From Candidatus Melainabacteria bacterium 17Bon1m (lineage in GTDB: Bacteria > Cyanobacteriota > Vampirovibrionia > Obscuribacterales > Obscuribacteraceae), in contig JAVLKG010000004.1 in assembly GCA_032128875.1 (NCBI GenBank), positions 160,001-224,000 of the forward strand: a DNA stretch of 64,000 bases, in the 5' to 3' direction. The notes under the pieces were generated by a model. It did no database searches. It was not told where the DNA came from and saw only the letters and a list, made by a program, of their open reading frames with translations. Of this stretch, positions 1-64,000 are shown in pieces. Within the stretch, counting starts at the first letter, position 1, and each line of letters starts with the position of its first letter. The translations under genes were made by a program, and so were the position numbers.

Positions 1-2
1 CC

Positions 3-221
3 TACTCCATGTTTGTAGATCCCGGTTTCTTTGTTCCTCAATGGATCATGCGCGAAGGTGTCAAAGTTGAGTTGCCTTCGACTCTGACTTTGCTGCGCAA
101 GCGCCTCGACAATGTTTATCTGCACCAAAATGCTCTTGAACCTAAAACGATTCTTGCTGCACGTGGTCAGTTGGCTCATAAGACTCCGGCTACAACCGGC
201 GGAGTATCTGTCTGGCAATAA
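3..221 (+). CDS. C-terminal part of an SRPBCC/START (polyketide cyclase/dehydrase-like) protein, truncated by the window start
   Basis: Frame is open from the window edge. YSMFVDPGFFVPQWIMREGVKVELPSTLTLLRKR matches the last strand plus C-terminal helix pattern of SRPBCC proteins. Confidence 0.55.
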   Translation, partial: YSMFVDPGFFVPQWIMREGVKVELPSTLTLLRKRLDNVYLHQNALEPKTILAARGQLAHKTPATTGGVSVWQ

Positions 222-271
222 GCCAAGATCAGGACTCGTCGTGTTCTTTGCCACGGCTGTTCATCATGACT

Positions 272-287
272 TAGCGCTTAAGCGCTA
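272..287. terminator. Perfect 16-bp palindrome between convergent genes
   Basis: TAGCGCTTAAGCGCTA lies between the stop codons at 221 and 291. Confidence 0.4.
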
Positions 288-290
288 GTG

Positions 291-1886
291 CTATTGATTG
301 GCTTGCTTAATTTCTAACTTCGATTCAGTCTTGGTTTCAGTCTTGGTTGTGACTGTTTTGGTTTCGACCTTGACCTCTGACTTGGGTTCTTTAGGTGCTT
401 GCATTTGAGTGCCGGCCAGAGTGCTCACAAGTGCACCGATGGAAGTACGAACATCGCCAACGCCTGGTGCGTGTCCATTCACCATGATTGTCACAAGAAG
501 AGTTTGACCGCCTGAATTCTTCAGCACGCCTGTAATGCATCTGACACTATCCATGGCACCAGTTTTAAACTTCCAAGAACCAGTCTTTTGTCCGTGTTTT
601 ACATCGCCACCTTTGAGCAAACTGACATAGCCGCCTTCGCCGTATTTGCTTAGCATGTGGCGAAGCACCATATTTAGGGCGTGAGGCGTGACGCAATCTT
701 TACGTGATAGACCACACCCGTCTTTTAGTACGACTTCGTTCATTGGCACGCCGAATGATCCTAGCCAGCCGCGCAAACGAGCCAGCCCTTTTTCTTCCAT
801 GCTGGGATGGTCATTTGATTTGTTATCGCTGCCCAGGGCAACGGTTCTAAGCAATTGCTGAGCATAGAGATTGTCGCTTTGATGAAGGCAAGTCTGAATG
901 ATTTTGGAGAGTGGTTCGGACTTGTGCTCAACGAGAACTGAGAGATTGAGCTCTTTACCTGCTTCGCTGTTTTTGCCACCAAATTTGATGCCGGCGTTTT
1001 TCGCTGCCGTGCGAGCAAGGGCCAGGTTGAACATATTTGGATTGCTGACCACTAAAGGACCGCGCCCTGTCGCTACCGGATATCCGCGATAAGCGCGCAC
1101 TGTGTTGGTTCTATCGTCGTACACCATCCAACCCGGGTAGAGGTCTTGGCGCATAATTGACTTCGAGTGGGCGTTGACCTCCTGGGTGCTGTCGATCTCC
1201 AATAGTTTTGCGTTGTTGGGCAAATTGCCGCCACCAAAGATATTGCTGTCGACAACGAGGTCCGAAGAGACAGGCATCCATTCCTGTCCAAAATCTTCAT
1301 TGAGAAAACTGGGGACAAAGTGGTCGCCACCATTGGGTGTCGGGCTCAGCTTTAGACTGCCATCTACACTCTTTATGCCTTTATTCGACAACTCGCTGAA
1401 GAGACGCATGAGATCTCCGTACGAGAGAGTCGGGTCTTCAGATGGAATAAGATACAAATCCCCTTTGATCTTGCCGCCTTTGATTTCGCCACTACAGGCA
1501 ATGGCGGTGGTGTAGCGATAATTTCCGCCATACGATTCGAAGGCGCATGCAGTTGAAAAAACTTTCGCCGTAGAAGCAGGAGTGAAGCGCTTTTCTCCCT
1601 GGGATGAGCAAACGACGTTGCCGGTCGCGAAGTCCATCACCTCGACTGCCACCTGCGAATTGCGCAGCTCATATCGCTTGAGCCAGGAATTGACCGCATT
1701 TGTTATCGGCATGTCGAACTTCATTTGAGCAGGTCTGGCTGCCGGATTGCTCGCATGTGCGCTTGATGCGCGTCTGCCTGATCCCCGAGCCGCTCTGGCG
1801 GAAGCACTTTTCATAGTCAAAACTTCGCACGCCGACCATACATTAATAAGAACGAGAGCTGAAAGGAGTAAAGATCTTGTTTTCAT
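291..1886 (-). CDS. dacB: D-alanyl-D-alanine carboxypeptidase/endopeptidase (PBP4, peptidase S13)
   Basis: Signal peptide; SxxK (PASTAK), SxN (SDN), DGCGLSR and KTG motifs. Confidence 0.92.
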   Translation of the reverse strand: MKTRSLLLSALVLINVWSACEVLTMKSASARAARGSGRRASSAHASNPAARPAQMKFDMPITNAVNSWLKRYELRNSQVAVEVMDFATGNVVCSSQGEKRFTPASTAKVFSTACAFESYGGNYRYTTAIACSGEIKGGKIKGDLYLIPSEDPTLSYGDLMRLFSELSNKGIKSVDGSLKLSPTPNGGDHFVPSFLNEDFGQEWMPVSSDLVVDSNIFGGGNLPNNAKLLEIDSTQEVNAHSKSIMRQDLYPGWMVYDDRTNTVRAYRGYPVATGRGPLVVSNPNMFNLALARTAAKNAGIKFGGKNSEAGKELNLSVLVEHKSEPLSKIIQTCLHQSDNLYAQQLLRTVALGSDNKSNDHPSMEEKGLARLRGWLGSFGVPMNEVVLKDGCGLSRKDCVTPHALNMVLRHMLSKYGEGGYVSLLKGGDVKHGQKTGSWKFKTGAMDSVRCITGVLKNSGGQTLLVTIMVNGHAPGVGDVRTSIGALVSTLAGTQMQAPKEPKSEVKVETKTVTTKTETKTESKLEIKQANQ

Positions 1887-1933
1887 TCAGGCCGCCATAG
1901 AATCGAGATTTACTTTTTTTTTGGTTCGTCAGT

Positions 1934-2377
1934 TTAGTTGCATAGTTCAAGAATTTTCGGCGGTATTTTGCATGGCCTCATGTTTGACGATGTGAGAAAG
2001 ACTCCTTCATGAATTGCTGAAGTTGCCAATTCGCCACCAACTCTGATCTCGCCTTTGAATTTAATTCTTGCTTTTGAAATCGAATCGATCCACATGTATC
2101 CGTGCGGTTTGTCGAAAAGTTTGATTGCTCGTTTGTATTCAATGTGATGCGCCGTGATGATGGGTACGAATCCATCATTCATGCATTCTTCGAGTGGATA
2201 GTACTTTTCGAAGATTTGGAGCCGCAGCGCTTCAAACCAGCGAAGATAAACGATGTTGGAGACATGTGCTGCAAAATCAATGTCGTAGGTGCCAATGAAA
2301 ATATCCATATCGACGGCAAGCATTCGTTTTTCTTGCGCTGGTGATTCGACTAATTTCTCTGGCGAATTGGCGGTCAT
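1934..2377 (-). CDS. Acyl-CoA thioesterase (hotdog fold, YbgC/4HBT family)
   Basis: DIDFAAHVSNIVYLRWFE motif and hotdog-fold size. Confidence 0.88.
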   Translation of the reverse strand: MTANSPEKLVESPAQEKRMLAVDMDIFIGTYDIDFAAHVSNIVYLRWFEALRLQIFEKYYPLEECMNDGFVPIITAHHIEYKRAIKLFDKPHGYMWIDSISKARIKFKGEIRVGGELATSAIHEGVFLTSSNMRPCKIPPKILELCN

Positions 2378-2465
2378 ATTACTGGTTGGTCTCCTCGATC
2401 TCCTGGCATCGTTTTATCTTAAAACGTGTATTTTAGCCAATTGGGAGCAGACTTACCTGAAGCGA

Positions 2466-2502
2466 AGCGGGCTTTCCTTTGAAAGAAAGCCCGCTCGTTT
2501 TT
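2466..2502. terminator. Intrinsic terminator-like hairpin downstream of the FMN reductase gene
   Basis: Stem AGCGGGCTTTC / GAAAGCCCGCT; the T-tract is on the + strand. Confidence 0.65.
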
Positions 2503-2544
2503 GCGCTTATGGGAACCGGCGTTAACCGGCATGAATGTTGACTT

Positions 2545-3084
2545 TTACGAAACCCTAATCGGCCCGGTCACAGAAATCATGCGTCTGGCGGTGTCTGCCA
2601 GCTCAACTATACGTCTTTGCATGTCTGTATCCGTGATCTGACTTGCCTGGAACGAGGAGCCATCTGCGTAGACGAAGCGCGGGATGATCACGCAACGAAA
2701 ATCCAGCATCAGGCTGTTGGCGACATTCATGACCGACATATAGCTCGACTTTCCGCCTGCTGCGCAGAGGAAGCCAACTAATTTGTCTGTCCAAGAGCGG
2801 CCGGTCAGTTCGATCAAATTCTTGGCTGCTGCGGACAAATAGAAGTTGTATACAGGTGCAGCCATGAGAACGCAACGCGCATTAGCAATCAAACTGGAAA
2901 GTTCTTGCACATTCGCGTCGCTGTAGCAGGCGCCCGCATCGCAGACAGGCAGCGGGTAATCCTGCAGGTCGATAAACTTGACCTTGTCTTTCTTGGCCAA
3001 TTCATCAAACACTTCTTTCGCCATGATGCGGCTGTTGCTTTCTGGATTTAAGCTCGTGCTGATGACCAGATAGTCGTATGTCAT
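2545..3084 (-). CDS. NADPH-dependent FMN reductase (flavodoxin-like)
   Basis: STSLNPESNS phosphate loop, APVYN and KNLIE motifs; start taken at ATG 3084 (MTYDY). Confidence 0.88.
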   Translation of the reverse strand: MTYDYLVISTSLNPESNSRIMAKEVFDELAKKDKVKFIDLQDYPLPVCDAGACYSDANVQELSSLIANARCVLMAAPVYNFYLSAAAKNLIELTGRSWTDKLVGFLCAAGGKSSYMSVMNVANSLMLDFRCVIIPRFVYADGSSFQASQITDTDMQRRIVELADTARRMISVTGPIRVS

Positions 3085-3155
3085 GATTCTTCTCCGCGCA
3101 ATTATTGTCAGTTCAAATGCAGATTCTGATCGCAACCGGGTGTAGTTTATTGCGC

Positions 3156-3686
3156 TCAGGCTGCAGATTCAGAGCTTTTTGAACTGGGCTCTTTGCTCTG
3201 TAATTTTGGCTCGATTTCTGTGGTTTTGTTTTGCACTTTGTCGAGAGCCTTGATGTATCGATTTGCGTGATAGCGCTCAACAAGCCCAAGCGCTTTGAAT
3301 CGCTTCGCCGCTTTGATGAAGATCTCAGCGTGTTGTGCTGACTCCTTAGCTTGCTCTTGAAATTCACTAACGGCAGCTTGATCGCCCTCTTGAACAGCGA
3401 CTCGCTCGAATTCAGGATACATCTGATTGGTTTCATATAGCTCACCTTCAATCGCCAATTCAAGAATTCTTTCCACAGTCATTTCGTTTGACGGGTAAAG
3501 CAGCTCCAGGTGAGCAAACGCGTGACCAGTCTCTTGATGCGCAGTTTCTTCAAACAAGTCGGCGACTTCATCTGCGCCTAACTTACGTGCGATTTTTGCG
3601 AAGTACAGGTACTTACGATTTGCCATTGATTCGCCTGCGAAGGCTGATTCTAAGTTTTTTTCGGTTTGTGTGTTGTGTTGATGCAT
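3156..3686 (-). CDS. rbr: Rubrerythrin-family diiron peroxidase lacking a rubredoxin domain
   Basis: NLESAFAGES, ETGHA, EGELYE..MYPEF and ESAQHA diiron motifs; SD AAGGAG. Confidence 0.92.
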   Translation of the reverse strand: MHQHNTQTEKNLESAFAGESMANRKYLYFAKIARKLGADEVADLFEETAHQETGHAFAHLELLYPSNEMTVERILELAIEGELYETNQMYPEFERVAVQEGDQAAVSEFQEQAKESAQHAEIFIKAAKRFKALGLVERYHANRYIKALDKVQNKTTEIEPKLQSKEPSSKSSESAA

Positions 3687-3697
3687 GAGAACTCCTT

Positions 3698-3729
3698 CTA
3701 GATCGCTTCTATTCTTAGACTCGATCTAA
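3698..3729. promoter_or_regulatory. Two tandem putative PerR operators upstream of rubrerythrin
   Basis: CTAGA-TCGCT-TCTAT (3698-3712) and TTAGA-CTCGA-TCTAA (3715-3729); same palindrome as in the perR promoter. Confidence 0.7.
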
Positions 3730-3738
3730 ATTGTGGGT

Positions 3739-3761
3739 AAAAAAAAGCGTTGAAACGCTTT
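3739..3761 (-). terminator. Terminator-like hairpin after perR
   Basis: AAAGCGTT/AACGCTTT stem running into a T8 tract on the minus strand. Confidence 0.5.
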
Positions 3762-3778
3762 ATATTGTGTCTATCGCC

Positions 3779-4204
3779 TTATTCACTTGTATTTCCTGCT
3801 TTTCCGCCGACTACTTCACCAAAAATAGTCACGTGAAAGCTACGAACCTTGTATTTATCGCCCAATTCAAGCTTTATTTGGTTGAGCGTTTCGGCCGGAA
3901 TGTCGATTACATCGCCAGTCTCGATATCTACAAAGTGGTGGTGGTCTGACATATTGGCGTCATATCGCACCCTTCCGGCTTCTGTAGTCACTTCTTGAAC
4001 CACGCCAGCGGCAACAAGTGCGTTAAGCGTGTTGTAGACAGTGGCTCTCGATAAACTGACAGGCAATTTAGTCTTAACCGCCTGAAACACCTCGTCGGCA
4101 GTTGGGTGACTGTGAGTGCCTAGAAGATATTCTGCAATGACCATGCGTTGGGGCGTTGGTTTGACCCCATGCGTGCTCAGTAACTCTTCTACGTTGTGTT
4201 TCAT
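3779..4204 (-). CDS. perR: Fur-family regulator, probably PerR
   Basis: TPQR, HPTADEV, SRATVYNTL, RYD and HHHF motifs; adjacent to rubrerythrin. Confidence 0.88.
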   Translation of the reverse strand: MKHNVEELLSTHGVKPTPQRMVIAEYLLGTHSHPTADEVFQAVKTKLPVSLSRATVYNTLNALVAAGVVQEVTTEAGRVRYDANMSDHHHFVDIETGDVIDIPAETLNQIKLELGDKYKVRSFHVTIFGEVVGGKAGNTSE

Positions 4205-4263
4205 GGCTTTCCGGCCTTTTCTTTGGGTGGCAAACTTAAATTGCCGGTTTGAATCTGTCTGTA

Positions 4264-4295
4264 TTTAGAATAAGTCTAAACGTGGACATTGTCAA
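4264..4295 (-). promoter_or_regulatory. Sigma70 promoter of perR with an overlapping palindromic operator
   Basis: Minus strand TTGACA (4295-4290), 17-nt spacer, TATTCT (4272-4267). The palindrome TTTAGA-ATAAG-TCTAAA (4264-4280) covers the -10 element. Confidence 0.75.
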
Positions 4296-4439
4296 CCCCG
4301 CTTGATCATCTTTCATAAAACGTATGTCCGCACCCGATTTTCGTCTATAAAATAGGTTCGATTCGAATCTATATAATCCAAATAATCCGATCATATTCAA
4401 TAACTAGGCAAATCGGTCAGTAAAGGAGTGGAAGGCTAA

Positions 4440-4673
4440 ATGGCGCTCAATGTAATTAAGAAAGCCATTGAAGAAGGCAAAATGCGTTGTCCTGAGTGCA
4501 AGGGCTCAGTAAAGCAATTTGATAAGTATGTTGAAACCTGCGACTCCGTCTGGGATGGTGCCGGCGACTCCGGGTTGGAAACCAAAGATGCAAAAGTGAC
4601 GCTGATCTGCGGCAATGGTGGCTGCCAATGGCGTGAGCGCACCGAGTATTGGTCGGAATATATAGAAGACTAA
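4440..4673 (+). CDS. Small Cys-rich (zinc-ribbon/rubredoxin-like) protein
   Basis: SD AAAGGAG; CPEC ... CGNGGC; 77 aa. Confidence 0.75.
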   Translation: MALNVIKKAIEEGKMRCPECKGSVKQFDKYVETCDSVWDGAGDSGLETKDAKVTLICGNGGCQWRERTEYWSEYIED

Positions 4674-5704
4674 CTCTCTGTTTTGGTGGCGCCATCTGCT
4701 TCCTTTTCAGGTTGCGACAGCGAAGAGCTTGTATCTGCGGGATCCGTTTCGTCCGTCGGAGATTGTGCAGGAGCTGATTTTGCTTCGATTGCTTCGGCGT
4801 GTTTGAGGCAAGCTTCGCTTTGAGCGCGATTGCCGCGTGCAGTATTGAGATCTGCGAGTTTTCGCCAAATATATGCAGACTCCGCTGAATCGGGTCCACT
4901 CTTCTTTTCTGTAAGCGCAAGCGCGCGCTTCAAAAGCTGCTCGGCAAGCGGGTATTGCCCCATAGTTTTGTAAGTCACTGCCATGCCGATTAGATTCACA
5001 GGGGTGTCTGCATCGGCAGTGTGTCCGGCCGCACCATTCTGAATGGCTTGCCTGTACTCGCTTTCCATATCATCGAGGCGACTTTCTCTGGCTTTTATGT
5101 TTTCAATCGTCTTTGCCAGTGCTTGTTCTGCGATTTCTCTGTCTTTGCCGGTGCCACTGCGCGACATTGTTTGCAATGCAGAGACGGTTCCTTGACTGGC
5201 ATAAATAGCTGCAATCCGCCCGGCTAATTTTGCATCGGCCAATGAATTGATAGCTAGAATTGCTGCCTTTTTGCTCTGCTCGCTGCCGGTAAGGTGAGGA
5301 ATGAACTTCTCGATCGTTTGAATTTCCTGAACTTTCAACTGCTGCTGGTTATATGTATAAGTGAAAACACCGCCGGCAAGGAAGATGAAAACACCGGAAA
5401 TAATCGGCGCCACCGCAGCGATTTTGTCCCACATATCTTTTTCAGGTCTAGGCGCACTTGTCACCGTAAGTGAGGCAGAGCCATCACTACCCGTAATCTT
5501 TTTTACTACGTCAGGAGCACGTTCAAGCTTTGGTTCCGCTTGATCTGCGCTTTCTGTCATTACTGATGAGTCGTCCATTTGTAGATTTCCTGATCGCGCA
5601 GGGCGCGTAGAATGCTCGCTTCGGCTGCCCGTGTCCGTGCGCGCAGTTCTTTGAATCACAGTCAAAGTATATTCCTGTGCCGTATTTGGATCAAATTGAT
5701 TCAT
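4670..5704 (-). CDS. Membrane-anchored TPR protein
   Basis: One TM segment; TPR pattern GQYPLAEQLLKRALAL..K..GPD. Confidence 0.75.
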   Translation of the reverse strand: MNQFDPNTAQEYTLTVIQRTARTDTGSRSEHSTRPARSGNLQMDDSSVMTESADQAEPKLERAPDVVKKITGSDGSASLTVTSAPRPEKDMWDKIAAVAPIISGVFIFLAGGVFTYTYNQQQLKVQEIQTIEKFIPHLTGSEQSKKAAILAINSLADAKLAGRIAAIYASQGTVSALQTMSRSGTGKDREIAEQALAKTIENIKARESRLDDMESEYRQAIQNGAAGHTADADTPVNLIGMAVTYKTMGQYPLAEQLLKRALALTEKKSGPDSAESAYIWRKLADLNTARGNRAQSEACLKHAEAIEAKSAPAQSPTDETDPADTSSSLSQPEKEADGATKTES

Positions 5705-5862
5705 TCAGATTTGATTCTCTGTCTCAATGAATGGATGATGGGCACGTGATTTGCGCCTTTGTAAATAAAGGTTCAATGCATTCAAATGTGCTAATCTACT
5801 GAGCTTCTATCACATTGTCTGTGTAATTCTTGTGAATTGCCTGTGTGGTGTTGGAGGCGATT

Positions 5863-6873
5863 GTGTCCGTCAAAACTCAAGAAAAAATGCGTGCCGTCAT
5901 TATCACCAAATTTGGCGAGCCCGAAGTGCTGAAAGTAGAACAAGTCGAAGCGCCGCAGCCGGAGCGCGGCGAGGTGCGCGTAAGAGTAATGGCGACATCC
6001 GTTAATCGTGCAGATGTTGTGCAGCGTCTAGGTAATTATCCTGCACCACCGGACTGTCCTCAAAACATTCCTGGTTTGGAATTCGCCGGTATTGTGGATG
6101 CCATCGGCGATGGTGCTGGAGATTGGAAGACAGGCGATCGTGTATTCGGCTTGTGTGGCGGCGGTGCGTATGCCGAATATGTGGTGGTTCATGGTCGCAC
6201 GCTGGCACCGATACCAGCGAATTTATCATTTACAGAAGCGGCAGCCATTCCTGAAGTATTCATGACTGCTTACGATGCATTGGTTTCACAAATGCGGCTT
6301 GTCTCTGGCGACGATGTTTTAATCAGCGCTGTGGGAAGTGGTGTCGGCACCGCAGCCGTCCAGATTGTCAAAGCTCTGGGCGCGCGCTCGATTGGCACAA
6401 GCCGCACAAAAGACAAGTTGGAGCAGGCGAAAAAACTGGGCCTGGATGACGGCATATTGGTGCAGGATGGAAAATTCGCAGAAGAGGTTTTGAAAGTTAC
6501 TGGTGGCAAGGGGATTGACCTTGTGCTTGAACTCACCGGTGGTGCATATGTTGAAGAAGATATCGCTTGTCTGGCTCCCCAAGGGCGTCTAATAGTTGTT
6601 GGTTTGGTGGCAGGTGCGAAGGCCAATGTAAATCTTGGAAAAGTTTTGAGCAACAGACTCGAAATTAAGGGAACCACGATGCGGCGCCGTCCGCTCGAAG
6701 AAAAAATCCAGGCTAATAACATTTTTGTCAAACAAGTTTTGCCACTCTTTGAGAAAGGGCTCTTGAAGCCGATTGTCGCCAAGATTTTTAAACTCGAAGA
6801 AGCCGCCGAAGCACATCACTTCATGCAGGCAGACAAGAACTTCGGAAAAGTTGTTCTGAGTCTCGAGAGCTAG
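5863..6873 (+). CDS. NAD(P)H:quinone oxidoreductase (MDR, PIG3 family)
   Basis: VNRAD, PGLEFAG, AVGSGVGTAA and NFGKVVL motifs; GGAGG SD precedes GTG 5863. Confidence 0.93.
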   Translation: MSVKTQEKMRAVIITKFGEPEVLKVEQVEAPQPERGEVRVRVMATSVNRADVVQRLGNYPAPPDCPQNIPGLEFAGIVDAIGDGAGDWKTGDRVFGLCGGGAYAEYVVVHGRTLAPIPANLSFTEAAAIPEVFMTAYDALVSQMRLVSGDDVLISAVGSGVGTAAVQIVKALGARSIGTSRTKDKLEQAKKLGLDDGILVQDGKFAEEVLKVTGGKGIDLVLELTGGAYVEEDIACLAPQGRLIVVGLVAGAKANVNLGKVLSNRLEIKGTTMRRRPLEEKIQANNIFVKQVLPLFEKGLLKPIVAKIFKLEEAAEAHHFMQADKNFGKVVLSLES

Positions 6874-7808
6874 TGCGTATATCGGAAATACAGTGGCGAC
6901 TGCAACGTATGTCCAATGAATCTGTTGAAGATGCGCAGCCGACGGAAGATGGCTCTCTGACACTAAGAGATCCCGAGACCGGTGAGCTGTATCATAATCG
7001 CGCTGGTGCTTATACAGAAGCACTTGCTAATTTCGTAGAACCCCTTAATTTGTCCGAGTTGGCGTCGACAAATGATCAATTGGCTTTTCTTGATGTGTGC
7101 TTTGGTTTGGGTTACAACACCTTATGCCTTTTGAACGAGCTGGCTAAGTTGGAGTTGAAGGCTGAGTCAATCAAAATCGTCGCAATCGAAAAGTTTCAAA
7201 AACCTCTCCTTTATATAAGTAGAGTTTTGTCTGACAATCGATTCCACCATTTGCAAAAACAGATTCTCTCGCAAGCTCCAAGATTGTCTGCTGGAGAGTT
7301 TGGCAGCAGCGAGTTTGCGTTGCACTGCAGGCAAGGGTCTGTGCGAGTGAACTTTGAAATACTTCAGGGTGACTTGCGTGAAGTGGTGCCGCAGATGGTT
7401 GCACACCACAGCGGTATTTTCCATGGAATCTTCCACGACCCCTTTTCTCCCCGCCGCGCTCCAGAATTGTGGACAATCGATCTCTTCGAGTGCTACAAGC
7501 AACTACTTTGCCAACCAAACGGTAAGGTAGTTACTTACAGCTCTGCAAGCGCGATTCGCGGTGCCTTTAGACAATGTGGGCTGATAGTGCGAAGGACTAC
7601 CGCGGTAGGTGGAAAGTCCGGAGGTACGCTGGCCATGCTTCCCTCCGCGAATGTCACAGAAGAGCAAGGACTGCCACTGCTTGAAGAGGAGATGGCGAAA
7701 CTCGCTGGTAGAGCCGGAGTTCCCTATCGTGATGCGCAATTTTGTAAAACGTCAAGAGAAATATTGAAAGCGCGCGAAGCAGAGCAAAGACTGCTATTCC
7801 CCTATTAA
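6873..7808 (+). CDS. Stand-alone MnmC/MnmD-type SAM methyltransferase (tRNA mnm5s2U)
   Basis: DGSLTL, ELYHN..GA..EA, LDVCFGLGYN, HDPFSP...PELWT and TYS motifs. Start may be ATG 6909. Confidence 0.85.
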   Translation: MRISEIQWRLQRMSNESVEDAQPTEDGSLTLRDPETGELYHNRAGAYTEALANFVEPLNLSELASTNDQLAFLDVCFGLGYNTLCLLNELAKLELKAESIKIVAIEKFQKPLLYISRVLSDNRFHHLQKQILSQAPRLSAGEFGSSEFALHCRQGSVRVNFEILQGDLREVVPQMVAHHSGIFHGIFHDPFSPRRAPELWTIDLFECYKQLLCQPNGKVVTYSSASAIRGAFRQCGLIVRRTTAVGGKSGGTLAMLPSANVTEEQGLPLLEEEMAKLAGRAGVPYRDAQFCKTSREILKAREAEQRLLFPY

Positions 7809-8018
7809 TGAACATTTTGGGTCTTTCAATTTTTGATGCTGCCGCAATTGTTTTGTATATAAAAGCAGTACCGCCTTTGCGCCATTTTTAGAGAACCGCA
7901 TCTAGAGCCAGCCTCAGAATGAAGAAAATATGAATATGAGTCGCGTTTAATCAAAATGCGAGAACATTTAGCACCTCCCTGCGTCTTCCAATACGTGAAA
8001 GCAAGGAGGCTATGTCCT

Positions 8019-8354
8019 ATGAAGAAGATTATGACACTCGGACTCGTCGCAGGTGCATTGGCACTCACGACCGCTGCCTTCGCGCCTACAGAAGCTCAAG
8101 CTAATGATCGCGAGAAAGCCTTGAATCAATTGGCAATGCAAATGTACATGAATAATATGGCGGCGCAAGGACAGTATTACAACAACCCATATTACGGTAA
8201 CCCGTATTACAACAACGGCTACGGATATGGACGCTATATAAACGGCAATGGCTATTGGAGAAATAACCATTACTTCAACAACAACTGGAACAACGGCTAC
8301 TACAACGGTAGAAGTCTAAATACAGTCGGAAGAATTCTCAACCGAATCTTCTAA
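8019..8354 (+). CDS. Small secreted Asn/Tyr/Gly-rich protein
   Basis: AAGGAGG SD at 8003-8009; signal peptide ending AQA; followed by its own terminator. Confidence 0.8.
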   Translation: MKKIMTLGLVAGALALTTAAFAPTEAQANDREKALNQLAMQMYMNNMAAQGQYYNNPYYGNPYYNNGYGYGRYINGNGYWRNNHYFNNNWNNGYYNGRSLNTVGRILNRIF

Positions 8355-8370
8355 ACGCGTTGTAAAACCG

Positions 8371-8399
8371 GGCGGCAAGGCACCTGCTTGCCGCCTTTA
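8371..8399 (+). terminator. Intrinsic terminator
   Basis: GGCGGCAAG/CTTGCCGCC stem followed by TTT. Confidence 0.65.
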
Positions 8400-8428
8400 C
8401 TAGTCAGACAAACAGTTTTTCGGCACGG

Positions 8429-8454
8429 AAGCAGCACCATCCCCGGTGCTGCTT
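8429..8454. terminator. Hairpin downstream of kdsD
   Basis: AAGCAGCACC/GGTGCTGCTT stem. Confidence 0.55.
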
Positions 8455-8470
8455 TCGAATTTTCTGACCG

Positions 8471-9520
8471 TTAAATTACGCCGGCTCGCAGCAAGTCTTT
8501 TAAGTGAATAAGACCTTCTGGCCTTGAGTGTTCATCGAGAATAATCAAGTCGGAAATCGCATGCTTTTCCATCAACTTTAGTGCTTCAACTGCAAGAGCA
8601 TCAGAGCTGATTGTTTTCGGATTTGCAGTGGAAATCTCTGTTGCTAGTTTCTCAAATGCATCGTGTCCGAATTTGACGAGCGATCTTCTCAAGTCACCGT
8701 CGGTGATTATGCCTTTTAGGCGCTGCTGTTCGTCCACGACAACGGCAAAGCCGAGGCGCTTTGAATCAATTTCTGCAAGCACTTCATTGTAATTTGCAGT
8801 CTGCGAAACTTGAGGCATTTGTAATCCGACGCGCATTACGTCGCGCACAGAAACAAGTTGTTGACCAAGCGAACCGCCCGGATGGCGGCGAGCGAAATCC
8901 TCAGCGCGGAATCCTTTTCTCGTCATGAGCACAATCGCCATAGCGTCTGCCATCGCCAATGTTGCTGTTGTAGATGTTGTCGGTGCCAGATTGAATGGGC
9001 AAGCTTCTCTGTCGATGCCGACGTCGATAACTACTTCACTGTGCTTTGCCAGAGTCGATTGTGTCCCGCCAGTCAACGAAATTACCTTGAGTCCCATTCG
9101 TTTGATAGGGTCGAGAACTTGTTTGATTTCGGATGTCTCTCCGGAATACGAGAGCGCAATCACAAGATCTCTTTCTTCCAGCATTCCGAAATCGCCATGG
9201 CGCAGTTCTGCCGGATGAACAAAGAATGCTGGTGTACCGGTCGAGGCGAGGGTAGCTGCAATCTTGTTGCCGATGTGCCCCGACTTGCCGATGCCCGTAA
9301 CAACTACTTTGCCCTGGCAGCCCAAAAGCAGCTCGATTGCGTGCTCGAATGAATCACCTAAGCGGTCGGCTATGGCTCGCAGCGCGTCGGCTTCCATGTT
9401 GAGCACACGTTTTGCTTGCTCCACCAGCGGCTCTCTCGATGAAGCGGGTGGGCAGTCTGCTAAATAGGTTTCCGGAGCAAAAGTGCTCTGGCTGAGATTT
9501 GCGTCTTGTGGGTTTGCCAT
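8471..9520 (-). CDS. kdsD: Arabinose-5-phosphate isomerase (KpsF/GutQ family, SIS + 2 CBS)
   Basis: GIGKSGHIG.KIAATLASTGTP, HGDFG, APTTST and HPGGSLG motifs; CBS motif GIITDGDLRR. Confidence 0.95.
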   Translation of the reverse strand: MANPQDANLSQSTFAPETYLADCPPASSREPLVEQAKRVLNMEADALRAIADRLGDSFEHAIELLLGCQGKVVVTGIGKSGHIGNKIAATLASTGTPAFFVHPAELRHGDFGMLEERDLVIALSYSGETSEIKQVLDPIKRMGLKVISLTGGTQSTLAKHSEVVIDVGIDREACPFNLAPTTSTTATLAMADAMAIVLMTRKGFRAEDFARRHPGGSLGQQLVSVRDVMRVGLQMPQVSQTANYNEVLAEIDSKRLGFAVVVDEQQRLKGIITDGDLRRSLVKFGHDAFEKLATEISTANPKTISSDALAVEALKLMEKHAISDLIILDEHSRPEGLIHLKDLLRAGVI

Positions 9521-9826
9521 TCGTATAAAAATCCAGCTGGGCTGACAAGGAATTGAGGAATGCCAGATATACCGGCATCATAACTATCGAAGAGATTCTA
9601 CCTGGTGTTGCCAGTGGCTACTTTGGAAGGAATTCAAGCTGTCGCCAAAAACATATTGTCAAGAAGTCTTGAGCTCCAACTGGTGGGTGTTTTGCAGATC
9701 TTACTTTTCATTTTTATGTAACATCTGAGTCTAAGTTAAATCTCAGTTTTATATGTACAAGCAACGTTTCTGCTGAGAATTTGGGCAATTTCTATTTAGT
9801 GGGCTCTGGAAACCGTCTCTAAGAAT

Positions 9827-12211
9827 ATGCCGGCAATCTTCTCTCGGGGAGAGAAACTAGAAAACGGACACTATACCGTCGTCAAGGAAATTGGCGTGGG
9901 TGGGATGGGTGTTGTGTATCATTGCCGCGATGAGCTGCTCACGCGCGATGTCGCTATTAAGATGCTCTTGCCGGAGTTGATGTCTGACAAGAAGAATCTT
10001 GAGGTCTTTCGTCAGGAAGCCAGACTGGCCGCTCAGCTCGAGCATCCCAACTTGGTGACAGTCTACGACATCGGAGTTGAAGAACGGCACGGAAAGCAAC
10101 ATCACTTCCTGGCAATGGAGTATCTAACAGGCGGCAACCTGGCAATTCGTTTGCAGGATTCAGCGCTCTCTCTCGAGCACGCGCTCAATTGGATGAAACA
10201 GCTCGCCTCTGGCATTTCCTTTGCCCACAAGCGCGGAGTTATCCACCAGGACATCAAAGCGGACAACATCTTCATCACCAATGAAGGCGATCTGAAGATC
10301 GGAGACTTCGGGCTAGCTCGTTTGCTTGCCGGCAGGGTCGGCGCCGGCAATACCAAAATTATGGGCACGCCTGCCTACATGTCACCGGAACTCGCTCGCG
10401 GCGAGCCACAGGATCACCGCTCCGACATTTATTCGTTGGGCGTTCTGTTTTTCGAAATGGCTACCGGCAGTTTGCCCTTCAGAGCCAAAGGCATGATCGA
10501 AATGGCAATGAAGCATGCCACCGCTGCCATTCCTTCTATACGCCGACAAAATCCGGAAGCGCCCGAGATACTCGATAAAGTAATTCGTCGAATGATGGCG
10601 AAGATGGCGGAAGACCGTTATCAGAGCGCAGCAGATATTTTAGACATTATTGATGAGCTGATTTTCGAATTACGCGTTCAACGGCTCGGTATCAGTTCTA
10701 ATCGTCCGTTACTTAAATCCGGCGATGTATTGCAGGATGCTCTCGACCAAAGAGATGCCCGCAGTTCTGGAGCTAACCGAGCAGTTCAGGCTCCTGATGT
10801 TTTGCCGAGCATGCAGAACAAACAAATTCCTAAAGTCGACAAAGCAAAATCACCGCTCCACCTGGAGTCGACACTCGAATTAGACAGAGAAAAAGAACTA
10901 CTCGAAGCTCAGGAGCGCGAAGACAGAGCCAGTGCAGCAAAGTGGCAGATGGCTGCAGACGCTGCCGCAAAGACCCCAGAGTCGAGAGTTGCTGATAAAT
11001 CGGGCAATGCAGATGATGCTAAGAAAGGTGAATTTAAGGCTCAAGAAAAGGCTCCCACTACAAACATTCAAGTTCCACCTAAGCATGCCGAACCCGTTGC
11101 AATGCCGTCGGCAAGCGAGAGTCAGCAAGCGCCGTCTCCCAAGCCTCCTTTTTCTCCAGCAAAGGCTACTTCTGGACACTCTAATCAGTCACTTCAAAAA
11201 CTTAGGGTTTCGCTGGCTACTGAATGGGTGTTTAAGACAAAAGGACCAATCGGTTGGTTAGCGCACCCACTGATTGATCGCAGCGAAAAGATTATCTTCC
11301 TTGCATCCTGTGATGGCAATCTTTATGCACTCGATTTGCGAGGAGGCAACAAGCTCTGGAATCATCAAATGAAAGAGCCTATATTGTCGGCACCAGTCAC
11401 CATCGGTAATTATGTCTTTGTAAGTGCGGCGTCGGGAGAGACATTTTGTCTTGATTCTTATACGGGCAAAGTTATCTGGAATAAGAATCTAAATGCCAAG
11501 ACAGTAGCCTCCTTGGCCGTCGTTAAAGAATCAGCATTGCTCGTTGCTAGCGGAAATGAGTTGCGCGCGCTTGACGTTCGCTCTGGAGAGGTTCTTTGGT
11601 TTTACTCCGCAGCAGCTCCTATCGTCGCTACCCCATTGGTGCAGGGGGATACTGTGCTGGTCGGCACCAAAGATGGTGACTTACATGCGGTCACTGCTTC
11701 GAAAGGCAATTTTATCTGGAAGTTCCGAGGTGAAGGTGCCATCATCTCTTCGCCATTCGCGTCTGTCGATACTGCTTATGTCGGCACCAAGACCGGTAAT
11801 TTCTATGCTTTGGAGAGCAGCCATGGTGCGATGGTTTGGGAGTATCCTGCTAACGGACGCATCGTAAGCAAAGGAACAATCGTTTTCACATCGGTCGTAT
11901 TTGCCAGCCAAGACAGGTGGTTGTATTGCTGCGAAAAATATGACGGCAGACTCAAATGGAAAGCGGCATTAAAAGGCAGAGTATCTGCAGATCTCTGTAC
12001 GTATAAAGGGAAGATCATTTGCGCAACTGAAGATGGTTGGTTGCAAACCTTTTCTGCATCTACCGGTCAATTGAAATGGCAGACGGATATTAGCCGAAAA
12101 ATTCAATCACCACCGCTGGTGGCTAATAATACGCTATACGTAGGTACAGTCGAAGGCGAATTGCACGCCTATTCTCTTTCATCCACCGATAATTCGGAGC
12201 GGACTGCATAA
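9827..12211 (+). CDS. Ser/Thr protein kinase with C-terminal PQQ-like beta-propeller repeats
   Basis: GVGGMG, VAIK, HQDIK, DFG and GTPAYMSPE motifs; repeated LYALD..G...W blades. Confidence 0.93.
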   Translation: MPAIFSRGEKLENGHYTVVKEIGVGGMGVVYHCRDELLTRDVAIKMLLPELMSDKKNLEVFRQEARLAAQLEHPNLVTVYDIGVEERHGKQHHFLAMEYLTGGNLAIRLQDSALSLEHALNWMKQLASGISFAHKRGVIHQDIKADNIFITNEGDLKIGDFGLARLLAGRVGAGNTKIMGTPAYMSPELARGEPQDHRSDIYSLGVLFFEMATGSLPFRAKGMIEMAMKHATAAIPSIRRQNPEAPEILDKVIRRMMAKMAEDRYQSAADILDIIDELIFELRVQRLGISSNRPLLKSGDVLQDALDQRDARSSGANRAVQAPDVLPSMQNKQIPKVDKAKSPLHLESTLELDREKELLEAQEREDRASAAKWQMAADAAAKTPESRVADKSGNADDAKKGEFKAQEKAPTTNIQVPPKHAEPVAMPSASESQQAPSPKPPFSPAKATSGHSNQSLQKLRVSLATEWVFKTKGPIGWLAHPLIDRSEKIIFLASCDGNLYALDLRGGNKLWNHQMKEPILSAPVTIGNYVFVSAASGETFCLDSYTGKVIWNKNLNAKTVASLAVVKESALLVASGNELRALDVRSGEVLWFYSAAAPIVATPLVQGDTVLVGTKDGDLHAVTASKGNFIWKFRGEGAIISSPFASVDTAYVGTKTGNFYALESSHGAMVWEYPANGRIVSKGTIVFTSVVFASQDRWLYCCEKYDGRLKWKAALKGRVSADLCTYKGKIICATEDGWLQTFSASTGQLKWQTDISRKIQSPPLVANNTLYVGTVEGELHAYSLSSTDNSERTA

Positions 12212-12214
12212 CGT

Positions 12215-13117
12215 CTAGTGCGTAGTTTGAAAGATTCTATCTAGCAGAATTGCAAAGAACGCAAGAATACTCACCACGCCGTTTACGTTGAAAAATGCTG
12301 CATTCACTTTGCTCAAATCATTTGCTTTGACCAGGCTGTGTTCGTAAAAGAGCATCACTCCTATCATTAAGAGTCCAGCCCAGTAGGCGATTCCAGCATT
12401 TATCTGCAATCCCAAGAGCGACATTGCCGTTACCGTCACTACATGCAGTGCAGTCGAAATATTCAGCGCCGAGGCAATTCCAAAACGTGACGGAATGCTA
12501 TGCAGCTTTTCTTTCTTGTCGATATCGAAATCCTGGCATGCATAAATGATGTCAAAACCGGCTACCCAGGTGCTTACGGCAAGCGCAAGAAGCCATGGCG
12601 CGGCACTGTCCAACATCCCTCCTGCTGCTACCCAACCTCCCAGGGCTGCACCACCAAGTGCGATGCCCAGCACGATGTGGCAAAGCCAGGTAATTCGTTT
12701 TGTATAGGAATAAAAACTCAGCCAGAAAAGAGCGATAGGAGAAAGATAGAGGCAAAGCGGCGGCAAATGTGAAGCTGCGAACAACATAATCAGGAATGAG
12801 AGCACAGCAAAGATCGCCGCGTGCATACCTTTTATTCGTCCGGCTGGTATGGCGCGGCTGCTGGTGCGCGGGTTACGTGCGTCAATTTTTGAATCTATTA
12901 ATCGATTCAGAGTCATCGCACCTGCGCGGGCGCCAGTAAATGCGAGAACTGTCCAAAAGACCACATCCCAGCCGGGCAGTTTTTGCGATGCCAAAACAAG
13001 ACCAGAGAGCGCAAAAGGTAGCGCGAACACTGTGTGCTCGAGCTTGATCATTTCCGTCCACTCTTTTGTGGTCGTCGTTAGATCTAGAGTTTTAGCGGTT
13101 TTGTTACTTACGGTCAC
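12215..13117 (-). CDS. mqnP: UbiA-family polyprenyltransferase, MqnP type (futalosine menaquinone pathway)
   Basis: MIKLEHTVFALPF, NRLIDSKIDARNPRT..R, GFDIIYACQD and AFFNVNG motifs; start taken at GTG 13117. Confidence 0.85.
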   Translation of the reverse strand: MTVSNKTAKTLDLTTTTKEWTEMIKLEHTVFALPFALSGLVLASQKLPGWDVVFWTVLAFTGARAGAMTLNRLIDSKIDARNPRTSSRAIPAGRIKGMHAAIFAVLSFLIMLFAASHLPPLCLYLSPIALFWLSFYSYTKRITWLCHIVLGIALGGAALGGWVAAGGMLDSAAPWLLALAVSTWVAGFDIIYACQDFDIDKKEKLHSIPSRFGIASALNISTALHVVTVTAMSLLGLQINAGIAYWAGLLMIGVMLFYEHSLVKANDLSKVNAAFFNVNGVVSILAFFAILLDRIFQTTH

Positions 13118-13442
13118 GGTGTAGCAAATGTTTTGGTCGCGCCTTATTTTACGCCAGCAGTTTACGACATCAACGGCTGTGCACGTTCTCTTGATTGTCA
13201 TGGGGCGCAGGGGTGGCGCTTTTGCCGCTCCAATCAGTTAAAAACCCTGTAATAGACAGCGTCTTTTGAATTGTCAGTATGTGTCGTGGCTTACAAATCG
13301 GCTTTGTGAGCCGATTATCAAGCGGGTTCTACTTGAATATTTGACATGTAGCTGAGATGATGATTTAACGGCGAAAAGCACAGTATTTCTGTTGTATGCC
13401 GCTTACATAACCCATCAATAAGCAATCGCTTTATTCGAGAGG

Positions 13443-13994
13443 ATGTCATTGAGTATGAGCTCCGATGTTCCGTCACCAGCCCCAGCAAAGAATGCTCAGG
13501 GCACAACAATTGATCTTCAAGGCGTTGCGGCATTTGCCCGCCTCGTAGAGTTGCTTGCTCAAGAATTGGGCACCAATCCCGGTAAGATGCAGGGCAACCT
13601 TCCCACAGGACCAGCCGCGTTCAATCAATTGATTGGCGAATTCGAGCTTAATAACTCAGGATTCAATCGCAAACTGACTATATTGTCTCAGCCCGGCTCG
13701 CCCCTCACTCTTCGTTTCCAAAGCTCCCATAGCGAAAATCGTGGAGAAAAGGGCACCACTCCATTGCAGATTGTTTCTGACTTTTACATTGCTGCCGCTG
13801 TTGAAGATGTAGTACCGCAAGGTCGCGCTTTGGCTCGATACTGCGAAGACATTTTCACCATTCTCGACAGAATGGTTACGCTCGGACATTCCAATAAGCT
13901 GCAAGGAATGAACGTTTCTGCTGCTGAAATTGAAGCGTTCGAATATGGTGAGGCCGGCAATTTGGTCCGCCAATCAACCCGCGCTTCACTCTAA
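13443..13994 (+). CDS. Hypothetical protein
   Basis: 183-aa ORF filling the intergenic space; no recognised motif. Confidence 0.7.
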   Translation: MSLSMSSDVPSPAPAKNAQGTTIDLQGVAAFARLVELLAQELGTNPGKMQGNLPTGPAAFNQLIGEFELNNSGFNRKLTILSQPGSPLTLRFQSSHSENRGEKGTTPLQIVSDFYIAAAVEDVVPQGRALARYCEDIFTILDRMVTLGHSNKLQGMNVSAAEIEAFEYGEAGNLVRQSTRASL

Positions 13995-14055
13995 ATTAAG
14001 TCCACCGTTTTTGTGTCGATATCAAATGGGAGTTTTGCTCCCTAAGTAAGGAACT

Positions 14056-14337
14056 ATGCAAACAGATAACAGCACTGTCACGGCTTCGATTGAGTCAACC
14101 GAACCGCGCGTCAAACAGTTCATCACTAAAAAATTCAAGATTGAATTTTCTGATCAGGTAAATGATGACACCGACTTCTTTGCAGAGGGGCTCATCGATT
14201 CCTACGGTTTTCTTGAACTTGTTAAATGGCTCGAAGGCGAATTCAAGATACGTTTTGAAGATGAAGAGTTGTTCGCCGGCAATTTGAATACGGCGAAAAA
14301 CATCACTCAAACGATCGTGAAAAAGATCAATTCTTAG
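14056..14337 (+). CDS. Acyl carrier protein (DltC-like)
   Basis: Acidic 93-aa protein with the GLIDSYG phosphopantetheine site. Confidence 0.9.
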   Translation: MQTDNSTVTASIESTEPRVKQFITKKFKIEFSDQVNDDTDFFAEGLIDSYGFLELVKWLEGEFKIRFEDEELFAGNLNTAKNITQTIVKKINS

Positions 14338-14383
14338 ACCCTTTGACCGATAGCGCACGGCGCATACCTTGGAGATTTTGCAT

Positions 14384-15319
14384 ATGGAGAGTGGGGCTGG
14401 TAAGCTGGCGCTCCTGTTTCCCGGTCAGGGTGCGCACGCACCGAAGATGCTGGACGGTTATTTTTCGGATAAATCCTTCGATGATTACTATGGGGTAATC
14501 GTCGATGAGTTAGGTTACGCGCCCCTTGAGGCGGTGGATAAGAATCCGGAAGTGTTCAACAGTCATTTGCTCAGTTCGTTGTTCACGATTCTGGCAAGCA
14601 AATTGTCGCTCGAACGATTTTTGAAAGCTGGACTCGGAAAGCCTGAGTATTTCGCTGGTTACAGCGTCGGTCAGTTCATGGCGCTGCATGCTGCTTCCTG
14701 TTTCGATTTTCCTTTTCTGGTTAAGTTGACTAATGCTCGTTCAACTTTTCTGGACGAATGCGCTCAATCAACGCCTGGTGCGATGCTTGCCATTGTTGGA
14801 CCGGCCTTGCCTGATATAGAGCCTGTAATTACGTCGTTGCAACAGGCTGGAGAAGAGATTTTCATCAGCAATATCAATTGTCTCGGGCAATATTCTCTTG
14901 CCGGCAGCAAGCAGGCAGTGAAAATTGCGATGGAGAAGCTGGCGGAGTTTTCCCCCAAGCGCTTGCAAGAATTACCTGTTGCCGGGGCGTGGCATTGCCC
15001 TCTCGTCGCTGCGGCGGGGCAAAAGTTTTCCGCTTATTTGGAAAATTGCGATTGGAAAGCGCCTCAGGTTCCTGTTATTAACAACGTCACAGGAGAGCTT
15101 TTGCCAACCGAAATTACAGCGCAAAAGAAGGAATTGGTCAGTCATGTTACTTCTGCTGTTCAATGGAGCGCGGGTGTAAAGACCCTGGTGAATCTCGGCT
15201 GTGATCGTTTTGTAGAAGTTGGATATGGAAATGTTCTAACCAAATTCGGTTTTTTCATTGATCGACAGGCCGAATTCTCAGCCTATTGCGGCGATGAACT
15301 GGCCAAAGCTAAGTCCTAA
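14384..15319 (+). CDS. ACP S-acyl(malonyl)transferase, FabD-like
   Basis: LFPGQG, GYSVG nucleophile elbow, conserved Arg, GAWH and EVGYG motifs. Confidence 0.88.
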   Translation: MESGAGKLALLFPGQGAHAPKMLDGYFSDKSFDDYYGVIVDELGYAPLEAVDKNPEVFNSHLLSSLFTILASKLSLERFLKAGLGKPEYFAGYSVGQFMALHAASCFDFPFLVKLTNARSTFLDECAQSTPGAMLAIVGPALPDIEPVITSLQQAGEEIFISNINCLGQYSLAGSKQAVKIAMEKLAEFSPKRLQELPVAGAWHCPLVAAAGQKFSAYLENCDWKAPQVPVINNVTGELLPTEITAQKKELVSHVTSAVQWSAGVKTLVNLGCDRFVEVGYGNVLTKFGFFIDRQAEFSAYCGDELAKAKS

Positions 15320-15422
15320 GTTTTCGCTCATCTTGAATTCGCAAAGAACAGGCACATTGGGCGTTCTCGAGTGCTTTACATGTTAAAATTGGGGGCTTCT
15401 GCGAGTAACAAAACTCCGCCCT

Positions 15423-16880
15423 ATGCTGTTTTCCAGCCTCGAATATTTGTTTTTCCTGCCAACGGTAGTCTTGGCGTTTTGGCTTAGCCCTAAGCCATTT
15501 CGCCTGCCGCTTTTGCTTTTGGCCAGCTACATCTTCTACATGAGCTGGAATCCAATCATGGTGCTGCTTGTAATTGCCATGACTGTTTTCAATTTCTACT
15601 GGGGCAAACTCATCCACACTGGCGGTGAAAAGCCTAGGAAGAAAAAACTGCTGATTATCGGCTTGGCGGCCAACCTCTTATGCCTGGCTTACTTCAAATA
15701 TGCCAATTTCTTCATTGATTCTGCATTGAGTGCATACAACCTTGTCGGTCACCAGAATGCGCATTTTGCGCTCAACATCATTCTGCCGTTGGGAATTTCG
15801 TTCTTCGTCTTTGAGTTTGTTCACTACTTGGTCGACATCTATCGAGGCAACAAACCACTTGATTCGTTCACGCTTTTCGCTTTGTTTGCCGCCTTCTTTC
15901 CGACGCAAATTGCCGGACCCATCAAGCGCTATCAAGATTTTTCCAAACAAATTCAAGAAGAGAAAAAATTCCAGCTTTCCTATCTTGATGAAGGCGTGCC
16001 GCTGATCATCCTGGGCTTGGCGAAGAAAGTGCTGATTGCCAACAATCTGGCGACTGTTGTCGACATGATGGCAAATACCATCAGCTCCTATTCCGCTCCG
16101 GAGCTGTGGGTTTTCGCATACGCATTTGCGTTTCAAGTGTATTTTGATTTTTCCGGCTATACAGACATTGCAAGAGGCTCTGCAATGCTCTTCGGTTATC
16201 GAATTCCGCTCAACTTCAATTTACCTTTCATAGCAAGCAGCATGTCTGATCTATGGCGCCGTTGGCATATGAGTTTGACCACCTGGCTTCGTGATTATTT
16301 GTTGATACCGATCTCCGGGTTTCGCGGCTCACATACGCGTTTTGCAATTGCAACCCTGATCACAATGACGATATGCGGTTTGTGGCATGGAGCATCGTGG
16401 AATTTCGTCTTGTGGGGCTTCTATTTCGGTGTCTGTCTGGTCATCAACAATTACTTCAAGCGCTGGCGAGACAACACAGAGTTTCTCAAATCGTTTTTTG
16501 AGAGTAAGTATTTCAATTGGCTGTCGATATTTTTGACGTTTCAGACATTTTGCTTGGGCGCTGTCATATTCAGAATTCACGACCTTAAGACAGACTTTGC
16601 CCTAATGAAGAAAATGCTGACGCTCACGCCGTTTCATGGAACCAATATTGGTGGGCAGTACATATTAGCCAGACCCGAATTGCCTGTCTTTGTGCCAGTT
16701 GTGTTGTGCATAGTCGCTGCACTGCTTTTAGCCAACATTCCCGTAAGCAAATTGCAAGAGTCCGGTTTATTAAAGCGCGTGCCTGTTCCCATCAGGGCAT
16801 CATATATGGTGCTGCTGGTTTTTATCATGCTCATTTTTGTTCCACGTAGTTCTAGCCCCTTCATTTACTTCCAGTTTTAG
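15423..16880 (+). CDS. MBOAT family O-acyltransferase (AlgI/DltB/PatA)
   Basis: LPLGISFF, FFP...AGPI, YFDFSGYTDIA, WRRWH and GLWHGA motifs; C-terminal FIYFQF. Confidence 0.95.
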   Translation: MLFSSLEYLFFLPTVVLAFWLSPKPFRLPLLLLASYIFYMSWNPIMVLLVIAMTVFNFYWGKLIHTGGEKPRKKKLLIIGLAANLLCLAYFKYANFFIDSALSAYNLVGHQNAHFALNIILPLGISFFVFEFVHYLVDIYRGNKPLDSFTLFALFAAFFPTQIAGPIKRYQDFSKQIQEEKKFQLSYLDEGVPLIILGLAKKVLIANNLATVVDMMANTISSYSAPELWVFAYAFAFQVYFDFSGYTDIARGSAMLFGYRIPLNFNLPFIASSMSDLWRRWHMSLTTWLRDYLLIPISGFRGSHTRFAIATLITMTICGLWHGASWNFVLWGFYFGVCLVINNYFKRWRDNTEFLKSFFESKYFNWLSIFLTFQTFCLGAVIFRIHDLKTDFALMKKMLTLTPFHGTNIGGQYILARPELPVFVPVVLCIVAALLLANIPVSKLQESGLLKRVPVPIRASYMVLLVFIMLIFVPRSSSPFIYFQF

Positions 16881-16882
16881 AT

Positions 16883-18106
16883 ATGACTGTCGCAACTCCA
16901 CCAAAATCTACTGATGAAAAGGTTGCCGACATCAAGTCGGGCAAGGCGAAGAATGCTTTGCTTTCGAGCATGTTCATCTGGATAGTGGTGCTCTTTATTG
17001 CAACTGGTGAGGTTATTCGCCCTTTTTACAAACTCGTAGACACTGGGTTTGCAGAAAAGCTGAGAACCTTCTATCAGTCTGACAGGCATCCTGACGCTCT
17101 TCTGCTGGGTTCATCAGTGGCGTTTCCTTCTTCATTTGACTGTGATGCTTCAATCGGTGTTCTTACCGATAAAGATCTGAAGAGCAATTATCATGGCGCG
17201 GTGCAGCTTCAGAAATCAATTGAAGCAAGCACTGGCAAGAAATTCACTCTGGAGAACCTTGCTTGCTTCGGGGCGATGGCAAACCAAGCATGGCTGGAAG
17301 CAGAAAAGCTAGTCGAGTTTCAAAAATCTCCGAAGGTGATCATCTATGAGATGGTATCTCGTGACCTATTCGATGCCAGCATGCCTCGAAGCTTTGAATC
17401 TGAATACTATCGTGTCCTTTCTTTCCTGCATCCGAAGAGTTCCAGCAATAGTAATCCGTTTCAATCGATTGGCGATTCGATAGGGAATAGCCATGTCGTA
17501 ACTCTGATCAGGAATTTGATTTCTGATCCTGAAACGTTGAAGAATTCTGATCGGCTGCGCTTTGAGTTCGATTCTGCTCTTGGTGCAATGGTTTGTGTTT
17601 ATCAACATCGTTTTGAAATTTTAGGTCAACTCTCTAACTCAGTTTCAGATCTCTTTTCTCGTCAATCTGCTATGGAAGGAGCTCTCTCTAAAGTCGAAAT
17701 TGAGAACAAAAGAAAAAATCCATTTGCGAAAGTCTCCGCACAACGTGTAGAAACCTATGTTGTCGATTCATCACCTCAATTAGGACGTTTTGAAGATGAG
17801 AAGGTTTATTTCTTGAAGTTCGTGCAACTTTGCAAGCAGAACAAGATTCAGCTAATCGTCGTAAACATGCCTGTCACTGAGGAATACGACAAGCTTGTGC
17901 CGACTGAAATTAAGGCGCGTTGGCCCAAAGAAGCCAGGCAGTCCGTGGAAAGCGCGGGCTTTGCGTTCATCGACTTTGACGACAAGAAAGTCTTCCCAAA
18001 GAGTTGCTTCGTCGACATGGCACACCTGAACCTAACTGGTGCTTTAAAAGTGAACGAACTACTTTCCAAAGAAATTGCCAAACGCAATCTTTTAAAAGAC
18101 ATGTAA
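16883..18106 (+). CDS. SGNH-like periplasmic acyltransferase (DltD/AlgJ/DUF1574-like)
   Basis: N-terminal TM anchor, LLGSS and C-terminal DMAHLN (DxxH); starts 2 nt after the MBOAT stop. Confidence 0.8.
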   Translation: MTVATPPKSTDEKVADIKSGKAKNALLSSMFIWIVVLFIATGEVIRPFYKLVDTGFAEKLRTFYQSDRHPDALLLGSSVAFPSSFDCDASIGVLTDKDLKSNYHGAVQLQKSIEASTGKKFTLENLACFGAMANQAWLEAEKLVEFQKSPKVIIYEMVSRDLFDASMPRSFESEYYRVLSFLHPKSSSNSNPFQSIGDSIGNSHVVTLIRNLISDPETLKNSDRLRFEFDSALGAMVCVYQHRFEILGQLSNSVSDLFSRQSAMEGALSKVEIENKRKNPFAKVSAQRVETYVVDSSPQLGRFEDEKVYFLKFVQLCKQNKIQLIVVNMPVTEEYDKLVPTEIKARWPKEARQSVESAGFAFIDFDDKKVFPKSCFVDMAHLNLTGALKVNELLSKEIAKRNLLKDM

Positions 18107-18132
18107 GAGCGCTGTGTGTAAAGCGCCGGCTC

Positions 18133-19047
18133 TCAGTGTTTGTATGGCTTGAATTGTTTTTCGAACCATTTGGCCGTGCGAGTAAGTTGTGCTGGACCAA
18201 AGAAGAAGTGATCTCCTTCTTTTACGACCTCAAAATCGCATCGCACTCCAGCCTTGTCGAGAGCTTTCTTGAAATTCTCGCTTTGTCTGATTGAAACCGT
18301 TCGATCTTTGTCGCCGTGCATAATCAAGAAAGGAGGATCATCTATCGAAGCAAACTCCATAGGGCTGGCGAGTCTTATTTCATTTTGCTTGCTGTCTTGA
18401 GGTCCTTTGAAAAGCTTGTAGAAGACGGACTCTTGATTCCAACCCTTCTTAGGTATGTGTTCGAAATCAACAAAGCCGCACCAATCGCACACTGCCATAA
18501 CCTTGCTTGATTGCTCAGTGTTTCCTTCCACACCTTCCAGGTCTCTCTCTCCGCCGCTTGTTCCTAGAAGCGAGGCAAGGTGTCCACCTGAGGACATGCC
18601 CCAAACACCTATTTTGTCCGGATTTAGATTGTATTTGGTGGCGTTTGCGCGAAGATAGCGCACTGCTGCTTTGCAGTCATGAATCTGGGCTGGAAAAGGC
18701 GCTTCACTCGAGAGACGGTAATTGATAGCAGCGACAGCAATGCCCCTTTTAATTAGCTCTGGGCAAGGAGCTGGGCGTTTATCGCCGCCTTCCCAGGCGC
18801 CTCCGTGAATCCATACGACCACCGGCACTCTTTCTTGTGAAACATTGCCAGGCAGAAAGAGATCCAAAGTTTGGGACTTGAGTTTTGAACCAGGTATGTA
18901 CGGCAGGTCCGCGTGAAGCGTTGGCGCCGCGTTTACGCTTGCTGACTTGCTTTTAGCGCAACCACTGACAGTCGCCATCAATATCAATCCAAGTGCCGCT
19001 ATCAAAACGATAGATGGTCTTTGCTGGTAGTTTGTCACGAAACTCAT
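18133..19047 (-). CDS. Secreted/lipoprotein alpha/beta hydrolase (HSL-like esterase)
   Basis: Lipobox VSGC; HGGAW, GMSSGG and HGDKD motifs; C-terminal His. Confidence 0.88.
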   Translation of the reverse strand: MSFVTNYQQRPSIVLIAALGLILMATVSGCAKSKSASVNAAPTLHADLPYIPGSKLKSQTLDLFLPGNVSQERVPVVVWIHGGAWEGGDKRPAPCPELIKRGIAVAAINYRLSSEAPFPAQIHDCKAAVRYLRANATKYNLNPDKIGVWGMSSGGHLASLLGTSGGERDLEGVEGNTEQSSKVMAVCDWCGFVDFEHIPKKGWNQESVFYKLFKGPQDSKQNEIRLASPMEFASIDDPPFLIMHGDKDRTVSIRQSENFKKALDKAGVRCDFEVVKEGDHFFFGPAQLTRTAKWFEKQFKPYKH

Positions 19048-19380
19048 GGATGTTAATGGCGCTCGCACGAAAGCTAAGGTTGAAACCAACCAAGATTATC
19101 CTACCTTCTCTCAATTCGTGTTTAATCGCAAAATAAGCACAGCTGGTAGGTTTTCATCCAAACATATTCGAAGGATACGCCTGAGTGATATGGGCTTTGC
19201 GTAGTTCCCGAAGGCAGAATTTTCACAATATCGTAATACTTGACAGCCCTGGCGAAACGCTCAAAAGCGGCTCTGGTGAAGGCGTTTGGCAATGTCTATT
19301 TGTTTGCATAAAGTCACCAAAAAGCGGAATCAAAATGGAAACACCAGCGTCTACTTACACATACTGAAAACGGAGTCGTT

Positions 19381-19686
19381 ATGGAACTGCGTATTGATGA
19401 ATCCAATTTGAGCCGCCACAGCCGAGGAGGCGATGGCGAAGCGTTGGAATCATGGGTGCACATCATGCACATCGCTAGAGCTTTTGAAGAAGCTGGCGAT
19501 ATAAAGATGGCGGAAGAATTTTTTCGAACAGCTGTATGGATTTCAGATGAGTTTCTCAGTGCCGAAACCTCTATGAAGGGGCTTTTAATGCTGAGTTCGA
19601 CCTTGTCGAAGGACGGGCGAAGTACAGAAGCAGCACTGGCATTTATGCGCGCATTACGAATGTTCGACGAGAATATCAACAACTAG
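19381..19686 (+). CDS. Small helical (TPR-like) hypothetical protein
   Basis: GGAG SD; helical AEEFFRTA / AALAFMRAL pattern; followed by a terminator. Confidence 0.6.
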   Translation: MELRIDESNLSRHSRGGDGEALESWVHIMHIARAFEEAGDIKMAEEFFRTAVWISDEFLSAETSMKGLLMLSSTLSKDGRSTEAALAFMRALRMFDENINN

Positions 19687-19721
19687 AGATCGCGCGAGTT
19701 TAAAAAGTTTTGCAGAGGGGG

Positions 19722-19762
19722 TGGGGCTGTCCGGTTGAAAGACCGGGCAGCTCCCAGTTTTT
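19722..19762. terminator. Terminator hairpin between convergent genes
   Basis: GGGGCTGTCCGGT/ACCGGGCAGCTCC stem followed by TTTTT. Confidence 0.7.
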
Positions 19763-19783
19763 AAGCGACTAATTCTGCACACT

Positions 19784-21415
19784 CTAGGTTTGGAGTCGTT
19801 GCTGTAACTTGCCGTATTGAATTTTGGAGTTGTGGCGTGCATCGACGGGTATGGTGTCGACCCATCGAATTTCGTCGAATCGCAGCCATTTGAAAGCATC
19901 AGTCACATTTTTTTTCAGCGGTTTTGCATGATTCAAAAGTTCAATTAGTCGTTCTTTTAGAGATCCAGATTTTTTTTCTATTACTAAAATCCGTTTTGTA
20001 CCAAACTTCATGCAAGTCGCTCGACGCACCAACGGGATTTCTGAGGCTGCAACTTCGACCTGAAATGGGTAAAGCTCACCGTACTCATCGCTGATCTTCA
20101 TCGCGCATCTTCCCATGAGCCACAACCGGCCTTCTGAATCTAAGTAACCGGCGTCTCCTGTTCGATGCCAAATTTTAGAACTTTTTCGACGTTTGGTTGC
20201 GGTTGAGAATTTTGTCTCCGCATCACCTACGCCATTCAAATATGTTTCAACAACATGCTCTCCTCGAACAACAATCTCTCCTGTAACGTAAGCAGGCAGT
20301 CTCGTGAATTTCTTCAGTGTACCTGTCGCGAGCGCATTCAACTCACTCTGGTGCACAATTGCCAATTCAATTTCGTCGATGGGTTTGCCTGCAAGCAATC
20401 CGCTACCATCAAAAGTCTTCTGCAAATCTTCTGGCGTGACTTCCTTGTTGGAGATGTGCGCAATCGGCTCTGCCTCAGTGGAGCCATACACTGATATAAC
20501 TTCTGCATTCGGAAAAGCAGCTTCGATTTGCTTCAACAATGAAGGAAAGACTGGTCCGCCACCAGTCAGTATCTGTGTTAGACCATGGACATTTATGTGC
20601 ATTTCATTTAACTGATCAATCACGCGCTGCAGAAATGCTGGTGATGCAATTATGCGATTTACCCCACAAACTCGCATTTGACGAATAATTCTTTGCGCGT
20701 TGATTGTTGCTGGTTTGCGCATGTCGCCATCGGGAAGTACCGATGTGATTCCCTGTGCCAATGCCGAGAGGACAAACACTGGAAGCGTTGTAAGCTCTAC
20801 ATCCGACTTTTTACCAGGCAAAGTTTTTGCTAAAACCTTTTGTTGATTTAACAAGAAACCATGTGTGCGAACAATCGCCTTTGGATTGCTGGTAGATCCA
20901 CTTGTGAAGGTTATTAGCGCCGGATGATCATCGGCAACATCTTCGATTGGCGTTGGTAAGCCCAGTGAACCATCTGTGGTGCTATATGCCGCAGCCCGCC
21001 CAATTTGAGGAACAATCTGATCTGCAAGAACCTTGACGCGAATGTCACGGACTTCTCTAATTGCAGAGCTGAGTACGCGCAGTCTAGCTGTCGATACCAT
21101 CGCGTCCGGACGAACTAGCTGAAGTGAGTGTTTTAGCGCCTTATAGCCACCCGCGGGATCCACAATTACAACAGTCGCACCAATTCTGAACAATGCTAGC
21201 AAAAGCACGTATGTTTCGATGCGCATTGAAACAGCCAGCAGCACTCGGTCATTTTTTTCGATACCGGAATCGAGTAATTTCTCCGCCGCAAGTTCTGTCA
21301 GTTTTTGCAGAGTCCTATATGTCAAAGCGCGGTCGACGTTGTGCCGAAAGTCTCTCAGCGCGATTCGCTCGGGCTGGCAGACTGCATGTTCATCGAGTAT
21401 TCTGACAAGGTTCAT
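19784..21415 (-). CDS. AMP-dependent synthetase/ligase, OleC-like
   Basis: FTSGSTSNPK P-loop, YGSTEAEP, HRTGDAG and PVDARHNSKI motifs. Confidence 0.9.
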   Translation of the reverse strand: MNLVRILDEHAVCQPERIALRDFRHNVDRALTYRTLQKLTELAAEKLLDSGIEKNDRVLLAVSMRIETYVLLLALFRIGATVVIVDPAGGYKALKHSLQLVRPDAMVSTARLRVLSSAIREVRDIRVKVLADQIVPQIGRAAAYSTTDGSLGLPTPIEDVADDHPALITFTSGSTSNPKAIVRTHGFLLNQQKVLAKTLPGKKSDVELTTLPVFVLSALAQGITSVLPDGDMRKPATINAQRIIRQMRVCGVNRIIASPAFLQRVIDQLNEMHINVHGLTQILTGGGPVFPSLLKQIEAAFPNAEVISVYGSTEAEPIAHISNKEVTPEDLQKTFDGSGLLAGKPIDEIELAIVHQSELNALATGTLKKFTRLPAYVTGEIVVRGEHVVETYLNGVGDAETKFSTATKRRKSSKIWHRTGDAGYLDSEGRLWLMGRCAMKISDEYGELYPFQVEVAASEIPLVRRATCMKFGTKRILVIEKKSGSLKERLIELLNHAKPLKKNVTDAFKWLRFDEIRWVDTIPVDARHNSKIQYGKLQQRLQT

Positions 21416-21460
21416 TGTTCGTTCAAAGTCGTTTCTAGAGTTGTATTTACTAACAGTTGG

Positions 21461-22534
21461 CTACAGAGCTTTGCCGTAAAGTGAGTAAGTTCGAATTGCT
21501 TCTCCGTACATCGAGCTGATTCCGCTGGCTGCATTGCCCATTGCATAGAGTGCGTGGATTGCCTCGCGGTAGCCTTTCTCGTAAGCTCTTGAATGCACCT
21601 CTTGATACATCAAGCGCCCAAGTCCTTTAAGTTTTTCGTCCTGATTGCGGGCGATTGTTTTCATCACCAGTCGTGGTTGAAAAGCCGCTGAATTTTGATC
21701 TGGATAAGCGAAGAGATAGCCGACTATCTTTCCTGCCTTTTCTGCAACCACCATAAGTTCTGGGTCGGCCAGCGATGTCAGCTTCGTTTGCTCTTTCATA
21801 AATGACGCTCTGTCGATTGGCGAAAATAGAAAGTTGTTTTGCATTGCTTCCATCGTGACTCGAAAGATGCCTTCTAGGTCTGAATCGATGTCGTTTGCAT
21901 TGAGTGTTCTGAGTTTGACACCTTGACGTGACAATCTTGCTTTGATTGTTTTGCTGTCAGGGTCTTTTGAATCAAGGTTATGGTTGATTGAAGAACCATA
22001 AGTTTTTACAACCTTGAATCCAGCATCTAGAAAATGTTTGTTCCAACTAAGTGGATTGACCGGCTCGAGTGAAAATATGCGTTCGCCACAGCTCTCACTA
22101 ATCAGCCGGTATCGGCGCCAGGTGCTGCCGTCGATAGGTCCAATGACTGCGTTGCAGCCCCTCTTCTTCAATTCGAATTCAGCCAGCTCAAGCAGTTCTA
22201 TACCGGCTTTGAGTGATGTGGCGGCATAATGACCTATGAATCCAAGTTTTACCTCAGAGCCTATGACGCGCAAGTCCAATTGGTCTGCTGAAGGTGGAAA
22301 GAGCAATTTGGGCTCAGTCCAGATTGAGCAGCGCGCCGTTAGTTTGCCTTCGTACATTGCGAACAAATAGAGTGAAGGCGAACCATTGGTCTGAGTCGGT
22401 TCAACACACTCATGCGGGAAAGATAGAGCAAACTTGGTCGATATCTCCGCCAACTCGGCTGACAAGCTTTCCGGCTTGACTGCAAAAGTGTAATTTAAGC
22501 AGCCAGAATGCGGCGCAGACAGAGCTTCTGTCAT
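21461..22534 (-). CDS. GNAT-fold acyltransferase-like protein
   Basis: Tandem GNAT-like fold with GPIDGSTWRRYRL and the acyl-CoA motif KGLGR; SD AAAGGAG. Confidence 0.75.
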   Translation of the reverse strand: MTEALSAPHSGCLNYTFAVKPESLSAELAEISTKFALSFPHECVEPTQTNGSPSLYLFAMYEGKLTARCSIWTEPKLLFPPSADQLDLRVIGSEVKLGFIGHYAATSLKAGIELLELAEFELKKRGCNAVIGPIDGSTWRRYRLISESCGERIFSLEPVNPLSWNKHFLDAGFKVVKTYGSSINHNLDSKDPDSKTIKARLSRQGVKLRTLNANDIDSDLEGIFRVTMEAMQNNFLFSPIDRASFMKEQTKLTSLADPELMVVAEKAGKIVGYLFAYPDQNSAAFQPRLVMKTIARNQDEKLKGLGRLMYQEVHSRAYEKGYREAIHALYAMGNAASGISSMYGEAIRTYSLYGKAL

Positions 22535-22649
22535 CGCGAATCTCCTTTATTTTTCAGACCCACCAACTTAATAGTAGGTTTTGGGTGGACTATTGTTCCC
22601 AGTATTCACACAGTTTCATGAGTGTTTACCTGGACTTAAACTGCCGTTT

Positions 22650-23990
22650 TTAATGGATGAAAGCCGCCGGTACTGAGCCGATAAGGGACCCCAGTATGGC
22701 AAACAGAGCCTGCTTGAACCACCGGGTTTTCCCGGTGAGAGACCTGGTCGGATCTTGCTGGGAAAGATAGAAAGAAAGAACCGGCAGGGCTATACATAGT
22801 GGTGCTGCAACGCTCAGGAGTATTGCCTGGCGCGTGAATCCGGCGAGGATGACAAAAGGGATGAAAAGAAGCAACCAGCTTTTGAGAACGCCGCTTGTCA
22901 ACACCAGGATTCTTGAAGAGTTGAATCCGCGAGAATGAACGTGAGCCACCATGATTATTGCGGCATGCACAGCGAAAGCAAGCGTATAAGGAAAGATGAA
23001 TTCCCTGCCGAAGGACAGTTGCGAACATATCCAGATGAGCCCGGTGCTCGCGACGCTAAGCACAGCATACATTGAGTGCCTGTTTTCAATCGACTGAAAA
23101 CGCATGGGCATACACCAGCGGTAGCAAGAGAAAACAATGAGTGGCATCGTCATCCATTGCAATCCGCCGACCACGAAGCTGCCGTATGCAAATAGTGCCA
23201 CGCCGAGGATAGCGCTTCCGGTGAGTGTTGTCTTGTGGCGCCATGCGATGGTGAAGGATAGGATTATCGCCAACACAATGAGCCTGATGGCTAATGTTTC
23301 GGTCGGCACATCGACGTGTGTGCGCAAGACCAAAAGTGCACCCAGAGGAATTGCTAGATTGTCAAAACCGCGCCAGGCAATTCCTTCGAAGAGCATAGCC
23401 AGAATGCCCATAATGAGCGAGATAAACAGTGTTTTGTCGGCGGGCGTCGTAGTGAAAAGGTCGAGAGGGACGAGAGTGCCCAGAAGCGCGAAAGTGAAAA
23501 ACGCCAGCGAACCCTCCGTGCTCTTCGCGCCATCAACTGTCGCGTATTTGTGCGTTCCATACTTAATTCCGACCATTGCGGAAACAGCGTCGGCGAGTGT
23601 AAGAATCAGTACTGGAATGCAAAAAAAGAGTGGTTGTTCGAATGTTAGTGTGAAAAGAATGCCGATTGCCAGCGGAAAGCAGATGTGCCCGTAAGACTGC
23701 CTACCATCTGCTTTGAGAACGCAGCCCCATGAGTTGAGCATCTTAAGTTTGCCGACAAAGGATAAAGTCACAGCCGTGGCGATTGATAAAACCGCCACTG
23801 GCCATGACTCTTCGAATAAATACGGAAAGCTGAGCGTGACACATCCCATAAGCACATGCACTGCCTTTCGAATCAATTCCGGTTCGCAACCAGTCTTCTT
23901 CTTGATATAGGACAGCACGCTCATTGCTGCCGTGAGAACTCCCATCACCAGGCTCATGCCGAGAATTGGATTAGGAAATGCTCCTAACAC
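22650..23990 (-). CDS. Polytopic CTP-dependent phytol/dolichol/DAG kinase-like protein
   Basis: RKAVH, LAD..SAMVG, KSTEGS and DNLAIP motifs, plus extra C-terminal TM helices. Confidence 0.8.
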   Translation of the reverse strand: MLGAFPNPILGMSLVMGVLTAAMSVLSYIKKKTGCEPELIRKAVHVLMGCVTLSFPYLFEESWPVAVLSIATAVTLSFVGKLKMLNSWGCVLKADGRQSYGHICFPLAIGILFTLTFEQPLFFCIPVLILTLADAVSAMVGIKYGTHKYATVDGAKSTEGSLAFFTFALLGTLVPLDLFTTTPADKTLFISLIMGILAMLFEGIAWRGFDNLAIPLGALLVLRTHVDVPTETLAIRLIVLAIILSFTIAWRHKTTLTGSAILGVALFAYGSFVVGGLQWMTMPLIVFSCYRWCMPMRFQSIENRHSMYAVLSVASTGLIWICSQLSFGREFIFPYTLAFAVHAAIIMVAHVHSRGFNSSRILVLTSGVLKSWLLLFIPFVILAGFTRQAILLSVAAPLCIALPVLSFYLSQQDPTRSLTGKTRWFKQALFAILGSLIGSVPAAFIH

Positions 23991-25129
23991 GTTATTTCCT
24001 CGATCACCAGCCTGCTATAAAAGAAGGCTTTATCTTCCTTGTGCAGTTGTTCTGCCAATTCTGTATGTGATTTGAGAACAGGTGCCATTCTCTCAGGTCT
24101 ACTGCGTGGTGCAAGCATGTTCCAGTAAACAAGCTTGGCACCGGTGCGCCCCGCGAGTACGAGTTCGCTGAGCAACTTGTGGTAGTTGTCCATCGACATG
24201 TACTCGAAAATGTCGCTCAGGTTGAACTTGTCGACTGAGCCCGGAGAAAGTTCTTCCAACACTGATTCAATACTTCCGACGCGCAATTCTAGCTTGTCGA
24301 TGTTCGCCTTGATCTTTTCGTAGTTGTCTTTGCGCAAATAGTGCGGCAGAGCCGACACATAGTTGCCCTTGAGAATCCACTGCATGTAGGGGTTTTCAGC
24401 CGGGTCAAGAACTGTCAAAGCGTATTGCGTTCTATCCAGGATTGCCTGAGCAACGTCGGTTTGAACATATTGGAAAAACGCCGGATCGCGGCCGAGCAAG
24501 CCCATTACTTTGCGAGAAAAGAACATGCGAAACAGTGTGCGCCATTTCGGTGTGTTCCAAACTTCATCGAAGAAGCGTTTGCGATCTTCGCTGTTGCGTT
24601 TGATAAGCAGGTCATCGCAAGTTTCCTTGCTATGTACAAATGGCAAAGCCGCGTTGCGAAAAATCTCGAAGTACTTTTCGAACTTGCCAGCGTGCCCTAT
24701 GCCTCTTGAAAGATCGAGCTTTTGCACATCGAAGAAATTTCTTGTCTCTTGTGATAAGTGCGGACGCAGTTTTGCATACAGTGCAAGTCTATTGCCAGGC
24801 TTTACGCCAATGAGGCAAAGTAAGTCTTCATATGAGAGAAACTTGATTGCGCGGGCTTTGAGTTCTAGGCAAGCAATTTGCTGGCGGTTGAAATCTACAG
24901 CGATCACTTTTGATGGATCTTGAGACAAAAGCGACAAGCTATTGTCTCCAGCAGAAGCTACCGAAATGCAGACATCGCCTGCTTTCACATCCAGTGCTTT
25001 CAGCAAGATGTCGGCATCTTCCCAGCACTGTGCGTAGCGGATGCGTGAAAAATCAGCATGGTTTTCGATTTCGGAAAAACGAAGTTCCGGTCTGTTTTTC
25101 AAAGTAAGAGTGGAGTTAAGTTTTTTCAT
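23984..25129 (-). CDS. DUF3419 / BtaA-like SAM-dependent 3-amino-3-carboxypropyltransferase
   Basis: YAQCWEDAD, ASAGDN, AVDFN..Q...LELK, GKFEKYF and LSDIFEYM motifs. Confidence 0.88.
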   Translation of the reverse strand: MKKLNSTLTLKNRPELRFSEIENHADFSRIRYAQCWEDADILLKALDVKAGDVCISVASAGDNSLSLLSQDPSKVIAVDFNRQQIACLELKARAIKFLSYEDLLCLIGVKPGNRLALYAKLRPHLSQETRNFFDVQKLDLSRGIGHAGKFEKYFEIFRNAALPFVHSKETCDDLLIKRNSEDRKRFFDEVWNTPKWRTLFRMFFSRKVMGLLGRDPAFFQYVQTDVAQAILDRTQYALTVLDPAENPYMQWILKGNYVSALPHYLRKDNYEKIKANIDKLELRVGSIESVLEELSPGSVDKFNLSDIFEYMSMDNYHKLLSELVLAGRTGAKLVYWNMLAPRSRPERMAPVLKSHTELAEQLHKEDKAFFYSRLVIEEITC

Positions 25130-25140
25130 CGACGCCCCTC

Positions 25141-27786
25141 CTAGCTCGCCTCCCTGCGGAGACCTGTGGAATCAATGAGTTTCACGACGTTGTCGCTAAG
25201 ATCATGTTCCGAATTTTGGGAAGCACTTTCGGCTGTGCTTGCAGCTGGAATTTCTGATGACAGCAGTTGTGCGTTTTCAGTTTTGCTCGAATCTGAAAGC
25301 TTTGTGATCGTCCCTGTTTTGCCGTCAAATTCGATGAGGTCGCCGTCCGTCAGCCAGTTCATCACTCCTGCCGCTGACACTACTGCAGGAATGCCGAGCT
25401 CACGAGAAACAATTGCGGTGTGGGAAAGTAAGCTGCCATATTCGACGATGATGCCTTTCGCTTGGGTGAAAAGAACAATCCAACCTGGGTCTGTTCTTTC
25501 GGCTATGAGGATCTCGTCTTCCAGCGGTTTTGCATTTAAAGGATCGCGAACCACGCGTACACGACCGCGTACAGTGCCTGGTGAGCAGCCGAGACCTGTC
25601 ATAGTTTCAGACTTACTATCAGATAGGTCAGGTGATTTAATTTGGTCGAAGCATGGCGTCGCCCCTACGGTAGCTTCTATAACGGCGCTTCTGGTGACGA
25701 TGCGGTTTGGCGGCGGAAGCTCGTTCTGAAATTGGAGAAATTCCTTCCTGCGAAGTTCAGCAAGCGCAGCTATGTTCGCCGTCGTTCCTTTACCTTCTAT
25801 AAAGCTGAGAACTTCTTCTACTTCTAAGTAGAAAATGTCGTTTTTGTCATTTAGTATGCCTTGTTGTTCGAGCTGTTTGCCAAACTGGAGAAAGATTCTT
25901 CTGACTAAACCAAACAAACGTGTTCGCTCGAATCTCAAATTCTCTCGCCAACGAATACGCTCGACAGCCTGGTTGGCAACGAAGTTGAAAACCACCCGTT
26001 TGAAAAAAGGCAGTTTGGCAATTTGAGATTTTGAATAGGTTGGCGACGGTTCCTGTAAGTTTGCGGTTCGTACTTTTCTTGGAGCTGATGCCAGAGCAGC
26101 AATGTTTCTCAAAAGCGGTAAAGGATTATCGTTAAGAGTTTGACTTTCTAGTTTTAACTCGTTAAGACAACGGTCGCCGAACCTATCAAGATAGTTTTTG
26201 AAAGCTATTTCAAATCTCTCGTTGTCCTTCATGAGGTTCTCAATTTCCTGCATGTTTCCATTTGAGAGAGCAAGTTGAAGTTCTAGATCGTCACGAGCGA
26301 TGTCTGCCATCTTTGTGATCAGTTTTGCAGGCTCTGCGCTGATAATTCCACCGGCGTTGACAAGCAACTCGTGCTGCGAGAAAGATTGTGGCATCCAATT
26401 TTGGCTGAGCGAATTCAGCATTCCGAAGAAGATCATGGCAAAGAAGTCGTTGACTAGTGGCGCATCCCACGATGAGAGAAGTTTCGCTTCTAAGCTGCGA
26501 TAGAGCTTCGCAAGCTGATCTGTGTTCAGCTTGGATAAGTCTTTTGGTACTTCAGATAATGTGGTGTTGAAGTGGTTTTGAAAATTAGAAATCTCTTTTT
26601 GCAGCTTTGCAAATCGAACTGTCATCGCACACAGTGAGGTTGCGAAGTTTAGATACGCTCTGCCTGTAGAAACCTTGTTATCTTCGATGACTTGCTCAAT
26701 TACTTCTGCGGGCAGCTCTTCTTTGACACCCATCATCTGTTCCATGAAAGGTCTATTTACTTGAAACCCAGGAAGCAGTGCGAGCAATTTGTACCAGTTG
26801 ACCAGGTTGTAATAGATACGACCGCGGATGTAGCCGAGCATGCGCGGGAAAATCTGACTATTTGCCTCAATGCGCTCATTCGATACGCCCATCAAACGAC
26901 AGAAGTGGATATAAACATGTTCGTATGCTTTCGCTGCGAAGCTGAATGTGAGCGGCGTAGTTACTCCTTGATAGCTTTCTGAGATGTTGCTGTTGTCCCA
27001 GATTCTCAGGTTTCCCTCAAGCTTCTCGGGAAGAGTTGTGATTGGGCGAGCTTGCAAAATGAAAAGTTGATTGCCGTCATGTGCCCATTCGATGTCCTGT
27101 GGGCAACCAAAAAGCAATTCGATCTTTCTTGCGATGTGCGCAATCTCTAATGCTATGGCATCACTAATCTCAGACTCGTTGGCAAAACCTGCTTTTCTTT
27201 TGATTGTTTGACCATTGATGACGTACAACAGTTCGCCGCTAACTTCGCCCGAGACGAGTCTATCTGCTAGACCGCCAACTGCGTTGATCACAACGGTATT
27301 TCTGTCTCCACTGATTGGATCAGCGCTAAATGCCACGCCTGCAACTTTTGCGTCAACCATCTTTTGAACGATTATCGCGGGGCCGTCGGATTTCCTTTCG
27401 ATGCCCATGCCATTGCAGTATGCTTGCAAACGATCCGTTGTTCCGGACAGCCAAACTGATCGTGCTGCGGTGATGACCCACTCGCTGCTGACATTCAAGA
27501 AAGTATCTAGCTGTCCTGCGAATGATGTTTTTGCACCGTCCTCGTCAATTGCCGATGAGCGAACTGCCAGCAATGTAGTTCCAACCTTGAACTTTCTGTG
27601 AGCTATTTTGAGCTCTTCTTCCAAAAGTGGATCTTGCCAGGTTGTGTCGCTGCGAAAGGCACCGGGAACAATCGTCACAAATGCTGGTACTGCAAATCCA
27701 GCTGCTTTGAGGCGTGCGAGGTTTGCAGCTTTATTGCCGGTGAGCTCCGGTTTGTGACGTTCGTATTCGAGAATGATGTTTTTCAT
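25141..27786 (-). CDS. PEP-synthase-like small-molecule phosphotransferase (RPH/PigC architecture)
   Basis: N-terminal ATP-grasp (GNKA, VRSSA..ED, SFAGQ, QDIEWA, LQARPIT), large central domain, C-terminal His-swivel (TDPGW, LSHTAIVSRELGIP). Confidence 0.92.
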   Translation of the reverse strand: MKNIILEYERHKPELTGNKAANLARLKAAGFAVPAFVTIVPGAFRSDTTWQDPLLEEELKIAHRKFKVGTTLLAVRSSAIDEDGAKTSFAGQLDTFLNVSSEWVITAARSVWLSGTTDRLQAYCNGMGIERKSDGPAIIVQKMVDAKVAGVAFSADPISGDRNTVVINAVGGLADRLVSGEVSGELLYVINGQTIKRKAGFANESEISDAIALEIAHIARKIELLFGCPQDIEWAHDGNQLFILQARPITTLPEKLEGNLRIWDNSNISESYQGVTTPLTFSFAAKAYEHVYIHFCRLMGVSNERIEANSQIFPRMLGYIRGRIYYNLVNWYKLLALLPGFQVNRPFMEQMMGVKEELPAEVIEQVIEDNKVSTGRAYLNFATSLCAMTVRFAKLQKEISNFQNHFNTTLSEVPKDLSKLNTDQLAKLYRSLEAKLLSSWDAPLVNDFFAMIFFGMLNSLSQNWMPQSFSQHELLVNAGGIISAEPAKLITKMADIARDDLELQLALSNGNMQEIENLMKDNERFEIAFKNYLDRFGDRCLNELKLESQTLNDNPLPLLRNIAALASAPRKVRTANLQEPSPTYSKSQIAKLPFFKRVVFNFVANQAVERIRWRENLRFERTRLFGLVRRIFLQFGKQLEQQGILNDKNDIFYLEVEEVLSFIEGKGTTANIAALAELRRKEFLQFQNELPPPNRIVTRSAVIEATVGATPCFDQIKSPDLSDSKSETMTGLGCSPGTVRGRVRVVRDPLNAKPLEDEILIAERTDPGWIVLFTQAKGIIVEYGSLLSHTAIVSRELGIPAVVSAAGVMNWLTDGDLIEFDGKTGTITKLSDSSKTENAQLLSSEIPAASTAESASQNSEHDLSDNVVKLIDSTGLRREAS

Positions 27787-27804
27787 TTTGCTGCCTTAGT
27801 GTAT

Positions 27805-28722
27805 TTAAAAGGTTTTTCCAAACATGGAAAACATTGATGGCACAGTCCCCAGTGCGACGTATGTGACTAACGTCCAGACTCCGGAGAAACTCTCGAACGG
27901 CTTACCGCTCGAAGAATGTTTTACAAACTTGATAGCAATTGCAACGGCGCCAGTTGCAAGAAATAAGACGAGCGCGATGATCGGCACTGCAAACCCGAGT
28001 TTTGCAGCAGTAGCTATCGCCAAACAGCCAGATGCCGCGATTGCCGCAAGCCATGCAAAGACAGCCGGTCTGCTTCCCCAGGCTGAAGTGTAGCTTGTCA
28101 CTCCGTCTTTTTCTTCATCAGAAGATTTGATCTTGCGCCCGATTTCGATGATCACTCCATTGCAAAAACTTACAGCGAGAAACAGCCACAATCCCGATGG
28201 TGGCAATGCGGTGCCTTTCATCCAATCGAAAGCGGTAACGAAAATGTCTACGAAAAGCAAAATCAGCATGTGCGTCCATAAGTAGGTGAATGGACGTTGC
28301 TTCAGCCAGTCGCCAACGAAAAACTCCACGCTCATTAGCGCGAAGTACAGCCATGTGAGGGCTAGAGGGAGAAGCAGGCTTTGCTGGTAGGAAAACGCGA
28401 GGGACAATTGAATTGCGCCACCGAGTGCGCCAAGCATCGCCAGCTCTTTCAGTTTGACCAAGCCGCGGGGAACCGGCCGCTCCGGCTGGTACCGGCAGTC
28501 TTCTTCGTGGTCTTTAAACTCATCGGCAACACGAAGCTGGAAGAAAAGGATTAGGGAGCAGAGATACGCTGCCAGAAAGGCTTGAATGTCCGGCATTCCT
28601 GCTTCGCCGCGCATCATTCGAGAAACACAGAGCGCCGAATAGGAGAATGCTGCCACTATGGCGCCGTATTGGGAGAGCGGGAAGCGCTCTCTTTGATAGA
28701 CGAACCAACGGTTTAGTTTCAT
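27805..28722 (-). CDS. UbiA-family prenyltransferase-like membrane protein
   Basis: RVADEFKDHEED....PERPVPRG Asp-rich motif; multiple TM helices. Confidence 0.85.
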   Translation of the reverse strand: MKLNRWFVYQRERFPLSQYGAIVAAFSYSALCVSRMMRGEAGMPDIQAFLAAYLCSLILFFQLRVADEFKDHEEDCRYQPERPVPRGLVKLKELAMLGALGGAIQLSLAFSYQQSLLLPLALTWLYFALMSVEFFVGDWLKQRPFTYLWTHMLILLFVDIFVTAFDWMKGTALPPSGLWLFLAVSFCNGVIIEIGRKIKSSDEEKDGVTSYTSAWGSRPAVFAWLAAIAASGCLAIATAAKLGFAVPIIALVLFLATGAVAIAIKFVKHSSSGKPFESFSGVWTLVTYVALGTVPSMFSMFGKTF

Positions 28723-28732
28723 TTTTCTGCGC

Positions 28733-28853
28733 CCTAGAGCTGAGTGTGCGGAAGCTAGCGGTCGATCCGCTAGGACTCCACCGCTGTGCCTACAGACTCA
28801 TTCTAGGTCGGCATGTTTCCGAAAGTCGGCTGTATGCGATCAGTTTGCCGACT
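28733..28853 (-). promoter_or_regulatory. Structured 5' leader of the UbiA-dikinase-BtaA operon (candidate cis-regulatory RNA)
   Basis: Nested complementary segments CCTAGA/TCTAGG, TGAGT/ACTCA and CTAGCGG/CCGCTAG, plus alternative GTCGGC/GCCGAC pairings. Confidence 0.45.
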
Positions 28854-28876
28854 GTTTTGCTCCTCTGTCTGACACA

Positions 28877-30106
28877 TCAGAAGGGATACACATATCCTTT
28901 TTCGTATCCGTGATAGGACAAATTCGGATCTCGAGTCAGAAAGTTGATTGCCTGGCTTTGCTTTGGGTTCGATTCATTTTTTATGGACAGCGTTCGAATA
29001 TATTCGCCTGTGGCTGTTCTCAACTTACCTGATGGGGTAGAGATTGCTGCGCTGTAGCCTTCCTTCTTAAGAGCCGAATTCAAAGTTTCTGTAAATGTCT
29101 TCGAAAGACCGACGTATTCATCTTGCAATGCACTCTTTATAAAAGTGTCTACCAATTCGCCACTCTCTTTCTTATTCAATGCAACTGATTTTGCAATCAA
29201 AGAACTTACACACCCTTCCATCTCTTTGCGAAGGTCGGCTTTTGATATGGTCGAAACATCTCCAGTCTGCATAGCCAATTTGCCAAAATTGAATTGCAGA
29301 AAGTATTTTGTGTACTTGTGTTCTTGTGTGCTGCTTTGATATTTCGTCATATCGCTCAGTGATATCTCACCCTTCTTCAAAAGAAGTGGATCATTCATGA
29401 GGTGTTGCAATGCTCTTAGCTCAGACATGCTTTTCTGTAGGGAAGGATCACATGATTTATATGGGTTGAGTCCTTCGATAATAGTGCTGCCACCCTCAAC
29501 GGATTTACCTGCGAACAATGAATGCTGCGCATGACTGGTTTTAACAGAGATAAATCTGTCTACTACTACTGAATTCCCCTCTCCTAATGTGAAAACCGTC
29601 GCTGGGATTTGTTCCATCAGGTAATTGAAGGCTGACGCTTTATCGATTCTGACTTGCTTACCGCTGCCTGCAAGAGCTGTATTGAATTGGTTTTGCAAAT
29701 CACTTCTTGAACTCGAAGCGTCAATCAATCGCGTGATTCCGCTGCGTATTTCAAAATTGAGCGGCGCGTTGCTGGGGGCAGATTCTATTGCCGCCGTCAG
29801 ATTAACCAAAATTGCGCGATCTATGTCAGGTTTTGAAATCGAACCAGCGCCTCCCGAAACTTGCCCGAAGTTTTTAAGCAAGTACAATTCTGGACTTCCA
29901 GGGCGCTGAGAGTTTGTGTCTTGCATTCCACTTCTTAGTTCGTCTCGAGTGAGTCGCGAATCACCACTCTTATCAATCCTTTTGAAATCGCTCTTCGCCT
30001 CAAACAATGCATCCAATACCATGTTAGAGCGTGCCTGCGACTCTTCGTCATCTACTTCCGGCGACGTCTTATCAGCACGTGCTTCTTCGATTGCATCTTT
30101 TGCCAT
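28877..30106 (-). CDS. Hypothetical protein with EF-hand-like motifs and internal duplication
   Basis: DFKRIDKSGDSRLTRDEL EF-hand; repeated NFG.....IS..D modules. Confidence 0.7.
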   Translation of the reverse strand: MAKDAIEEARADKTSPEVDDEESQARSNMVLDALFEAKSDFKRIDKSGDSRLTRDELRSGMQDTNSQRPGSPELYLLKNFGQVSGGAGSISKPDIDRAILVNLTAAIESAPSNAPLNFEIRSGITRLIDASSSRSDLQNQFNTALAGSGKQVRIDKASAFNYLMEQIPATVFTLGEGNSVVVDRFISVKTSHAQHSLFAGKSVEGGSTIIEGLNPYKSCDPSLQKSMSELRALQHLMNDPLLLKKGEISLSDMTKYQSSTQEHKYTKYFLQFNFGKLAMQTGDVSTISKADLRKEMEGCVSSLIAKSVALNKKESGELVDTFIKSALQDEYVGLSKTFTETLNSALKKEGYSAAISTPSGKLRTATGEYIRTLSIKNESNPKQSQAINFLTRDPNLSYHGYEKGYVYPF

Positions 30107-30307
30107 TTCAAAACCTCAAATAAATTCGGCGTTAGCAGACCCTACTTTCTATCGGTTTGCAAAGCTGCAGCAGCTCGGGCTTTGGGGTGCGCCTTGCTCT
30201 GTTGTGGCTCATACTAGCCGTCCAATGTTGCCGCAAAGTTGCCAAATCGTTGTTGATTTGTTGCCGGTTGCTTTTGCGACGCGTCCGATTATCCGCTGGC
30301 TTCGATG

Positions 30308-31555
30308 CTACCGCCTAATGAACCGGATCACTCTCTGGTCATTGTCGACGGTGTACTCGTATCCTTCATATAGGTCTTGTCCGACTAGCGGACGCCCTAG
30401 AGAGCCGTAGTTTGCGGTCACATCGCAGTTGTATTTCTCGATTGGCCCGAGCTTCACTCGATTGACTTTGAATCGCAATCCGCTGCCGCTGCCCGTTACT
30501 CCAGAGTGGGTGACAGCTTCACCATCTTCGGTCGAGAGGTTGAGCGCTTTGACGTCATTCATTCCCATGCTGATGGCCGAAGCGGAGTTGCCTGTGTCGA
30601 AGTACATTGGGTAGGACCGCCCATTTACTTCAACATTGACGACCATCTTTGGACCTTCCCATGAGAAAGGTACGGCATAGCCTCCGCGTGCCGCGCCCGA
30701 TCCGCCGGAGCCTTTCTTCTTAAGCCTGATGGCGCCGGCATTTCTGTCAATTGAATATTCGAAGTCTTGGATGAAAGATTGCCCGAGAAGCGGCGGCGCT
30801 GCATTGTATGCGAGCACTTTGATGGGGAAGTTTTGCCGCAGTATGGTCCCGACTTTGACGTCTGCCGGCATCATCCAGTAGGACTGAAGGCTGGCATTGG
30901 ACGAGCCACCGGACTGACCAGTTGGTTCTCCTTCCGGTAGTCTGATGCCCATCTCTTGTAGCTGATTTTTACCGACAACAATTCCTGTTGCGCCAGTGTC
31001 GAAGGTCATTTTGAGTGGGCGATTATTGATGTATACATCAACTTTCAACTGCGCATCCCCCTTTTCGAAGAATATTGTTGCTTGTTCGGGAAGGTTTGAG
31101 CTGGAAGAGCTCCTTACGGCAGAGGCGCTGCTGCCGCCAGAGTATGTTCTCACCGAACTCTGGGCGTTTGTGCCGGAACTTGCCGTGGCTGGTTTTGGAT
31201 ACCACTGCGCGTCGGTGGTTCCGGGATTGAGGCGCATGCCGCCGACTACCTGTGCGGAGCGCGTTGCCGCAGCGGTGCCGGGAAACTTCTTAAGGATAAG
31301 CTGGTAATTGACGAGGGCGTCGGCTGTCTTCCCTTGATAGTGTTGGCTCACCGCCAAGTAGTACAAAGCGTTCGCGTTCGTGGGCTCGTTGGTGACGGCT
31401 TTCTTGAGCAATTTGGAAGCTTCATCAAAACGTTTTTCACCAAGAAGCTTCACGCCTTGCTTGAAGTCTTCGCCAGCCATGGCGGGCGACCAGGAAAGTC
31501 CCAGAAAGGAGACCAACACAAGGATAACCAAGAGTTTCGTCTGTTGCTGTTGCAT
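30308..31555 (-). CDS. Secreted TPR + tandem retropepsin-like aspartyl protease
   Basis: Signal peptide, TPR, FDTGA...LLGQ and FDTGN...LVGQ. Confidence 0.87.
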   Translation of the reverse strand: MQQQQTKLLVILVLVSFLGLSWSPAMAGEDFKQGVKLLGEKRFDEASKLLKKAVTNEPTNANALYYLAVSQHYQGKTADALVNYQLILKKFPGTAAATRSAQVVGGMRLNPGTTDAQWYPKPATASSGTNAQSSVRTYSGGSSASAVRSSSSSNLPEQATIFFEKGDAQLKVDVYINNRPLKMTFDTGATGIVVGKNQLQEMGIRLPEGEPTGQSGGSSNASLQSYWMMPADVKVGTILRQNFPIKVLAYNAAPPLLGQSFIQDFEYSIDRNAGAIRLKKKGSGGSGAARGGYAVPFSWEGPKMVVNVEVNGRSYPMYFDTGNSASAISMGMNDVKALNLSTEDGEAVTHSGVTGSGSGLRFKVNRVKLGPIEKYNCDVTANYGSLGRPLVGQDLYEGYEYTVDNDQRVIRFIRR

Positions 31556-31685
31556 CTGGAAGCACTCCCAAACTGACAAGCTGAAAGAGGGTTTTCCTCA
31601 TCCTCTCTCAGTGTTTTTTACCCGTTTGGGTAAGTAGTCCAATTCGGAAATCAACTGGTTCGAACTGCCAGCCTTTATCAGATTT

Positions 31686-32990
31686 CTAGACCGTCCACTC
31701 TTCTTTGCGCTCGGGCGGATTCAAACGTTTTATCGACAATAAAAATCCGATTGATGACATGTCGACCAACAGCGCTGTTCCTCCATAGCTAAGGAAAGGC
31801 AATGGCACACCCGCTACCGGCATAATCCCAATGACCATGCCGATGTTGAGGAAAACGTGGAAAAGGAACATGCACATAAGCCCAAGTGCCATTAGGCTGC
31901 CCGCGGGTTCTCCTCGGGCTTGATGGGCGATCATAAGAGCACGGATGCAGATGCAGGCGTAAGCAATGACCACAAGAGCGGTGAACTTAAATCCCCACTC
32001 TTCACCAACTACCGCGAAAATAAAGTCTGTATGCCTTTCAGGGATAAACGCACCCTGGCTTTGATTGCCCTTCCCAAGCCCAGCGCCTTCCGGTCCCCCG
32101 GAGCCAATGGCGATAAGACTCTGCAGGATGTGATATCCAGAACCGCGCGGGTCGTCGTAAGGATTGACGAAACTGGTGAGGCGCTTCTGTTGATACTCTT
32201 TCAAAAGTCCCCACATATGAGGGCGCATCTCGCCGGCTGCATAGTTGCCGCCGCAGATGATCAACACCATGAGCAAGCGAATCCAGAAATTCCAATTGGA
32301 TGTTCGCCAGAAAAGTAAAAGAACGACTCCGAGGACGCCTATGAAATAAAGCCACCACTGCGGGTTGACGGCGTTGAGAATCAAACTGATGAGAGGGGAC
32401 GTCAGCGCCAATACATCACATATGGTGGCACCAGCCCAGAAGGTCATTCCGAAGAAAACCGCGCCGAATGTGAGTGAAGTACCAAGGTCAGGCTGTTTGA
32501 AAACCAGCACGGCCGGCGGAAGAATGATGGCGAGAACTTTGAAGATGTCGAAGAAAGAACGTATAGGGCGAGTGCTCATCCAGGCGGAGAGCGTGAAAAT
32601 GACGACAAGTTTGGCGATTTCTGACGGCTGCAAGGTAATAGGGCCTAAAGCCAACCAGCGTTGCGCACCTTGTGCGGAGTGACCTTTGATCATAACCGCG
32701 ACAAGAAGGACCAAATTGACGACGTACATGATAGGTACGGTCCATTTGTTGGTCAGCAGCTTGTACGGCATGCGGCTGAAGGTAATGAGCAGGGCCAGAC
32801 CCACCCAGGCGAATTCGAGTTGCTTCTGGTAATAACCGGCCGTGTGCACTGAATACTTGAGTGTGCTCAGTCCGATGAAAATCAAAAAGAACGTGCACGC
32901 CAGAATAATCCAGTCGATTCCAGTCACGAAGCCGAAAATCTGCTTGAGCGCTACATTTATTGGTAGAGGTCTGGACAGAGGTGAATTCAC
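31686..32990 (-). CDS. rodA: SEDS peptidoglycan polymerase RodA
   Basis: GAQRW, QPSEIAK, QPDLGT, GYHILQS.IAIGSGG, PERHTDFIF and PFLSYGG motifs. Confidence 0.93.
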   Translation of the reverse strand: MNSPLSRPLPINVALKQIFGFVTGIDWIILACTFFLIFIGLSTLKYSVHTAGYYQKQLEFAWVGLALLITFSRMPYKLLTNKWTVPIMYVVNLVLLVAVMIKGHSAQGAQRWLALGPITLQPSEIAKLVVIFTLSAWMSTRPIRSFFDIFKVLAIILPPAVLVFKQPDLGTSLTFGAVFFGMTFWAGATICDVLALTSPLISLILNAVNPQWWLYFIGVLGVVLLLFWRTSNWNFWIRLLMVLIICGGNYAAGEMRPHMWGLLKEYQQKRLTSFVNPYDDPRGSGYHILQSLIAIGSGGPEGAGLGKGNQSQGAFIPERHTDFIFAVVGEEWGFKFTALVVIAYACICIRALMIAHQARGEPAGSLMALGLMCMFLFHVFLNIGMVIGIMPVAGVPLPFLSYGGTALLVDMSSIGFLLSIKRLNPPERKEEWTV

Positions 32991-33073
32991 TGGCTTCCTT
33001 CAAATTGGACCGTAGATAGGAATGGGCAATTGGTGCCGCGCCTATAATTATGGCAGCCGGAGCCGAAAATTAG

Positions 33074-33110
33074 AAAAAGAGACGGAGAAACTGCTGCTTC
33101 TCCGCCTCTT
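33074..33110 (-). terminator. Intrinsic terminator after minCDE
   Basis: Minus strand AAGAGGCGGAGAA-loop-TTCTCCGTCTCTTTTT. Confidence 0.7.
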
Positions 33111-33250
33111 GAATTTGAATTGACGATTTCTGACTGTCTTGCTTGACATCGCTCGATTGTGAAATTCGATGATGTTCAGCGCTCGCAGACCGGGTAATGA
33201 GGGCATTACCCCTTTTAGTCGAACGTCGGGTATCCGTTCTTTTCAGACTC

Positions 33251-33511
33251 TTAGCACTTCGAGCGGACCAGGCGGAAATTGGCAATCAATGCCGCCTTGC
33301 GATCCATTTGCTGAAGATCGAATCTGGTAGTGTCCGGTTCTAAATCGAAATACCGGGCGACTACAGCCGTCAATTCTTCTTCCAGAACTTCCAATTTGCC
33401 TGCAGGCAGCTCCAGACGGTCATGCACGAGCATATTGCGCATGCGATCTTTTGCGGTCACTGCGGCTGTTCCGTTTGGAACCTTAAATAGCCAATCTATA
33501 AGTTGTTGCAT
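33251..33511 (-). CDS. minE: Cell division topological specificity factor MinE
   Basis: AKDR..MLVHDR, V.RY and ALIAN motifs; follows minD. Confidence 0.92.
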   Translation of the reverse strand: MQQLIDWLFKVPNGTAAVTAKDRMRNMLVHDRLELPAGKLEVLEEELTAVVARYFDLEPDTTRFDLQQMDRKAALIANFRLVRSKC

Positions 33512-33528
33512 TTAATGGGTTCCTCCAA

Positions 33529-34338
33529 CTACACGCGAACCGGATTGAAGAAGTTGACGATCTTGGTGACCCAAGTATCGTTCTTCGCGTCCAGGTCCAT
33601 GAAGGGAACCTCTTCACCGCGCAAGCGGCGAGCAATATTGCGGAATGCCAGACCTGAGCGGGTGTTGTCCGTTCCGGAGACCGGTTCGCCCTTATTGGTG
33701 GAGATGATGATGTCCTCGTCTTCTGGCACTACTCCCAAAAGCTTGATCGAAAGGATTTCGAGTACATCGTCAACGCCCATCATGTCGGCATTTGCGACCA
33801 TCTTCGGTCTGAGGCGGTTGAGCACCAGACGATATTGTGTGATTTCGTCTTTGCGAGCTTCCAGAAGACCGATGATGCGATCAGCGTCGCGAACGGCGGA
33901 CATTTCAGGAGTCGTGATGACGATTGCTTCCTCGGCGCCGGCGATGGCGTTTTGGAATCCGCTTTCGATACCTGCAGGACTATCGATGAGGACGAAGTCA
34001 AACATGGACTTCAACTCTTCGCAGAGCTTCTTCATCTGGTCTGCATCGACTGCGGTTTTGTCGCGTGTTTGAGCAGCGGGCAAGAGGTTCAAATTAGGCA
34101 TGCGTTTGTCTTTGACGAGCGCTTGCCGTAACTTGCAGCGTTCTTCGACAACGTCTACCAAATTGTAGACAACGCGATTTTCCAACCCCATCAAAATGTC
34201 GAGGTTGCGCAATCCGATGTCCATATCGACTAGGCAGACACTCGCGCCTGTATTTGCGAGTGCGACGCCTATGTTTGCCGACGCGGTTGTTTTACCGACG
34301 CCGCCTTTTCCTGACGTTATTACTATTACTCGACCCAT
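33529..34338 (-). CDS. minD: Septum site-determining ATPase MinD
   Basis: SGKGGVGKTT, DIGLRNLD, DSPAGIE and SAVRDADRIIG motifs; C-terminal amphipathic helix. Confidence 0.97.
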   Translation of the reverse strand: MGRVIVITSGKGGVGKTTASANIGVALANTGASVCLVDMDIGLRNLDILMGLENRVVYNLVDVVEERCKLRQALVKDKRMPNLNLLPAAQTRDKTAVDADQMKKLCEELKSMFDFVLIDSPAGIESGFQNAIAGAEEAIVITTPEMSAVRDADRIIGLLEARKDEITQYRLVLNRLRPKMVANADMMGVDDVLEILSIKLLGVVPEDEDIIISTNKGEPVSGTDNTRSGLAFRNIARRLRGEEVPFMDLDAKNDTWVTKIVNFFNPVRV

Positions 34339-34404
34339 TATGTTTACCCGTTTCGCTTGCAGTTACTCAGTTAATTAGTTGAGGGATTACCTGGAAAAAA
34401 CTTT

Positions 34405-35397
34405 TCAAAATTGGGGATTGAATTTGAATACTTTGATCTTTCCGTCAACCACACGAGCCGTTTCCGGCCCGTGGTGATTGTCGTAGTGCAGCCGATTCTT
34501 GTCGGGTGAGCGAGCAAAGGACTCGCCGATGCGAATTTGAATCGGTTGCAATCGCAGTGCACGAATTTCGGCATCGTTGTTGCCACTACATCCGGCACGT
34601 GCAATACCTCTGAGTGCACCCCATACGGTGATGTCACCTTCCGCCACCACTTCGGCGCCGGGGTTGACGTCTCCGATAATCACCAGGTGTCCTGTGTGAC
34701 TAACACTCTGTCCTGAACGCAGCGTCTGTCTCAAGTACATAACGCCGGCGTGGACGGGGCCTTCAACTTTCTCTTTGGCTTTGGCAGCCTTCGAGGGTTT
34801 TTCAGTTTTTTCAGTCTTCTCAGTTTCGGAATTCGGCGTGAAGTCTACTTGCGCTTCAGGACCATCAGCTCGAGCTTGGTCTTGAGCGACCTGATCGCCT
34901 TGCTCCATTTGCTCGACTTCTTCAGTGATCAACTGATTTTCGCTGGGCTCGTAGAAAACGGTGACTGTCGAGTTCTCATCAATTGAATCAATGTTCACAG
35001 ACTCGTCAACCCAATCTTCGTCGGTCGGATTTTCCGGAACCTTGATTGTCATCGCGGGCAGTGTCATTGGTTTGCCATCGCCCAAAACGACTCCATGCTC
35101 CAAAAGCGCACCACGAGTGAGTGGTTGTTGCGCAAAAACTTGGTACGGATATACGCCGACACCCTTAGCGAGCGCGAGTATATGCGCAACTTGAGTGGAC
35201 GTAAGCTCTAGCTCTCCAAGATTAAGCGCCACATTGACGCCCTTCCAGAATTGACTGGATACCTGCAGAGTAGACGAAAGATGGCTTACTGCTTCTTGCA
35301 TGGAAGCGCAGCCGCCCACATCTATGAGTACGCCTTGGTCCGGTTGACTGATGATAGCTATTTTAGACATGGGAGGTCTCACCGCGTCCTGAATCAT
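34405..35397 (-). CDS. minC: Septum site-determining protein MinC with a long acidic linker
   Basis: TLRSGQ, GDVNPGAEV.A.G and WGALRG motifs. Confidence 0.93.
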   Translation of the reverse strand: MIQDAVRPPMSKIAIISQPDQGVLIDVGGCASMQEAVSHLSSTLQVSSQFWKGVNVALNLGELELTSTQVAHILALAKGVGVYPYQVFAQQPLTRGALLEHGVVLGDGKPMTLPAMTIKVPENPTDEDWVDESVNIDSIDENSTVTVFYEPSENQLITEEVEQMEQGDQVAQDQARADGPEAQVDFTPNSETEKTEKTEKPSKAAKAKEKVEGPVHAGVMYLRQTLRSGQSVSHTGHLVIIGDVNPGAEVVAEGDITVWGALRGIARAGCSGNNDAEIRALRLQPIQIRIGESFARSPDKNRLHYDNHHGPETARVVDGKIKVFKFNPQF

Positions 35398-35616
35398 TGT
35401 TATAGTCGGCGAATCGGTATTGATTTGATTCGTTTACAAATCGTATGAGCTGGAAACCCGCACGTCAAGCCAGTTGAGATACTGAGTGGATATACATTAG
35501 TCGATTTATTCGATGACAGAAGAGTAAGGAATTGGCTATATCCGCGGCCATCGCGTATTTCGTAAAAGATAAGAGAGTTTTGATAAACACAATATTTTCC
35601 GAGGATCCTGATCGAT

Positions 35617-37092
35617 ATGTCTCAAATGTCCTCTGAGCAAAACCCTCAGCCTGTGCACTTTACGAGGGCAATGGGTCTTCTTGACTCAACTGCGGTTGTA
35701 GTTGGCTCAATGATCGGATCCGGCATATTCATCGTATCTGCGGAAGCATCCCGTCACCTGGGGTCACCCGGTTGGGTGCTTCTCGCCTGGCTTTTGGCGG
35801 GCGTTCTCACTGTTGTAGGTGCAGTGTGCTACTCGGAGCTATCTGCTATGCATCCACAAGCAGGTGGACAGTATGTCTTCTTGCGCGAGTCGTTTGGTAA
35901 AGCAGCCGCATTCTTATATGGATGGACACTTTTCATGGTCATCCAGACCGGCACCATCGCAGCAGTCGGTGTCGCCTTTGCTAAATTCCTCGGCGTCTTT
36001 GTGCCTGTTGTATCCAAGCAAACCGTGTTTTTCTCAATTGGCGACTATTCGTTTACCGCACTACAACTGGTATCAATTCTGGTGGTCGCTCTCTTGACTG
36101 CAATCAATTGTCGAGGGATTACTGCGGCAAAGTTTATCCAGACAACCTTCACCGTCACTAAAGTGGCCGCGATTGGCTTGCTGATAATTCTTGGGCTTTC
36201 CAGTTTTGGCAAGTTCAATGGTCTCCAGGCGAATTTTTCTTCTTTCTCGGCTTTCTTCTCTCCTTGCGATTTGAAGGGAGACGCTATTGAAGGATTACAA
36301 CTATTGGCGGTTCTTTCACTCGCCATGGTCGGTCCTCTGTTTTCCAGTGACGCGTGGAACAACCTCACTTTCGCTGGCGAGGAAGTGAAGGAACCCACAA
36401 AAACTCTGCCGCGCAGTTTGATGTTGGGCACGGCTCTTGTATCGCTGCTCTATTTGATGACAAACGTTGTCTACATGCTATTGATTCCCTTAAAAGGAAC
36501 AGAAGGAGGCGCGGATGTCATTGCACGCGGTATTCAATTTGCCGCAGAAGATCGTGTCGGTACTGCCGCTGCGGAAATTATCTTCGGTTCGGCCGGTGTC
36601 TACATCATGGCTGCCGCCATCATGGTTTCGACCTTTGGTGCATTGAACGGAATCATTCTGGCTGGTCCGCGTGCATATTACGCCATGGCTCGCGATGGAT
36701 TGTTCTTCAAGAAATGTGGCGAACTGAATGCAACGACGCATGTCCCTACGTTTGGTTTGATCATGCAGGGCGTCTGGTCTTGTTTGCTTTGCCTTTCTGG
36801 TCAGTACAGTAGATTGCTCGAATACGTCATCTTCGCAGCGCTGCTCTTTTACGTTTTGACCGTAGCAGGGCTTTTTGTGATGCGAAAGAAATACCCTAAT
36901 GCTGAGCGTCCCTATAAGGTACCGCTCTACCCGTTTCTTCCAGCACTATATGTGGTGCTGGCCTCCGGCGTTATGATCGGGCAAATTTATCTTTCGCCGC
37001 AGTACAGCGGAGCCGGTCTGCTTATCATTCTTTCCGGTCTACCTGCTTACTTCATTTGGAACCGCAATGCGGCTAAAAATAGCGCAGAGTGA
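35617..37092 (+). CDS. APC-family amino acid permease (LAT-like)
   Basis: GSMIGSGIF, AGGQYVFL, AWNN...GEEV and ERPYKVP motifs; about 12 TM helices. Confidence 0.93.
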   Translation: MSQMSSEQNPQPVHFTRAMGLLDSTAVVVGSMIGSGIFIVSAEASRHLGSPGWVLLAWLLAGVLTVVGAVCYSELSAMHPQAGGQYVFLRESFGKAAAFLYGWTLFMVIQTGTIAAVGVAFAKFLGVFVPVVSKQTVFFSIGDYSFTALQLVSILVVALLTAINCRGITAAKFIQTTFTVTKVAAIGLLIILGLSSFGKFNGLQANFSSFSAFFSPCDLKGDAIEGLQLLAVLSLAMVGPLFSSDAWNNLTFAGEEVKEPTKTLPRSLMLGTALVSLLYLMTNVVYMLLIPLKGTEGGADVIARGIQFAAEDRVGTAAAEIIFGSAGVYIMAAAIMVSTFGALNGIILAGPRAYYAMARDGLFFKKCGELNATTHVPTFGLIMQGVWSCLLCLSGQYSRLLEYVIFAALLFYVLTVAGLFVMRKKYPNAERPYKVPLYPFLPALYVVLASGVMIGQIYLSPQYSGAGLLIILSGLPAYFIWNRNAAKNSAE

Positions 37093-37153
37093 GTTTAGGG
37101 AAAAATCCGTACTTTACAGATATGAAAGGCGCGGAAGCCCTTCTTGTTTTGCA

Positions 37154-37747
37154 TTAGCTGCGGCGTTGCTTTTCAAATGCAGCAAATTGGTCGACAAACC
37201 CCAATTGAAACTTTGCCAGTGGCGATAGACTCTCGGACGAAGTTCCGGCACCCAGGGCAAACATTCTAAGTCCATCGCGTTGGTCGTTCGTAAATCGATC
37301 CCAGACGTTTTGAACCATCTCAAGCTCTTCTTTGACGAATGGCCTGGATTGGTCGAGAAAAGTCGGATGGAAATTGGGAGGCTTGACCTCACGTTCTCTG
37401 TAGTTGTTGAACATCACATAGGACACAATGCTGGATACTTCTTTGTTGACTGCATCGCCGACTTCTTTTCCGTATGTTTTGACAGCGTACTCAAAAAAGC
37501 TGTTGAGGCATGATTTTGATTCCTTGTCCTCTCGTGGTTTGTTCGCTGGTTGTGATTCATACTGGAAAGTGAAGGATTGCCCATCGAATGTGTAGTCGGG
37601 TACGCCACCAGCAATGCGGTGCTCATTGCGAACTCCTTCTGGGTATCTCCAGTCGGAGCGCGGGTTAATCAGCCATTCTGCATACGATGGTGCATTGTTA
37701 TTCTGTTTTTCACAAGATTCAAAACGTTCCATATACGCTCCATCCAA
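37154..37747 (-). CDS. Hypothetical protein
   Basis: 197-aa ORF; no recognised motif. Confidence 0.6.
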   Translation of the reverse strand: MDGAYMERFESCEKQNNNAPSYAEWLINPRSDWRYPEGVRNEHRIAGGVPDYTFDGQSFTFQYESQPANKPREDKESKSCLNSFFEYAVKTYGKEVGDAVNKEVSSIVSYVMFNNYREREVKPPNFHPTFLDQSRPFVKEELEMVQNVWDRFTNDQRDGLRMFALGAGTSSESLSPLAKFQLGFVDQFAAFEKQRRS

Positions 37748-38029
37748 ATGTCGTTACTTGTATTCCGTCGTGCACATGTAGAGATAGAGAGAACGTGTGT
37801 CAAGCGCGGATTTATACAAAGAGCCATGTCTGTCGAAACCCATTAGGTGGTCCTCCGACTGAGAAATTGAAATATAGGGTGTGCGGGGCTTTGTGTAGAC
37901 TATAGGTGCGCAGACGTGAAAAACACATGAGAGTGCTCTTCGGGCTTTTGTATCAAGGGTTTGCGGAGTTGATCGAATTGCCAGATTGAACTAGTTGTTC
38001 AATATAGAAGTTTGAACTACTAATGCGAT

Positions 38030-38998
38030 CTACGAGTTCGATGTGCCACCAAACAAGTGCTTCGCCAGAGTCTCCGCTGCTGAGTGCGGATCTACTTCGT
38101 GTTCGACTACTTGGCTGAGCATCTTTTGGTTTTCACCGGGAGTTTCAAGCGCCGCTTTCAAGCTGTCGCGCGCCATGCCAGCGACCAGCTCTGCGAGTTC
38201 CGCTTGTACTTTTGATTTGCGGCGTTCTTTTAACTCGCCCGATGATTGCAAAAATTCTCTGTGTTGTTTTGCAGCTTCCCAAACCTTTTCCACACCTTCG
38301 TTTGTTTCTGCAACACAGGTGATAACCGGCGGGCGCCAGTCGTTGGAAAACGACGCCAATTCCAAACTTGCCGTTATATCTGTTGCTGTTTTGTTTGCGC
38401 CAGGCAAATCGCCTTTGTTTACAACAAAAATATCACCGATTTCCATGATGCCCGATTTGATCGCTTGGACATCATCACCTGAGCCGGGCATGAGCACCAG
38501 GATTGTGGTGTCCGCTGCTTGCGCGATGGCCAGCTCGCTTTGACCAACACCGACTGTTTCGATAATCACAACGTCGTAACCAGAAGCTTCCAGCATGCGC
38601 ACGGCATCATAAGTGCCCATAGCAATACCACCGGAGTGTCCGCGGTTTGCCATAGATCTGATGAATACCGAGCGATCGAGCGTGTGAGCTTGCATGCGGA
38701 TCCGGTCGCCGAGGATGGCACCGCCCGTAAATGGGCTCGATGGATCGACGGCAAGTACGCCGACTTTGAGATTTGCTTTGCGCATTTGAGTAATCAGCGC
38801 ATCGACCAGCGTCGACTTGCCAACGCCCGGAGAGCCGGTTACACCGATTAAGTGCGCGCGCCCCGACTGAGGATAGAGTTGTTTCACAAGCTGGGTCGCT
38901 TGCGGACCGCCGTTTTCCACGAGGCTGATTGCTCGTGCCAGCGCGCGTCTGTCTCCGGAAAGCAGGTCTTTAGTTAATGTATCCAAATCTATCGTCAC
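38030..38998 (-). CDS. meaB: Methylmalonyl-CoA mutase-associated GTPase MeaB
   Basis: GSPGVGKST, AVDPSSPFTGGAILGDRIRM, ETVGVGQSE and VNKGD motifs; start taken at GTG 38998. Confidence 0.95.
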   Translation of the reverse strand: MTIDLDTLTKDLLSGDRRALARAISLVENGGPQATQLVKQLYPQSGRAHLIGVTGSPGVGKSTLVDALITQMRKANLKVGVLAVDPSSPFTGGAILGDRIRMQAHTLDRSVFIRSMANRGHSGGIAMGTYDAVRMLEASGYDVVIIETVGVGQSELAIAQAADTTILVLMPGSGDDVQAIKSGIMEIGDIFVVNKGDLPGANKTATDITASLELASFSNDWRPPVITCVAETNEGVEKVWEAAKQHREFLQSSGELKERRKSKVQAELAELVAGMARDSLKAALETPGENQKMLSQVVEHEVDPHSAAETLAKHLFGGTSNS

Positions 38999-39266
38999 AC
39001 CGAATGTATTGCGTTTTTCTATTGCCTGGTTTGCTTTACTCTCCGCTTGTCTTGATATCACCTTGAGAGCAGCGCAGATGATTGTATCTCAGTTGGGCGC
39101 CCTTCTTCATTTGCGCAGCTTTTCTTCAGGAATGGGGAACAAAAATTTTCGCGACCGTGTCAGTAGGCATATTGATGTCGGTATTTCGATGCGAAGCGCC
39201 AAATCGGTGTTTTTCAAGTACCGCTTAATCTGGTTTGACATTGCTAACAATGGCAGGGGTGGCGCA

Positions 39267-39893
39267 GTGAAACAGGTCTCTAAATCGATTGCTTTCTTAG
39301 TTTTGCTCAACATTTCTGCAGCGGGTGCAACTCAAGCAGCTTTTGCGGATCGAGGCAACGTTACTATCAAATCCGGCAGCGGCACTGAAATGGTTCTGAA
39401 GAAAGGCTATTTCGGTGGGCAAGAGCAGTCAATAACCGACAAGCGCGGCAACAAAATCGGGCGCAAGAAGAGTGGTTTGTTCGGCACAACCCAAGAAACT
39501 GAAGTCTCGTTCTTCGGCACCGGTATCAAGAAGAAGAAAGGCTTGTTTGGCGGAACCCAGTACGAAGGAAAGACAATACTTGGCGATTCGATAACATCGA
39601 AGAAGGGCTTGTTTGGCTTTGGCAGGCGCAATACAACTGTCGACATAAGCGGGACAACTGGGCTCGTGAAGCAGTTTATAGGCTCCAAGAAGCTGCCACC
39701 GCTGTTTGATCCAGCTGGTTCTGGTTCTACTGCAGCGCAAAAGAGTTCTGCCGGTGCAATCAGCGGCATTAGTCAGCAAGACGCTGCAGACCTGCTAAAC
39801 AACACACAAATGCCCGGAAGTGCTCAGCCGCCTGTATTGAGCAACCCGCCGCAAGATACTTCGCCACAGGACAATTCCTCGTCTACCTACTGA
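39267..39893 (+). CDS. Secreted hypothetical protein with KKxGLFG repeats
   Basis: Signal peptide ending AFA; four KK(x)G[LY]FG units; Pro/Ser-rich tail. Confidence 0.75.
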   Translation: MKQVSKSIAFLVLLNISAAGATQAAFADRGNVTIKSGSGTEMVLKKGYFGGQEQSITDKRGNKIGRKKSGLFGTTQETEVSFFGTGIKKKKGLFGGTQYEGKTILGDSITSKKGLFGFGRRNTTVDISGTTGLVKQFIGSKKLPPLFDPAGSGSTAAQKSSAGAISGISQQDAADLLNNTQMPGSAQPPVLSNPPQDTSPQDNSSSTY

Positions 39894-39954
39894 GCGTTCA
39901 AGCATTCGAAAAATTTTGAATGCGCCCAATGCCCAACGTCTCAAATGCCGCTGG

Positions 39955-40485
39955 CTATTGCTTCTTGAAGCGGCCCAGCCAGCCTTCTTTCTCTTTGGCG
40001 TTCATGTGGGCTGTAATTTCACCAATGACGGCTTCCAGCCTGCGCTGGTTGTTTTCCGCCTCGTTGAGCATAACCGCCAGCAAATCTCTTTCTTGTTCGC
40101 GCGTTTTTAACTGATGCTGAAGGTCTTGTACAGCGGCTTTCAGCTCTTCTGTCTCGTTTAATTTTGTATCTAGTAATGCGGTGACTTTGGTCAATTCCTG
40201 GTGCAGCTGCTTGTTCTCTCTGGTCTTGTCAGCCAGCAAAATGCCCTGCGACGCCAACTCTCCCTTGACGTCATCAATGTCTCGGGCTGTCCGGTCCAAT
40301 TCTCTTGCTTGAGCCGAAAGGACCAAAGCCTTTTCCTGCTGTGCCAAAAGCTGCTCTTGCAGTTCGACAACCTTCGCCATCAACGCACGAACATCCACTT
40401 GTTGTCCGGTCTGCGGGTTAACCGCCAAATTTCCGTCAGGAACCATTCTTGTTTCCAGGCCTTGTAATACCGACGTGCCAACCAT
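39955..40485 (-). CDS. Coiled-coil protein with a C-terminal amphipathic GWLGRF tail
   Basis: Heptad-rich sequence; the 5' part of the 355-aa ORF-track call is an antisense shadow of nagA. Confidence 0.75.
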   Translation of the reverse strand: MVGTSVLQGLETRMVPDGNLAVNPQTGQQVDVRALMAKVVELQEQLLAQQEKALVLSAQARELDRTARDIDDVKGELASQGILLADKTRENKQLHQELTKVTALLDTKLNETEELKAAVQDLQHQLKTREQERDLLAVMLNEAENNQRRLEAVIGEITAHMNAKEKEGWLGRFKKQ

Positions 40486-40563
40486 TACTATTCCCAGAGT
40501 TTCTGGGAGCCAATCAAGGCGGCGAACCGCCTCCTTTAGTCTAGCGAGTCCTTCAATAAAAGT

Positions 40564-41703
40564 ATGAAAAAGCTTCGATTGGCAGGTGGGCAGGTCATTA
40601 CCCCTCTTGAGGTGCGCTTTGCGGACATTCTCATTGAGGGCGGTCTGATAACTGCCATTGTGCCGCAAGAGCAAATAACGCCGGCATATGAAAACCTCGA
40701 TGTTTCGGGCCGGCTTGTCACTCCCGGGCTCATAGACTTGCAGTTGAACGGTGGGCCCGCTCTCGATTTTTGGGGCAAACCGACAGAGAAGGAACTGGAA
40801 GAGTTCACGAGAGAACAGGCTGTGGCTGGCGTCACAACATTTTTGCCCACGCTCATCACAGCGGCAATCGATCACCTGGTGGAAAACATCGATTGGCTCA
40901 ATAAACACGGGCTGAATAGCGACCTTTCGCTCGCCAAGGGACTTTCCGCTCGTATGCCGGGCATACACCTGGAAGGGCCATGTCTCTCGCCAAAGCGGCC
41001 AGGAGTTCATCCGCCGGAGCACCTGCAGCCTTTTTCAGTTGATGTTTTAAAGAGGCTGATAATGCCCGGCGTACTGCTAATGACAATGGCGCCAGAGCTA
41101 GATCCGAATGCAGAAGCGCTGCAATATTTGCAGAGCAAAGGTGTCGTCGCGTCTTTGGGACACTCGAATGCGACCCTTCAAGATGCCAGAAAAGCTTTTG
41201 ACGCTGGTGTTGGTATGATGACGCACACTTTCAACGCAATGGCTCCTCTGCACCATCGTGATCCGGGAGCCGCGGGAGCTGCGCTGATGGACGATAGAGT
41301 CAGTTGTTGCCTGATTGCTGACGGCTTGCATTTGGCACCGGAGACGGTGTCATTGATATTGCGTTTAAAAGGTCCCCGTAAATCTATTCTTGTCACCGAC
41401 GCTGCAAAGATAGGCACCACTGGTGGTGGGTTAGTCGGATCATCCATACACCTTGCTGACGCTGTACGCAATTGTGTGCAATGGCAGAGCGCTTCCTTTC
41501 AGAATGCGGTTCGTATGGCCAGTTACAATCCTGCTCGCGCTATGGGGCTGGACGAAAAGGTCGGGCATATCGAAGTGGGCAAATTTGCTGATCTGGTGGT
41601 TTGGAATCCTTGCGACTTTTCAGTTGAGCAAGTGATCGTCGATGGACAAATCCTGGCAACTGACCACAAAACCGTGGGGACCGCCGCAAAGACGGGTAAA
41701 TAA
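40564..41703 (+). CDS. nagA: N-acetylglucosamine-6-phosphate deacetylase
   Basis: PGLIDLQLNG, GIHLEGP, GHSNA, THTFNAM, IADGLH, VTDA and NPA motifs. Confidence 0.92.
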   Translation: MKKLRLAGGQVITPLEVRFADILIEGGLITAIVPQEQITPAYENLDVSGRLVTPGLIDLQLNGGPALDFWGKPTEKELEEFTREQAVAGVTTFLPTLITAAIDHLVENIDWLNKHGLNSDLSLAKGLSARMPGIHLEGPCLSPKRPGVHPPEHLQPFSVDVLKRLIMPGVLLMTMAPELDPNAEALQYLQSKGVVASLGHSNATLQDARKAFDAGVGMMTHTFNAMAPLHHRDPGAAGAALMDDRVSCCLIADGLHLAPETVSLILRLKGPRKSILVTDAAKIGTTGGGLVGSSIHLADAVRNCVQWQSASFQNAVRMASYNPARAMGLDEKVGHIEVGKFADLVVWNPCDFSVEQVIVDGQILATDHKTVGTAAKTGK

Positions 41704-41724
41704 CCTTCAACCGAGGGTGGTCGA

Positions 41725-43197
41725 GTGAATTTGCTAACCATGAAAGTAACTGCAGGAAAAACTGCGCGGATTGCTTGTCTTTCTTTGACGCTTTTTTTTA
41801 TAAGTCACACGTCAGAAACTGCCGCGTTTGCGCAGTCGAAAGAAATGGATGCGTCGGTGACATCTCTCAACCATGCGAGCCTGAGTCAACCAAAAGAGCA
41901 AGAACAGAAAAAAGCTCCAGTCCATATAAAAGTAGATCCCAATGAGAGTGAATTGATCTTTCACATGCCGGTCCTAAATCCCGGCGATGTTTTCAAACAA
42001 AAGCCAGAACGCTTGGAGGTTTTTCAGCAAGATCACTCGCCTCTCAAAGGTCGAGAAGTGCTGCTGCTTATTCACGGTGGCGGTGGCGAATATCAGAGTA
42101 TGTTCCGCTGGGATAAGGCGCTGGCATACTTTGACGCAGATCAGCAGTTCAAAAAGAAATTCAAAGTCTTTCTTTTGCGTTATGACACGACTGATTCATT
42201 AAACGATGAAATCGATCAGGCTAAAAAACTGATACCTGAACTGGCGAAAGGTGCAGGCAAGCCAATCACGATAATGGCTCTCAGTATGGGTGGTAATGTC
42301 GTTCAGGGTGCAGTTGCTGATCCGGAAGTGGCCGACTGTATTGACCGGGCCATTTGCATGGGCACACCGTTTCACGGTTCTCCTCTATTTTCTGCAGACT
42401 GGTATCAATACAGTTTGCTTCAACATAAATTTGGACCATTTACGCGCATGATGGATGCTGTCGATTACCGGCTCTATTTCAGCAGGCACAAAAACTATCA
42501 AGCTGATTTGAAGTGGGACAACCTGGACGGTGGCATTCCATCGATCGGCTCATTCAAAGGACTGACTCCGATTGGTCCAAAGGGCAATTTGAACCCGGAA
42601 AATGACGCCGGCAATGTGCTTCGCAAAATAAATGAAGGCAATGTCGATAAGGCGAAGATTATTGCTTATGCCGGATATTTAGTCACTCCCGAAGTGCTTT
42701 GCATGACCAAGAAAAGACGTCTGGAATCATATATTCTGGCGCCATATAGATTTTTTACGGTGCGAATGCCCGCGCAATTAGGGAGAGAGCAGCCTGCCCT
42801 GAAGGTCTTGAGCACCAAGATTGGCAAAGTGAAAGCAGCAGATGAAACCGGCTTGAGTACGAGAAAGTTTGCACTCAATGACGGAATTACTCCGATTGCC
42901 AGCGCGCTATTTTTGCCACCGCAAGTAGTGCGAGACTACCCTATTCTTAAAGAGGACGATCTTTCAGGTCTTAGATCGCATCTCGATATTCGTCTTGGTC
43001 GTGTGTTCAGAAACATCGATCACGTAACCTTTGTAGACGGTGTGCCACCACATCGAGGTACTAAGTTCATGAAGGATGAGCTGCATCCCGAAGACGGTAC
43101 ACATACGATTTTCGACTGGATGCTTGACGAGCTTCTTGAGCGCGAACAAGGGTACCGCGACGACGACGAACTGGTTATTACTAGATCTTCGGGATAG
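41725..43197 (+). CDS. Secreted alpha/beta hydrolase (lipase-like)
   Basis: Signal peptide; LLIHG, ALSMGG, GTPFHGS, NDG and IDH motifs. Confidence 0.8.
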   Translation: MNLLTMKVTAGKTARIACLSLTLFFISHTSETAAFAQSKEMDASVTSLNHASLSQPKEQEQKKAPVHIKVDPNESELIFHMPVLNPGDVFKQKPERLEVFQQDHSPLKGREVLLLIHGGGGEYQSMFRWDKALAYFDADQQFKKKFKVFLLRYDTTDSLNDEIDQAKKLIPELAKGAGKPITIMALSMGGNVVQGAVADPEVADCIDRAICMGTPFHGSPLFSADWYQYSLLQHKFGPFTRMMDAVDYRLYFSRHKNYQADLKWDNLDGGIPSIGSFKGLTPIGPKGNLNPENDAGNVLRKINEGNVDKAKIIAYAGYLVTPEVLCMTKKRRLESYILAPYRFFTVRMPAQLGREQPALKVLSTKIGKVKAADETGLSTRKFALNDGITPIASALFLPPQVVRDYPILKEDDLSGLRSHLDIRLGRVFRNIDHVTFVDGVPPHRGTKFMKDELHPEDGTHTIFDWMLDELLEREQGYRDDDELVITRSSG

Positions 43198-44110
43198 CGA
43201 TGCTTCGGCGTAATTGCTGCGCTTTTTTCTCTTCTTGAATTGCCAGGTCGTTTTTTCCTGTCTTGCGAAAGACCTTCGCCCGCTTTTCGTGAATGTGAGG
43301 AGACTCGTCGATTTCCATCGTCATGGCTGCGTCATAATCTCTAAGAGCATTCTTGTTGTCGCCCTTGTTGAAATAAATGTCTCCACGTTTGATTAATGCA
43401 TCCGGATCATCCGGATGCACTTTGAGCAAGTTTGTGTAGTCTACAACTGCAAGATCCGGTTTTCCCAAATACACGTACATTTGAGCACGACCGTGGATTG
43501 CTTCATAACTGCCCGGCTTTATCTTAAGCGCCTGGTCGTAGTCTTTTTCGGCTCTGTCGTATTGCTTCAAATTCTCATAGCATTTGGCACGGTGATTGTA
43601 GTACCAATCGCGAATCGGTCGAGCGTACTTAATTGCGTTGGTGAAATCATCGATTGCTTTTGGATATTGCTTCAAGATCTCATAGACGCGACCGCGGTCT
43701 GCATAAGCGCTCTTCGCATCAGGGATGATCTCAATTGCTTTCGAATAGTCCTGTACAGCCTTTTCAAACTGTTTTGTTGAAACATACAAATCGCCGCGGG
43801 CTCGGTACGCCTCAAAATTTCGCGCAGAGAGTTGAAGTGTTTTTCCATAAAATGCTAGCGCGTCTTGTTCTTTGCCCATATCATCATAAATGCGCGCTTT
43901 CTCCAAATAGAGAGCTCCATTTTGGGGATCCTTGGCAATCGCCTTTTCGATCATTTGCAAAGCCGGCTCAAGACGCTCATACTGGCGCATTTTTCGTGCT
44001 CCTTCCAGCAATTCTGTTGCGTTCGAATCCGCCCTTGCCGATATTGCATAGGTAAGCGCCAAAATTATCAAAAGCATTGAAAGGTTTGCACAGCGTTTTT
44101 TGCACAACAT
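43181..44110 (-). CDS. Secreted TPR protein
   Basis: Multiple AY..RG......A..DY..AI repeats; signal peptide. Confidence 0.88.
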   Translation of the reverse strand: MLCKKRCANLSMLLIILALTYAISARADSNATELLEGARKMRQYERLEPALQMIEKAIAKDPQNGALYLEKARIYDDMGKEQDALAFYGKTLQLSARNFEAYRARGDLYVSTKQFEKAVQDYSKAIEIIPDAKSAYADRGRVYEILKQYPKAIDDFTNAIKYARPIRDWYYNHRAKCYENLKQYDRAEKDYDQALKIKPGSYEAIHGRAQMYVYLGKPDLAVVDYTNLLKVHPDDPDALIKRGDIYFNKGDNKNALRDYDAAMTMEIDESPHIHEKRAKVFRKTGKNDLAIQEEKKAQQLRRSIAIPKI

Positions 44111-44205
44111 TTGAATACTCTTGCTGATAACTGAAAGAAGGGGCAAAGGTATTACACCACGTTTTACAGCTATACTTCTTAGAAAATTGGAGCGGGGCTC
44201 GAGAG

Positions 44206-44739
44206 ATGTTTTCCAGATTGCAGATAAGTTCAATTCAGGCGCTCGATTCTGCTCAGTCAGTCAAAGGTCTTCAGAAGTTTGCCGCCGGTTTTGCAGCTGT
44301 GTTGTTGCTTACTTCCTGCCAGCAAATATCGGTTCCGAGAGTCAGTTCGAGCGTCGGTAATGTCGAAGAGGTCTGCACGGATTTCGTCACTCACTACTTA
44401 GATAACGACGCAAAAACGTATGAGACATCTCAAAAGGTTCTGAGACAAGTTGCATCGCCTGGTTGCATTCAAAGTATGCAAAAGGATGGCGTTTTAGCTA
44501 AAAACCTAAAAGAGCTGAAGGCTAGAGTCATCAAATTTTCCAAGAACAAGACACCGGATACTGTTGATGTAAAACAAGTGATGCAGGCAGATGTGACGGC
44601 AAACGGATTGATTCCTGTCACTGTTAGAGGCGAAGTGCGGAAGGCGGCAGGCAAAACGGTGTCTTTCGCTTACAAATTGCTATTAGGCGTGCGAAAAGAC
44701 AATGGCAAGCTGGCTGTTGTGACCATCACAAAACAGTAG
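44206..44739 (+). CDS. Hypothetical lipoprotein
   Basis: Lipobox LTSC. Confidence 0.7.
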   Translation: MFSRLQISSIQALDSAQSVKGLQKFAAGFAAVLLLTSCQQISVPRVSSSVGNVEEVCTDFVTHYLDNDAKTYETSQKVLRQVASPGCIQSMQKDGVLAKNLKELKARVIKFSKNKTPDTVDVKQVMQADVTANGLIPVTVRGEVRKAAGKTVSFAYKLLLGVRKDNGKLAVVTITKQ

Positions 44740-44766
44740 GTACTTATACCGCTTACTGGCGGTTTT

Positions 44767-45789
44767 TTACAGCTTCTTTCCCATCACGGTACCCTCACCG
44801 TGCAAGTTGTTTTCCGCTGTTTTCAAACCGGTCATATCGGTAAGCCAACTGGTCACATCGTTCATCACATCGTCTTTGATGTAGGGTGTCTCGAAATGAA
44901 TGTGTCCGCGATTTTTGAGGACTATCAAACGTGCACTCGGAGAGGGAATGCGCTTCATCAACTCTTTGGCTGCCGATGCTTTGTAGAGCTTGTCGTTCTC
45001 TCCAACGATGCACAAGATGTGCATGTCGGATGGAATCTGGTCGACATACATCAAACTGGATTTGTTGACGTGCATGCTCTGCATCGACTCCCAGAAAGTC
45101 ATCGTTTTGCGATTGCCTGGATCTTTGATGTAGCCTTCAGTTACCTTAGGGTCTTCAGACAAGAAACGCTTCGCATAAGGCTCGAGCGGAATATTGCGTT
45201 TCATATTGACCCAGAATTTTGCGAAATCGGCGACGAGCGTTGGACTCAAACCCGATCTTCTACTGCTGCAAGGGCTGGCAATGACAATTCCGTCGATCAG
45301 ATTCGGATGGACGCTGGCAATCCAAAGAGAAAGATTGGCGCCCAGGCTCTCTCCCATCATATAGATTGGAACATTTGGTCTTTGCTCGCGCAAGGCGAGA
45401 ATCAGCCCGACAATGTCTTCGCGACTGCGGTAGAAGGCAATTTCTCCATCCGGAACAGTCTTGCCCTGGTCGGCAACCCATCTGCCAAAACCTCGCAAAT
45501 CAGGCGCATAGGTCTCGTATCCTTGAGCGGCCAGTTTGCGCGCCATCGGATCAAAGGCGCCTCCATGGAGAGTTGCTCCGTGGATAGCAACGATTAGCCC
45601 ATGAAGTGGCTTGTCTTTGTCGACCCAATGGTAGACAGGTTGCTTGATGTCTTTGGCGATTTTAGGTTCGTCTTCACGAATAACCTCAGCCGATGCGCCT
45701 AAGAAGCAAGTTGGCAAGAACACCATGGTCTGACAGACCAGAAAGCATGCCGTTTTAATTGGTAATGGTTTTTTCCGCACAGACGCCAT
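44767..45789 (-). CDS. Secreted lysophospholipase/monoacylglycerol lipase-like hydrolase
   Basis: IHG, DLRGFG, GESLG, GEND and GH motifs. Confidence 0.85.
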   Translation of the reverse strand: MASVRKKPLPIKTACFLVCQTMVFLPTCFLGASAEVIREDEPKIAKDIKQPVYHWVDKDKPLHGLIVAIHGATLHGGAFDPMARKLAAQGYETYAPDLRGFGRWVADQGKTVPDGEIAFYRSREDIVGLILALREQRPNVPIYMMGESLGANLSLWIASVHPNLIDGIVIASPCSSRRSGLSPTLVADFAKFWVNMKRNIPLEPYAKRFLSEDPKVTEGYIKDPGNRKTMTFWESMQSMHVNKSSLMYVDQIPSDMHILCIVGENDKLYKASAAKELMKRIPSPSARLIVLKNRGHIHFETPYIKDDVMNDVTSWLTDMTGLKTAENNLHGEGTVMGKKL

Positions 45790-45967
45790 CTCTCGATTAC
45801 ACCAGATTCCATAGGAGCATTGTGCCCAAAACAACTTCCTTTAAGATGAGAATAGTAGATGGCTGCGAAGATGCCGCCACCTGGCTATTTGTTCCCGCTT
45901 TAGGCGCGTTACACTAGTAGTAGAAGAACCCCTTACAACCTCCCAAGCCGATAAATTCGGACCAGAA

Positions 45968-47038
45968 ATGGCGGTGATTGAGATGCAAAGAGACGATTTG
46001 CGGACGTATTGGAAGCCCTTACTAGAAAAGATGACTCTGGTTGCTCTGTCTATTACCTTACTCAGTCCTCCGGCTTTGGCTCAGGGGATAAGCGAGTATG
46101 GCGGTTTGATGGGGATGCCGAGAAACGTACCTTCCGGGCACCAAGGCGCCCTGACCAACCTTTACGGGGCCGGCAGCCTGACGAATATCACGGGCGGTCA
46201 AGCAGCTGGAGCCGGTGGATTGCCGGTTGTGGGTGACAGTCGAGTGATAGCGAAAAACATTGCCGACAAGGCAAACCACTATTTTGCCGAAGCTCAGAAA
46301 AGAGAGAAAGCTGGCAAACTGGCTGAAGCTGAGGCTTGGTACCGCGGCTCTGCTCAACTGCGTGAGCAGGTTTGGGGCACCAAAGATCCGGCGGTTTTTG
46401 TCATCTATGGAAAGATAGGAGCGCTCTGCACGAAACAAAACAAACTGCCCGAAGCGGAAGCCGCTTACAGAAGGCAGATTGCTTGCGCCGTTCGCCTCTA
46501 CGGCGCAGGTGCATACGAGATGTGCCCAAGCCTTGCCCATGTGGCGGAAGCCTGCGTTGCACAGAACAAAATGCCTGATGCCATCAATGCTTATCGGCAG
46601 ATCTATCAGCTCAAGAAGAGAAAATTGGGAGATACCAATTCAGAAACGCTGGGCGCAATGCTGAAGTTGGCTTCGACTCTGAAGCAGAACGGTAACAATG
46701 CGGAAGCCGATGCGATGGCCGCAGAAGGTGCAAAATTGGCTCAAGCATCACCAGAAAACGCGCTTCTCGTGCAGGCTTTCAATGAAGTGGTTAATCCTCC
46801 TAAGCCTGGTGCCGCTGCACCGGCTACAGATGCGGGACTATCTGCCGGAGCTGGTGCTGGAGTTGGACCCGCCCCCGCCCCTGCGACCACTGCTGGGTCG
46901 CCTTCGCCGAGTAGTAATTCTGCTCCTGGCGCCAGTCCGAATGGTTCTTCGGGAACGGCTCCGGCCGCTGGATCTGCAGCAGACAAAGGAATTGAAAAAC
47001 CATCAGAGGCCAAGACGGAAGCAAAGCCGACTAGGTAG
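45968..47038 (+). CDS. Secreted TPR protein with a Pro/Ala/Gly-rich tail
   Basis: Signal peptide; kinesin-light-chain-type TPRs. Confidence 0.8.
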   Translation: MAVIEMQRDDLRTYWKPLLEKMTLVALSITLLSPPALAQGISEYGGLMGMPRNVPSGHQGALTNLYGAGSLTNITGGQAAGAGGLPVVGDSRVIAKNIADKANHYFAEAQKREKAGKLAEAEAWYRGSAQLREQVWGTKDPAVFVIYGKIGALCTKQNKLPEAEAAYRRQIACAVRLYGAGAYEMCPSLAHVAEACVAQNKMPDAINAYRQIYQLKKRKLGDTNSETLGAMLKLASTLKQNGNNAEADAMAAEGAKLAQASPENALLVQAFNEVVNPPKPGAAAPATDAGLSAGAGAGVGPAPAPATTAGSPSPSSNSAPGASPNGSSGTAPAAGSAADKGIEKPSEAKTEAKPTR

Positions 47039-47319
47039 CGAAAAACCGCATGGTTGAGCGCATTTGCAGGTGCGTGCAGTGAGGCAAAGAGTCTGTTAAA
47101 AACGGACCCTTTGTTGCTTTCCTCTTGTAAACGCTTTTCGACTCAAACGTATATCGAATCGGATCCAATCACCCGCAAACCGCATGGTCTCCCATTTGTG
47201 TCTGAGGAAACAAAATTGCACCGCGGGATGTCAGTAGTGTTATTCAACCTTTCATTTGGGTACATTAAAAACAAGAGGGCGATTGGTTCTAGCACCGTTA
47301 GGTGCTTTGGGCGGTAGTT

Positions 47320-47880
47320 ATGCGTACAAAAAATTCTTTCCCGACAAAGGTTTCCCTGATAGCCCTCACCGCAACCTTGTTGGTATCACCAGCGATGGCG
47401 GCCGGTAATGTGCTGGAAGACAGTGTCTTTTCGACAGTCATGGTTGAAGCTTCTCCGCAGCAAGTCTATGAAGCGATTAAGATGCAACGGCAGGTAGATC
47501 CAGCGCGCAAGCAGGTTTCCTACATTGGCGCCGAGGCAGTTATTGACGAAAATTTCTCTGGGCTGCCTGTGATTGGCAGTGCCAAATGCATGTACAAAGA
47601 AATAGAAAGTTCTCCACGTAGCATCGAATATCGTCTGATGAGCTCAGACAAGTTCAAGCGTTTTGAAGGCTGCTGGACTCTCACTCCAGTCGAAGGTGGA
47701 AAGAAGACGGAGCTGAAGCTTTCCACTTATTTGGAGACCGGCGTTCATGTTCCCTTCGCCAGGCAGATAACAAACAATTCTGTGAAAAAGGACGTCTTGC
47801 GCCGCCTTGGACGTGTCAAAGTTCTAGCCGAAGCAACAACTGTCGGAATGAATCTCACTCACCTCAAAGCCACTAATTAA
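47320..47880 (+). CDS. Secreted SRPBCC/START-fold protein
   Basis: Signal peptide (AMA); V.ASPQQVY and FKRFEGCWTL motifs. Confidence 0.78.
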   Translation: MRTKNSFPTKVSLIALTATLLVSPAMAAGNVLEDSVFSTVMVEASPQQVYEAIKMQRQVDPARKQVSYIGAEAVIDENFSGLPVIGSAKCMYKEIESSPRSIEYRLMSSDKFKRFEGCWTLTPVEGGKKTELKLSTYLETGVHVPFARQITNNSVKKDVLRRLGRVKVLAEATTVGMNLTHLKATN

Positions 47881-47903
47881 GTGGTTTAGGCAAAGCTTTC
47901 AGA

Positions 47904-48380
47904 CTAGCCCCAGACAAACCAGGATCTGATCGTTCCCCAAATGGTTGGCTTTTGTTGGCGCAGTCCATCGACTTTGATGTTGCCTTCCGATATCCGGCGT
48001 TTTCCGCCAATCACAATCTCGTAGTAGAGAGGTTTATTGTTTTTTTGCGGATCGACTTCGGTGCGCAGCAAAATGTAATTGATGATGTTGTCGCGCTTCC
48101 AATAAGACAATTTCAGCGTCTTTGCTTCGCCGCCATCCTTGGGATTGCCGACTGACCATGAGGGTGCAACTGCCTTTGGATTGTCCGGGTCGTCAAAAGT
48201 GCTGTTAAAGATTGGATGCCCCCACTCTTTTCCGATTTCGCTAACCAGTGACTCGAATTTGCCTTCAAAGGTCTGTTTGACGTTGGAAACATGGGGAGAG
48301 GCACTCTCGACCACGTGCTCACGAACGCTAACGGAAGGATCCTTCAACAAAGCTTCCATTAGAGTGACGGTCTTAGACAT
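47904..48380 (-). CDS. Hypothetical protein
   Basis: 158-aa ORF with GAGG SD. Confidence 0.7.
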   Translation of the reverse strand: MSKTVTLMEALLKDPSVSVREHVVESASPHVSNVKQTFEGKFESLVSEIGKEWGHPIFNSTFDDPDNPKAVAPSWSVGNPKDGGEAKTLKLSYWKRDNIINYILLRTEVDPQKNNKPLYYEIVIGGKRRISEGNIKVDGLRQQKPTIWGTIRSWFVWG

Positions 48381-48547
48381 AGATCCTCACGCCGCAGTGT
48401 AATTAGGCGGCAGTTAGTGCTGTGTAGTAAGTCTGACCGGGATGCCAGGATTTTATATTCCCATTTTAGCAGCGCAACCAACCGAATTAGAGTCGGGGTG
48501 CCCCCAAAATTTCCTGGCGGACAAAACCCGACCAGAAGGTAACTGCA

Positions 48548-50008
48548 TTAGCCTTGATGCATTTTTTTCTGGCTGGCTGTAACAGCGGCTGATTTTTCTT
48601 TTGAGCGGCTTACCAACCAGTTTGAGATCGATGACACTACCTGTGGTTTTACAAACGACGTTCCGAGCAGAACGTGTCCACACTCTGGAAGGTAGACGAT
48701 AGTTTTGTTTTTCACATGCAGGTTTTTGTAAATCGTCTTGATTGTTTTAGGAGAAACAATTCGATCTTCTTCGCCTTGGATTATGAGAACAGAGATGTGG
48801 TCGGCGAGTTTGCCTGCAAATTTTGGAGTCGTGCTGATGAAATATCCAGTTTGCAGAACTTCTTTGCCGGTAAGTTCAGTTCTGGAGAGCGGGTCGTCGA
48901 CCATCTCTTTGCTCACACGATTGTCGTCGGAGGAGTAGCGCTTGATGTAGCGAGTAACATCCATCAGCCGGTCCAAGTGAGTGATGCCTTTGGCAAAATC
49001 TTTAGCGACCATGACCGGGTTGAAAGTGCATGGCTTGCTGCCCGGGCTTACCAAAACCAGTCCGTCGACCAATCCGGGATTGGCGCTGCCGGCGCGAACA
49101 GATACAGCTCCTCCGATACTCTCGCCGATGCAGAAGAGCGGCAAGGTCGGGTATTTGACACGAATATGAGTGAGAAGCACAATCAAATCATTGGTGCTGC
49201 GACTGTAATTGACATGATCGCCTTCATCGAAATTTGTCTGATTGTGATACCACCGGCCGTGCCCACGCATATCGTAGGCAATTACTTTGAAGCCGAGGCT
49301 GGAAAGATGGTTTGCGAAAAGCTCGAAGCTGCCTGAATGTTGAGTGGTGCCGTGGACCATGACCACTACACCTCGTGCAGGCATCATTGGATTTACCCAC
49401 TCGCGAACCGGCAATTTTAGTGCATCGAACTGCGGTCCAATCTTTCCAAAAGACGTATCTAAAAGTCCGCCGACTCTAGTTGTTTTCTGACCAACTGCCG
49501 GTCTTACAAAAAGCGATTCGTGCCCGGTTTGAGTCTCTTTGTTTTGATCTCTGGAGACGACTTCACCGGTCGAAGGTGAAATTGATTCGAGCATCTGCCA
49601 ACGAGGAGCGTCGACGGGATCTTTGTCGGCTTCGTTTGCAAAAGGCAGGGTGCCTGTAATTTTCAGCCGTGCCACCGGGTTTTCAGAATCGACCGGTTGC
49701 AGGCGAAGAACAGCAGCCGCGAGCTTTACGCTGTCTTGATTCTTGCCGTCATGTTTGCCTTGCAATTTGCCGTCAATAACCGAGATCGGTTCCTTATTCA
49801 CGACTGCCAATTTCGGGCTGATGTCGGAAAGCATTCTGTCTGCAACAAGGCTTGTATTTTGTTTTTTCTGTTTTTGCTTTTGCTTCGGCTTATGACCTTG
49901 CTTAGCATTTTGCTTCTGCTTTGCGTCTGCAGGCAGAGTGCTGAACGAGGCACCGCATAACACGCAGAGACTCAACATTATTGAAATAGCTGATGTTGCC
50001 GCTTTCAC
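48548..50008 (-). CDS. Secreted lysophospholipase-like hydrolase with an N-terminal extension
   Basis: Signal peptide; VHG, DMRGHG, GESIGG, QGEED and GH motifs. Confidence 0.87.
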   Translation of the reverse strand: MKAATSAISIMLSLCVLCGASFSTLPADAKQKQNAKQGHKPKQKQKQKKQNTSLVADRMLSDISPKLAVVNKEPISVIDGKLQGKHDGKNQDSVKLAAAVLRLQPVDSENPVARLKITGTLPFANEADKDPVDAPRWQMLESISPSTGEVVSRDQNKETQTGHESLFVRPAVGQKTTRVGGLLDTSFGKIGPQFDALKLPVREWVNPMMPARGVVVMVHGTTQHSGSFELFANHLSSLGFKVIAYDMRGHGRWYHNQTNFDEGDHVNYSRSTNDLIVLLTHIRVKYPTLPLFCIGESIGGAVSVRAGSANPGLVDGLVLVSPGSKPCTFNPVMVAKDFAKGITHLDRLMDVTRYIKRYSSDDNRVSKEMVDDPLSRTELTGKEVLQTGYFISTTPKFAGKLADHISVLIIQGEEDRIVSPKTIKTIYKNLHVKNKTIVYLPECGHVLLGTSFVKPQVVSSISNWLVSRSKEKSAAVTASQKKMHQG

Positions 50009-50370
50009 TGGCGCCCCAAAAGATCATTTCCTTCCAGACTCATTTACTTGTTTGGTGTACAAACCGTTTTAAGTGAGTGTGGAGCTGATTTGAAATCATC
50101 ACTTGACTTGCTGTTGTCGCATAGCCGGTCAATATCATTGCACAAAAGGAAGCCGTTCCCAGTGTCATTAAAGATCTTGAAAACTGCCGCTGCGATAGCC
50201 ACGGCGCCGTTTTTCATGCCGGGCGCAGGGATGAGACAAAATCCCCATATATAAGATAGATAGATTAAATCTAATGTTCTATAAGTCTAGCGTTACAGGT
50301 TTATAGGCTACCCGTCGCGACTGTAGTTCGATTCCCCGCCATACTGGCTTAAATCCCGGAGGTGTGGCGT

Positions 50371-50691
50371 ATGTATGCAGTAGGCGGCGAAAAACCGAAG
50401 GCGGGCTCGACAGCCTTTACGAAGGCGAGCGTTCAGTCCAGTACTTTAGGCAATGAACATACAGCCATCTGGCTTAAATCCTGCGACAGCCCAGCCCGTT
50501 TCTATTTAGACCGTCTCGAAGGCAAGCCTCTGAACCATAATGTTGAACTTCCCGCCGTGAGAAGCAAGGGCAAACACACTCCCTCTCGCCTTCGCCGCAT
50601 GCAAAAGCCGCGCGGGATTCGCTCCGGATTTACCGATTGCATACGCTGGCTGCTTGCTTGGCGCTTGCTGGGACCGATTTTCGCCTTTTAG
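50371..50691 (+). CDS. Small basic hypothetical protein
   Basis: GGAGG 8 nt before ATG 50371; hydrophobic C-terminus. Confidence 0.5.
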   Translation: MYAVGGEKPKAGSTAFTKASVQSSTLGNEHTAIWLKSCDSPARFYLDRLEGKPLNHNVELPAVRSKGKHTPSRLRRMQKPRGIRSGFTDCIRWLLAWRLLGPIFAF

Positions 50692-50874
50692 TTCTTTTTT
50701 GACAGTACTTTCCGAATGTAAACAATAGGGCATCTCATCGAGGTTCCTGGGGAAAATTCTGCGTTTGCGGGTATGGGATAAGCGGCATCTGCTGCAGCTT
50801 GTGTCTCATAAACATGAACGCGTTGCAATTCTCTGCAAGCTAAGACGCCTGATAGAAGGCGCGCTATAGGAAGT

Positions 50875-51624
50875 TTGCCTTTGGAATTCGATCCCCGCTA
50901 TTTGGCGCCGCTGGCTACCTGCATAGGTATCTGCGTTACGGTTTACCTGTTTCTTTTGCAGCGCAGAAAGCAACTTTCTTACGATGTGCTTTGGCGGCAG
51001 CAATTGGTCGAGATGAAGGGCAAGACCCGCCATCGTATTGATTTGCGCTTCGATGGAAACCCCGCACGCGATGCAAGTTTTGTGGTTGTTCGGCTGATTA
51101 ATACCGGGCACGTCAACATAATGCCGGGCGATTTTCAGGTTCGCTTGAGCCTGAACTGCGGCTCTGCTGCCGACATTCTTATGGCCGAGGTCGTCGAAAC
51201 CGAGCCGATGGGTCTGAACGATGACCCCACGACCGGACCTATTATTGAGCGAATTGAGAAGACTAAAGTGCATTTACGTCCCATGATGCTTAACCGCCAC
51301 GATTCGGTGACGCTTCAGTTGCTCGTCAATCAGCCCGACGAAAAAATTGTCTTGAATGGACATATTCAAGGAATTAAGAGGATTGAGGAGAGAAAGGGAC
51401 GCCCGCTGACTCCGGTGATCATGATTTTTGTCGGACAGAGTATTGCCTGGATGACGATGTTTTTTCTTACTCCGCAGATGTTTTTTCCCTTTCAATTCAC
51501 TGAGGTTGTCCCTCTTCTTTTCACATTTTTGACCGGACAGGTGCTTTTTGTATGCGGCTTGCATTTAGAACGGCAGCAGTCGCATGTGCGGCAGGGGCAG
51601 TCATGGAGCGGTGCTTTTGACTGA
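50875..51624 (+). CDS. Hypothetical membrane protein
   Basis: N-terminal TM, beta-rich domain and two C-terminal TMs. Confidence 0.75.
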   Translation: MPLEFDPRYLAPLATCIGICVTVYLFLLQRRKQLSYDVLWRQQLVEMKGKTRHRIDLRFDGNPARDASFVVVRLINTGHVNIMPGDFQVRLSLNCGSAADILMAEVVETEPMGLNDDPTTGPIIERIEKTKVHLRPMMLNRHDSVTLQLLVNQPDEKIVLNGHIQGIKRIEERKGRPLTPVIMIFVGQSIAWMTMFFLTPQMFFPFQFTEVVPLLFTFLTGQVLFVCGLHLERQQSHVRQGQSWSGAFD

Positions 51625-51673
51625 TTCGAGCGTAATTAGCCGTAATTCGATTTTGAAGTGATCGAGGAAGTGT

Positions 51674-53314
51674 ATGAAGATTGGACCAAAAATTAGCAGT
51701 ATCGCGGGCGGTGTATTTTTTATTTTGCTGCTGACTGGATATTCGAGTTTTGTTTGCGTACAAAATTTAATCGACAGCAATAAAACCGCTCTCAAGACTG
51801 TCAAAACCCTTCGCGAACTGGAAAACCTGCTTGGGCGGGTCGCTGATTTCGAAAGCAACGGTCGGGGCTATGTTTTGTCCGGTGACAGAGACTTTATTCA
51901 ATTAAACGAGGCTTCGCTAAAGGAAGTCGAAGATTCAATCAACACGCTAAATGAGTTGACCAAGGACGAACCGGAGCGCGCTAAGAATTTAGCCGAGCTA
52001 TTGCCACTGGTTCAAAGCAAGGTTGAATTTAGCAAATCATTGATGAACACTATGCGTTTAAAGGGAAGTGCAGAAGCCATTGCGCTTTTTAAGACTGAGC
52101 GTGGAAGGATGCTCATGGATGAAATACGGCATAAAGTCAGCGATCGCGTGGCTTTCGAAGAAGAGGTCCTTCAAAAGCAGCTGGCAAATTCTAAGTCCAC
52201 GGCAAACAGCACATTCTTTTCCACCATATCTGGTGGCATCTTGGCTCTAGTTTTTGTGTCACTCTGGAGTTTCATTATCGTTCAGGGACTGCTCAATCCA
52301 ATACAAAGGCTTGGCCGCGCAATGGAAAAGGTTGGTGCCGGACGTTTTGAGCCTGTTACCGGCATTGACGCAAGAGATGAACTGGGCGATCTTTCTTCCA
52401 CCTTCAATAATATGGTTAACGGGTTGAGAAGAATTGAAGAAACTTACATTGGCAATAACGGCAACTCACCAGCACACGCAATCTCTCTGGTGCGGCAACA
52501 CGTTCACGCATTCAGTTTCGTCATCAATGATTTGCTTGAAGCTTCCAATCAGCTTTCTAACGGCTTTGAGGGGCAACCGGAAGAGCTTCAAACATCGCTT
52601 GAGCAAATCAGAATCTTAAGCAGGCAGTCGAAAGAGACTTGCGATTTGATCGATGAAATTGCCCAACGCTTGACTCGCTCTGATGAGTTGCGTCGCACTG
52701 GACATCGTACTCTCGACGAGATAGATGAGCAAGTCAATCGAGTTTTGACCGAAGCCGATTCTTCAGTGCAACGTGTAAAAGGGCTTGCAGAGCGCATTCA
52801 CGATTTAGATGGATTGTCCGTAATTATGGACGATATGGCAAACCGAGTCGGCATTCTTTCCATGAGTTCTCAAATCGAAGCCAAAAAGAATGGCGGTGGA
52901 TTTGAAGCTTTCGCTGATGAAATGAAGGACTTGGCAGAGCGTATGCGTCAAGAAAGCGTCAAGGTGAAGCATCTTCTATTTACAATGGAGCGAACCATTT
53001 ATAGGGCTGCCGACGACAACGAGCAAGCGCAAGAAGTAATGCGAAAGGCGATTACAGTGATCGGCCAGTTGCACACAAAGCTCGACACTTTATTGGAGCC
53101 AATTACCGAGGCGGGCACACGAGCGCATACGCTCGAGGAGCGATTGGAAAGACAGAGACATCAAATTATGGAATTCGAGCACATACTAGAGCGAGCAAAC
53201 CTGACTTCCGAACAGAAGCAGTTTTTCATCAAGCAGGTCAATTCGACCGCGCAGGAAGTGAACAACTTTGGCACTGAGCTGGGCGTCTTGCTTGAAAAGC
53301 CCTCTTCTTCGTAG
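51674..53314 (+). CDS. Methyl-accepting chemotaxis-like protein (CHASE3-HAMP-degenerate MA domain)
   Basis: TM-CHASE3 (ESNGRGYVLSGD)-TM-HAMP (DELGDLSSTFNNM)-coiled coil with an MCP-like tip. Confidence 0.85.
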   Translation: MKIGPKISSIAGGVFFILLLTGYSSFVCVQNLIDSNKTALKTVKTLRELENLLGRVADFESNGRGYVLSGDRDFIQLNEASLKEVEDSINTLNELTKDEPERAKNLAELLPLVQSKVEFSKSLMNTMRLKGSAEAIALFKTERGRMLMDEIRHKVSDRVAFEEEVLQKQLANSKSTANSTFFSTISGGILALVFVSLWSFIIVQGLLNPIQRLGRAMEKVGAGRFEPVTGIDARDELGDLSSTFNNMVNGLRRIEETYIGNNGNSPAHAISLVRQHVHAFSFVINDLLEASNQLSNGFEGQPEELQTSLEQIRILSRQSKETCDLIDEIAQRLTRSDELRRTGHRTLDEIDEQVNRVLTEADSSVQRVKGLAERIHDLDGLSVIMDDMANRVGILSMSSQIEAKKNGGGFEAFADEMKDLAERMRQESVKVKHLLFTMERTIYRAADDNEQAQEVMRKAITVIGQLHTKLDTLLEPITEAGTRAHTLEERLERQRHQIMEFEHILERANLTSEQKQFFIKQVNSTAQEVNNFGTELGVLLEKPSSS

Positions 53315-53341
53315 TATTCTTCGAGCGCTTCGAGGTGCACT

Positions 53342-53635
53342 ATGAAAGACTGGCATTGGATTTTGGTTTTCGCGTCAATTTTGATTACGCCTTTCTTACC
53401 TGCTTTGATGAAGGCGAAATGCCCTGAGTGCAAGAAGCGCAAGCTCAATTCGTTAGACACTCTGCGCGATTACAATGTAGAAGGCGAGCAGCGCGTCTAC
53501 AACACCTTCCATCGGTGTGATGCTTGCCTGACCTATTTCAAGGCCGTGAATAGTAAGCCGATGACGGTGAGTTCGCACGAAGAGTACGAAGATGCTGTGC
53601 GCGAGACTCAAGCACGCCAGCCGGTTGCACCATAA
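53342..53635 (+). CDS. Small membrane-anchored zinc-ribbon protein
   Basis: N-terminal TM; CPEC ... CDAC; GAGGTG SD. Confidence 0.72.
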   Translation: MKDWHWILVFASILITPFLPALMKAKCPECKKRKLNSLDTLRDYNVEGEQRVYNTFHRCDACLTYFKAVNSKPMTVSSHEEYEDAVRETQARQPVAP

Positions 53636-53638
53636 AAG

Positions 53639-53665
53639 GAAGAGGAGGTCTTTCGCCTCCTCTTC
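53639..53665. terminator. Terminator hairpin between convergent genes
   Basis: GAAGAGGAGG/CCTCCTCTTC stem. Confidence 0.7.
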
Positions 53666-53708
53666 AAAAGCTATTCGGTTTTTTTGGCTAAAAACTATGA
53701 GTTAGCGA

Positions 53709-53936
53709 TCATGCTGTCTCTGCCAGCAGTTTTGCCAGCTCATCTTGCAGTTGAGCAAGCACATTATCGAATCGCTTATGGCAATCCGTGTGCAAGGGAT
53801 TTTCGGCGAATTTAGTGTCATGTACCGCTTTCTCTGACTCCAAATTGCGAATCAAACCTTTGATATGAGCGGCGTTAGCACCTTCGCCAAAGTCGACGCC
53901 GGATTGGACTTTTCTTGTGTCTGTATCGTTTGTCAT
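53709..53936 (-). CDS. Small hypothetical protein
   Basis: 75-aa helical ORF from ATG 53936. Confidence 0.6.
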   Translation of the reverse strand: MTNDTDTRKVQSGVDFGEGANAAHIKGLIRNLESEKAVHDTKFAENPLHTDCHKRFDNVLAQLQDELAKLLAETA

Positions 53937-54294
53937 AGTGAATCTACCCGGGATACCGAGGAACAGGCAAGAACTATACAACCTCATCGTCGTTTAAGAC
54001 CGTCCAATGGTGGTTTCTGAGATATATTTCGATTTGTTGCTGTATTCGATTAGTCGCTGCTTATGCTGAACCAAACTTAAAGCTGGCGTTTTTCCCACCG
54101 TCATGGCGCGCAGATAAGGGATCTGTCTTATTGGATACGCAGGTCGTTTTTCGAGAGCTGGAAAAACGCTCAAAAGCTACTATTGGTGAGCAAATTTCCT
54201 GTTGACTGCCTGCTGCCAAACTAATAGGATTGAGGCAAATCTGCGCATCAAAGCGCATTTCCTCAAGCCCGATGAGAAGCCTGTAAGAAACCTA

Positions 54295-55485
54295 ATGGAA
54301 CCATCCGTGATACCAACAATTTCCTCCAGCCCTGCTCCGTCAGCAAGCAATTCGTCTTCCAAATCGCAGTCTCTGCCAAATGATGGCATTGAAGAAATCG
54401 CTGAAGGTTCGGCAGAAAATACTACTCTTGAAAGACCTGCCCTGGTGGGAACCAGCTGGGTCAAAAACATCTGGTATTTCGCTTTGCCCAGCGACCACGT
54501 GAAGAAGGGCAAGACGGTATCCATGCAACTTTTGGGCGACCTGATATTGATAGGACGCAAGTCTGACGGCACAGTGTTTGCAATGCGCGACATTTGCCCC
54601 CACCAAGGAGCGCCGCTCAGCTTTGGTGATTTTGACGGCAAAGACGTCTCATGCCCGTTCCATGGCTGGAAATTTGATTCTGAAGGCGTTTGCACTGATA
54701 TTCCGGCGCTCTGTAGCGATCAGAAGATCAATATCTGCAAAATCAAAACACGGTCGTATCCGTGCCGCGAAGCCGACGGCAACATCTGGTTGTATTACGG
54801 AGAGTCTCGCGCAGAGTTGCCTGAGATTCCGCGTGCAAATGGTCTTGACGGTCTCAAATACGATCAGACCGTGTCTAGAGTGATCGTGCCTACTCACATG
54901 GATTACGCTGTAGTGGCGCTTATTGACCCTGCTCACGTACCCTACGTCCACAAATCCTGGTGGTGGCGCAACAGCAAAGCCCTCAAGGAGAAAAAGAAGC
55001 ATTACGTTCCATCCGGCACCGGTTGGACAATGGTGAAGCACAGTCCGTCCAAGGGCTCTTTCATCTTCAAGCTTTTGGGTGATTTTATGGAGACTGAAAT
55101 CGCATTTCGTCTGCCTGGATGCCGCACAGAATACATCACGCTTTTCGGGCGCACGCTGGTGGCTAGTATGACCACTGTCACACCGATTGATGACACTAAC
55201 TGCGAGCTTAATCACACCTCTTACTGGACTATTCCCGGTATCAAATGGTTCTTAAAACCAATCGTCAATGCAATTGCGGACGAATTCCTGGGCCAAGACC
55301 TCCAAATAGCCCAACGTCAGCAGATTGGACTTAAGTTCAAGCCGAAATTGACCATGATCGTCAAAGATTCAGGGCTACCGGGCAGCTGGTACTTCCAGGG
55401 CAAGCGCGAATGGAATAATGCGACCGAAGAAGGGCGCCCGTTCGTCAATCCCGTCAAAGAGAAAGTCTTGCGCTGGATGACCTAA
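54295..55485 (+). CDS. Rieske non-heme iron oxygenase alpha subunit (VanA/PaO-like)
   Basis: CPHQG...CPFHG Rieske ligands; DPAHVPYVH mononuclear Fe site; QD. Confidence 0.92.
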   Translation: MEPSVIPTISSSPAPSASNSSSKSQSLPNDGIEEIAEGSAENTTLERPALVGTSWVKNIWYFALPSDHVKKGKTVSMQLLGDLILIGRKSDGTVFAMRDICPHQGAPLSFGDFDGKDVSCPFHGWKFDSEGVCTDIPALCSDQKINICKIKTRSYPCREADGNIWLYYGESRAELPEIPRANGLDGLKYDQTVSRVIVPTHMDYAVVALIDPAHVPYVHKSWWWRNSKALKEKKKHYVPSGTGWTMVKHSPSKGSFIFKLLGDFMETEIAFRLPGCRTEYITLFGRTLVASMTTVTPIDDTNCELNHTSYWTIPGIKWFLKPIVNAIADEFLGQDLQIAQRQQIGLKFKPKLTMIVKDSGLPGSWYFQGKREWNNATEEGRPFVNPVKEKVLRWMT

Positions 55486-55552
55486 AGGATCTACCGAAGA
55501 GATCGAACTAAAAGATTGAACTAGTAGATCGCCAAAAATTCAGCCCAAAAGC

Positions 55553-55581
55553 AAACGGCGAAGCTTCTTGCCTCGCCGTTT
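55553..55581. terminator. Bidirectional terminator hairpin
   Basis: AAACGGCGA/TCGCCGTTT stem between convergent genes. Confidence 0.65.
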
Positions 55582-55623
55582 AATACATCTAGTTGGTCTG
55601 GGCATCGGATGTCCCAGGAAACT

Positions 55624-56445
55624 CTAGCCCTCGTCCTTTTTTCCTTTCAGACTGAAGACCTCGTTCGTGAGTCCGATGTTGACTTTGACGTCTTTCCAAT
55701 CGGTCGATGAGAAGAGTTGGTCTTGTCTATATAGATTCCATTGCTCAGGCAGACCAGTCTTCTGATCGATGAAGACGCGCTGTGTGAGGTCTTTTTGTTT
55801 GTCGTTGTCTACTTGCTGGTACACTTCGAGAACATATACTTTCTCGCCTGTGTGCGCCACCGTAACTGGTGCCGGTGTGACCAAGCAGGTCGCACCCTGG
55901 CTGATTTGTTTTTGCAGGTCTTTGAGCAAGGTCTCGTAGTCTGAATTCATCATTGAAAAACCGTTTGCTGACTTAAGCAAGCCGGAATCCTTTCCGATGG
56001 TTCCGCTGAACATCTTGAGCATTCCGCCCAAATGTCCTCTCACTTTACCGTCAGTACCAAGAACAGCAACTGCGCCTTTCTTCGCGCCTTCTGTCACTTC
56101 CATTTTCATCAAGCTCGGGCGCTTGTAATAGAACTGGCCCTCTTCTTTGATGACCTTGCCGTCGCGGAAAGTGTTGATTACGCATTTGAAAGTATAGTCA
56201 TTGGCATTTGTAGCGGTTTTGCTCATCGATTGAACAAAATCGCGTCCGTCCTTCATTTGGCCGAATTCCATCTTCTTCGGAAGATCGTGCATCAGGTTAG
56301 CCTGCACTTTCACATCCTTATCATCTTTGGCCGTGGCGCCAATGCTGCCGGAAACCGAGCTGAGAACCACCATGCTCAAAAGCACGTTCATACAGCGGCG
56401 GGTTTTGGAGTTCTTTGAGATGCTTGGGAATGAAACAAAGCTCAT
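55624..56445 (-). CDS. LolA-like / outer-membrane lipoprotein-sorting fold protein
   Basis: Signal peptide; FYYKRP...KME, VFID..TGLP and VN.GL..EVF motifs. Confidence 0.75.
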   Translation of the reverse strand: MSFVSFPSISKNSKTRRCMNVLLSMVVLSSVSGSIGATAKDDKDVKVQANLMHDLPKKMEFGQMKDGRDFVQSMSKTATNANDYTFKCVINTFRDGKVIKEEGQFYYKRPSLMKMEVTEGAKKGAVAVLGTDGKVRGHLGGMLKMFSGTIGKDSGLLKSANGFSMMNSDYETLLKDLQKQISQGATCLVTPAPVTVAHTGEKVYVLEVYQQVDNDKQKDLTQRVFIDQKTGLPEQWNLYRQDQLFSSTDWKDVKVNIGLTNEVFSLKGKKDEG

Positions 56446-56706
56446 GAATTAAAAAACCTCGAGTAGCCAAATTAACCAATATCGTTTTTACCAGACTGTC
56501 CGGAAGTTTTCCAGGGTAATCAAGTCCACCCAAATCCTGCAGAAATTAGGGGCAATCGCCGAAAGAGTGCTAATACTTGCCATCTTCAGGCTTTTTATGC
56601 TGATTAAGGGCTTTATTGTCTTCTTAAAGATGAGCTATATATCTCAATCGAAGTAACAATTCTGCCGGCTTGGCGTCTGCCGCCACCTATCTTTTGGATA
56701 TCGGAT

Positions 56707-58389
56707 ATGACTGGAGAATCTGACGAGGCTCAAAGGTCCCAGTTCCTTGAAGAAGGAAAAACTGACGAGACCTTACTGCAGAACCCTGAAACCCTCACTG
56801 GGACAGGGGACACGTCATTCGGCTCTCGGGCTGAACAGCCCGCAGACGGCTCGCTGCCCACGCTTTGTCAGGTTGAGAACATCGCAAGGAAAGCCGAATC
56901 CTATGTCCTATGTAGGTTTATGGTTGTGCGCGGAGTGGCTCTGGTCTACCTGATAGCTTTCTTCTCTCTCTTTCTGCAAATAGATGGTCTCTTCGCTCAG
57001 CAAGGCATTCTACCTATTGCTCAGTTTGTGGACCAAACGGTTAGAAGTTACCCGCCTGCAGGTCTCCAGCTCAATGACCTGCCCACCGTTTTTTGGATCT
57101 CGTCCAGCGACTCTTTTCTAAAAGGGGTTTGTATTGCTGGCATGGTTTCAGCGCTGGCTGCAGCTATGGGTCTTTTGCCTGGATTGATGCTGATTGTTTG
57201 CTGGATACTGTACATATCATTTTTATCGACAGGTGCGGACTTCATGTCTTTTCAGTGGGATATTCTCTTGCTGGAAGCTGGAATACTTGCTGCACTGTGG
57301 GCACCGTGGGCGATGGCATCACCGCCGTTGCAAAACACAAAGGGTGCGGACGGACCACCTTCTTTAATTTTGCTCTGGCTCTTGCGGTGGCTGCTTTTTC
57401 GATTGATGTTTATGTCCGGCATGTGCAAACTGTTGAGTGGTGATGAAGCCTGGTCGAGCTTAACTGCCCTTGCTTATCATTACGAAACGCAACCGCTTCC
57501 GACCCCTTTAGCTTGGTTCTGCAACCTGCTTCCCCTGTGGTTTCATCAGCTCTCATGCTTATTGATGTTTGGAATTGAGATATTCTGCCCTTTTCTGATT
57601 TTTGGCAACAAACTATCCAGACGCATCGCATTTGGTGCGCTGGCGGGTTTGCAAGTTTTGATTTTGCTTTCCGGAAACTACACGTTTTTCAATTTGCTCA
57701 GCATTATTCTGTGTTTCACTCTCATAGAAGATTCTCTCTGGAAGCGCATTTTTCCTGTCAGCTTAGGCGCTTCTCTCGAGAATGCCGCCACAATTACCAA
57801 TACAAAATGGCAATTAGTGCAAAAAATAATGGTGCTGCCTATGGTGGCAATTTTGGGACTTGCCAATCTTTGCGTGTTAGTTGCGCATACAGCAGGTGGA
57901 GAAGCTCTCCCTGCCAACTTTCGTGAGTTTGCAAAAAACGTGCGTCAGTTGCATTTAGTCAATAGTTATGGATTGTTTGCTGTGATGACTCAGAAGAGAA
58001 TCGAAATAATTCTCGAAGGTAGCAATGATGGCAAAGAATGGCTTGCATATGAGTTTCCATTCAAGCCTGGTGACCTGCATCGTCCCCCTCCCATTGTCGC
58101 GCCCCTGCAACCTCGACTCGACTGGCAGATGTGGTTTGCCGCGTTAGGCACTGTGGAGCAAAATCCCTGGTTCATTTCCTTTGTGCAAAAGATTTTGGAG
58201 GGTGACAAGGCTGTGACTGCCTTACTTTCAAAAAATCCCTTTCCTGATAGACCGCCAAGATTCTTGCGCGCCCAAAGCTACGAGTATCACTTCACCGATG
58301 TGAAGGAGCTGATGTCTAAAGGCACCTGGTGGAAACGTACCTACGTTGGCGAGTACATGCCGGTGGCCACTCTCGACAATCGGCTGTAA
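56707..58389 (+). CDS. Lipase maturation factor (LMF1) family protein
   Basis: FQWDILLLEAG, LLFRLMF.SG..K, HYETQPLP, SGNY.FFN, NSYGLFA.MT and PRLDWQMWF motifs. Confidence 0.95.
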   Translation: MTGESDEAQRSQFLEEGKTDETLLQNPETLTGTGDTSFGSRAEQPADGSLPTLCQVENIARKAESYVLCRFMVVRGVALVYLIAFFSLFLQIDGLFAQQGILPIAQFVDQTVRSYPPAGLQLNDLPTVFWISSSDSFLKGVCIAGMVSALAAAMGLLPGLMLIVCWILYISFLSTGADFMSFQWDILLLEAGILAALWAPWAMASPPLQNTKGADGPPSLILLWLLRWLLFRLMFMSGMCKLLSGDEAWSSLTALAYHYETQPLPTPLAWFCNLLPLWFHQLSCLLMFGIEIFCPFLIFGNKLSRRIAFGALAGLQVLILLSGNYTFFNLLSIILCFTLIEDSLWKRIFPVSLGASLENAATITNTKWQLVQKIMVLPMVAILGLANLCVLVAHTAGGEALPANFREFAKNVRQLHLVNSYGLFAVMTQKRIEIILEGSNDGKEWLAYEFPFKPGDLHRPPPIVAPLQPRLDWQMWFAALGTVEQNPWFISFVQKILEGDKAVTALLSKNPFPDRPPRFLRAQSYEYHFTDVKELMSKGTWWKRTYVGEYMPVATLDNRL

Positions 58390-58471
58390 TCTGTCCCTTA
58401 ATCTGATTGCCTGTATTTATAAGACGCAACCTCTAGTTATAAGCTCATGAATACGTGGAACTTCTCTATCT

Positions 58472-59743
58472 ATGATGGAGTTCTTGAGAAGATTATGGGT
58501 TGTCTTCCGAAAGGAGATGATTCATTGCTACAGAGACCCGCACGTGGTCATTTACGGCGTGTTGTTTCCGCTTTTGTTTTATCCGGCAGCGGCGATAGCT
58601 ATGCTGGAAATTGGCATCTTCCAGGAAGGTAAGCGTGAGCAGGAGACTTACCGCATTGTCTTTCCTGAGAGTAAAGAGCCTAATATAGCGGCGATTCGAG
58701 ATGTGCTCGCCAACAGCAAACGGGGCAAGCTGGTCACTTCCTCAGATCCGATGAAGGACCTGAAGGACGGAAATATCGAGGCTTTTGTCGAAGAGGCGAA
58801 TGGAAAGTTGGTTGTGAAAGTGGCGAGCAGTTTGCCTCTTTCAGAGTCTGCCAACAATTACATCAACAAGGTTATCGAGTCCAGGCGAATGAAAAATATT
58901 CGCAAGGAGCTGGCAGATAAAAATGCACCGGTCGAAGTCATGCGCGTCTTTACCTTCGAACTTAATGATGCAAAACGCACCAAAGCGAAGGAAGAGAATA
59001 AGGGCGGCGACGCGGCTGGCGTAATCTTTCGTTATTTGCTCGCGTCTGTAATTTGTGTGCTTGTCCTTTGTATTCCGGCGGGCGCTGTCTATCCAGCCAT
59101 TTGCGCCTTCACCGAAGAGCGCGAAAAGAAGACTCTCGAGAGCACCCTTGTTGCCGCAGTGAGCACTGAGTGCTTGATGGCAGGCAAGTTTCTCTCTGTT
59201 TTCGTTGTGGCGTTGATGTCTGGGATTCTCAATTTGATCGGTATGAGTCTTGTTATCTGGTTGATGCTAAGTCAGGCAAAAGAACTCAGCGGTTTGTCCC
59301 GACTTTCCGGCAGTAGTTTCCAGGTGTCTTTTGAAACAGGTGCTTGCTTGTTTGCAGCTACCGTTCTCTTTTCGCTTTTGGTTTCTGCCATGTTTTCGCT
59401 GCTCGGGGCAACGACAAAGTCTTTTAAAGAAGCGCAAAACATGCTAACAGTGCCGCTGCTAATTTTTACGCCAATGCCAATCGCCGGGATGCTACCTGGT
59501 GTTCTTCTCTCGAAGACTTTGGCATTTGTGCCTGTACTCAATTTGATTTTGTGGGTCAAGTCGGCTGTCAGAGGAGACGCCGATTTGGCGCTTGTTGGAA
59601 TTGCCGTTGGTGAAACTTTGTTTTTGACCTGTGCAATGCTTTTCTTATTGAATCGCCTGATAAGAACAGAAAAGTTTGTTCTGGGCGATCACATTGATAT
59701 CTGGGCGCCTTTATTCGCAAGAGGAAGAGCAAATGGCCGTTGA
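58472..59743 (+). CDS. ABC-2 permease, NatB-like
   Basis: KE....RD, EEREKKTLE.L, GKF and KSFKEAQ motifs. Confidence 0.87.
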   Translation: MMEFLRRLWVVFRKEMIHCYRDPHVVIYGVLFPLLFYPAAAIAMLEIGIFQEGKREQETYRIVFPESKEPNIAAIRDVLANSKRGKLVTSSDPMKDLKDGNIEAFVEEANGKLVVKVASSLPLSESANNYINKVIESRRMKNIRKELADKNAPVEVMRVFTFELNDAKRTKAKEENKGGDAAGVIFRYLLASVICVLVLCIPAGAVYPAICAFTEEREKKTLESTLVAAVSTECLMAGKFLSVFVVALMSGILNLIGMSLVIWLMLSQAKELSGLSRLSGSSFQVSFETGACLFAATVLFSLLVSAMFSLLGATTKSFKEAQNMLTVPLLIFTPMPIAGMLPGVLLSKTLAFVPVLNLILWVKSAVRGDADLALVGIAVGETLFLTCAMLFLLNRLIRTEKFVLGDHIDIWAPLFARGRANGR

Positions 59744-60479
59744 AGTCAAAGACCTGAGGAAAACGTTCTTTGACGCGAAGCGGGGTGAATTTCTTGCCGT
59801 GGACGGTATTTCATTTAATTGCTCACAAGGCGAGATTGTTGGATTGCTCGGACCGAATGGTGCCGGCAAAACAACTACGTTGCGCATGATTGCCACCATT
59901 TTGCGCCCAGATGAGGGAACAGCGAAGATCAATGGGTTTGACATAAATACCGATCCTCAGGGTGTTCGCAAGAATCTTGGATTTCTTTCCTCGGAAACTG
60001 GACTGTATGAAAGGCTAACGCCCAGAGAGATTCTCAACTACTTCGGGCAACTTAGCGATTATCCTCCGGATAAACTCAATCAGAGAATTGAAGATCTGAT
60101 CAAGCTCTTTGAGATGGGAGAATTCGCAGACACTCGTTGTGAGCGCCTGTCTACTGGGATGAAGCAGAAGGTTTCCATCGCTCGTGCAATTGTTCACGAT
60201 CCGCCTGTTATGGCGCTGGACGAGCCAACTAGTGGATTGGACATTATCACCAGCCAAAACACCTATCAATTTATTCGCGACAGCAAGGCCCAAGGTAAGT
60301 GCATTATCTTTTCGACGCACATCATGAGCGAAGCAGAAAAGCTTTGTGATCGAATTGGAATCATTCACCGCGGCAAGCTCTTCGCTATGGGCACTCTGGA
60401 AGAGTTGCGTGAACTGACAGGCGCGCATTATTTAGAAGATATTTTTCTGGCGATCGTCAAGGAACAGGTGGATGTCTAG
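59733..60479 (+). CDS. natA: ABC ATP-binding protein, NatA-like
   Basis: GPNGAGKTT, LSTGMKQK, LDEPT and STH motifs; start ATG 59733. Confidence 0.9.
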   Translation: MAVEVKDLRKTFFDAKRGEFLAVDGISFNCSQGEIVGLLGPNGAGKTTTLRMIATILRPDEGTAKINGFDINTDPQGVRKNLGFLSSETGLYERLTPREILNYFGQLSDYPPDKLNQRIEDLIKLFEMGEFADTRCERLSTGMKQKVSIARAIVHDPPVMALDEPTSGLDIITSQNTYQFIRDSKAQGKCIIFSTHIMSEAEKLCDRIGIIHRGKLFAMGTLEELRELTGAHYLEDIFLAIVKEQVDV

Positions 60480-62502
60480 TTCGACCACACCTATGGCAAA
60501 TGGCAAGCCGATGTCTAAAACATCGATTGTTTTTTTCAAGGAGCTCAAAGAAGTGCTCCGAGATTATCGCACGCTGATTATGATGATTATCATCCCAACG
60601 CTGTTTTATCCGGCGATGTTGGTTTTTCCTGCGACGTTTGCAAAGCAGAGTATTGCAAAATTAGGTCAAAACACAGTCAAGGTTGGAATCGTTGGAGATT
60701 GTAAGCCGCTTGAGCAACATCTCGAGGCGGCAGAGCATTTGAAAGTTATACAACTAAGCGAGTCGGACTATCGAGAAAAACTCAAGTCAAACGAAGTCGA
60801 TGTCGCCGTCATGGTGCCCCCGGAATTCACCGAAGCAATCTCGAGAGATTACACCACTCAGCAGGATTTCTCCGATTTGAAGAAGGGTCCTGTGCCTGCT
60901 CTGAAGTTGGTATTGGACACTAACCGTGAAAAGGTTTTGTTCAGCATGTCCAATGTTTACGCAGCAATTGCCGAGTTTCAAGAAGAGTATATAAAAAATC
61001 GTTTGCGGGTGTTGGACATAGGAAATGCCTGGGAGCGTGAAACAAAAGTCAAATTCGATGATGTCTTGCCGAAGCAGTCAGAAACCGACAACATGCTGCC
61101 TCAGTTTGCGCCGTATCTGATGATACTCATGGTGTTGCTGGCGACAAGTTATCCGGCTATCGATTTGATTACTGGAGAGCGGCAGAGAGGCACTCTTGCT
61201 TTGCTTCTGGTGGCACCGGTTGAAAGACGTTCAATTATGTACGGCAAGATTATTGTCGTTGTACTTGTCGGCTTGCTGACCACAGTTCTTGGCGTCATCA
61301 GTATTGCCGCTACGTTGCAGTTTGGTCCGGTCAAAAGCACCGTTGTCGATGCGCATCCACAATTCGATTTTGGTTTGACTGCGTGGCTATTGGTGTTGTT
61401 TGTCATGATGCCTCTTGTAGTATTCATCAGTTCTCTTTCGGTATTTGTTGCAGCTCTCACGCGCACCTTTCAACAAGCTCAGGGATACTTGTTTCCGTTG
61501 CTTTTAGTGACGCTCTTTCTTGCTTCGGCGGCGCAAATTCCAGAGTTGGCTGACAATGCTTTTTTGAAGGTTGTTCCGATTGCTAATACGACTCTCTGTA
61601 TCAAACAGATTATTACGCGCCATCAGACCTGGCAGGGCATCCTCATAACATTCGTCAGCTCTACAATTGCAGCAATTCTCTTGGCTAGATCCGCCGCTGG
61701 TTTGTTGCAGCGTGAAGATTTGCTGCTTGGCGTTCAACTTTCACCTAAGAAAAAGATGGAGACTGGGTCTTACAGCAGAGAGCTGGTTATTTTTGGTGGT
61801 ATCGTCTTCTTCATGCTCTTCTATTTCGGGCAGCTTCTCTCTCTCTGGAATGTGATGGCTAGTTTGGTCATTACGCAGATTTTCCTGATTCTTTGTCCTG
61901 CACTCGCGTTTTTGCACTACACACGATCTCCGGTTTTGGAAACATTGAGTTTCAAAAAGCCATCACCACGCTACGTCATCGCAGCATTGGCGCTCGGCTT
62001 TGCGACCGTTGTAATTTCGATGCTAATACTGACCGTTCAAACAAAATTCTTGCCATATAGTGAAGCTTACGGTCGTCAGATGCAACTCATGTTGATGCCG
62101 CCGGGGCGTGAGCTCTGGCAAATAATTTTGGTGGCTGCTTTGATGCCTGCCATCTGCGAAGAGATTTTCTTTAGAGGTGTTTTGCAAGGTATCTTGCGCA
62201 AGAATCTGCCAAAGAAAAAACTGATTCTTGTAATCGGGCTGCTCTTCGGCGTTTTTCACTTAAGTATGTTCAGAATTCTTCCCACTGGCCTTCTGGGAGT
62301 TCTGCTGGCTTATCTCACTTTGGCTTCAGGTTCGATCTTTCCTTCGATGTGCTTGCACTTCATGCACAATGCATACTATTTGTGGTCGAGTTTTTACAAA
62401 GTAGATCTAGATTCGACTCTCTGTATTTCGCTAGCATTTGGAGGTTTAGTTGTGGCGGCTGTGGCACTTGGTTGGAAACCCGCACAAACAGAGGAGAAAT
62501 AA
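60472..62502 (+). CDS. NatB-like ABC permease fused to a CPBP (CAAX/Abi) intramembrane protease domain
   Basis: GERQRGTL permease motif; EEIFFRG, FGVFH and HFMHN protease motifs. Confidence 0.9.
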   Translation: MSSSTTPMANGKPMSKTSIVFFKELKEVLRDYRTLIMMIIIPTLFYPAMLVFPATFAKQSIAKLGQNTVKVGIVGDCKPLEQHLEAAEHLKVIQLSESDYREKLKSNEVDVAVMVPPEFTEAISRDYTTQQDFSDLKKGPVPALKLVLDTNREKVLFSMSNVYAAIAEFQEEYIKNRLRVLDIGNAWERETKVKFDDVLPKQSETDNMLPQFAPYLMILMVLLATSYPAIDLITGERQRGTLALLLVAPVERRSIMYGKIIVVVLVGLLTTVLGVISIAATLQFGPVKSTVVDAHPQFDFGLTAWLLVLFVMMPLVVFISSLSVFVAALTRTFQQAQGYLFPLLLVTLFLASAAQIPELADNAFLKVVPIANTTLCIKQIITRHQTWQGILITFVSSTIAAILLARSAAGLLQREDLLLGVQLSPKKKMETGSYSRELVIFGGIVFFMLFYFGQLLSLWNVMASLVITQIFLILCPALAFLHYTRSPVLETLSFKKPSPRYVIAALALGFATVVISMLILTVQTKFLPYSEAYGRQMQLMLMPPGRELWQIILVAALMPAICEEIFFRGVLQGILRKNLPKKKLILVIGLLFGVFHLSMFRILPTGLLGVLLAYLTLASGSIFPSMCLHFMHNAYYLWSSFYKVDLDSTLCISLAFGGLVVAAVALGWKPAQTEEK

Positions 62503-62503
62503 G

Positions 62504-63442
62504 ATGCGGTTTTCATTGATTGCGACTTTGCTTTCTCTATTTTTATTTTTGAAACCGAGTTACGCGGCAGACCCCGGTGCGCGGCCTCTTATTTTGAATT
62601 TCCCTGATAGCTATTCTCTAGGCGAACTTTACCTTGTAAAGCCTGACGCCGAGTCCCAAGACTCCGAACCTGGGACTACATCACACTCTCCTGCTCGTGG
62701 GAAGTTGCGATTTCCACCTGGAACACGCACGATTTTGAAGGTTAGTTATGACGGTGCCAAGCATATGTCTGATTTGGCTAAGCTTGATCCAGACGGACTG
62801 TTTGGAATCAACATGAAACGCCTGGAAGTCACAGATGATGATATGAAGTACGTTGCAAAGCTAACAGGACTAAAACACATTGAATTGGAAGGAACTGACA
62901 TTACATCAAAGGGCATCTTCAATCTCGAGCCTTTGAAAAATTTGCAATTCCTTGGCGCCGATAAGACGATGATTCGCGGCGATGCAATGAAGTCGATTGC
63001 GAAGCATCCAATCATGGAAAATCTAGTTATTGGCCATAATGATTTGGATGATGACAATTTGAAATATTTGGTCGCTTTGAAGAAGGTAACCAATTTACAA
63101 GTCGACAATATTCACTTGAGCAATAAGGGGCTTGCACATGTGCTCAAGCTTCCGGAGCTTACTGTTCTCAAAATTTCCGGCAATAATCGAATATCTGATG
63201 CATCGATTCAAATGATGCAAAAATGCAAAATCAAATCTCTCAACGTGCAGAGCACCGGCGTTGGGCCTGGCAGTTTGCCCTACTTTCAAAAGTTGACCAG
63301 GCTTAGGCATTTGAAAGTCGAGGGCAGAAATTTTTCACCCGAGCAACAGCGTGAGTTTAGGAAAAAACTACAGCACGTAAAAGTTCAATTTGATGGAAAA
63401 GCCAAAGACATCCCGCGAGAAATCTTCGATCCATTGCACTAA
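62504..63442 (+). CDS. Secreted leucine-rich repeat protein
   Basis: Signal peptide; LxxLxLxxTxI(T/S)DxG repeats. Confidence 0.85.
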   Translation: MRFSLIATLLSLFLFLKPSYAADPGARPLILNFPDSYSLGELYLVKPDAESQDSEPGTTSHSPARGKLRFPPGTRTILKVSYDGAKHMSDLAKLDPDGLFGINMKRLEVTDDDMKYVAKLTGLKHIELEGTDITSKGIFNLEPLKNLQFLGADKTMIRGDAMKSIAKHPIMENLVIGHNDLDDDNLKYLVALKKVTNLQVDNIHLSNKGLAHVLKLPELTVLKISGNNRISDASIQMMQKCKIKSLNVQSTGVGPGSLPYFQKLTRLRHLKVEGRNFSPEQQREFRKKLQHVKVQFDGKAKDIPREIFDPLH

Positions 63443-64000
63443 GGTTCTTTACTGCTGAAATTCAAAACTTGAGGCGGCGTCGCGTCCGGCGGGTAGAAGA
63501 GCGAAATTCGAATTGTCCTTCTGCCTTTGGGTTTCATGACAATATTTAAGAGTTCGCGGGATTTGGTGCCGCGAGTTTGAACCAGGTGGACGTAATCTTT
63601 TGCATTCTCGCCTTTGTCGGAAAGATATTGAGCAAGAATAGTTCCTCTGAAAAATGTGTTTTTTGCAGGCGGGTCAAAGTAAGTCAAATTTTCTTTTGGA
63701 TCTTCGGTCTTAAGCGGAGTATCCAGAGAGACGGAAACTTTCACCTTGGATTTCGATGAGTTGTACAGTGGAAATTGAAGTCTGTATTCGACTGCATAGT
63801 TGCCGTGAGCCGCGTATGCGGTGTCTGCATATCGCACGGCAAGTGGAGCGCTCTGAACCTGACCGGTGCCGAAAGTACCGCGCTCTAAAGAACAGAGTGG
63901 AAAGGCAATGGACTTTCCAATTTCGGGAATGGTGAGACGAGTGATATTTCTCTCGCCATCAGTGGCGGTGCCAGTCCATTTGCACCCGATTTGCACTCCG
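63439..64000 (-). CDS. DUF3370 family protein, truncated by the window end
   Basis: GT.GT.Q.QSAP, YAAHGNY, FFRGT, HLVQ.RG and YPPDATPPQVL motifs. Confidence 0.85.
   Translation of the reverse strand, partial: GVQIGCKWTGTATDGERNITRLTIPEIGKSIAFPLCSLERGTFGTGQVQSAPLAVRYADTAYAAHGNYAVEYRLQFPLYNSSKSKVKVSVSLDTPLKTEDPKENLTYFDPPAKNTFFRGTILAQYLSDKGENAKDYVHLVQTRGTKSRELLNIVMKPKGRRTIRISLFYPPDATPPQVLNFSSKEP

Follow-up and report, generated by a model that had tools for sequence, protein, structure and literature searches.

A conserved six-gene cluster, possibly an operon for an uncharacterised membrane amphiphile, in a Melainabacteria genome

We found a cluster of six genes in the window, a 64,000-nucleotide stretch of Candidatus Melainabacteria bacterium 17Bon1m. 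It matches no described pathway, and no description of it was found in the literature. We tentatively read the six genes, at somewhat less than an even chance, as a single operon that makes an uncharacterised membrane amphiphile. The route would run from a kinase through a UbiA enzyme and a SAM-derived head group to N-acylation. The product is probably a previously unknown membrane lipid whose head group is an amino acid, and it is most likely phosphorus-poor. We established the gene identities, the conserved clustering, two gene fusions, and an FcrA signature in a seventh gene of other lineages.

Operon structure

The six genes are co-oriented on the minus strand and span positions 19784 to 28722 in the open reading frame listing of the window. 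The features are as follows.

27805..28722, minus strand: UbiA-superfamily membrane prenyl/alkyl transferase, 305 aa (PF01040 and motifs)
25141..27786, minus strand: Rph/PigC-type phosphohistidine "dikinase," 881 aa (PPDK_N and PEP-utilizers)
23984..25129, minus strand: DUF3419/BtaA-family SAM-dependent enzyme, 381 aa (PF11899)
22650..23990, minus strand: polytopic membrane protein, 446 aa, GTG start (hhalign and fold matches)
21461..22534, minus strand: tandem-GNAT N-acyltransferase, 357 aa (Acetyltransf_1, AF2, and Foldseek)
19784..21415, minus strand: ANL-superfamily acyl-AMP/acyl-CoA ligase, 543 aa (AMP-binding)
19723..19754, no strand given: G+C-rich hairpin, 14 bp, about 30 nt past the ligase stop codon

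From the UbiA end to the ligase end, the intergenic spacings are 18, 11, -7, 115, and 45 nt. The genes and spacings agree exactly with those in a preliminary description of this DNA. It had also remarked that BtaB and OleA/B/D were missing nearby, and Pfam indeed found no methyltransferase or OleA/B/D-type gene within or beside the cluster. The hairpin is the strongest terminator-like site between positions 18900 and 30400. It is likely the 3' end of the operon's transcription unit, a role that we only infer because no T-run immediately follows the stem when read on the minus strand.

Conservation of the cluster

A search for relatives of the DUF3419 protein gave 80 loci. Forty-five were flank-complete, with at least 5.5 kb upstream and at least 4.3 kb downstream. 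All six genes were present together in 36 of these 45, mostly in the same order. The dikinase was present in 45, the UbiA gene in 42, the GNAT and the ligase in 41 each, and the membrane protein in 39. The cluster was found with the same gene order in more than 10 bacterial phyla. Its carriers include cultured Brevibacillus laterosporus, on a 1.38-Mb record labelled "plasmid," and Roseinatronobacter, on a 137-kb plasmid. The commonest order (22 of 80 loci) was HMGR-like, UbiA, dikinase, DUF3419, membrane kinase, GNAT, ligase. The GNAT-ligase block was shifted as a unit to the front of the cluster in 8 loci. This six-gene arrangement is far beyond chance. The preliminary description had named a gene-neighbourhood survey as its test and a lack of co-occurrence as what would speak against it; the genes co-occur widely.

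The flanking genes in the window (an EF-hand-like protein of 409 aa, an Asp-protease/TPR protein, orf122, and a BD-FAE esterase) were seen in just 1 or 2 of the 80 loci, so the conserved unit coincides with the span of the six genes. The genes co-occur even where the cluster is split. The dikinase of genome G029 lies 150 kb away from DUF3419-kinase-GNAT-ligase. In genome G017, dikinase-DUF3419 is located at 0.41 Mb and the kinase gene at 3.64 Mb. Fusion P0250 (787 aa) joins the membrane kinase to the tandem GNAT, and fusion P0271 joins DUF3419 to the membrane kinase. Accessory genes among the flank-complete loci encode a P450 (7 of 45) and an MMPL exporter (3 of 45). The conserved unit contains no NRPS, PKS, or regulator gene (Pfam of the window and the 45 flank-complete loci) and no GHMP kinase gene (45 flank-complete loci).

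UbiA enzyme and dikinase

The UbiA protein scores 49.7 bits on PF01040 (cut-off, 34.2). It contains DxxxDxxxD at residues 67 to 75 and DEEKD at residues 202 to 206, and D67, D71, and D75 are invariant across 22 cluster homologues. It reaches no NCBIfam equivalog cut-off (best, NF010118 with 77.3 versus 443). The only match of a profile of the 22 homologues to solved structures was DGGGP synthase 6m31 (E, 3.1e-5), an ether-forming UbiA-family enzyme. Known UbiA donors are allylic prenyl diphosphates or PRPP. To our knowledge, a saturated alkyl diphosphate as donor is without precedent.

The dikinase matches PPDK_N at residues 56 to 257 (162 bits) and PEP-utilizers at residues 756 to 825 (76.7 bits). 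Its layout is an N-terminal ATP-grasp, a long central domain, and a C-terminal swivel-His domain. The His motif GSLLSHTAIVSRELGIPAV starts at residue 784. Judged from sequence, the catalytic motifs of both enzymes are intact. The best solved relatives of the dikinase are the rifampin phosphotransferases 5fbs and 5hv1 (about 181 bits). It stays below the NCBIfam cut-offs for NF004881 (666 versus 883), PigC (280.8 versus 1300), RedH (291 versus 1350), and Rph (252.6). We know of no dikinase of this family whose net reaction converts a phosphate monoester to a diphosphate.

DUF3419 protein

The DUF3419 protein scores 240 bits on PF11899. It is 48 to 55% identical to cluster-linked homologues from other phyla and 24% identical to a btaA-btaB-type DUF3419 protein from Rhizobium, which overlaps with a class I methyltransferase. 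The host genome encodes a second DUF3419 copy with 25% identity to the cluster copy, and a Methyltransf_11 gene lies two genes upstream of it. The cluster protein belongs to a subfamily distinct from btaAB-type BtaA. Many homologues are named [quoted passage not shown] by JGI.

Membrane protein

The 446-aa protein had no Pfam or NCBIfam match, even at an E value of 10, so its earlier label "phytol-kinase-like" needed other evidence. A profile match linked it to cyanobacterial proteins that are source-named SEC59/DGK1/VTE5, phytol kinase, or dolichol kinase. By hhalign, its N-domain matched cyanobacterial proteins of about 235 aa (99.9%; E, 5e-35; 210 columns), one of which its sources call phytol kinase, SEC59/DGK1/VTE5 family, or dolichol kinase. 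With this label upheld, all six family calls stand. The best fold match of the AF2 model (pLDDT, 92.5) was CDP-DAG synthase 4q2e, over residues 47 to 228 (Z, 8.4; rmsd, 5.0; 162 aligned). CarS 5guf gave a Z of 6.3 with 19% identity. Foldseek gave a probability of 0.95 for 4q2e only (E, 0.14).

The kinase family also includes the cytidylyltransferases CdsA and CarS. These are the top fold matches, so kinase rather than cytidylyltransferase chemistry is favoured only by the protein being closer in sequence to VTE5-type proteins. Residues from about 30 to 228 form a putative SEC59/DGK1/VTE5-type CTP-dependent lipid-alcohol kinase domain. The C-terminal domain has 6 TM segments and was assigned to no family; the Atlas gives only "hypothetical." By hhalign it was related to neither DUF92 nor VTE5 (probability, 0.4% for DUF92/VTE6), so the cluster has no second plant-type kinase.

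GNAT and ligase

The GNAT matches Acetyltransf_1 at residues 252 to 328 (28.7 bits), and its N-terminal half is likewise conserved in 31 homologues. The best Foldseek matches of its AF2 model (pLDDT, 89) are tandem GNATs: 7q3a (E, 2.6e-14), GlcN N-acetyltransferase 5kgh, MshD 1ozp, and 2wpw. On this model it is a tandem GNAT. Against PDB sequences it gave weak matches to phosphinothricin/methionine-sulfoximine N-acetyltransferases, and it scores 25.4 bits on NCBIfam ArsN1b. The former enzymes acetylate 2-amino-4-substituted butanoates. The acylated homoserine-type head group proposed earlier would fit this weak affinity and the kinase-GNAT and DUF3419-kinase fusions.

The ligase scores 171.7 bits on AMP-binding. 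It scores 373.9 on NF006754 "fatty acid CoA ligase family" (cut-off, 478) and 236.8 and 206.8 on the OleC models (cut-offs, 900 and 850). The preliminary description had called it OleC-like; the ligase family is right, but OleC is only the second-best label. The interpretation in that description is partly supported: it agrees with ours on families, co-occurrence, and the missing BtaB and OleA/B/D, and its substrate, its kinase-before-dikinase order, a UbiA-made ether bond, and its product are proposals.

A seventh gene in other lineages

An HMG-CoA-reductase homologue is present as a seventh gene directly upstream of UbiA in 29 to 32 of the 45 flank-complete loci. The window's genome (93% complete) had no match to FcrA/HMGR homologues, so the gene was invisible from this DNA. 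The homologue scores 391 bits on PF00368, and its best solved relative is the archaeal class I HMGR 6hr7 (299 bits). The cluster-linked homologues keep the catalytic E/K/D/H residues. All 36 of 36 have Glu in place of human Ser684; in place of Leu862, 35 have Phe and 1 has Tyr. A third residue diagnostic of FcrA reads R/K or M and is ambiguous in the alignment. In each of the 4 carrier genomes that we checked, PF00368 matched the cluster copy and nothing else, and the HMG-CoA synthase C-domain was matched in none of the 4. FcrA is an HMGR-related fatty acyl-CoA reductase that carries Ser684 to Glu and a bulky residue at Leu862 (PMC11948995). By these two diagnostic substitutions, the seventh gene encodes a putative FcrA-like acyl-CoA reductase.

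Proposed pathway

We infer the substrates, the step order, and the product as follows. The VTE5/SEC59/DGK1-type kinase domain would phosphorylate a long-chain or isoprenoid lipid alcohol in the membrane. Most other lineages may make this alcohol from a fatty acid with the ligase and the FcrA-like reductase of the cluster itself. In the window's genome the alcohol would have to come from elsewhere because the reductase is missing. The Rph/PigC-type phospho-His enzyme would add a second phosphoryl group or activate another oxygen. From the diphosphate so formed, UbiA would transfer the alkyl or prenyl chain to a hydroxyl of an acceptor. With SAM as the donor, the BtaA-family enzyme would attach a 3-amino-3-carboxypropyl group to a free hydroxyl of the lipid, and the homoserine head would thus be held by an ether bond. 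The tandem GNAT would acylate the new alpha-amino group, and the adjacent ligase would supply the acyl thioester or adenylate.

Alternative explanations

The cluster might instead make a diffusible or secreted secondary metabolite, such as a signal or antibiotic of the N-acyl amino-acid type that bears an alkyl or prenyl group, with the dikinase as a PigC/RedH-like ATP-dependent condensing enzyme. We consider this unlikely. The distribution is patchy and looks transfer-prone, with the full-length membrane kinase in only 3 of 301 genomes sampled from the window's phylum. The plasmid location in two cultured carriers and the occasional P450 and MMPL genes also fit a secondary metabolite, as do dikinase scores of 281 to 291 bits on the prodigiosin ligases. 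However, those scores are far short of the cut-offs, UbiA and the VTE5/SEC59/DGK1-type protein, two of the six, are integral membrane enzymes from families that handle lipids, the known BtaA substrate is a membrane lipid, and the unit is conserved without NRPS, PKS, or regulator. Doubtful, too, is an isoprenoid-alcohol salvage and prenylation route. In it, polyprenol, phytol, or geranylgeraniol in free form would be phosphorylated again, as VTE5 and VTE6 do in plants, and UbiA would attach it to an acceptor that afterwards bears the homoserine/N-acyl head, with the ligase serving the GNAT step alone. The closest named relatives of the kinase domain are phytol, dolichol, and polyprenol kinases, and allylic prenyl diphosphates are the usual UbiA donors. 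The FcrA-like gene is missing from the window's lineage and about 13 of the 45 loci, so a fatty-alcohol supply is not obligatory. Its position upstream of UbiA elsewhere nevertheless suggests that most lineages derive the alcohol from an acyl chain, and the C-domain of the membrane protein is not DUF92/VTE6-like.

It is very improbable that this is an ordinary betaine-lipid (DGHS/DGTS) locus in which BtaA acts on diacylglycerol among unrelated neighbours. The DUF3419 domain score, the JGI name, and the action of DGK1-type kinases on diacylglycerol (by family name) are what it has in its favour. Against it are the lack of a BtaB-type methyltransferase, the low identity to the Rhizobium protein, the second DUF3419 gene near Methyltransf_11, and the five genes that accompany this subfamily in 36 of 45 loci. 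A true HMG-CoA reductase in the seven-gene form, making the cluster a mevalonate-linked isoprenoid pathway, is scarcely credible. The PF00368 score and the 6hr7 match would suit it, but the FcrA-type substitutions, the four carrier genomes, the missing GHMP kinases, and a window cluster that does without the homologue all speak against it.

Comparison with known systems

As a possible operon for a membrane amphiphile, the cluster resembles several known systems in part. Its HMGR homologues share Ser684 to Glu, the bulky residue at the Leu862 position, and the catalytic residues with FcrA. At only about 420 to 440 aa, they apparently have no counterpart of the N-terminal alkyl-carrier extension that characterises the N. 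pharaonis and P. breve FcrA (PMC11948995). The wax-ester synthesis context of FcrA is likewise missing from the cluster, and the gene itself from the window's genome.

BtaA/BtaB (DGTS) synthesis and the cluster both have a DUF3419/BtaA-family SAM enzyme, and 3-amino-3-carboxypropyl transfer to a lipid hydroxyl is presumed common to both. The cluster differs in having no BtaB methyltransferase, in its 24% identity to the btaA-btaB-type protein, and in that its DUF3419 gene instead travels with UbiA, dikinase, VTE5-type kinase, tandem GNAT, and ligase genes. The amino group is trimethylated in DGTS, whereas it is predicted to be acylated in the cluster product. In MbtK/FadD33-type and OlsB-type lipid N-acylation, an acyl-activating ligase and an N-acyltransferase together acylate lipid or lipopeptide precursors at an amino group. 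The cluster shares this pairing in function only; it has a tandem GNAT and no ACP gene in the unit.

Rph and PigC/RedH share the three-part ATP-grasp, substrate domain, and swivel-His layout and the intact His motif with the cluster dikinase, which misses their equivalog cut-offs widely and has a central substrate domain specific to the cluster family. Archaeal ether-lipid synthesis (DGGGP synthase and CarS) shows a similar pairing of a UbiA enzyme with a CdsA/CarS-fold membrane enzyme. The cluster lacks GGGP synthase, G1P dehydrogenase, and CDP-alcohol transferase, and its CdsA-fold protein is nearer to kinases than to CarS by sequence. The N-domain of that protein is a full-length homologue of VTE5/SEC59/DGK1, and the extra C-terminal 6-TM domain sets it apart from VTE5/VTE6, SEC59, and DGK1. 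VTE5/VTE6 phytol salvage follows the same logic, in which a lipid alcohol is phosphorylated again to serve a UbiA-type transferase. The cluster has no DUF92/VTE6 partner, and any second phosphoryl group would come from the Rph-type dikinase.

Gene Organization

The conserved unit occupies positions 19784 to 28722 of the window. Its features are as follows.

27805-28722, minus strand: UbiA gene (UbiA, PF01040, 49.7 bits, Pfam)
25141-27786, minus strand: dikinase gene (PPDK_N, 162 bits, and PEP-utilizers, 76.7 bits, Pfam)
23984-25129, minus strand: DUF3419 gene (DUF3419, 240 bits, Pfam)
22650-23990, minus strand: membrane protein gene, 446 aa (without a Pfam or NCBIfam match)
21461-22534, minus strand: GNAT gene (Acetyltransf_1, residues 252-328, 28.7 bits, Pfam)
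19784-21415, minus strand: ligase gene (AMP-binding, 171.7 bits, Pfam)
19723-19754: 14-bp G+C-rich hairpin, 3' of the ligase gene, the last gene of the unit

The preliminary description read these genes as one operon for an uncharacterized lipid. The ORF listing reproduces its spacings of 18, 11, -7, 115, and 45 nt between six co-oriented genes. It had also reported that BtaB and OleA/B/D were absent, and neither the unit nor the adjoining genes contain a methyltransferase or an OleA/B/D-type gene. A promoter scan was uninformative, with 7 sites against 11.2 expected. In three RNA-labeled runs, the whole stretch was present as flat contigs of 11 to 34 kb spanning genes on both strands. These contigs resemble those of the sample's DNA run and therefore do not demonstrate transcription.

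Several neighboring features were also recorded. A 409-aa ORF (28877-30106, minus strand) fills the slot that an FcrA-like gene occupies in other lineages. Its only domain match is a weak one to EF-hand (19.3 bits), and a counterpart exists in the closest relative alone (58%, locus L003). Just downstream of the cluster, an MBOAT membrane O-acyltransferase gene (89 bits) is immediately followed by a gene for a DltD/DUF1574-like protein (15423-18106, plus strand). They form an AlgI/DltB-DltD-type O-acylation pair that is not co-conserved with the cluster. A canonical UbiA-family gene (188 bits; 12215-13201, minus strand) lies 6.5 kb from the cluster and is unrelated to its divergent UbiA. A 23-nt sequence occurs at 25647-25669, inside the dikinase gene, and at 30223-30245. 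In each of the four runs, the ends of other contigs of this sample match it as well, and it may be a dispersed short repeat. Lipase maturation factors are known mainly from eukaryotes. The window encodes a bacterial protein (56707-58389, plus strand) with both domains of that family, LMF1 (178 bits) and LMF1_C (185 bits). It also encodes an ABC-2 permease fused to an Rce1-like CPBP intramembrane protease domain (60472-62502, plus strand), adjoining a second ABC-2 permease and an ABC ATPase (58472-60479).

Distribution of the Unit

A profile was built from 14 aligned DUF3419 proteins and scanned against one genome per prokaryotic species. It returned 600 pattern matches, of which 582 encode a DUF3419 relative, and the best 80 of the 582 loci were analyzed. 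Gene content was scored by tblastn with the window's proteins. Contig ends cut many of the loci. Of the best 80, 74 had the dikinase, 70 the membrane protein, 64 the UbiA gene, 61 the GNAT, and 59 the ligase. Forty-five of the 80 were flank complete, having at least 5.5 kb upstream and at least 4.3 kb downstream. All six genes were present in 36 of these 45, so the co-occurrence on which the preliminary description had staked its reading clearly holds. The window's flanking genes were found again in just 1 or 2 of the best 80 loci, which places the boundaries of the conserved unit where they had been reported.

By record title, the carriers among the best 80 loci are Cyanobacteria and Melainabacteria, Verrucomicrobiota, Planctomycetota, Acidobacteriota, Gemmatimonadota, Chloroflexota, Armatimonadota, Rhodothermales, Gamma- and Deltaproteobacteria, and an Acidimicrobiia-type actinobacterium. 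Two cultured carriers were retrieved from the plasmid collection. Brevibacillus laterosporus B9 encodes the full gene set and a P450. In Roseinatronobacter sp. S2, the RefSeq names are UbiA family prenyltransferase, PEP/pyruvate-binding domain protein, DUF3419 family protein, and AMP-binding protein, and two of the six cluster genes are called hypothetical. The cluster is split within genomes G017 and G029; the genes nonetheless co-occur there.

The order seen most often (22 of 80 loci) is HMGR-like, UbiA, dikinase, DUF3419, membrane protein, GNAT, and ligase. The GNAT-ligase pair stands as a block at the front in 8 of 80. The pattern is modular: reductase-UbiA-dikinase, DUF3419-kinase, and GNAT-ligase. 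Two natural fusions were found. P0250 (787 aa) joins the membrane kinase to the tandem GNAT, and P0271 joins DUF3419 to the membrane kinase. No long fused kinase-domain form (782 to 2230 aa) was scored, which is weak evidence. In-frame read-through between neighboring genes in 8 GC-rich loci may be an ORF-calling artifact.

A cytochrome P450 gene accompanies the cluster in 9 loci. An MMPL-family transporter gene lies within or beside it in four gammaproteobacterial or unclassified loci (L016, L035, L052, and L058).

Enzymes of Known Families

(a) UbiA. The protein belongs to the UbiA superfamily (49.7 bits against a gathering cut-off of 34.2). Both Asp-rich motifs, DxxxDxxxD at residues 67 to 75 and DxxxD at 202 to 206, are intact, and their Asp residues are invariant in 22 homologs. 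It scores 15.6 bits with the DGGGP synthase equivalog NF009522, against a cut-off of 353. DGGGP synthase was the sole match of its profile among solved structures (E 3.1e-5).

(b) Dikinase. This protein is of the Rph/PigC type. Only PPDK_N (residues 56 to 257) and PEP-utilizers (756 to 825) were found, with no PEP/pyruvate TIM-barrel domain. The phospho-His motif, SH starting at residue 784, is intact. The top PDB matches are Rph structures 5fbs and 5hv1. No NCBIfam equivalog cut-off is reached, whether for Rph (252.6 of 999 bits), PigC (280.8 of 1300), RedH (291 of 1350), or any other model.

(c) GNAT. The Acetyltransf_1 match (28.7 bits against 20.7) and a two-GNAT fold place this protein among the tandem GNATs. 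The model had a pLDDT of 89, and Foldseek matched it to 7q3a (E 2.6e-14, TM 0.59 to 0.62). Other leading matches were 5kgh, MshD, and 2wpw. The weak sequence matches were to phosphinothricin, methionine-sulfoximine, and arsinothricin N-acetyltransferases, which acetylate the alpha-amino group of 2-amino-4-substituted butanoates. That is the shape of a 3-amino-3-carboxypropyl adduct.

(d) Ligase. The AMP-binding domain identifies an ANL acyl-CoA/acyl-AMP ligase. The nearest model is the fatty-acid CoA ligase family NF006754 (373.9 bits, under its cut-off of 478). The preliminary description had called the protein an OleC-like ligase. The ligase part stands, but OleC comes second to the fatty-acid CoA ligase model (236.8 of 900 and 206.8 of 850 bits for the two OleC models), and the unit lacks OleA/B/D.

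(e) DUF3419 protein. It carries the BtaA-family domain (240 bits against a cut-off of 28.2). It is 48 to 55% identical to cluster-linked counterparts in other phyla, and its closest named relatives among the matches listed are Melainabacteria/Obscuribacteraceae MAG proteins. Identity drops to 24% with a DUF3419 protein of Rhizobium, which is encoded in the btaA-btaB arrangement by a gene overlapping one for a class I methyltransferase. No such BtaB-type partner was found at 19784-28722 or in the adjacent genes. The window's genome (7.55 Mb in 35 contigs, 93% complete) encodes a second, divergent DUF3419 protein at G000:C13:102865-103902, which scores 136 bits and shares 25% identity with the cluster copy. 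That gene lies two small genes downstream of a Methyltransf_11 gene, a loose pairing, and the two are possibly the genome's real BtaA/BtaB-like pair.

Predicted Membrane Kinase

The 446-aa protein had no match in Pfam or NCBIfam, even at an E value of 10, and did not reach the gathering score of CTP_transf_1 (PF01148). A model based on an alignment of 37 homologs was confident (pLDDT 92.5). Foldseek returned no match at an E value of 0.001 or below. It gave a high probability only for the CDP-diacylglycerol synthase 4q2e (0.95, E 0.14). A separate fold search also ranked CdsA 4q2e at the top (Z 8.4 and rmsd 5.0 over 162 residues, at model residues 47 to 228); for CDP-archaeol synthase 5guf, Z was 6.3, with 19% identity over residues 115 to 228. 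By themselves, these Z scores are modest evidence, the protein being helical.

Of 301 genomes searched from the window's phylum, 132 had a match to the alignment profile at an E value of 1e-20 or below. Only three matches were full length (the window's genome, G017, and G029). Nine were of about 373 aa, from small genomes of the same class, and a 373-aa relative at locus L099 scores 26 bits with CTP_transf_1 against the Pfam cut-off of 24. About 120 of the 301 genomes encode a form of about 235 aa that aligns to profile positions of about 5 to 220 (E 1e-20 to 1e-38). One such protein carries the source names "diacylglycerol/polyprenol kinase family," "SEC59/DGK1/VTE5 family," "phytol kinase," and "dolichol kinase." By hhalign, the N-terminal domain matched five of these proteins with 99.9% probability (E 5.2e-35, 210 columns). 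The catalytic domain thus belongs, by full-length homology, to the SEC59/DGK1/VTE5 family of CTP-dependent lipid-alcohol kinases. It occurs alone in 5 of the 37 homologs. Its sequence is closer to VTE5-type kinases than to CdsA/CarS, and the chemistry predicted from this relation is that of a kinase, with CTP as the putative donor, not a cytidylyltransferase.

The C-terminal half has six transmembrane segments. It had no hhalign match to the 235-aa kinases or to DUF92/VTE6, and Atlas returned only "hypothetical protein." The earlier label "phytol-kinase-like" therefore suits the N-terminal half; no family was found for the C-terminal half. A VTE5-VTE6 fusion, with the C-terminal half as a DUF92 phytyl-phosphate kinase, was considered and rejected (hhalign probability of 0.4% against five DUF92 proteins). 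The leads toward DUF92 were weak: 2 of 37 homologs at E 0.002, residues 263 to 378 of P0223, and an Atlas match at rank 6 (0.83). The family has 1,434 representatives at 50% identity (E value of 1e-30 or below). A complex prediction of the membrane kinase with the DUF3419 protein scored 0.00, which speaks neither for nor against binding.

Bacteroidota genomes around G301 (for example, at loci L115 to L117) contain an ORF of about 500 to 590 aa in 87 of 251. These ORFs match kinase profile positions of about 5 to 360 (E 1e-26 to 1e-46). They are a separate, common, and seemingly unnamed relative of the cluster kinase. Relatives of this length, as opposed to fusions with HMGR, made up most of what the scan recovered.

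A Seventh Gene

Clustering of all ORFs from the best 80 loci retrieved a seventh gene of about 430 aa, immediately upstream of UbiA in 37 of them. It is present in 32 of the 45 flank-complete loci, and in 29 it accompanies all six other genes. It belongs to the HMG-CoA reductase family (PF00368, 391 bits), and among solved structures it is closest to a class I HMGR from an archaeon (299 bits). In the sections of PMC11948995 consulted, FcrA, an HMGR-related fatty acyl-CoA reductase, keeps the catalytic Glu, Lys, Asp, and His of HMGR and differs from the human enzyme by Ser684 to Glu, Leu862 to a bulky residue, and a conserved Lys to a small residue. We mapped these sites by HMMER alignment of one cluster copy to human HMGR 1dq8 and by an alignment of 36 cluster copies. 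All 36 have Glu at the Ser684 position and retain the catalytic residues. The Leu862 position is Phe in 35 and Tyr in 1. The third site is Arg/Lys or Met, varying with a one-residue gap, and is therefore ambiguous. Four carrier genomes were checked: each has no PF00368 match beyond its cluster copy, and none matches the HMG-CoA synthase C domain. An acyl-CoA reductase is therefore the probable product of the seventh gene.

No PF00368 match was found in the window's genome, at 93% completeness, so the Melainabacteria-type version operates without this gene. A search of the same genome with PF07993 (FAR-type reductase) gave generic SDR-like matches only, identifying no replacement alcohol-forming reductase.

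Proposed Pathway and Alternatives

The unit is best read as a pathway for a lipid head group or an amino lipid, in which known enzyme families are combined in a way not described before. We tentatively favor a specific route. The VTE5-type kinase would phosphorylate a lipid alcohol, which in reductase-bearing loci the ligase and FcrA-like reductase could form from an acid. The Rph-type enzyme would add a second phosphoryl group or activate another oxygen. With the diphosphate as donor, UbiA would alkylate or prenylate an acceptor. The DUF3419 protein, by predicted BtaA-family transfer from SAM, would supply an ether-linked homoserine-type head group, and the tandem GNAT, fed by the ligase, would acylate its amine. 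The weakest links are the non-allylic UbiA donor, the role of the dikinase in converting a monoester to a diphosphate, and the alcohol, for which no source was found in the window's genome. A bolder version is unlikely. It holds that the unit makes a new lipid class in more than 10 phyla. Fatty (or 2-enoyl or isoprenoid) acids would become alcohols and then, through the kinase and dikinase, alkyl diphosphates. UbiA transfer and an ether-linked, N-acylated homoserine head would yield a phosphorus-free anionic ether lipid.

Other products were weighed against the same evidence. A secreted secondary metabolite would be compatible with the Rph/PigC-type dikinase and stands beside a VTE5-type kinase and a BtaA-family protein that point to lipid substrates; we consider it improbable, though the likeliest of the alternatives. 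Isoprenoid-alcohol salvage coupled to prenylation would draw on the kinase and UbiA; this explanation is rather doubtful. An ordinary DGTS/DGHS locus is suggested by the BtaA-family domain. The missing methyltransferase and the distance from the Rhizobium protein make it very improbable. The HMGR family of the seventh gene would suit a mevalonate-linked pathway, against which stand its FcrA-type sites and the lack of an HMG-CoA synthase match in the genomes checked. That pathway is likewise highly unlikely. The favored reading remains the lipid route.

Significance and Relation to Known Systems

Should this reading hold, a lipid or amphiphile that is widespread in bacteria has so far been overlooked. 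Its carriers include Acidobacteriota, Verrucomicrobiota, Planctomycetota, Gemmatimonadota, Chloroflexota, Cyanobacteriota, Bacillota, and Pseudomonadota. The reading would assign a role to a large DUF3419 subfamily at present annotated as BtaA, to a Pfam-less membrane protein family of more than 1,400 clusters at 50% identity, and to an orphan branch of Rph/PigC-type enzymes. It would also give many bacterial FcrA-type "HMG-CoA reductases" a purpose beyond wax-ester synthesis, a question left open in the consulted sections of PMC11948995. The bolder version, if true, would include the first UbiA-family enzyme with a non-isoprenoid alkyl donor. The unit is compact (9 to 10 kb), widespread, and present in cultured B. 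laterosporus and Roseinatronobacter sp. S2, which makes the question directly testable.

No description of the gene combination was found in the literature searched; the supplements of PMC11948995 may list FcrA neighborhoods. The consulted part of the Lipocone preprint describes UbiA and HMGR neighborhoods other than this one. Elements of BtaA/BtaB betaine-lipid synthesis, VTE5-type alcohol salvage, Rph/PigC chemistry, fatty-alcohol formation by FcrA, and the UbiA/CarS-type steps of archaea recur in the unit, which belongs to none of these systems.
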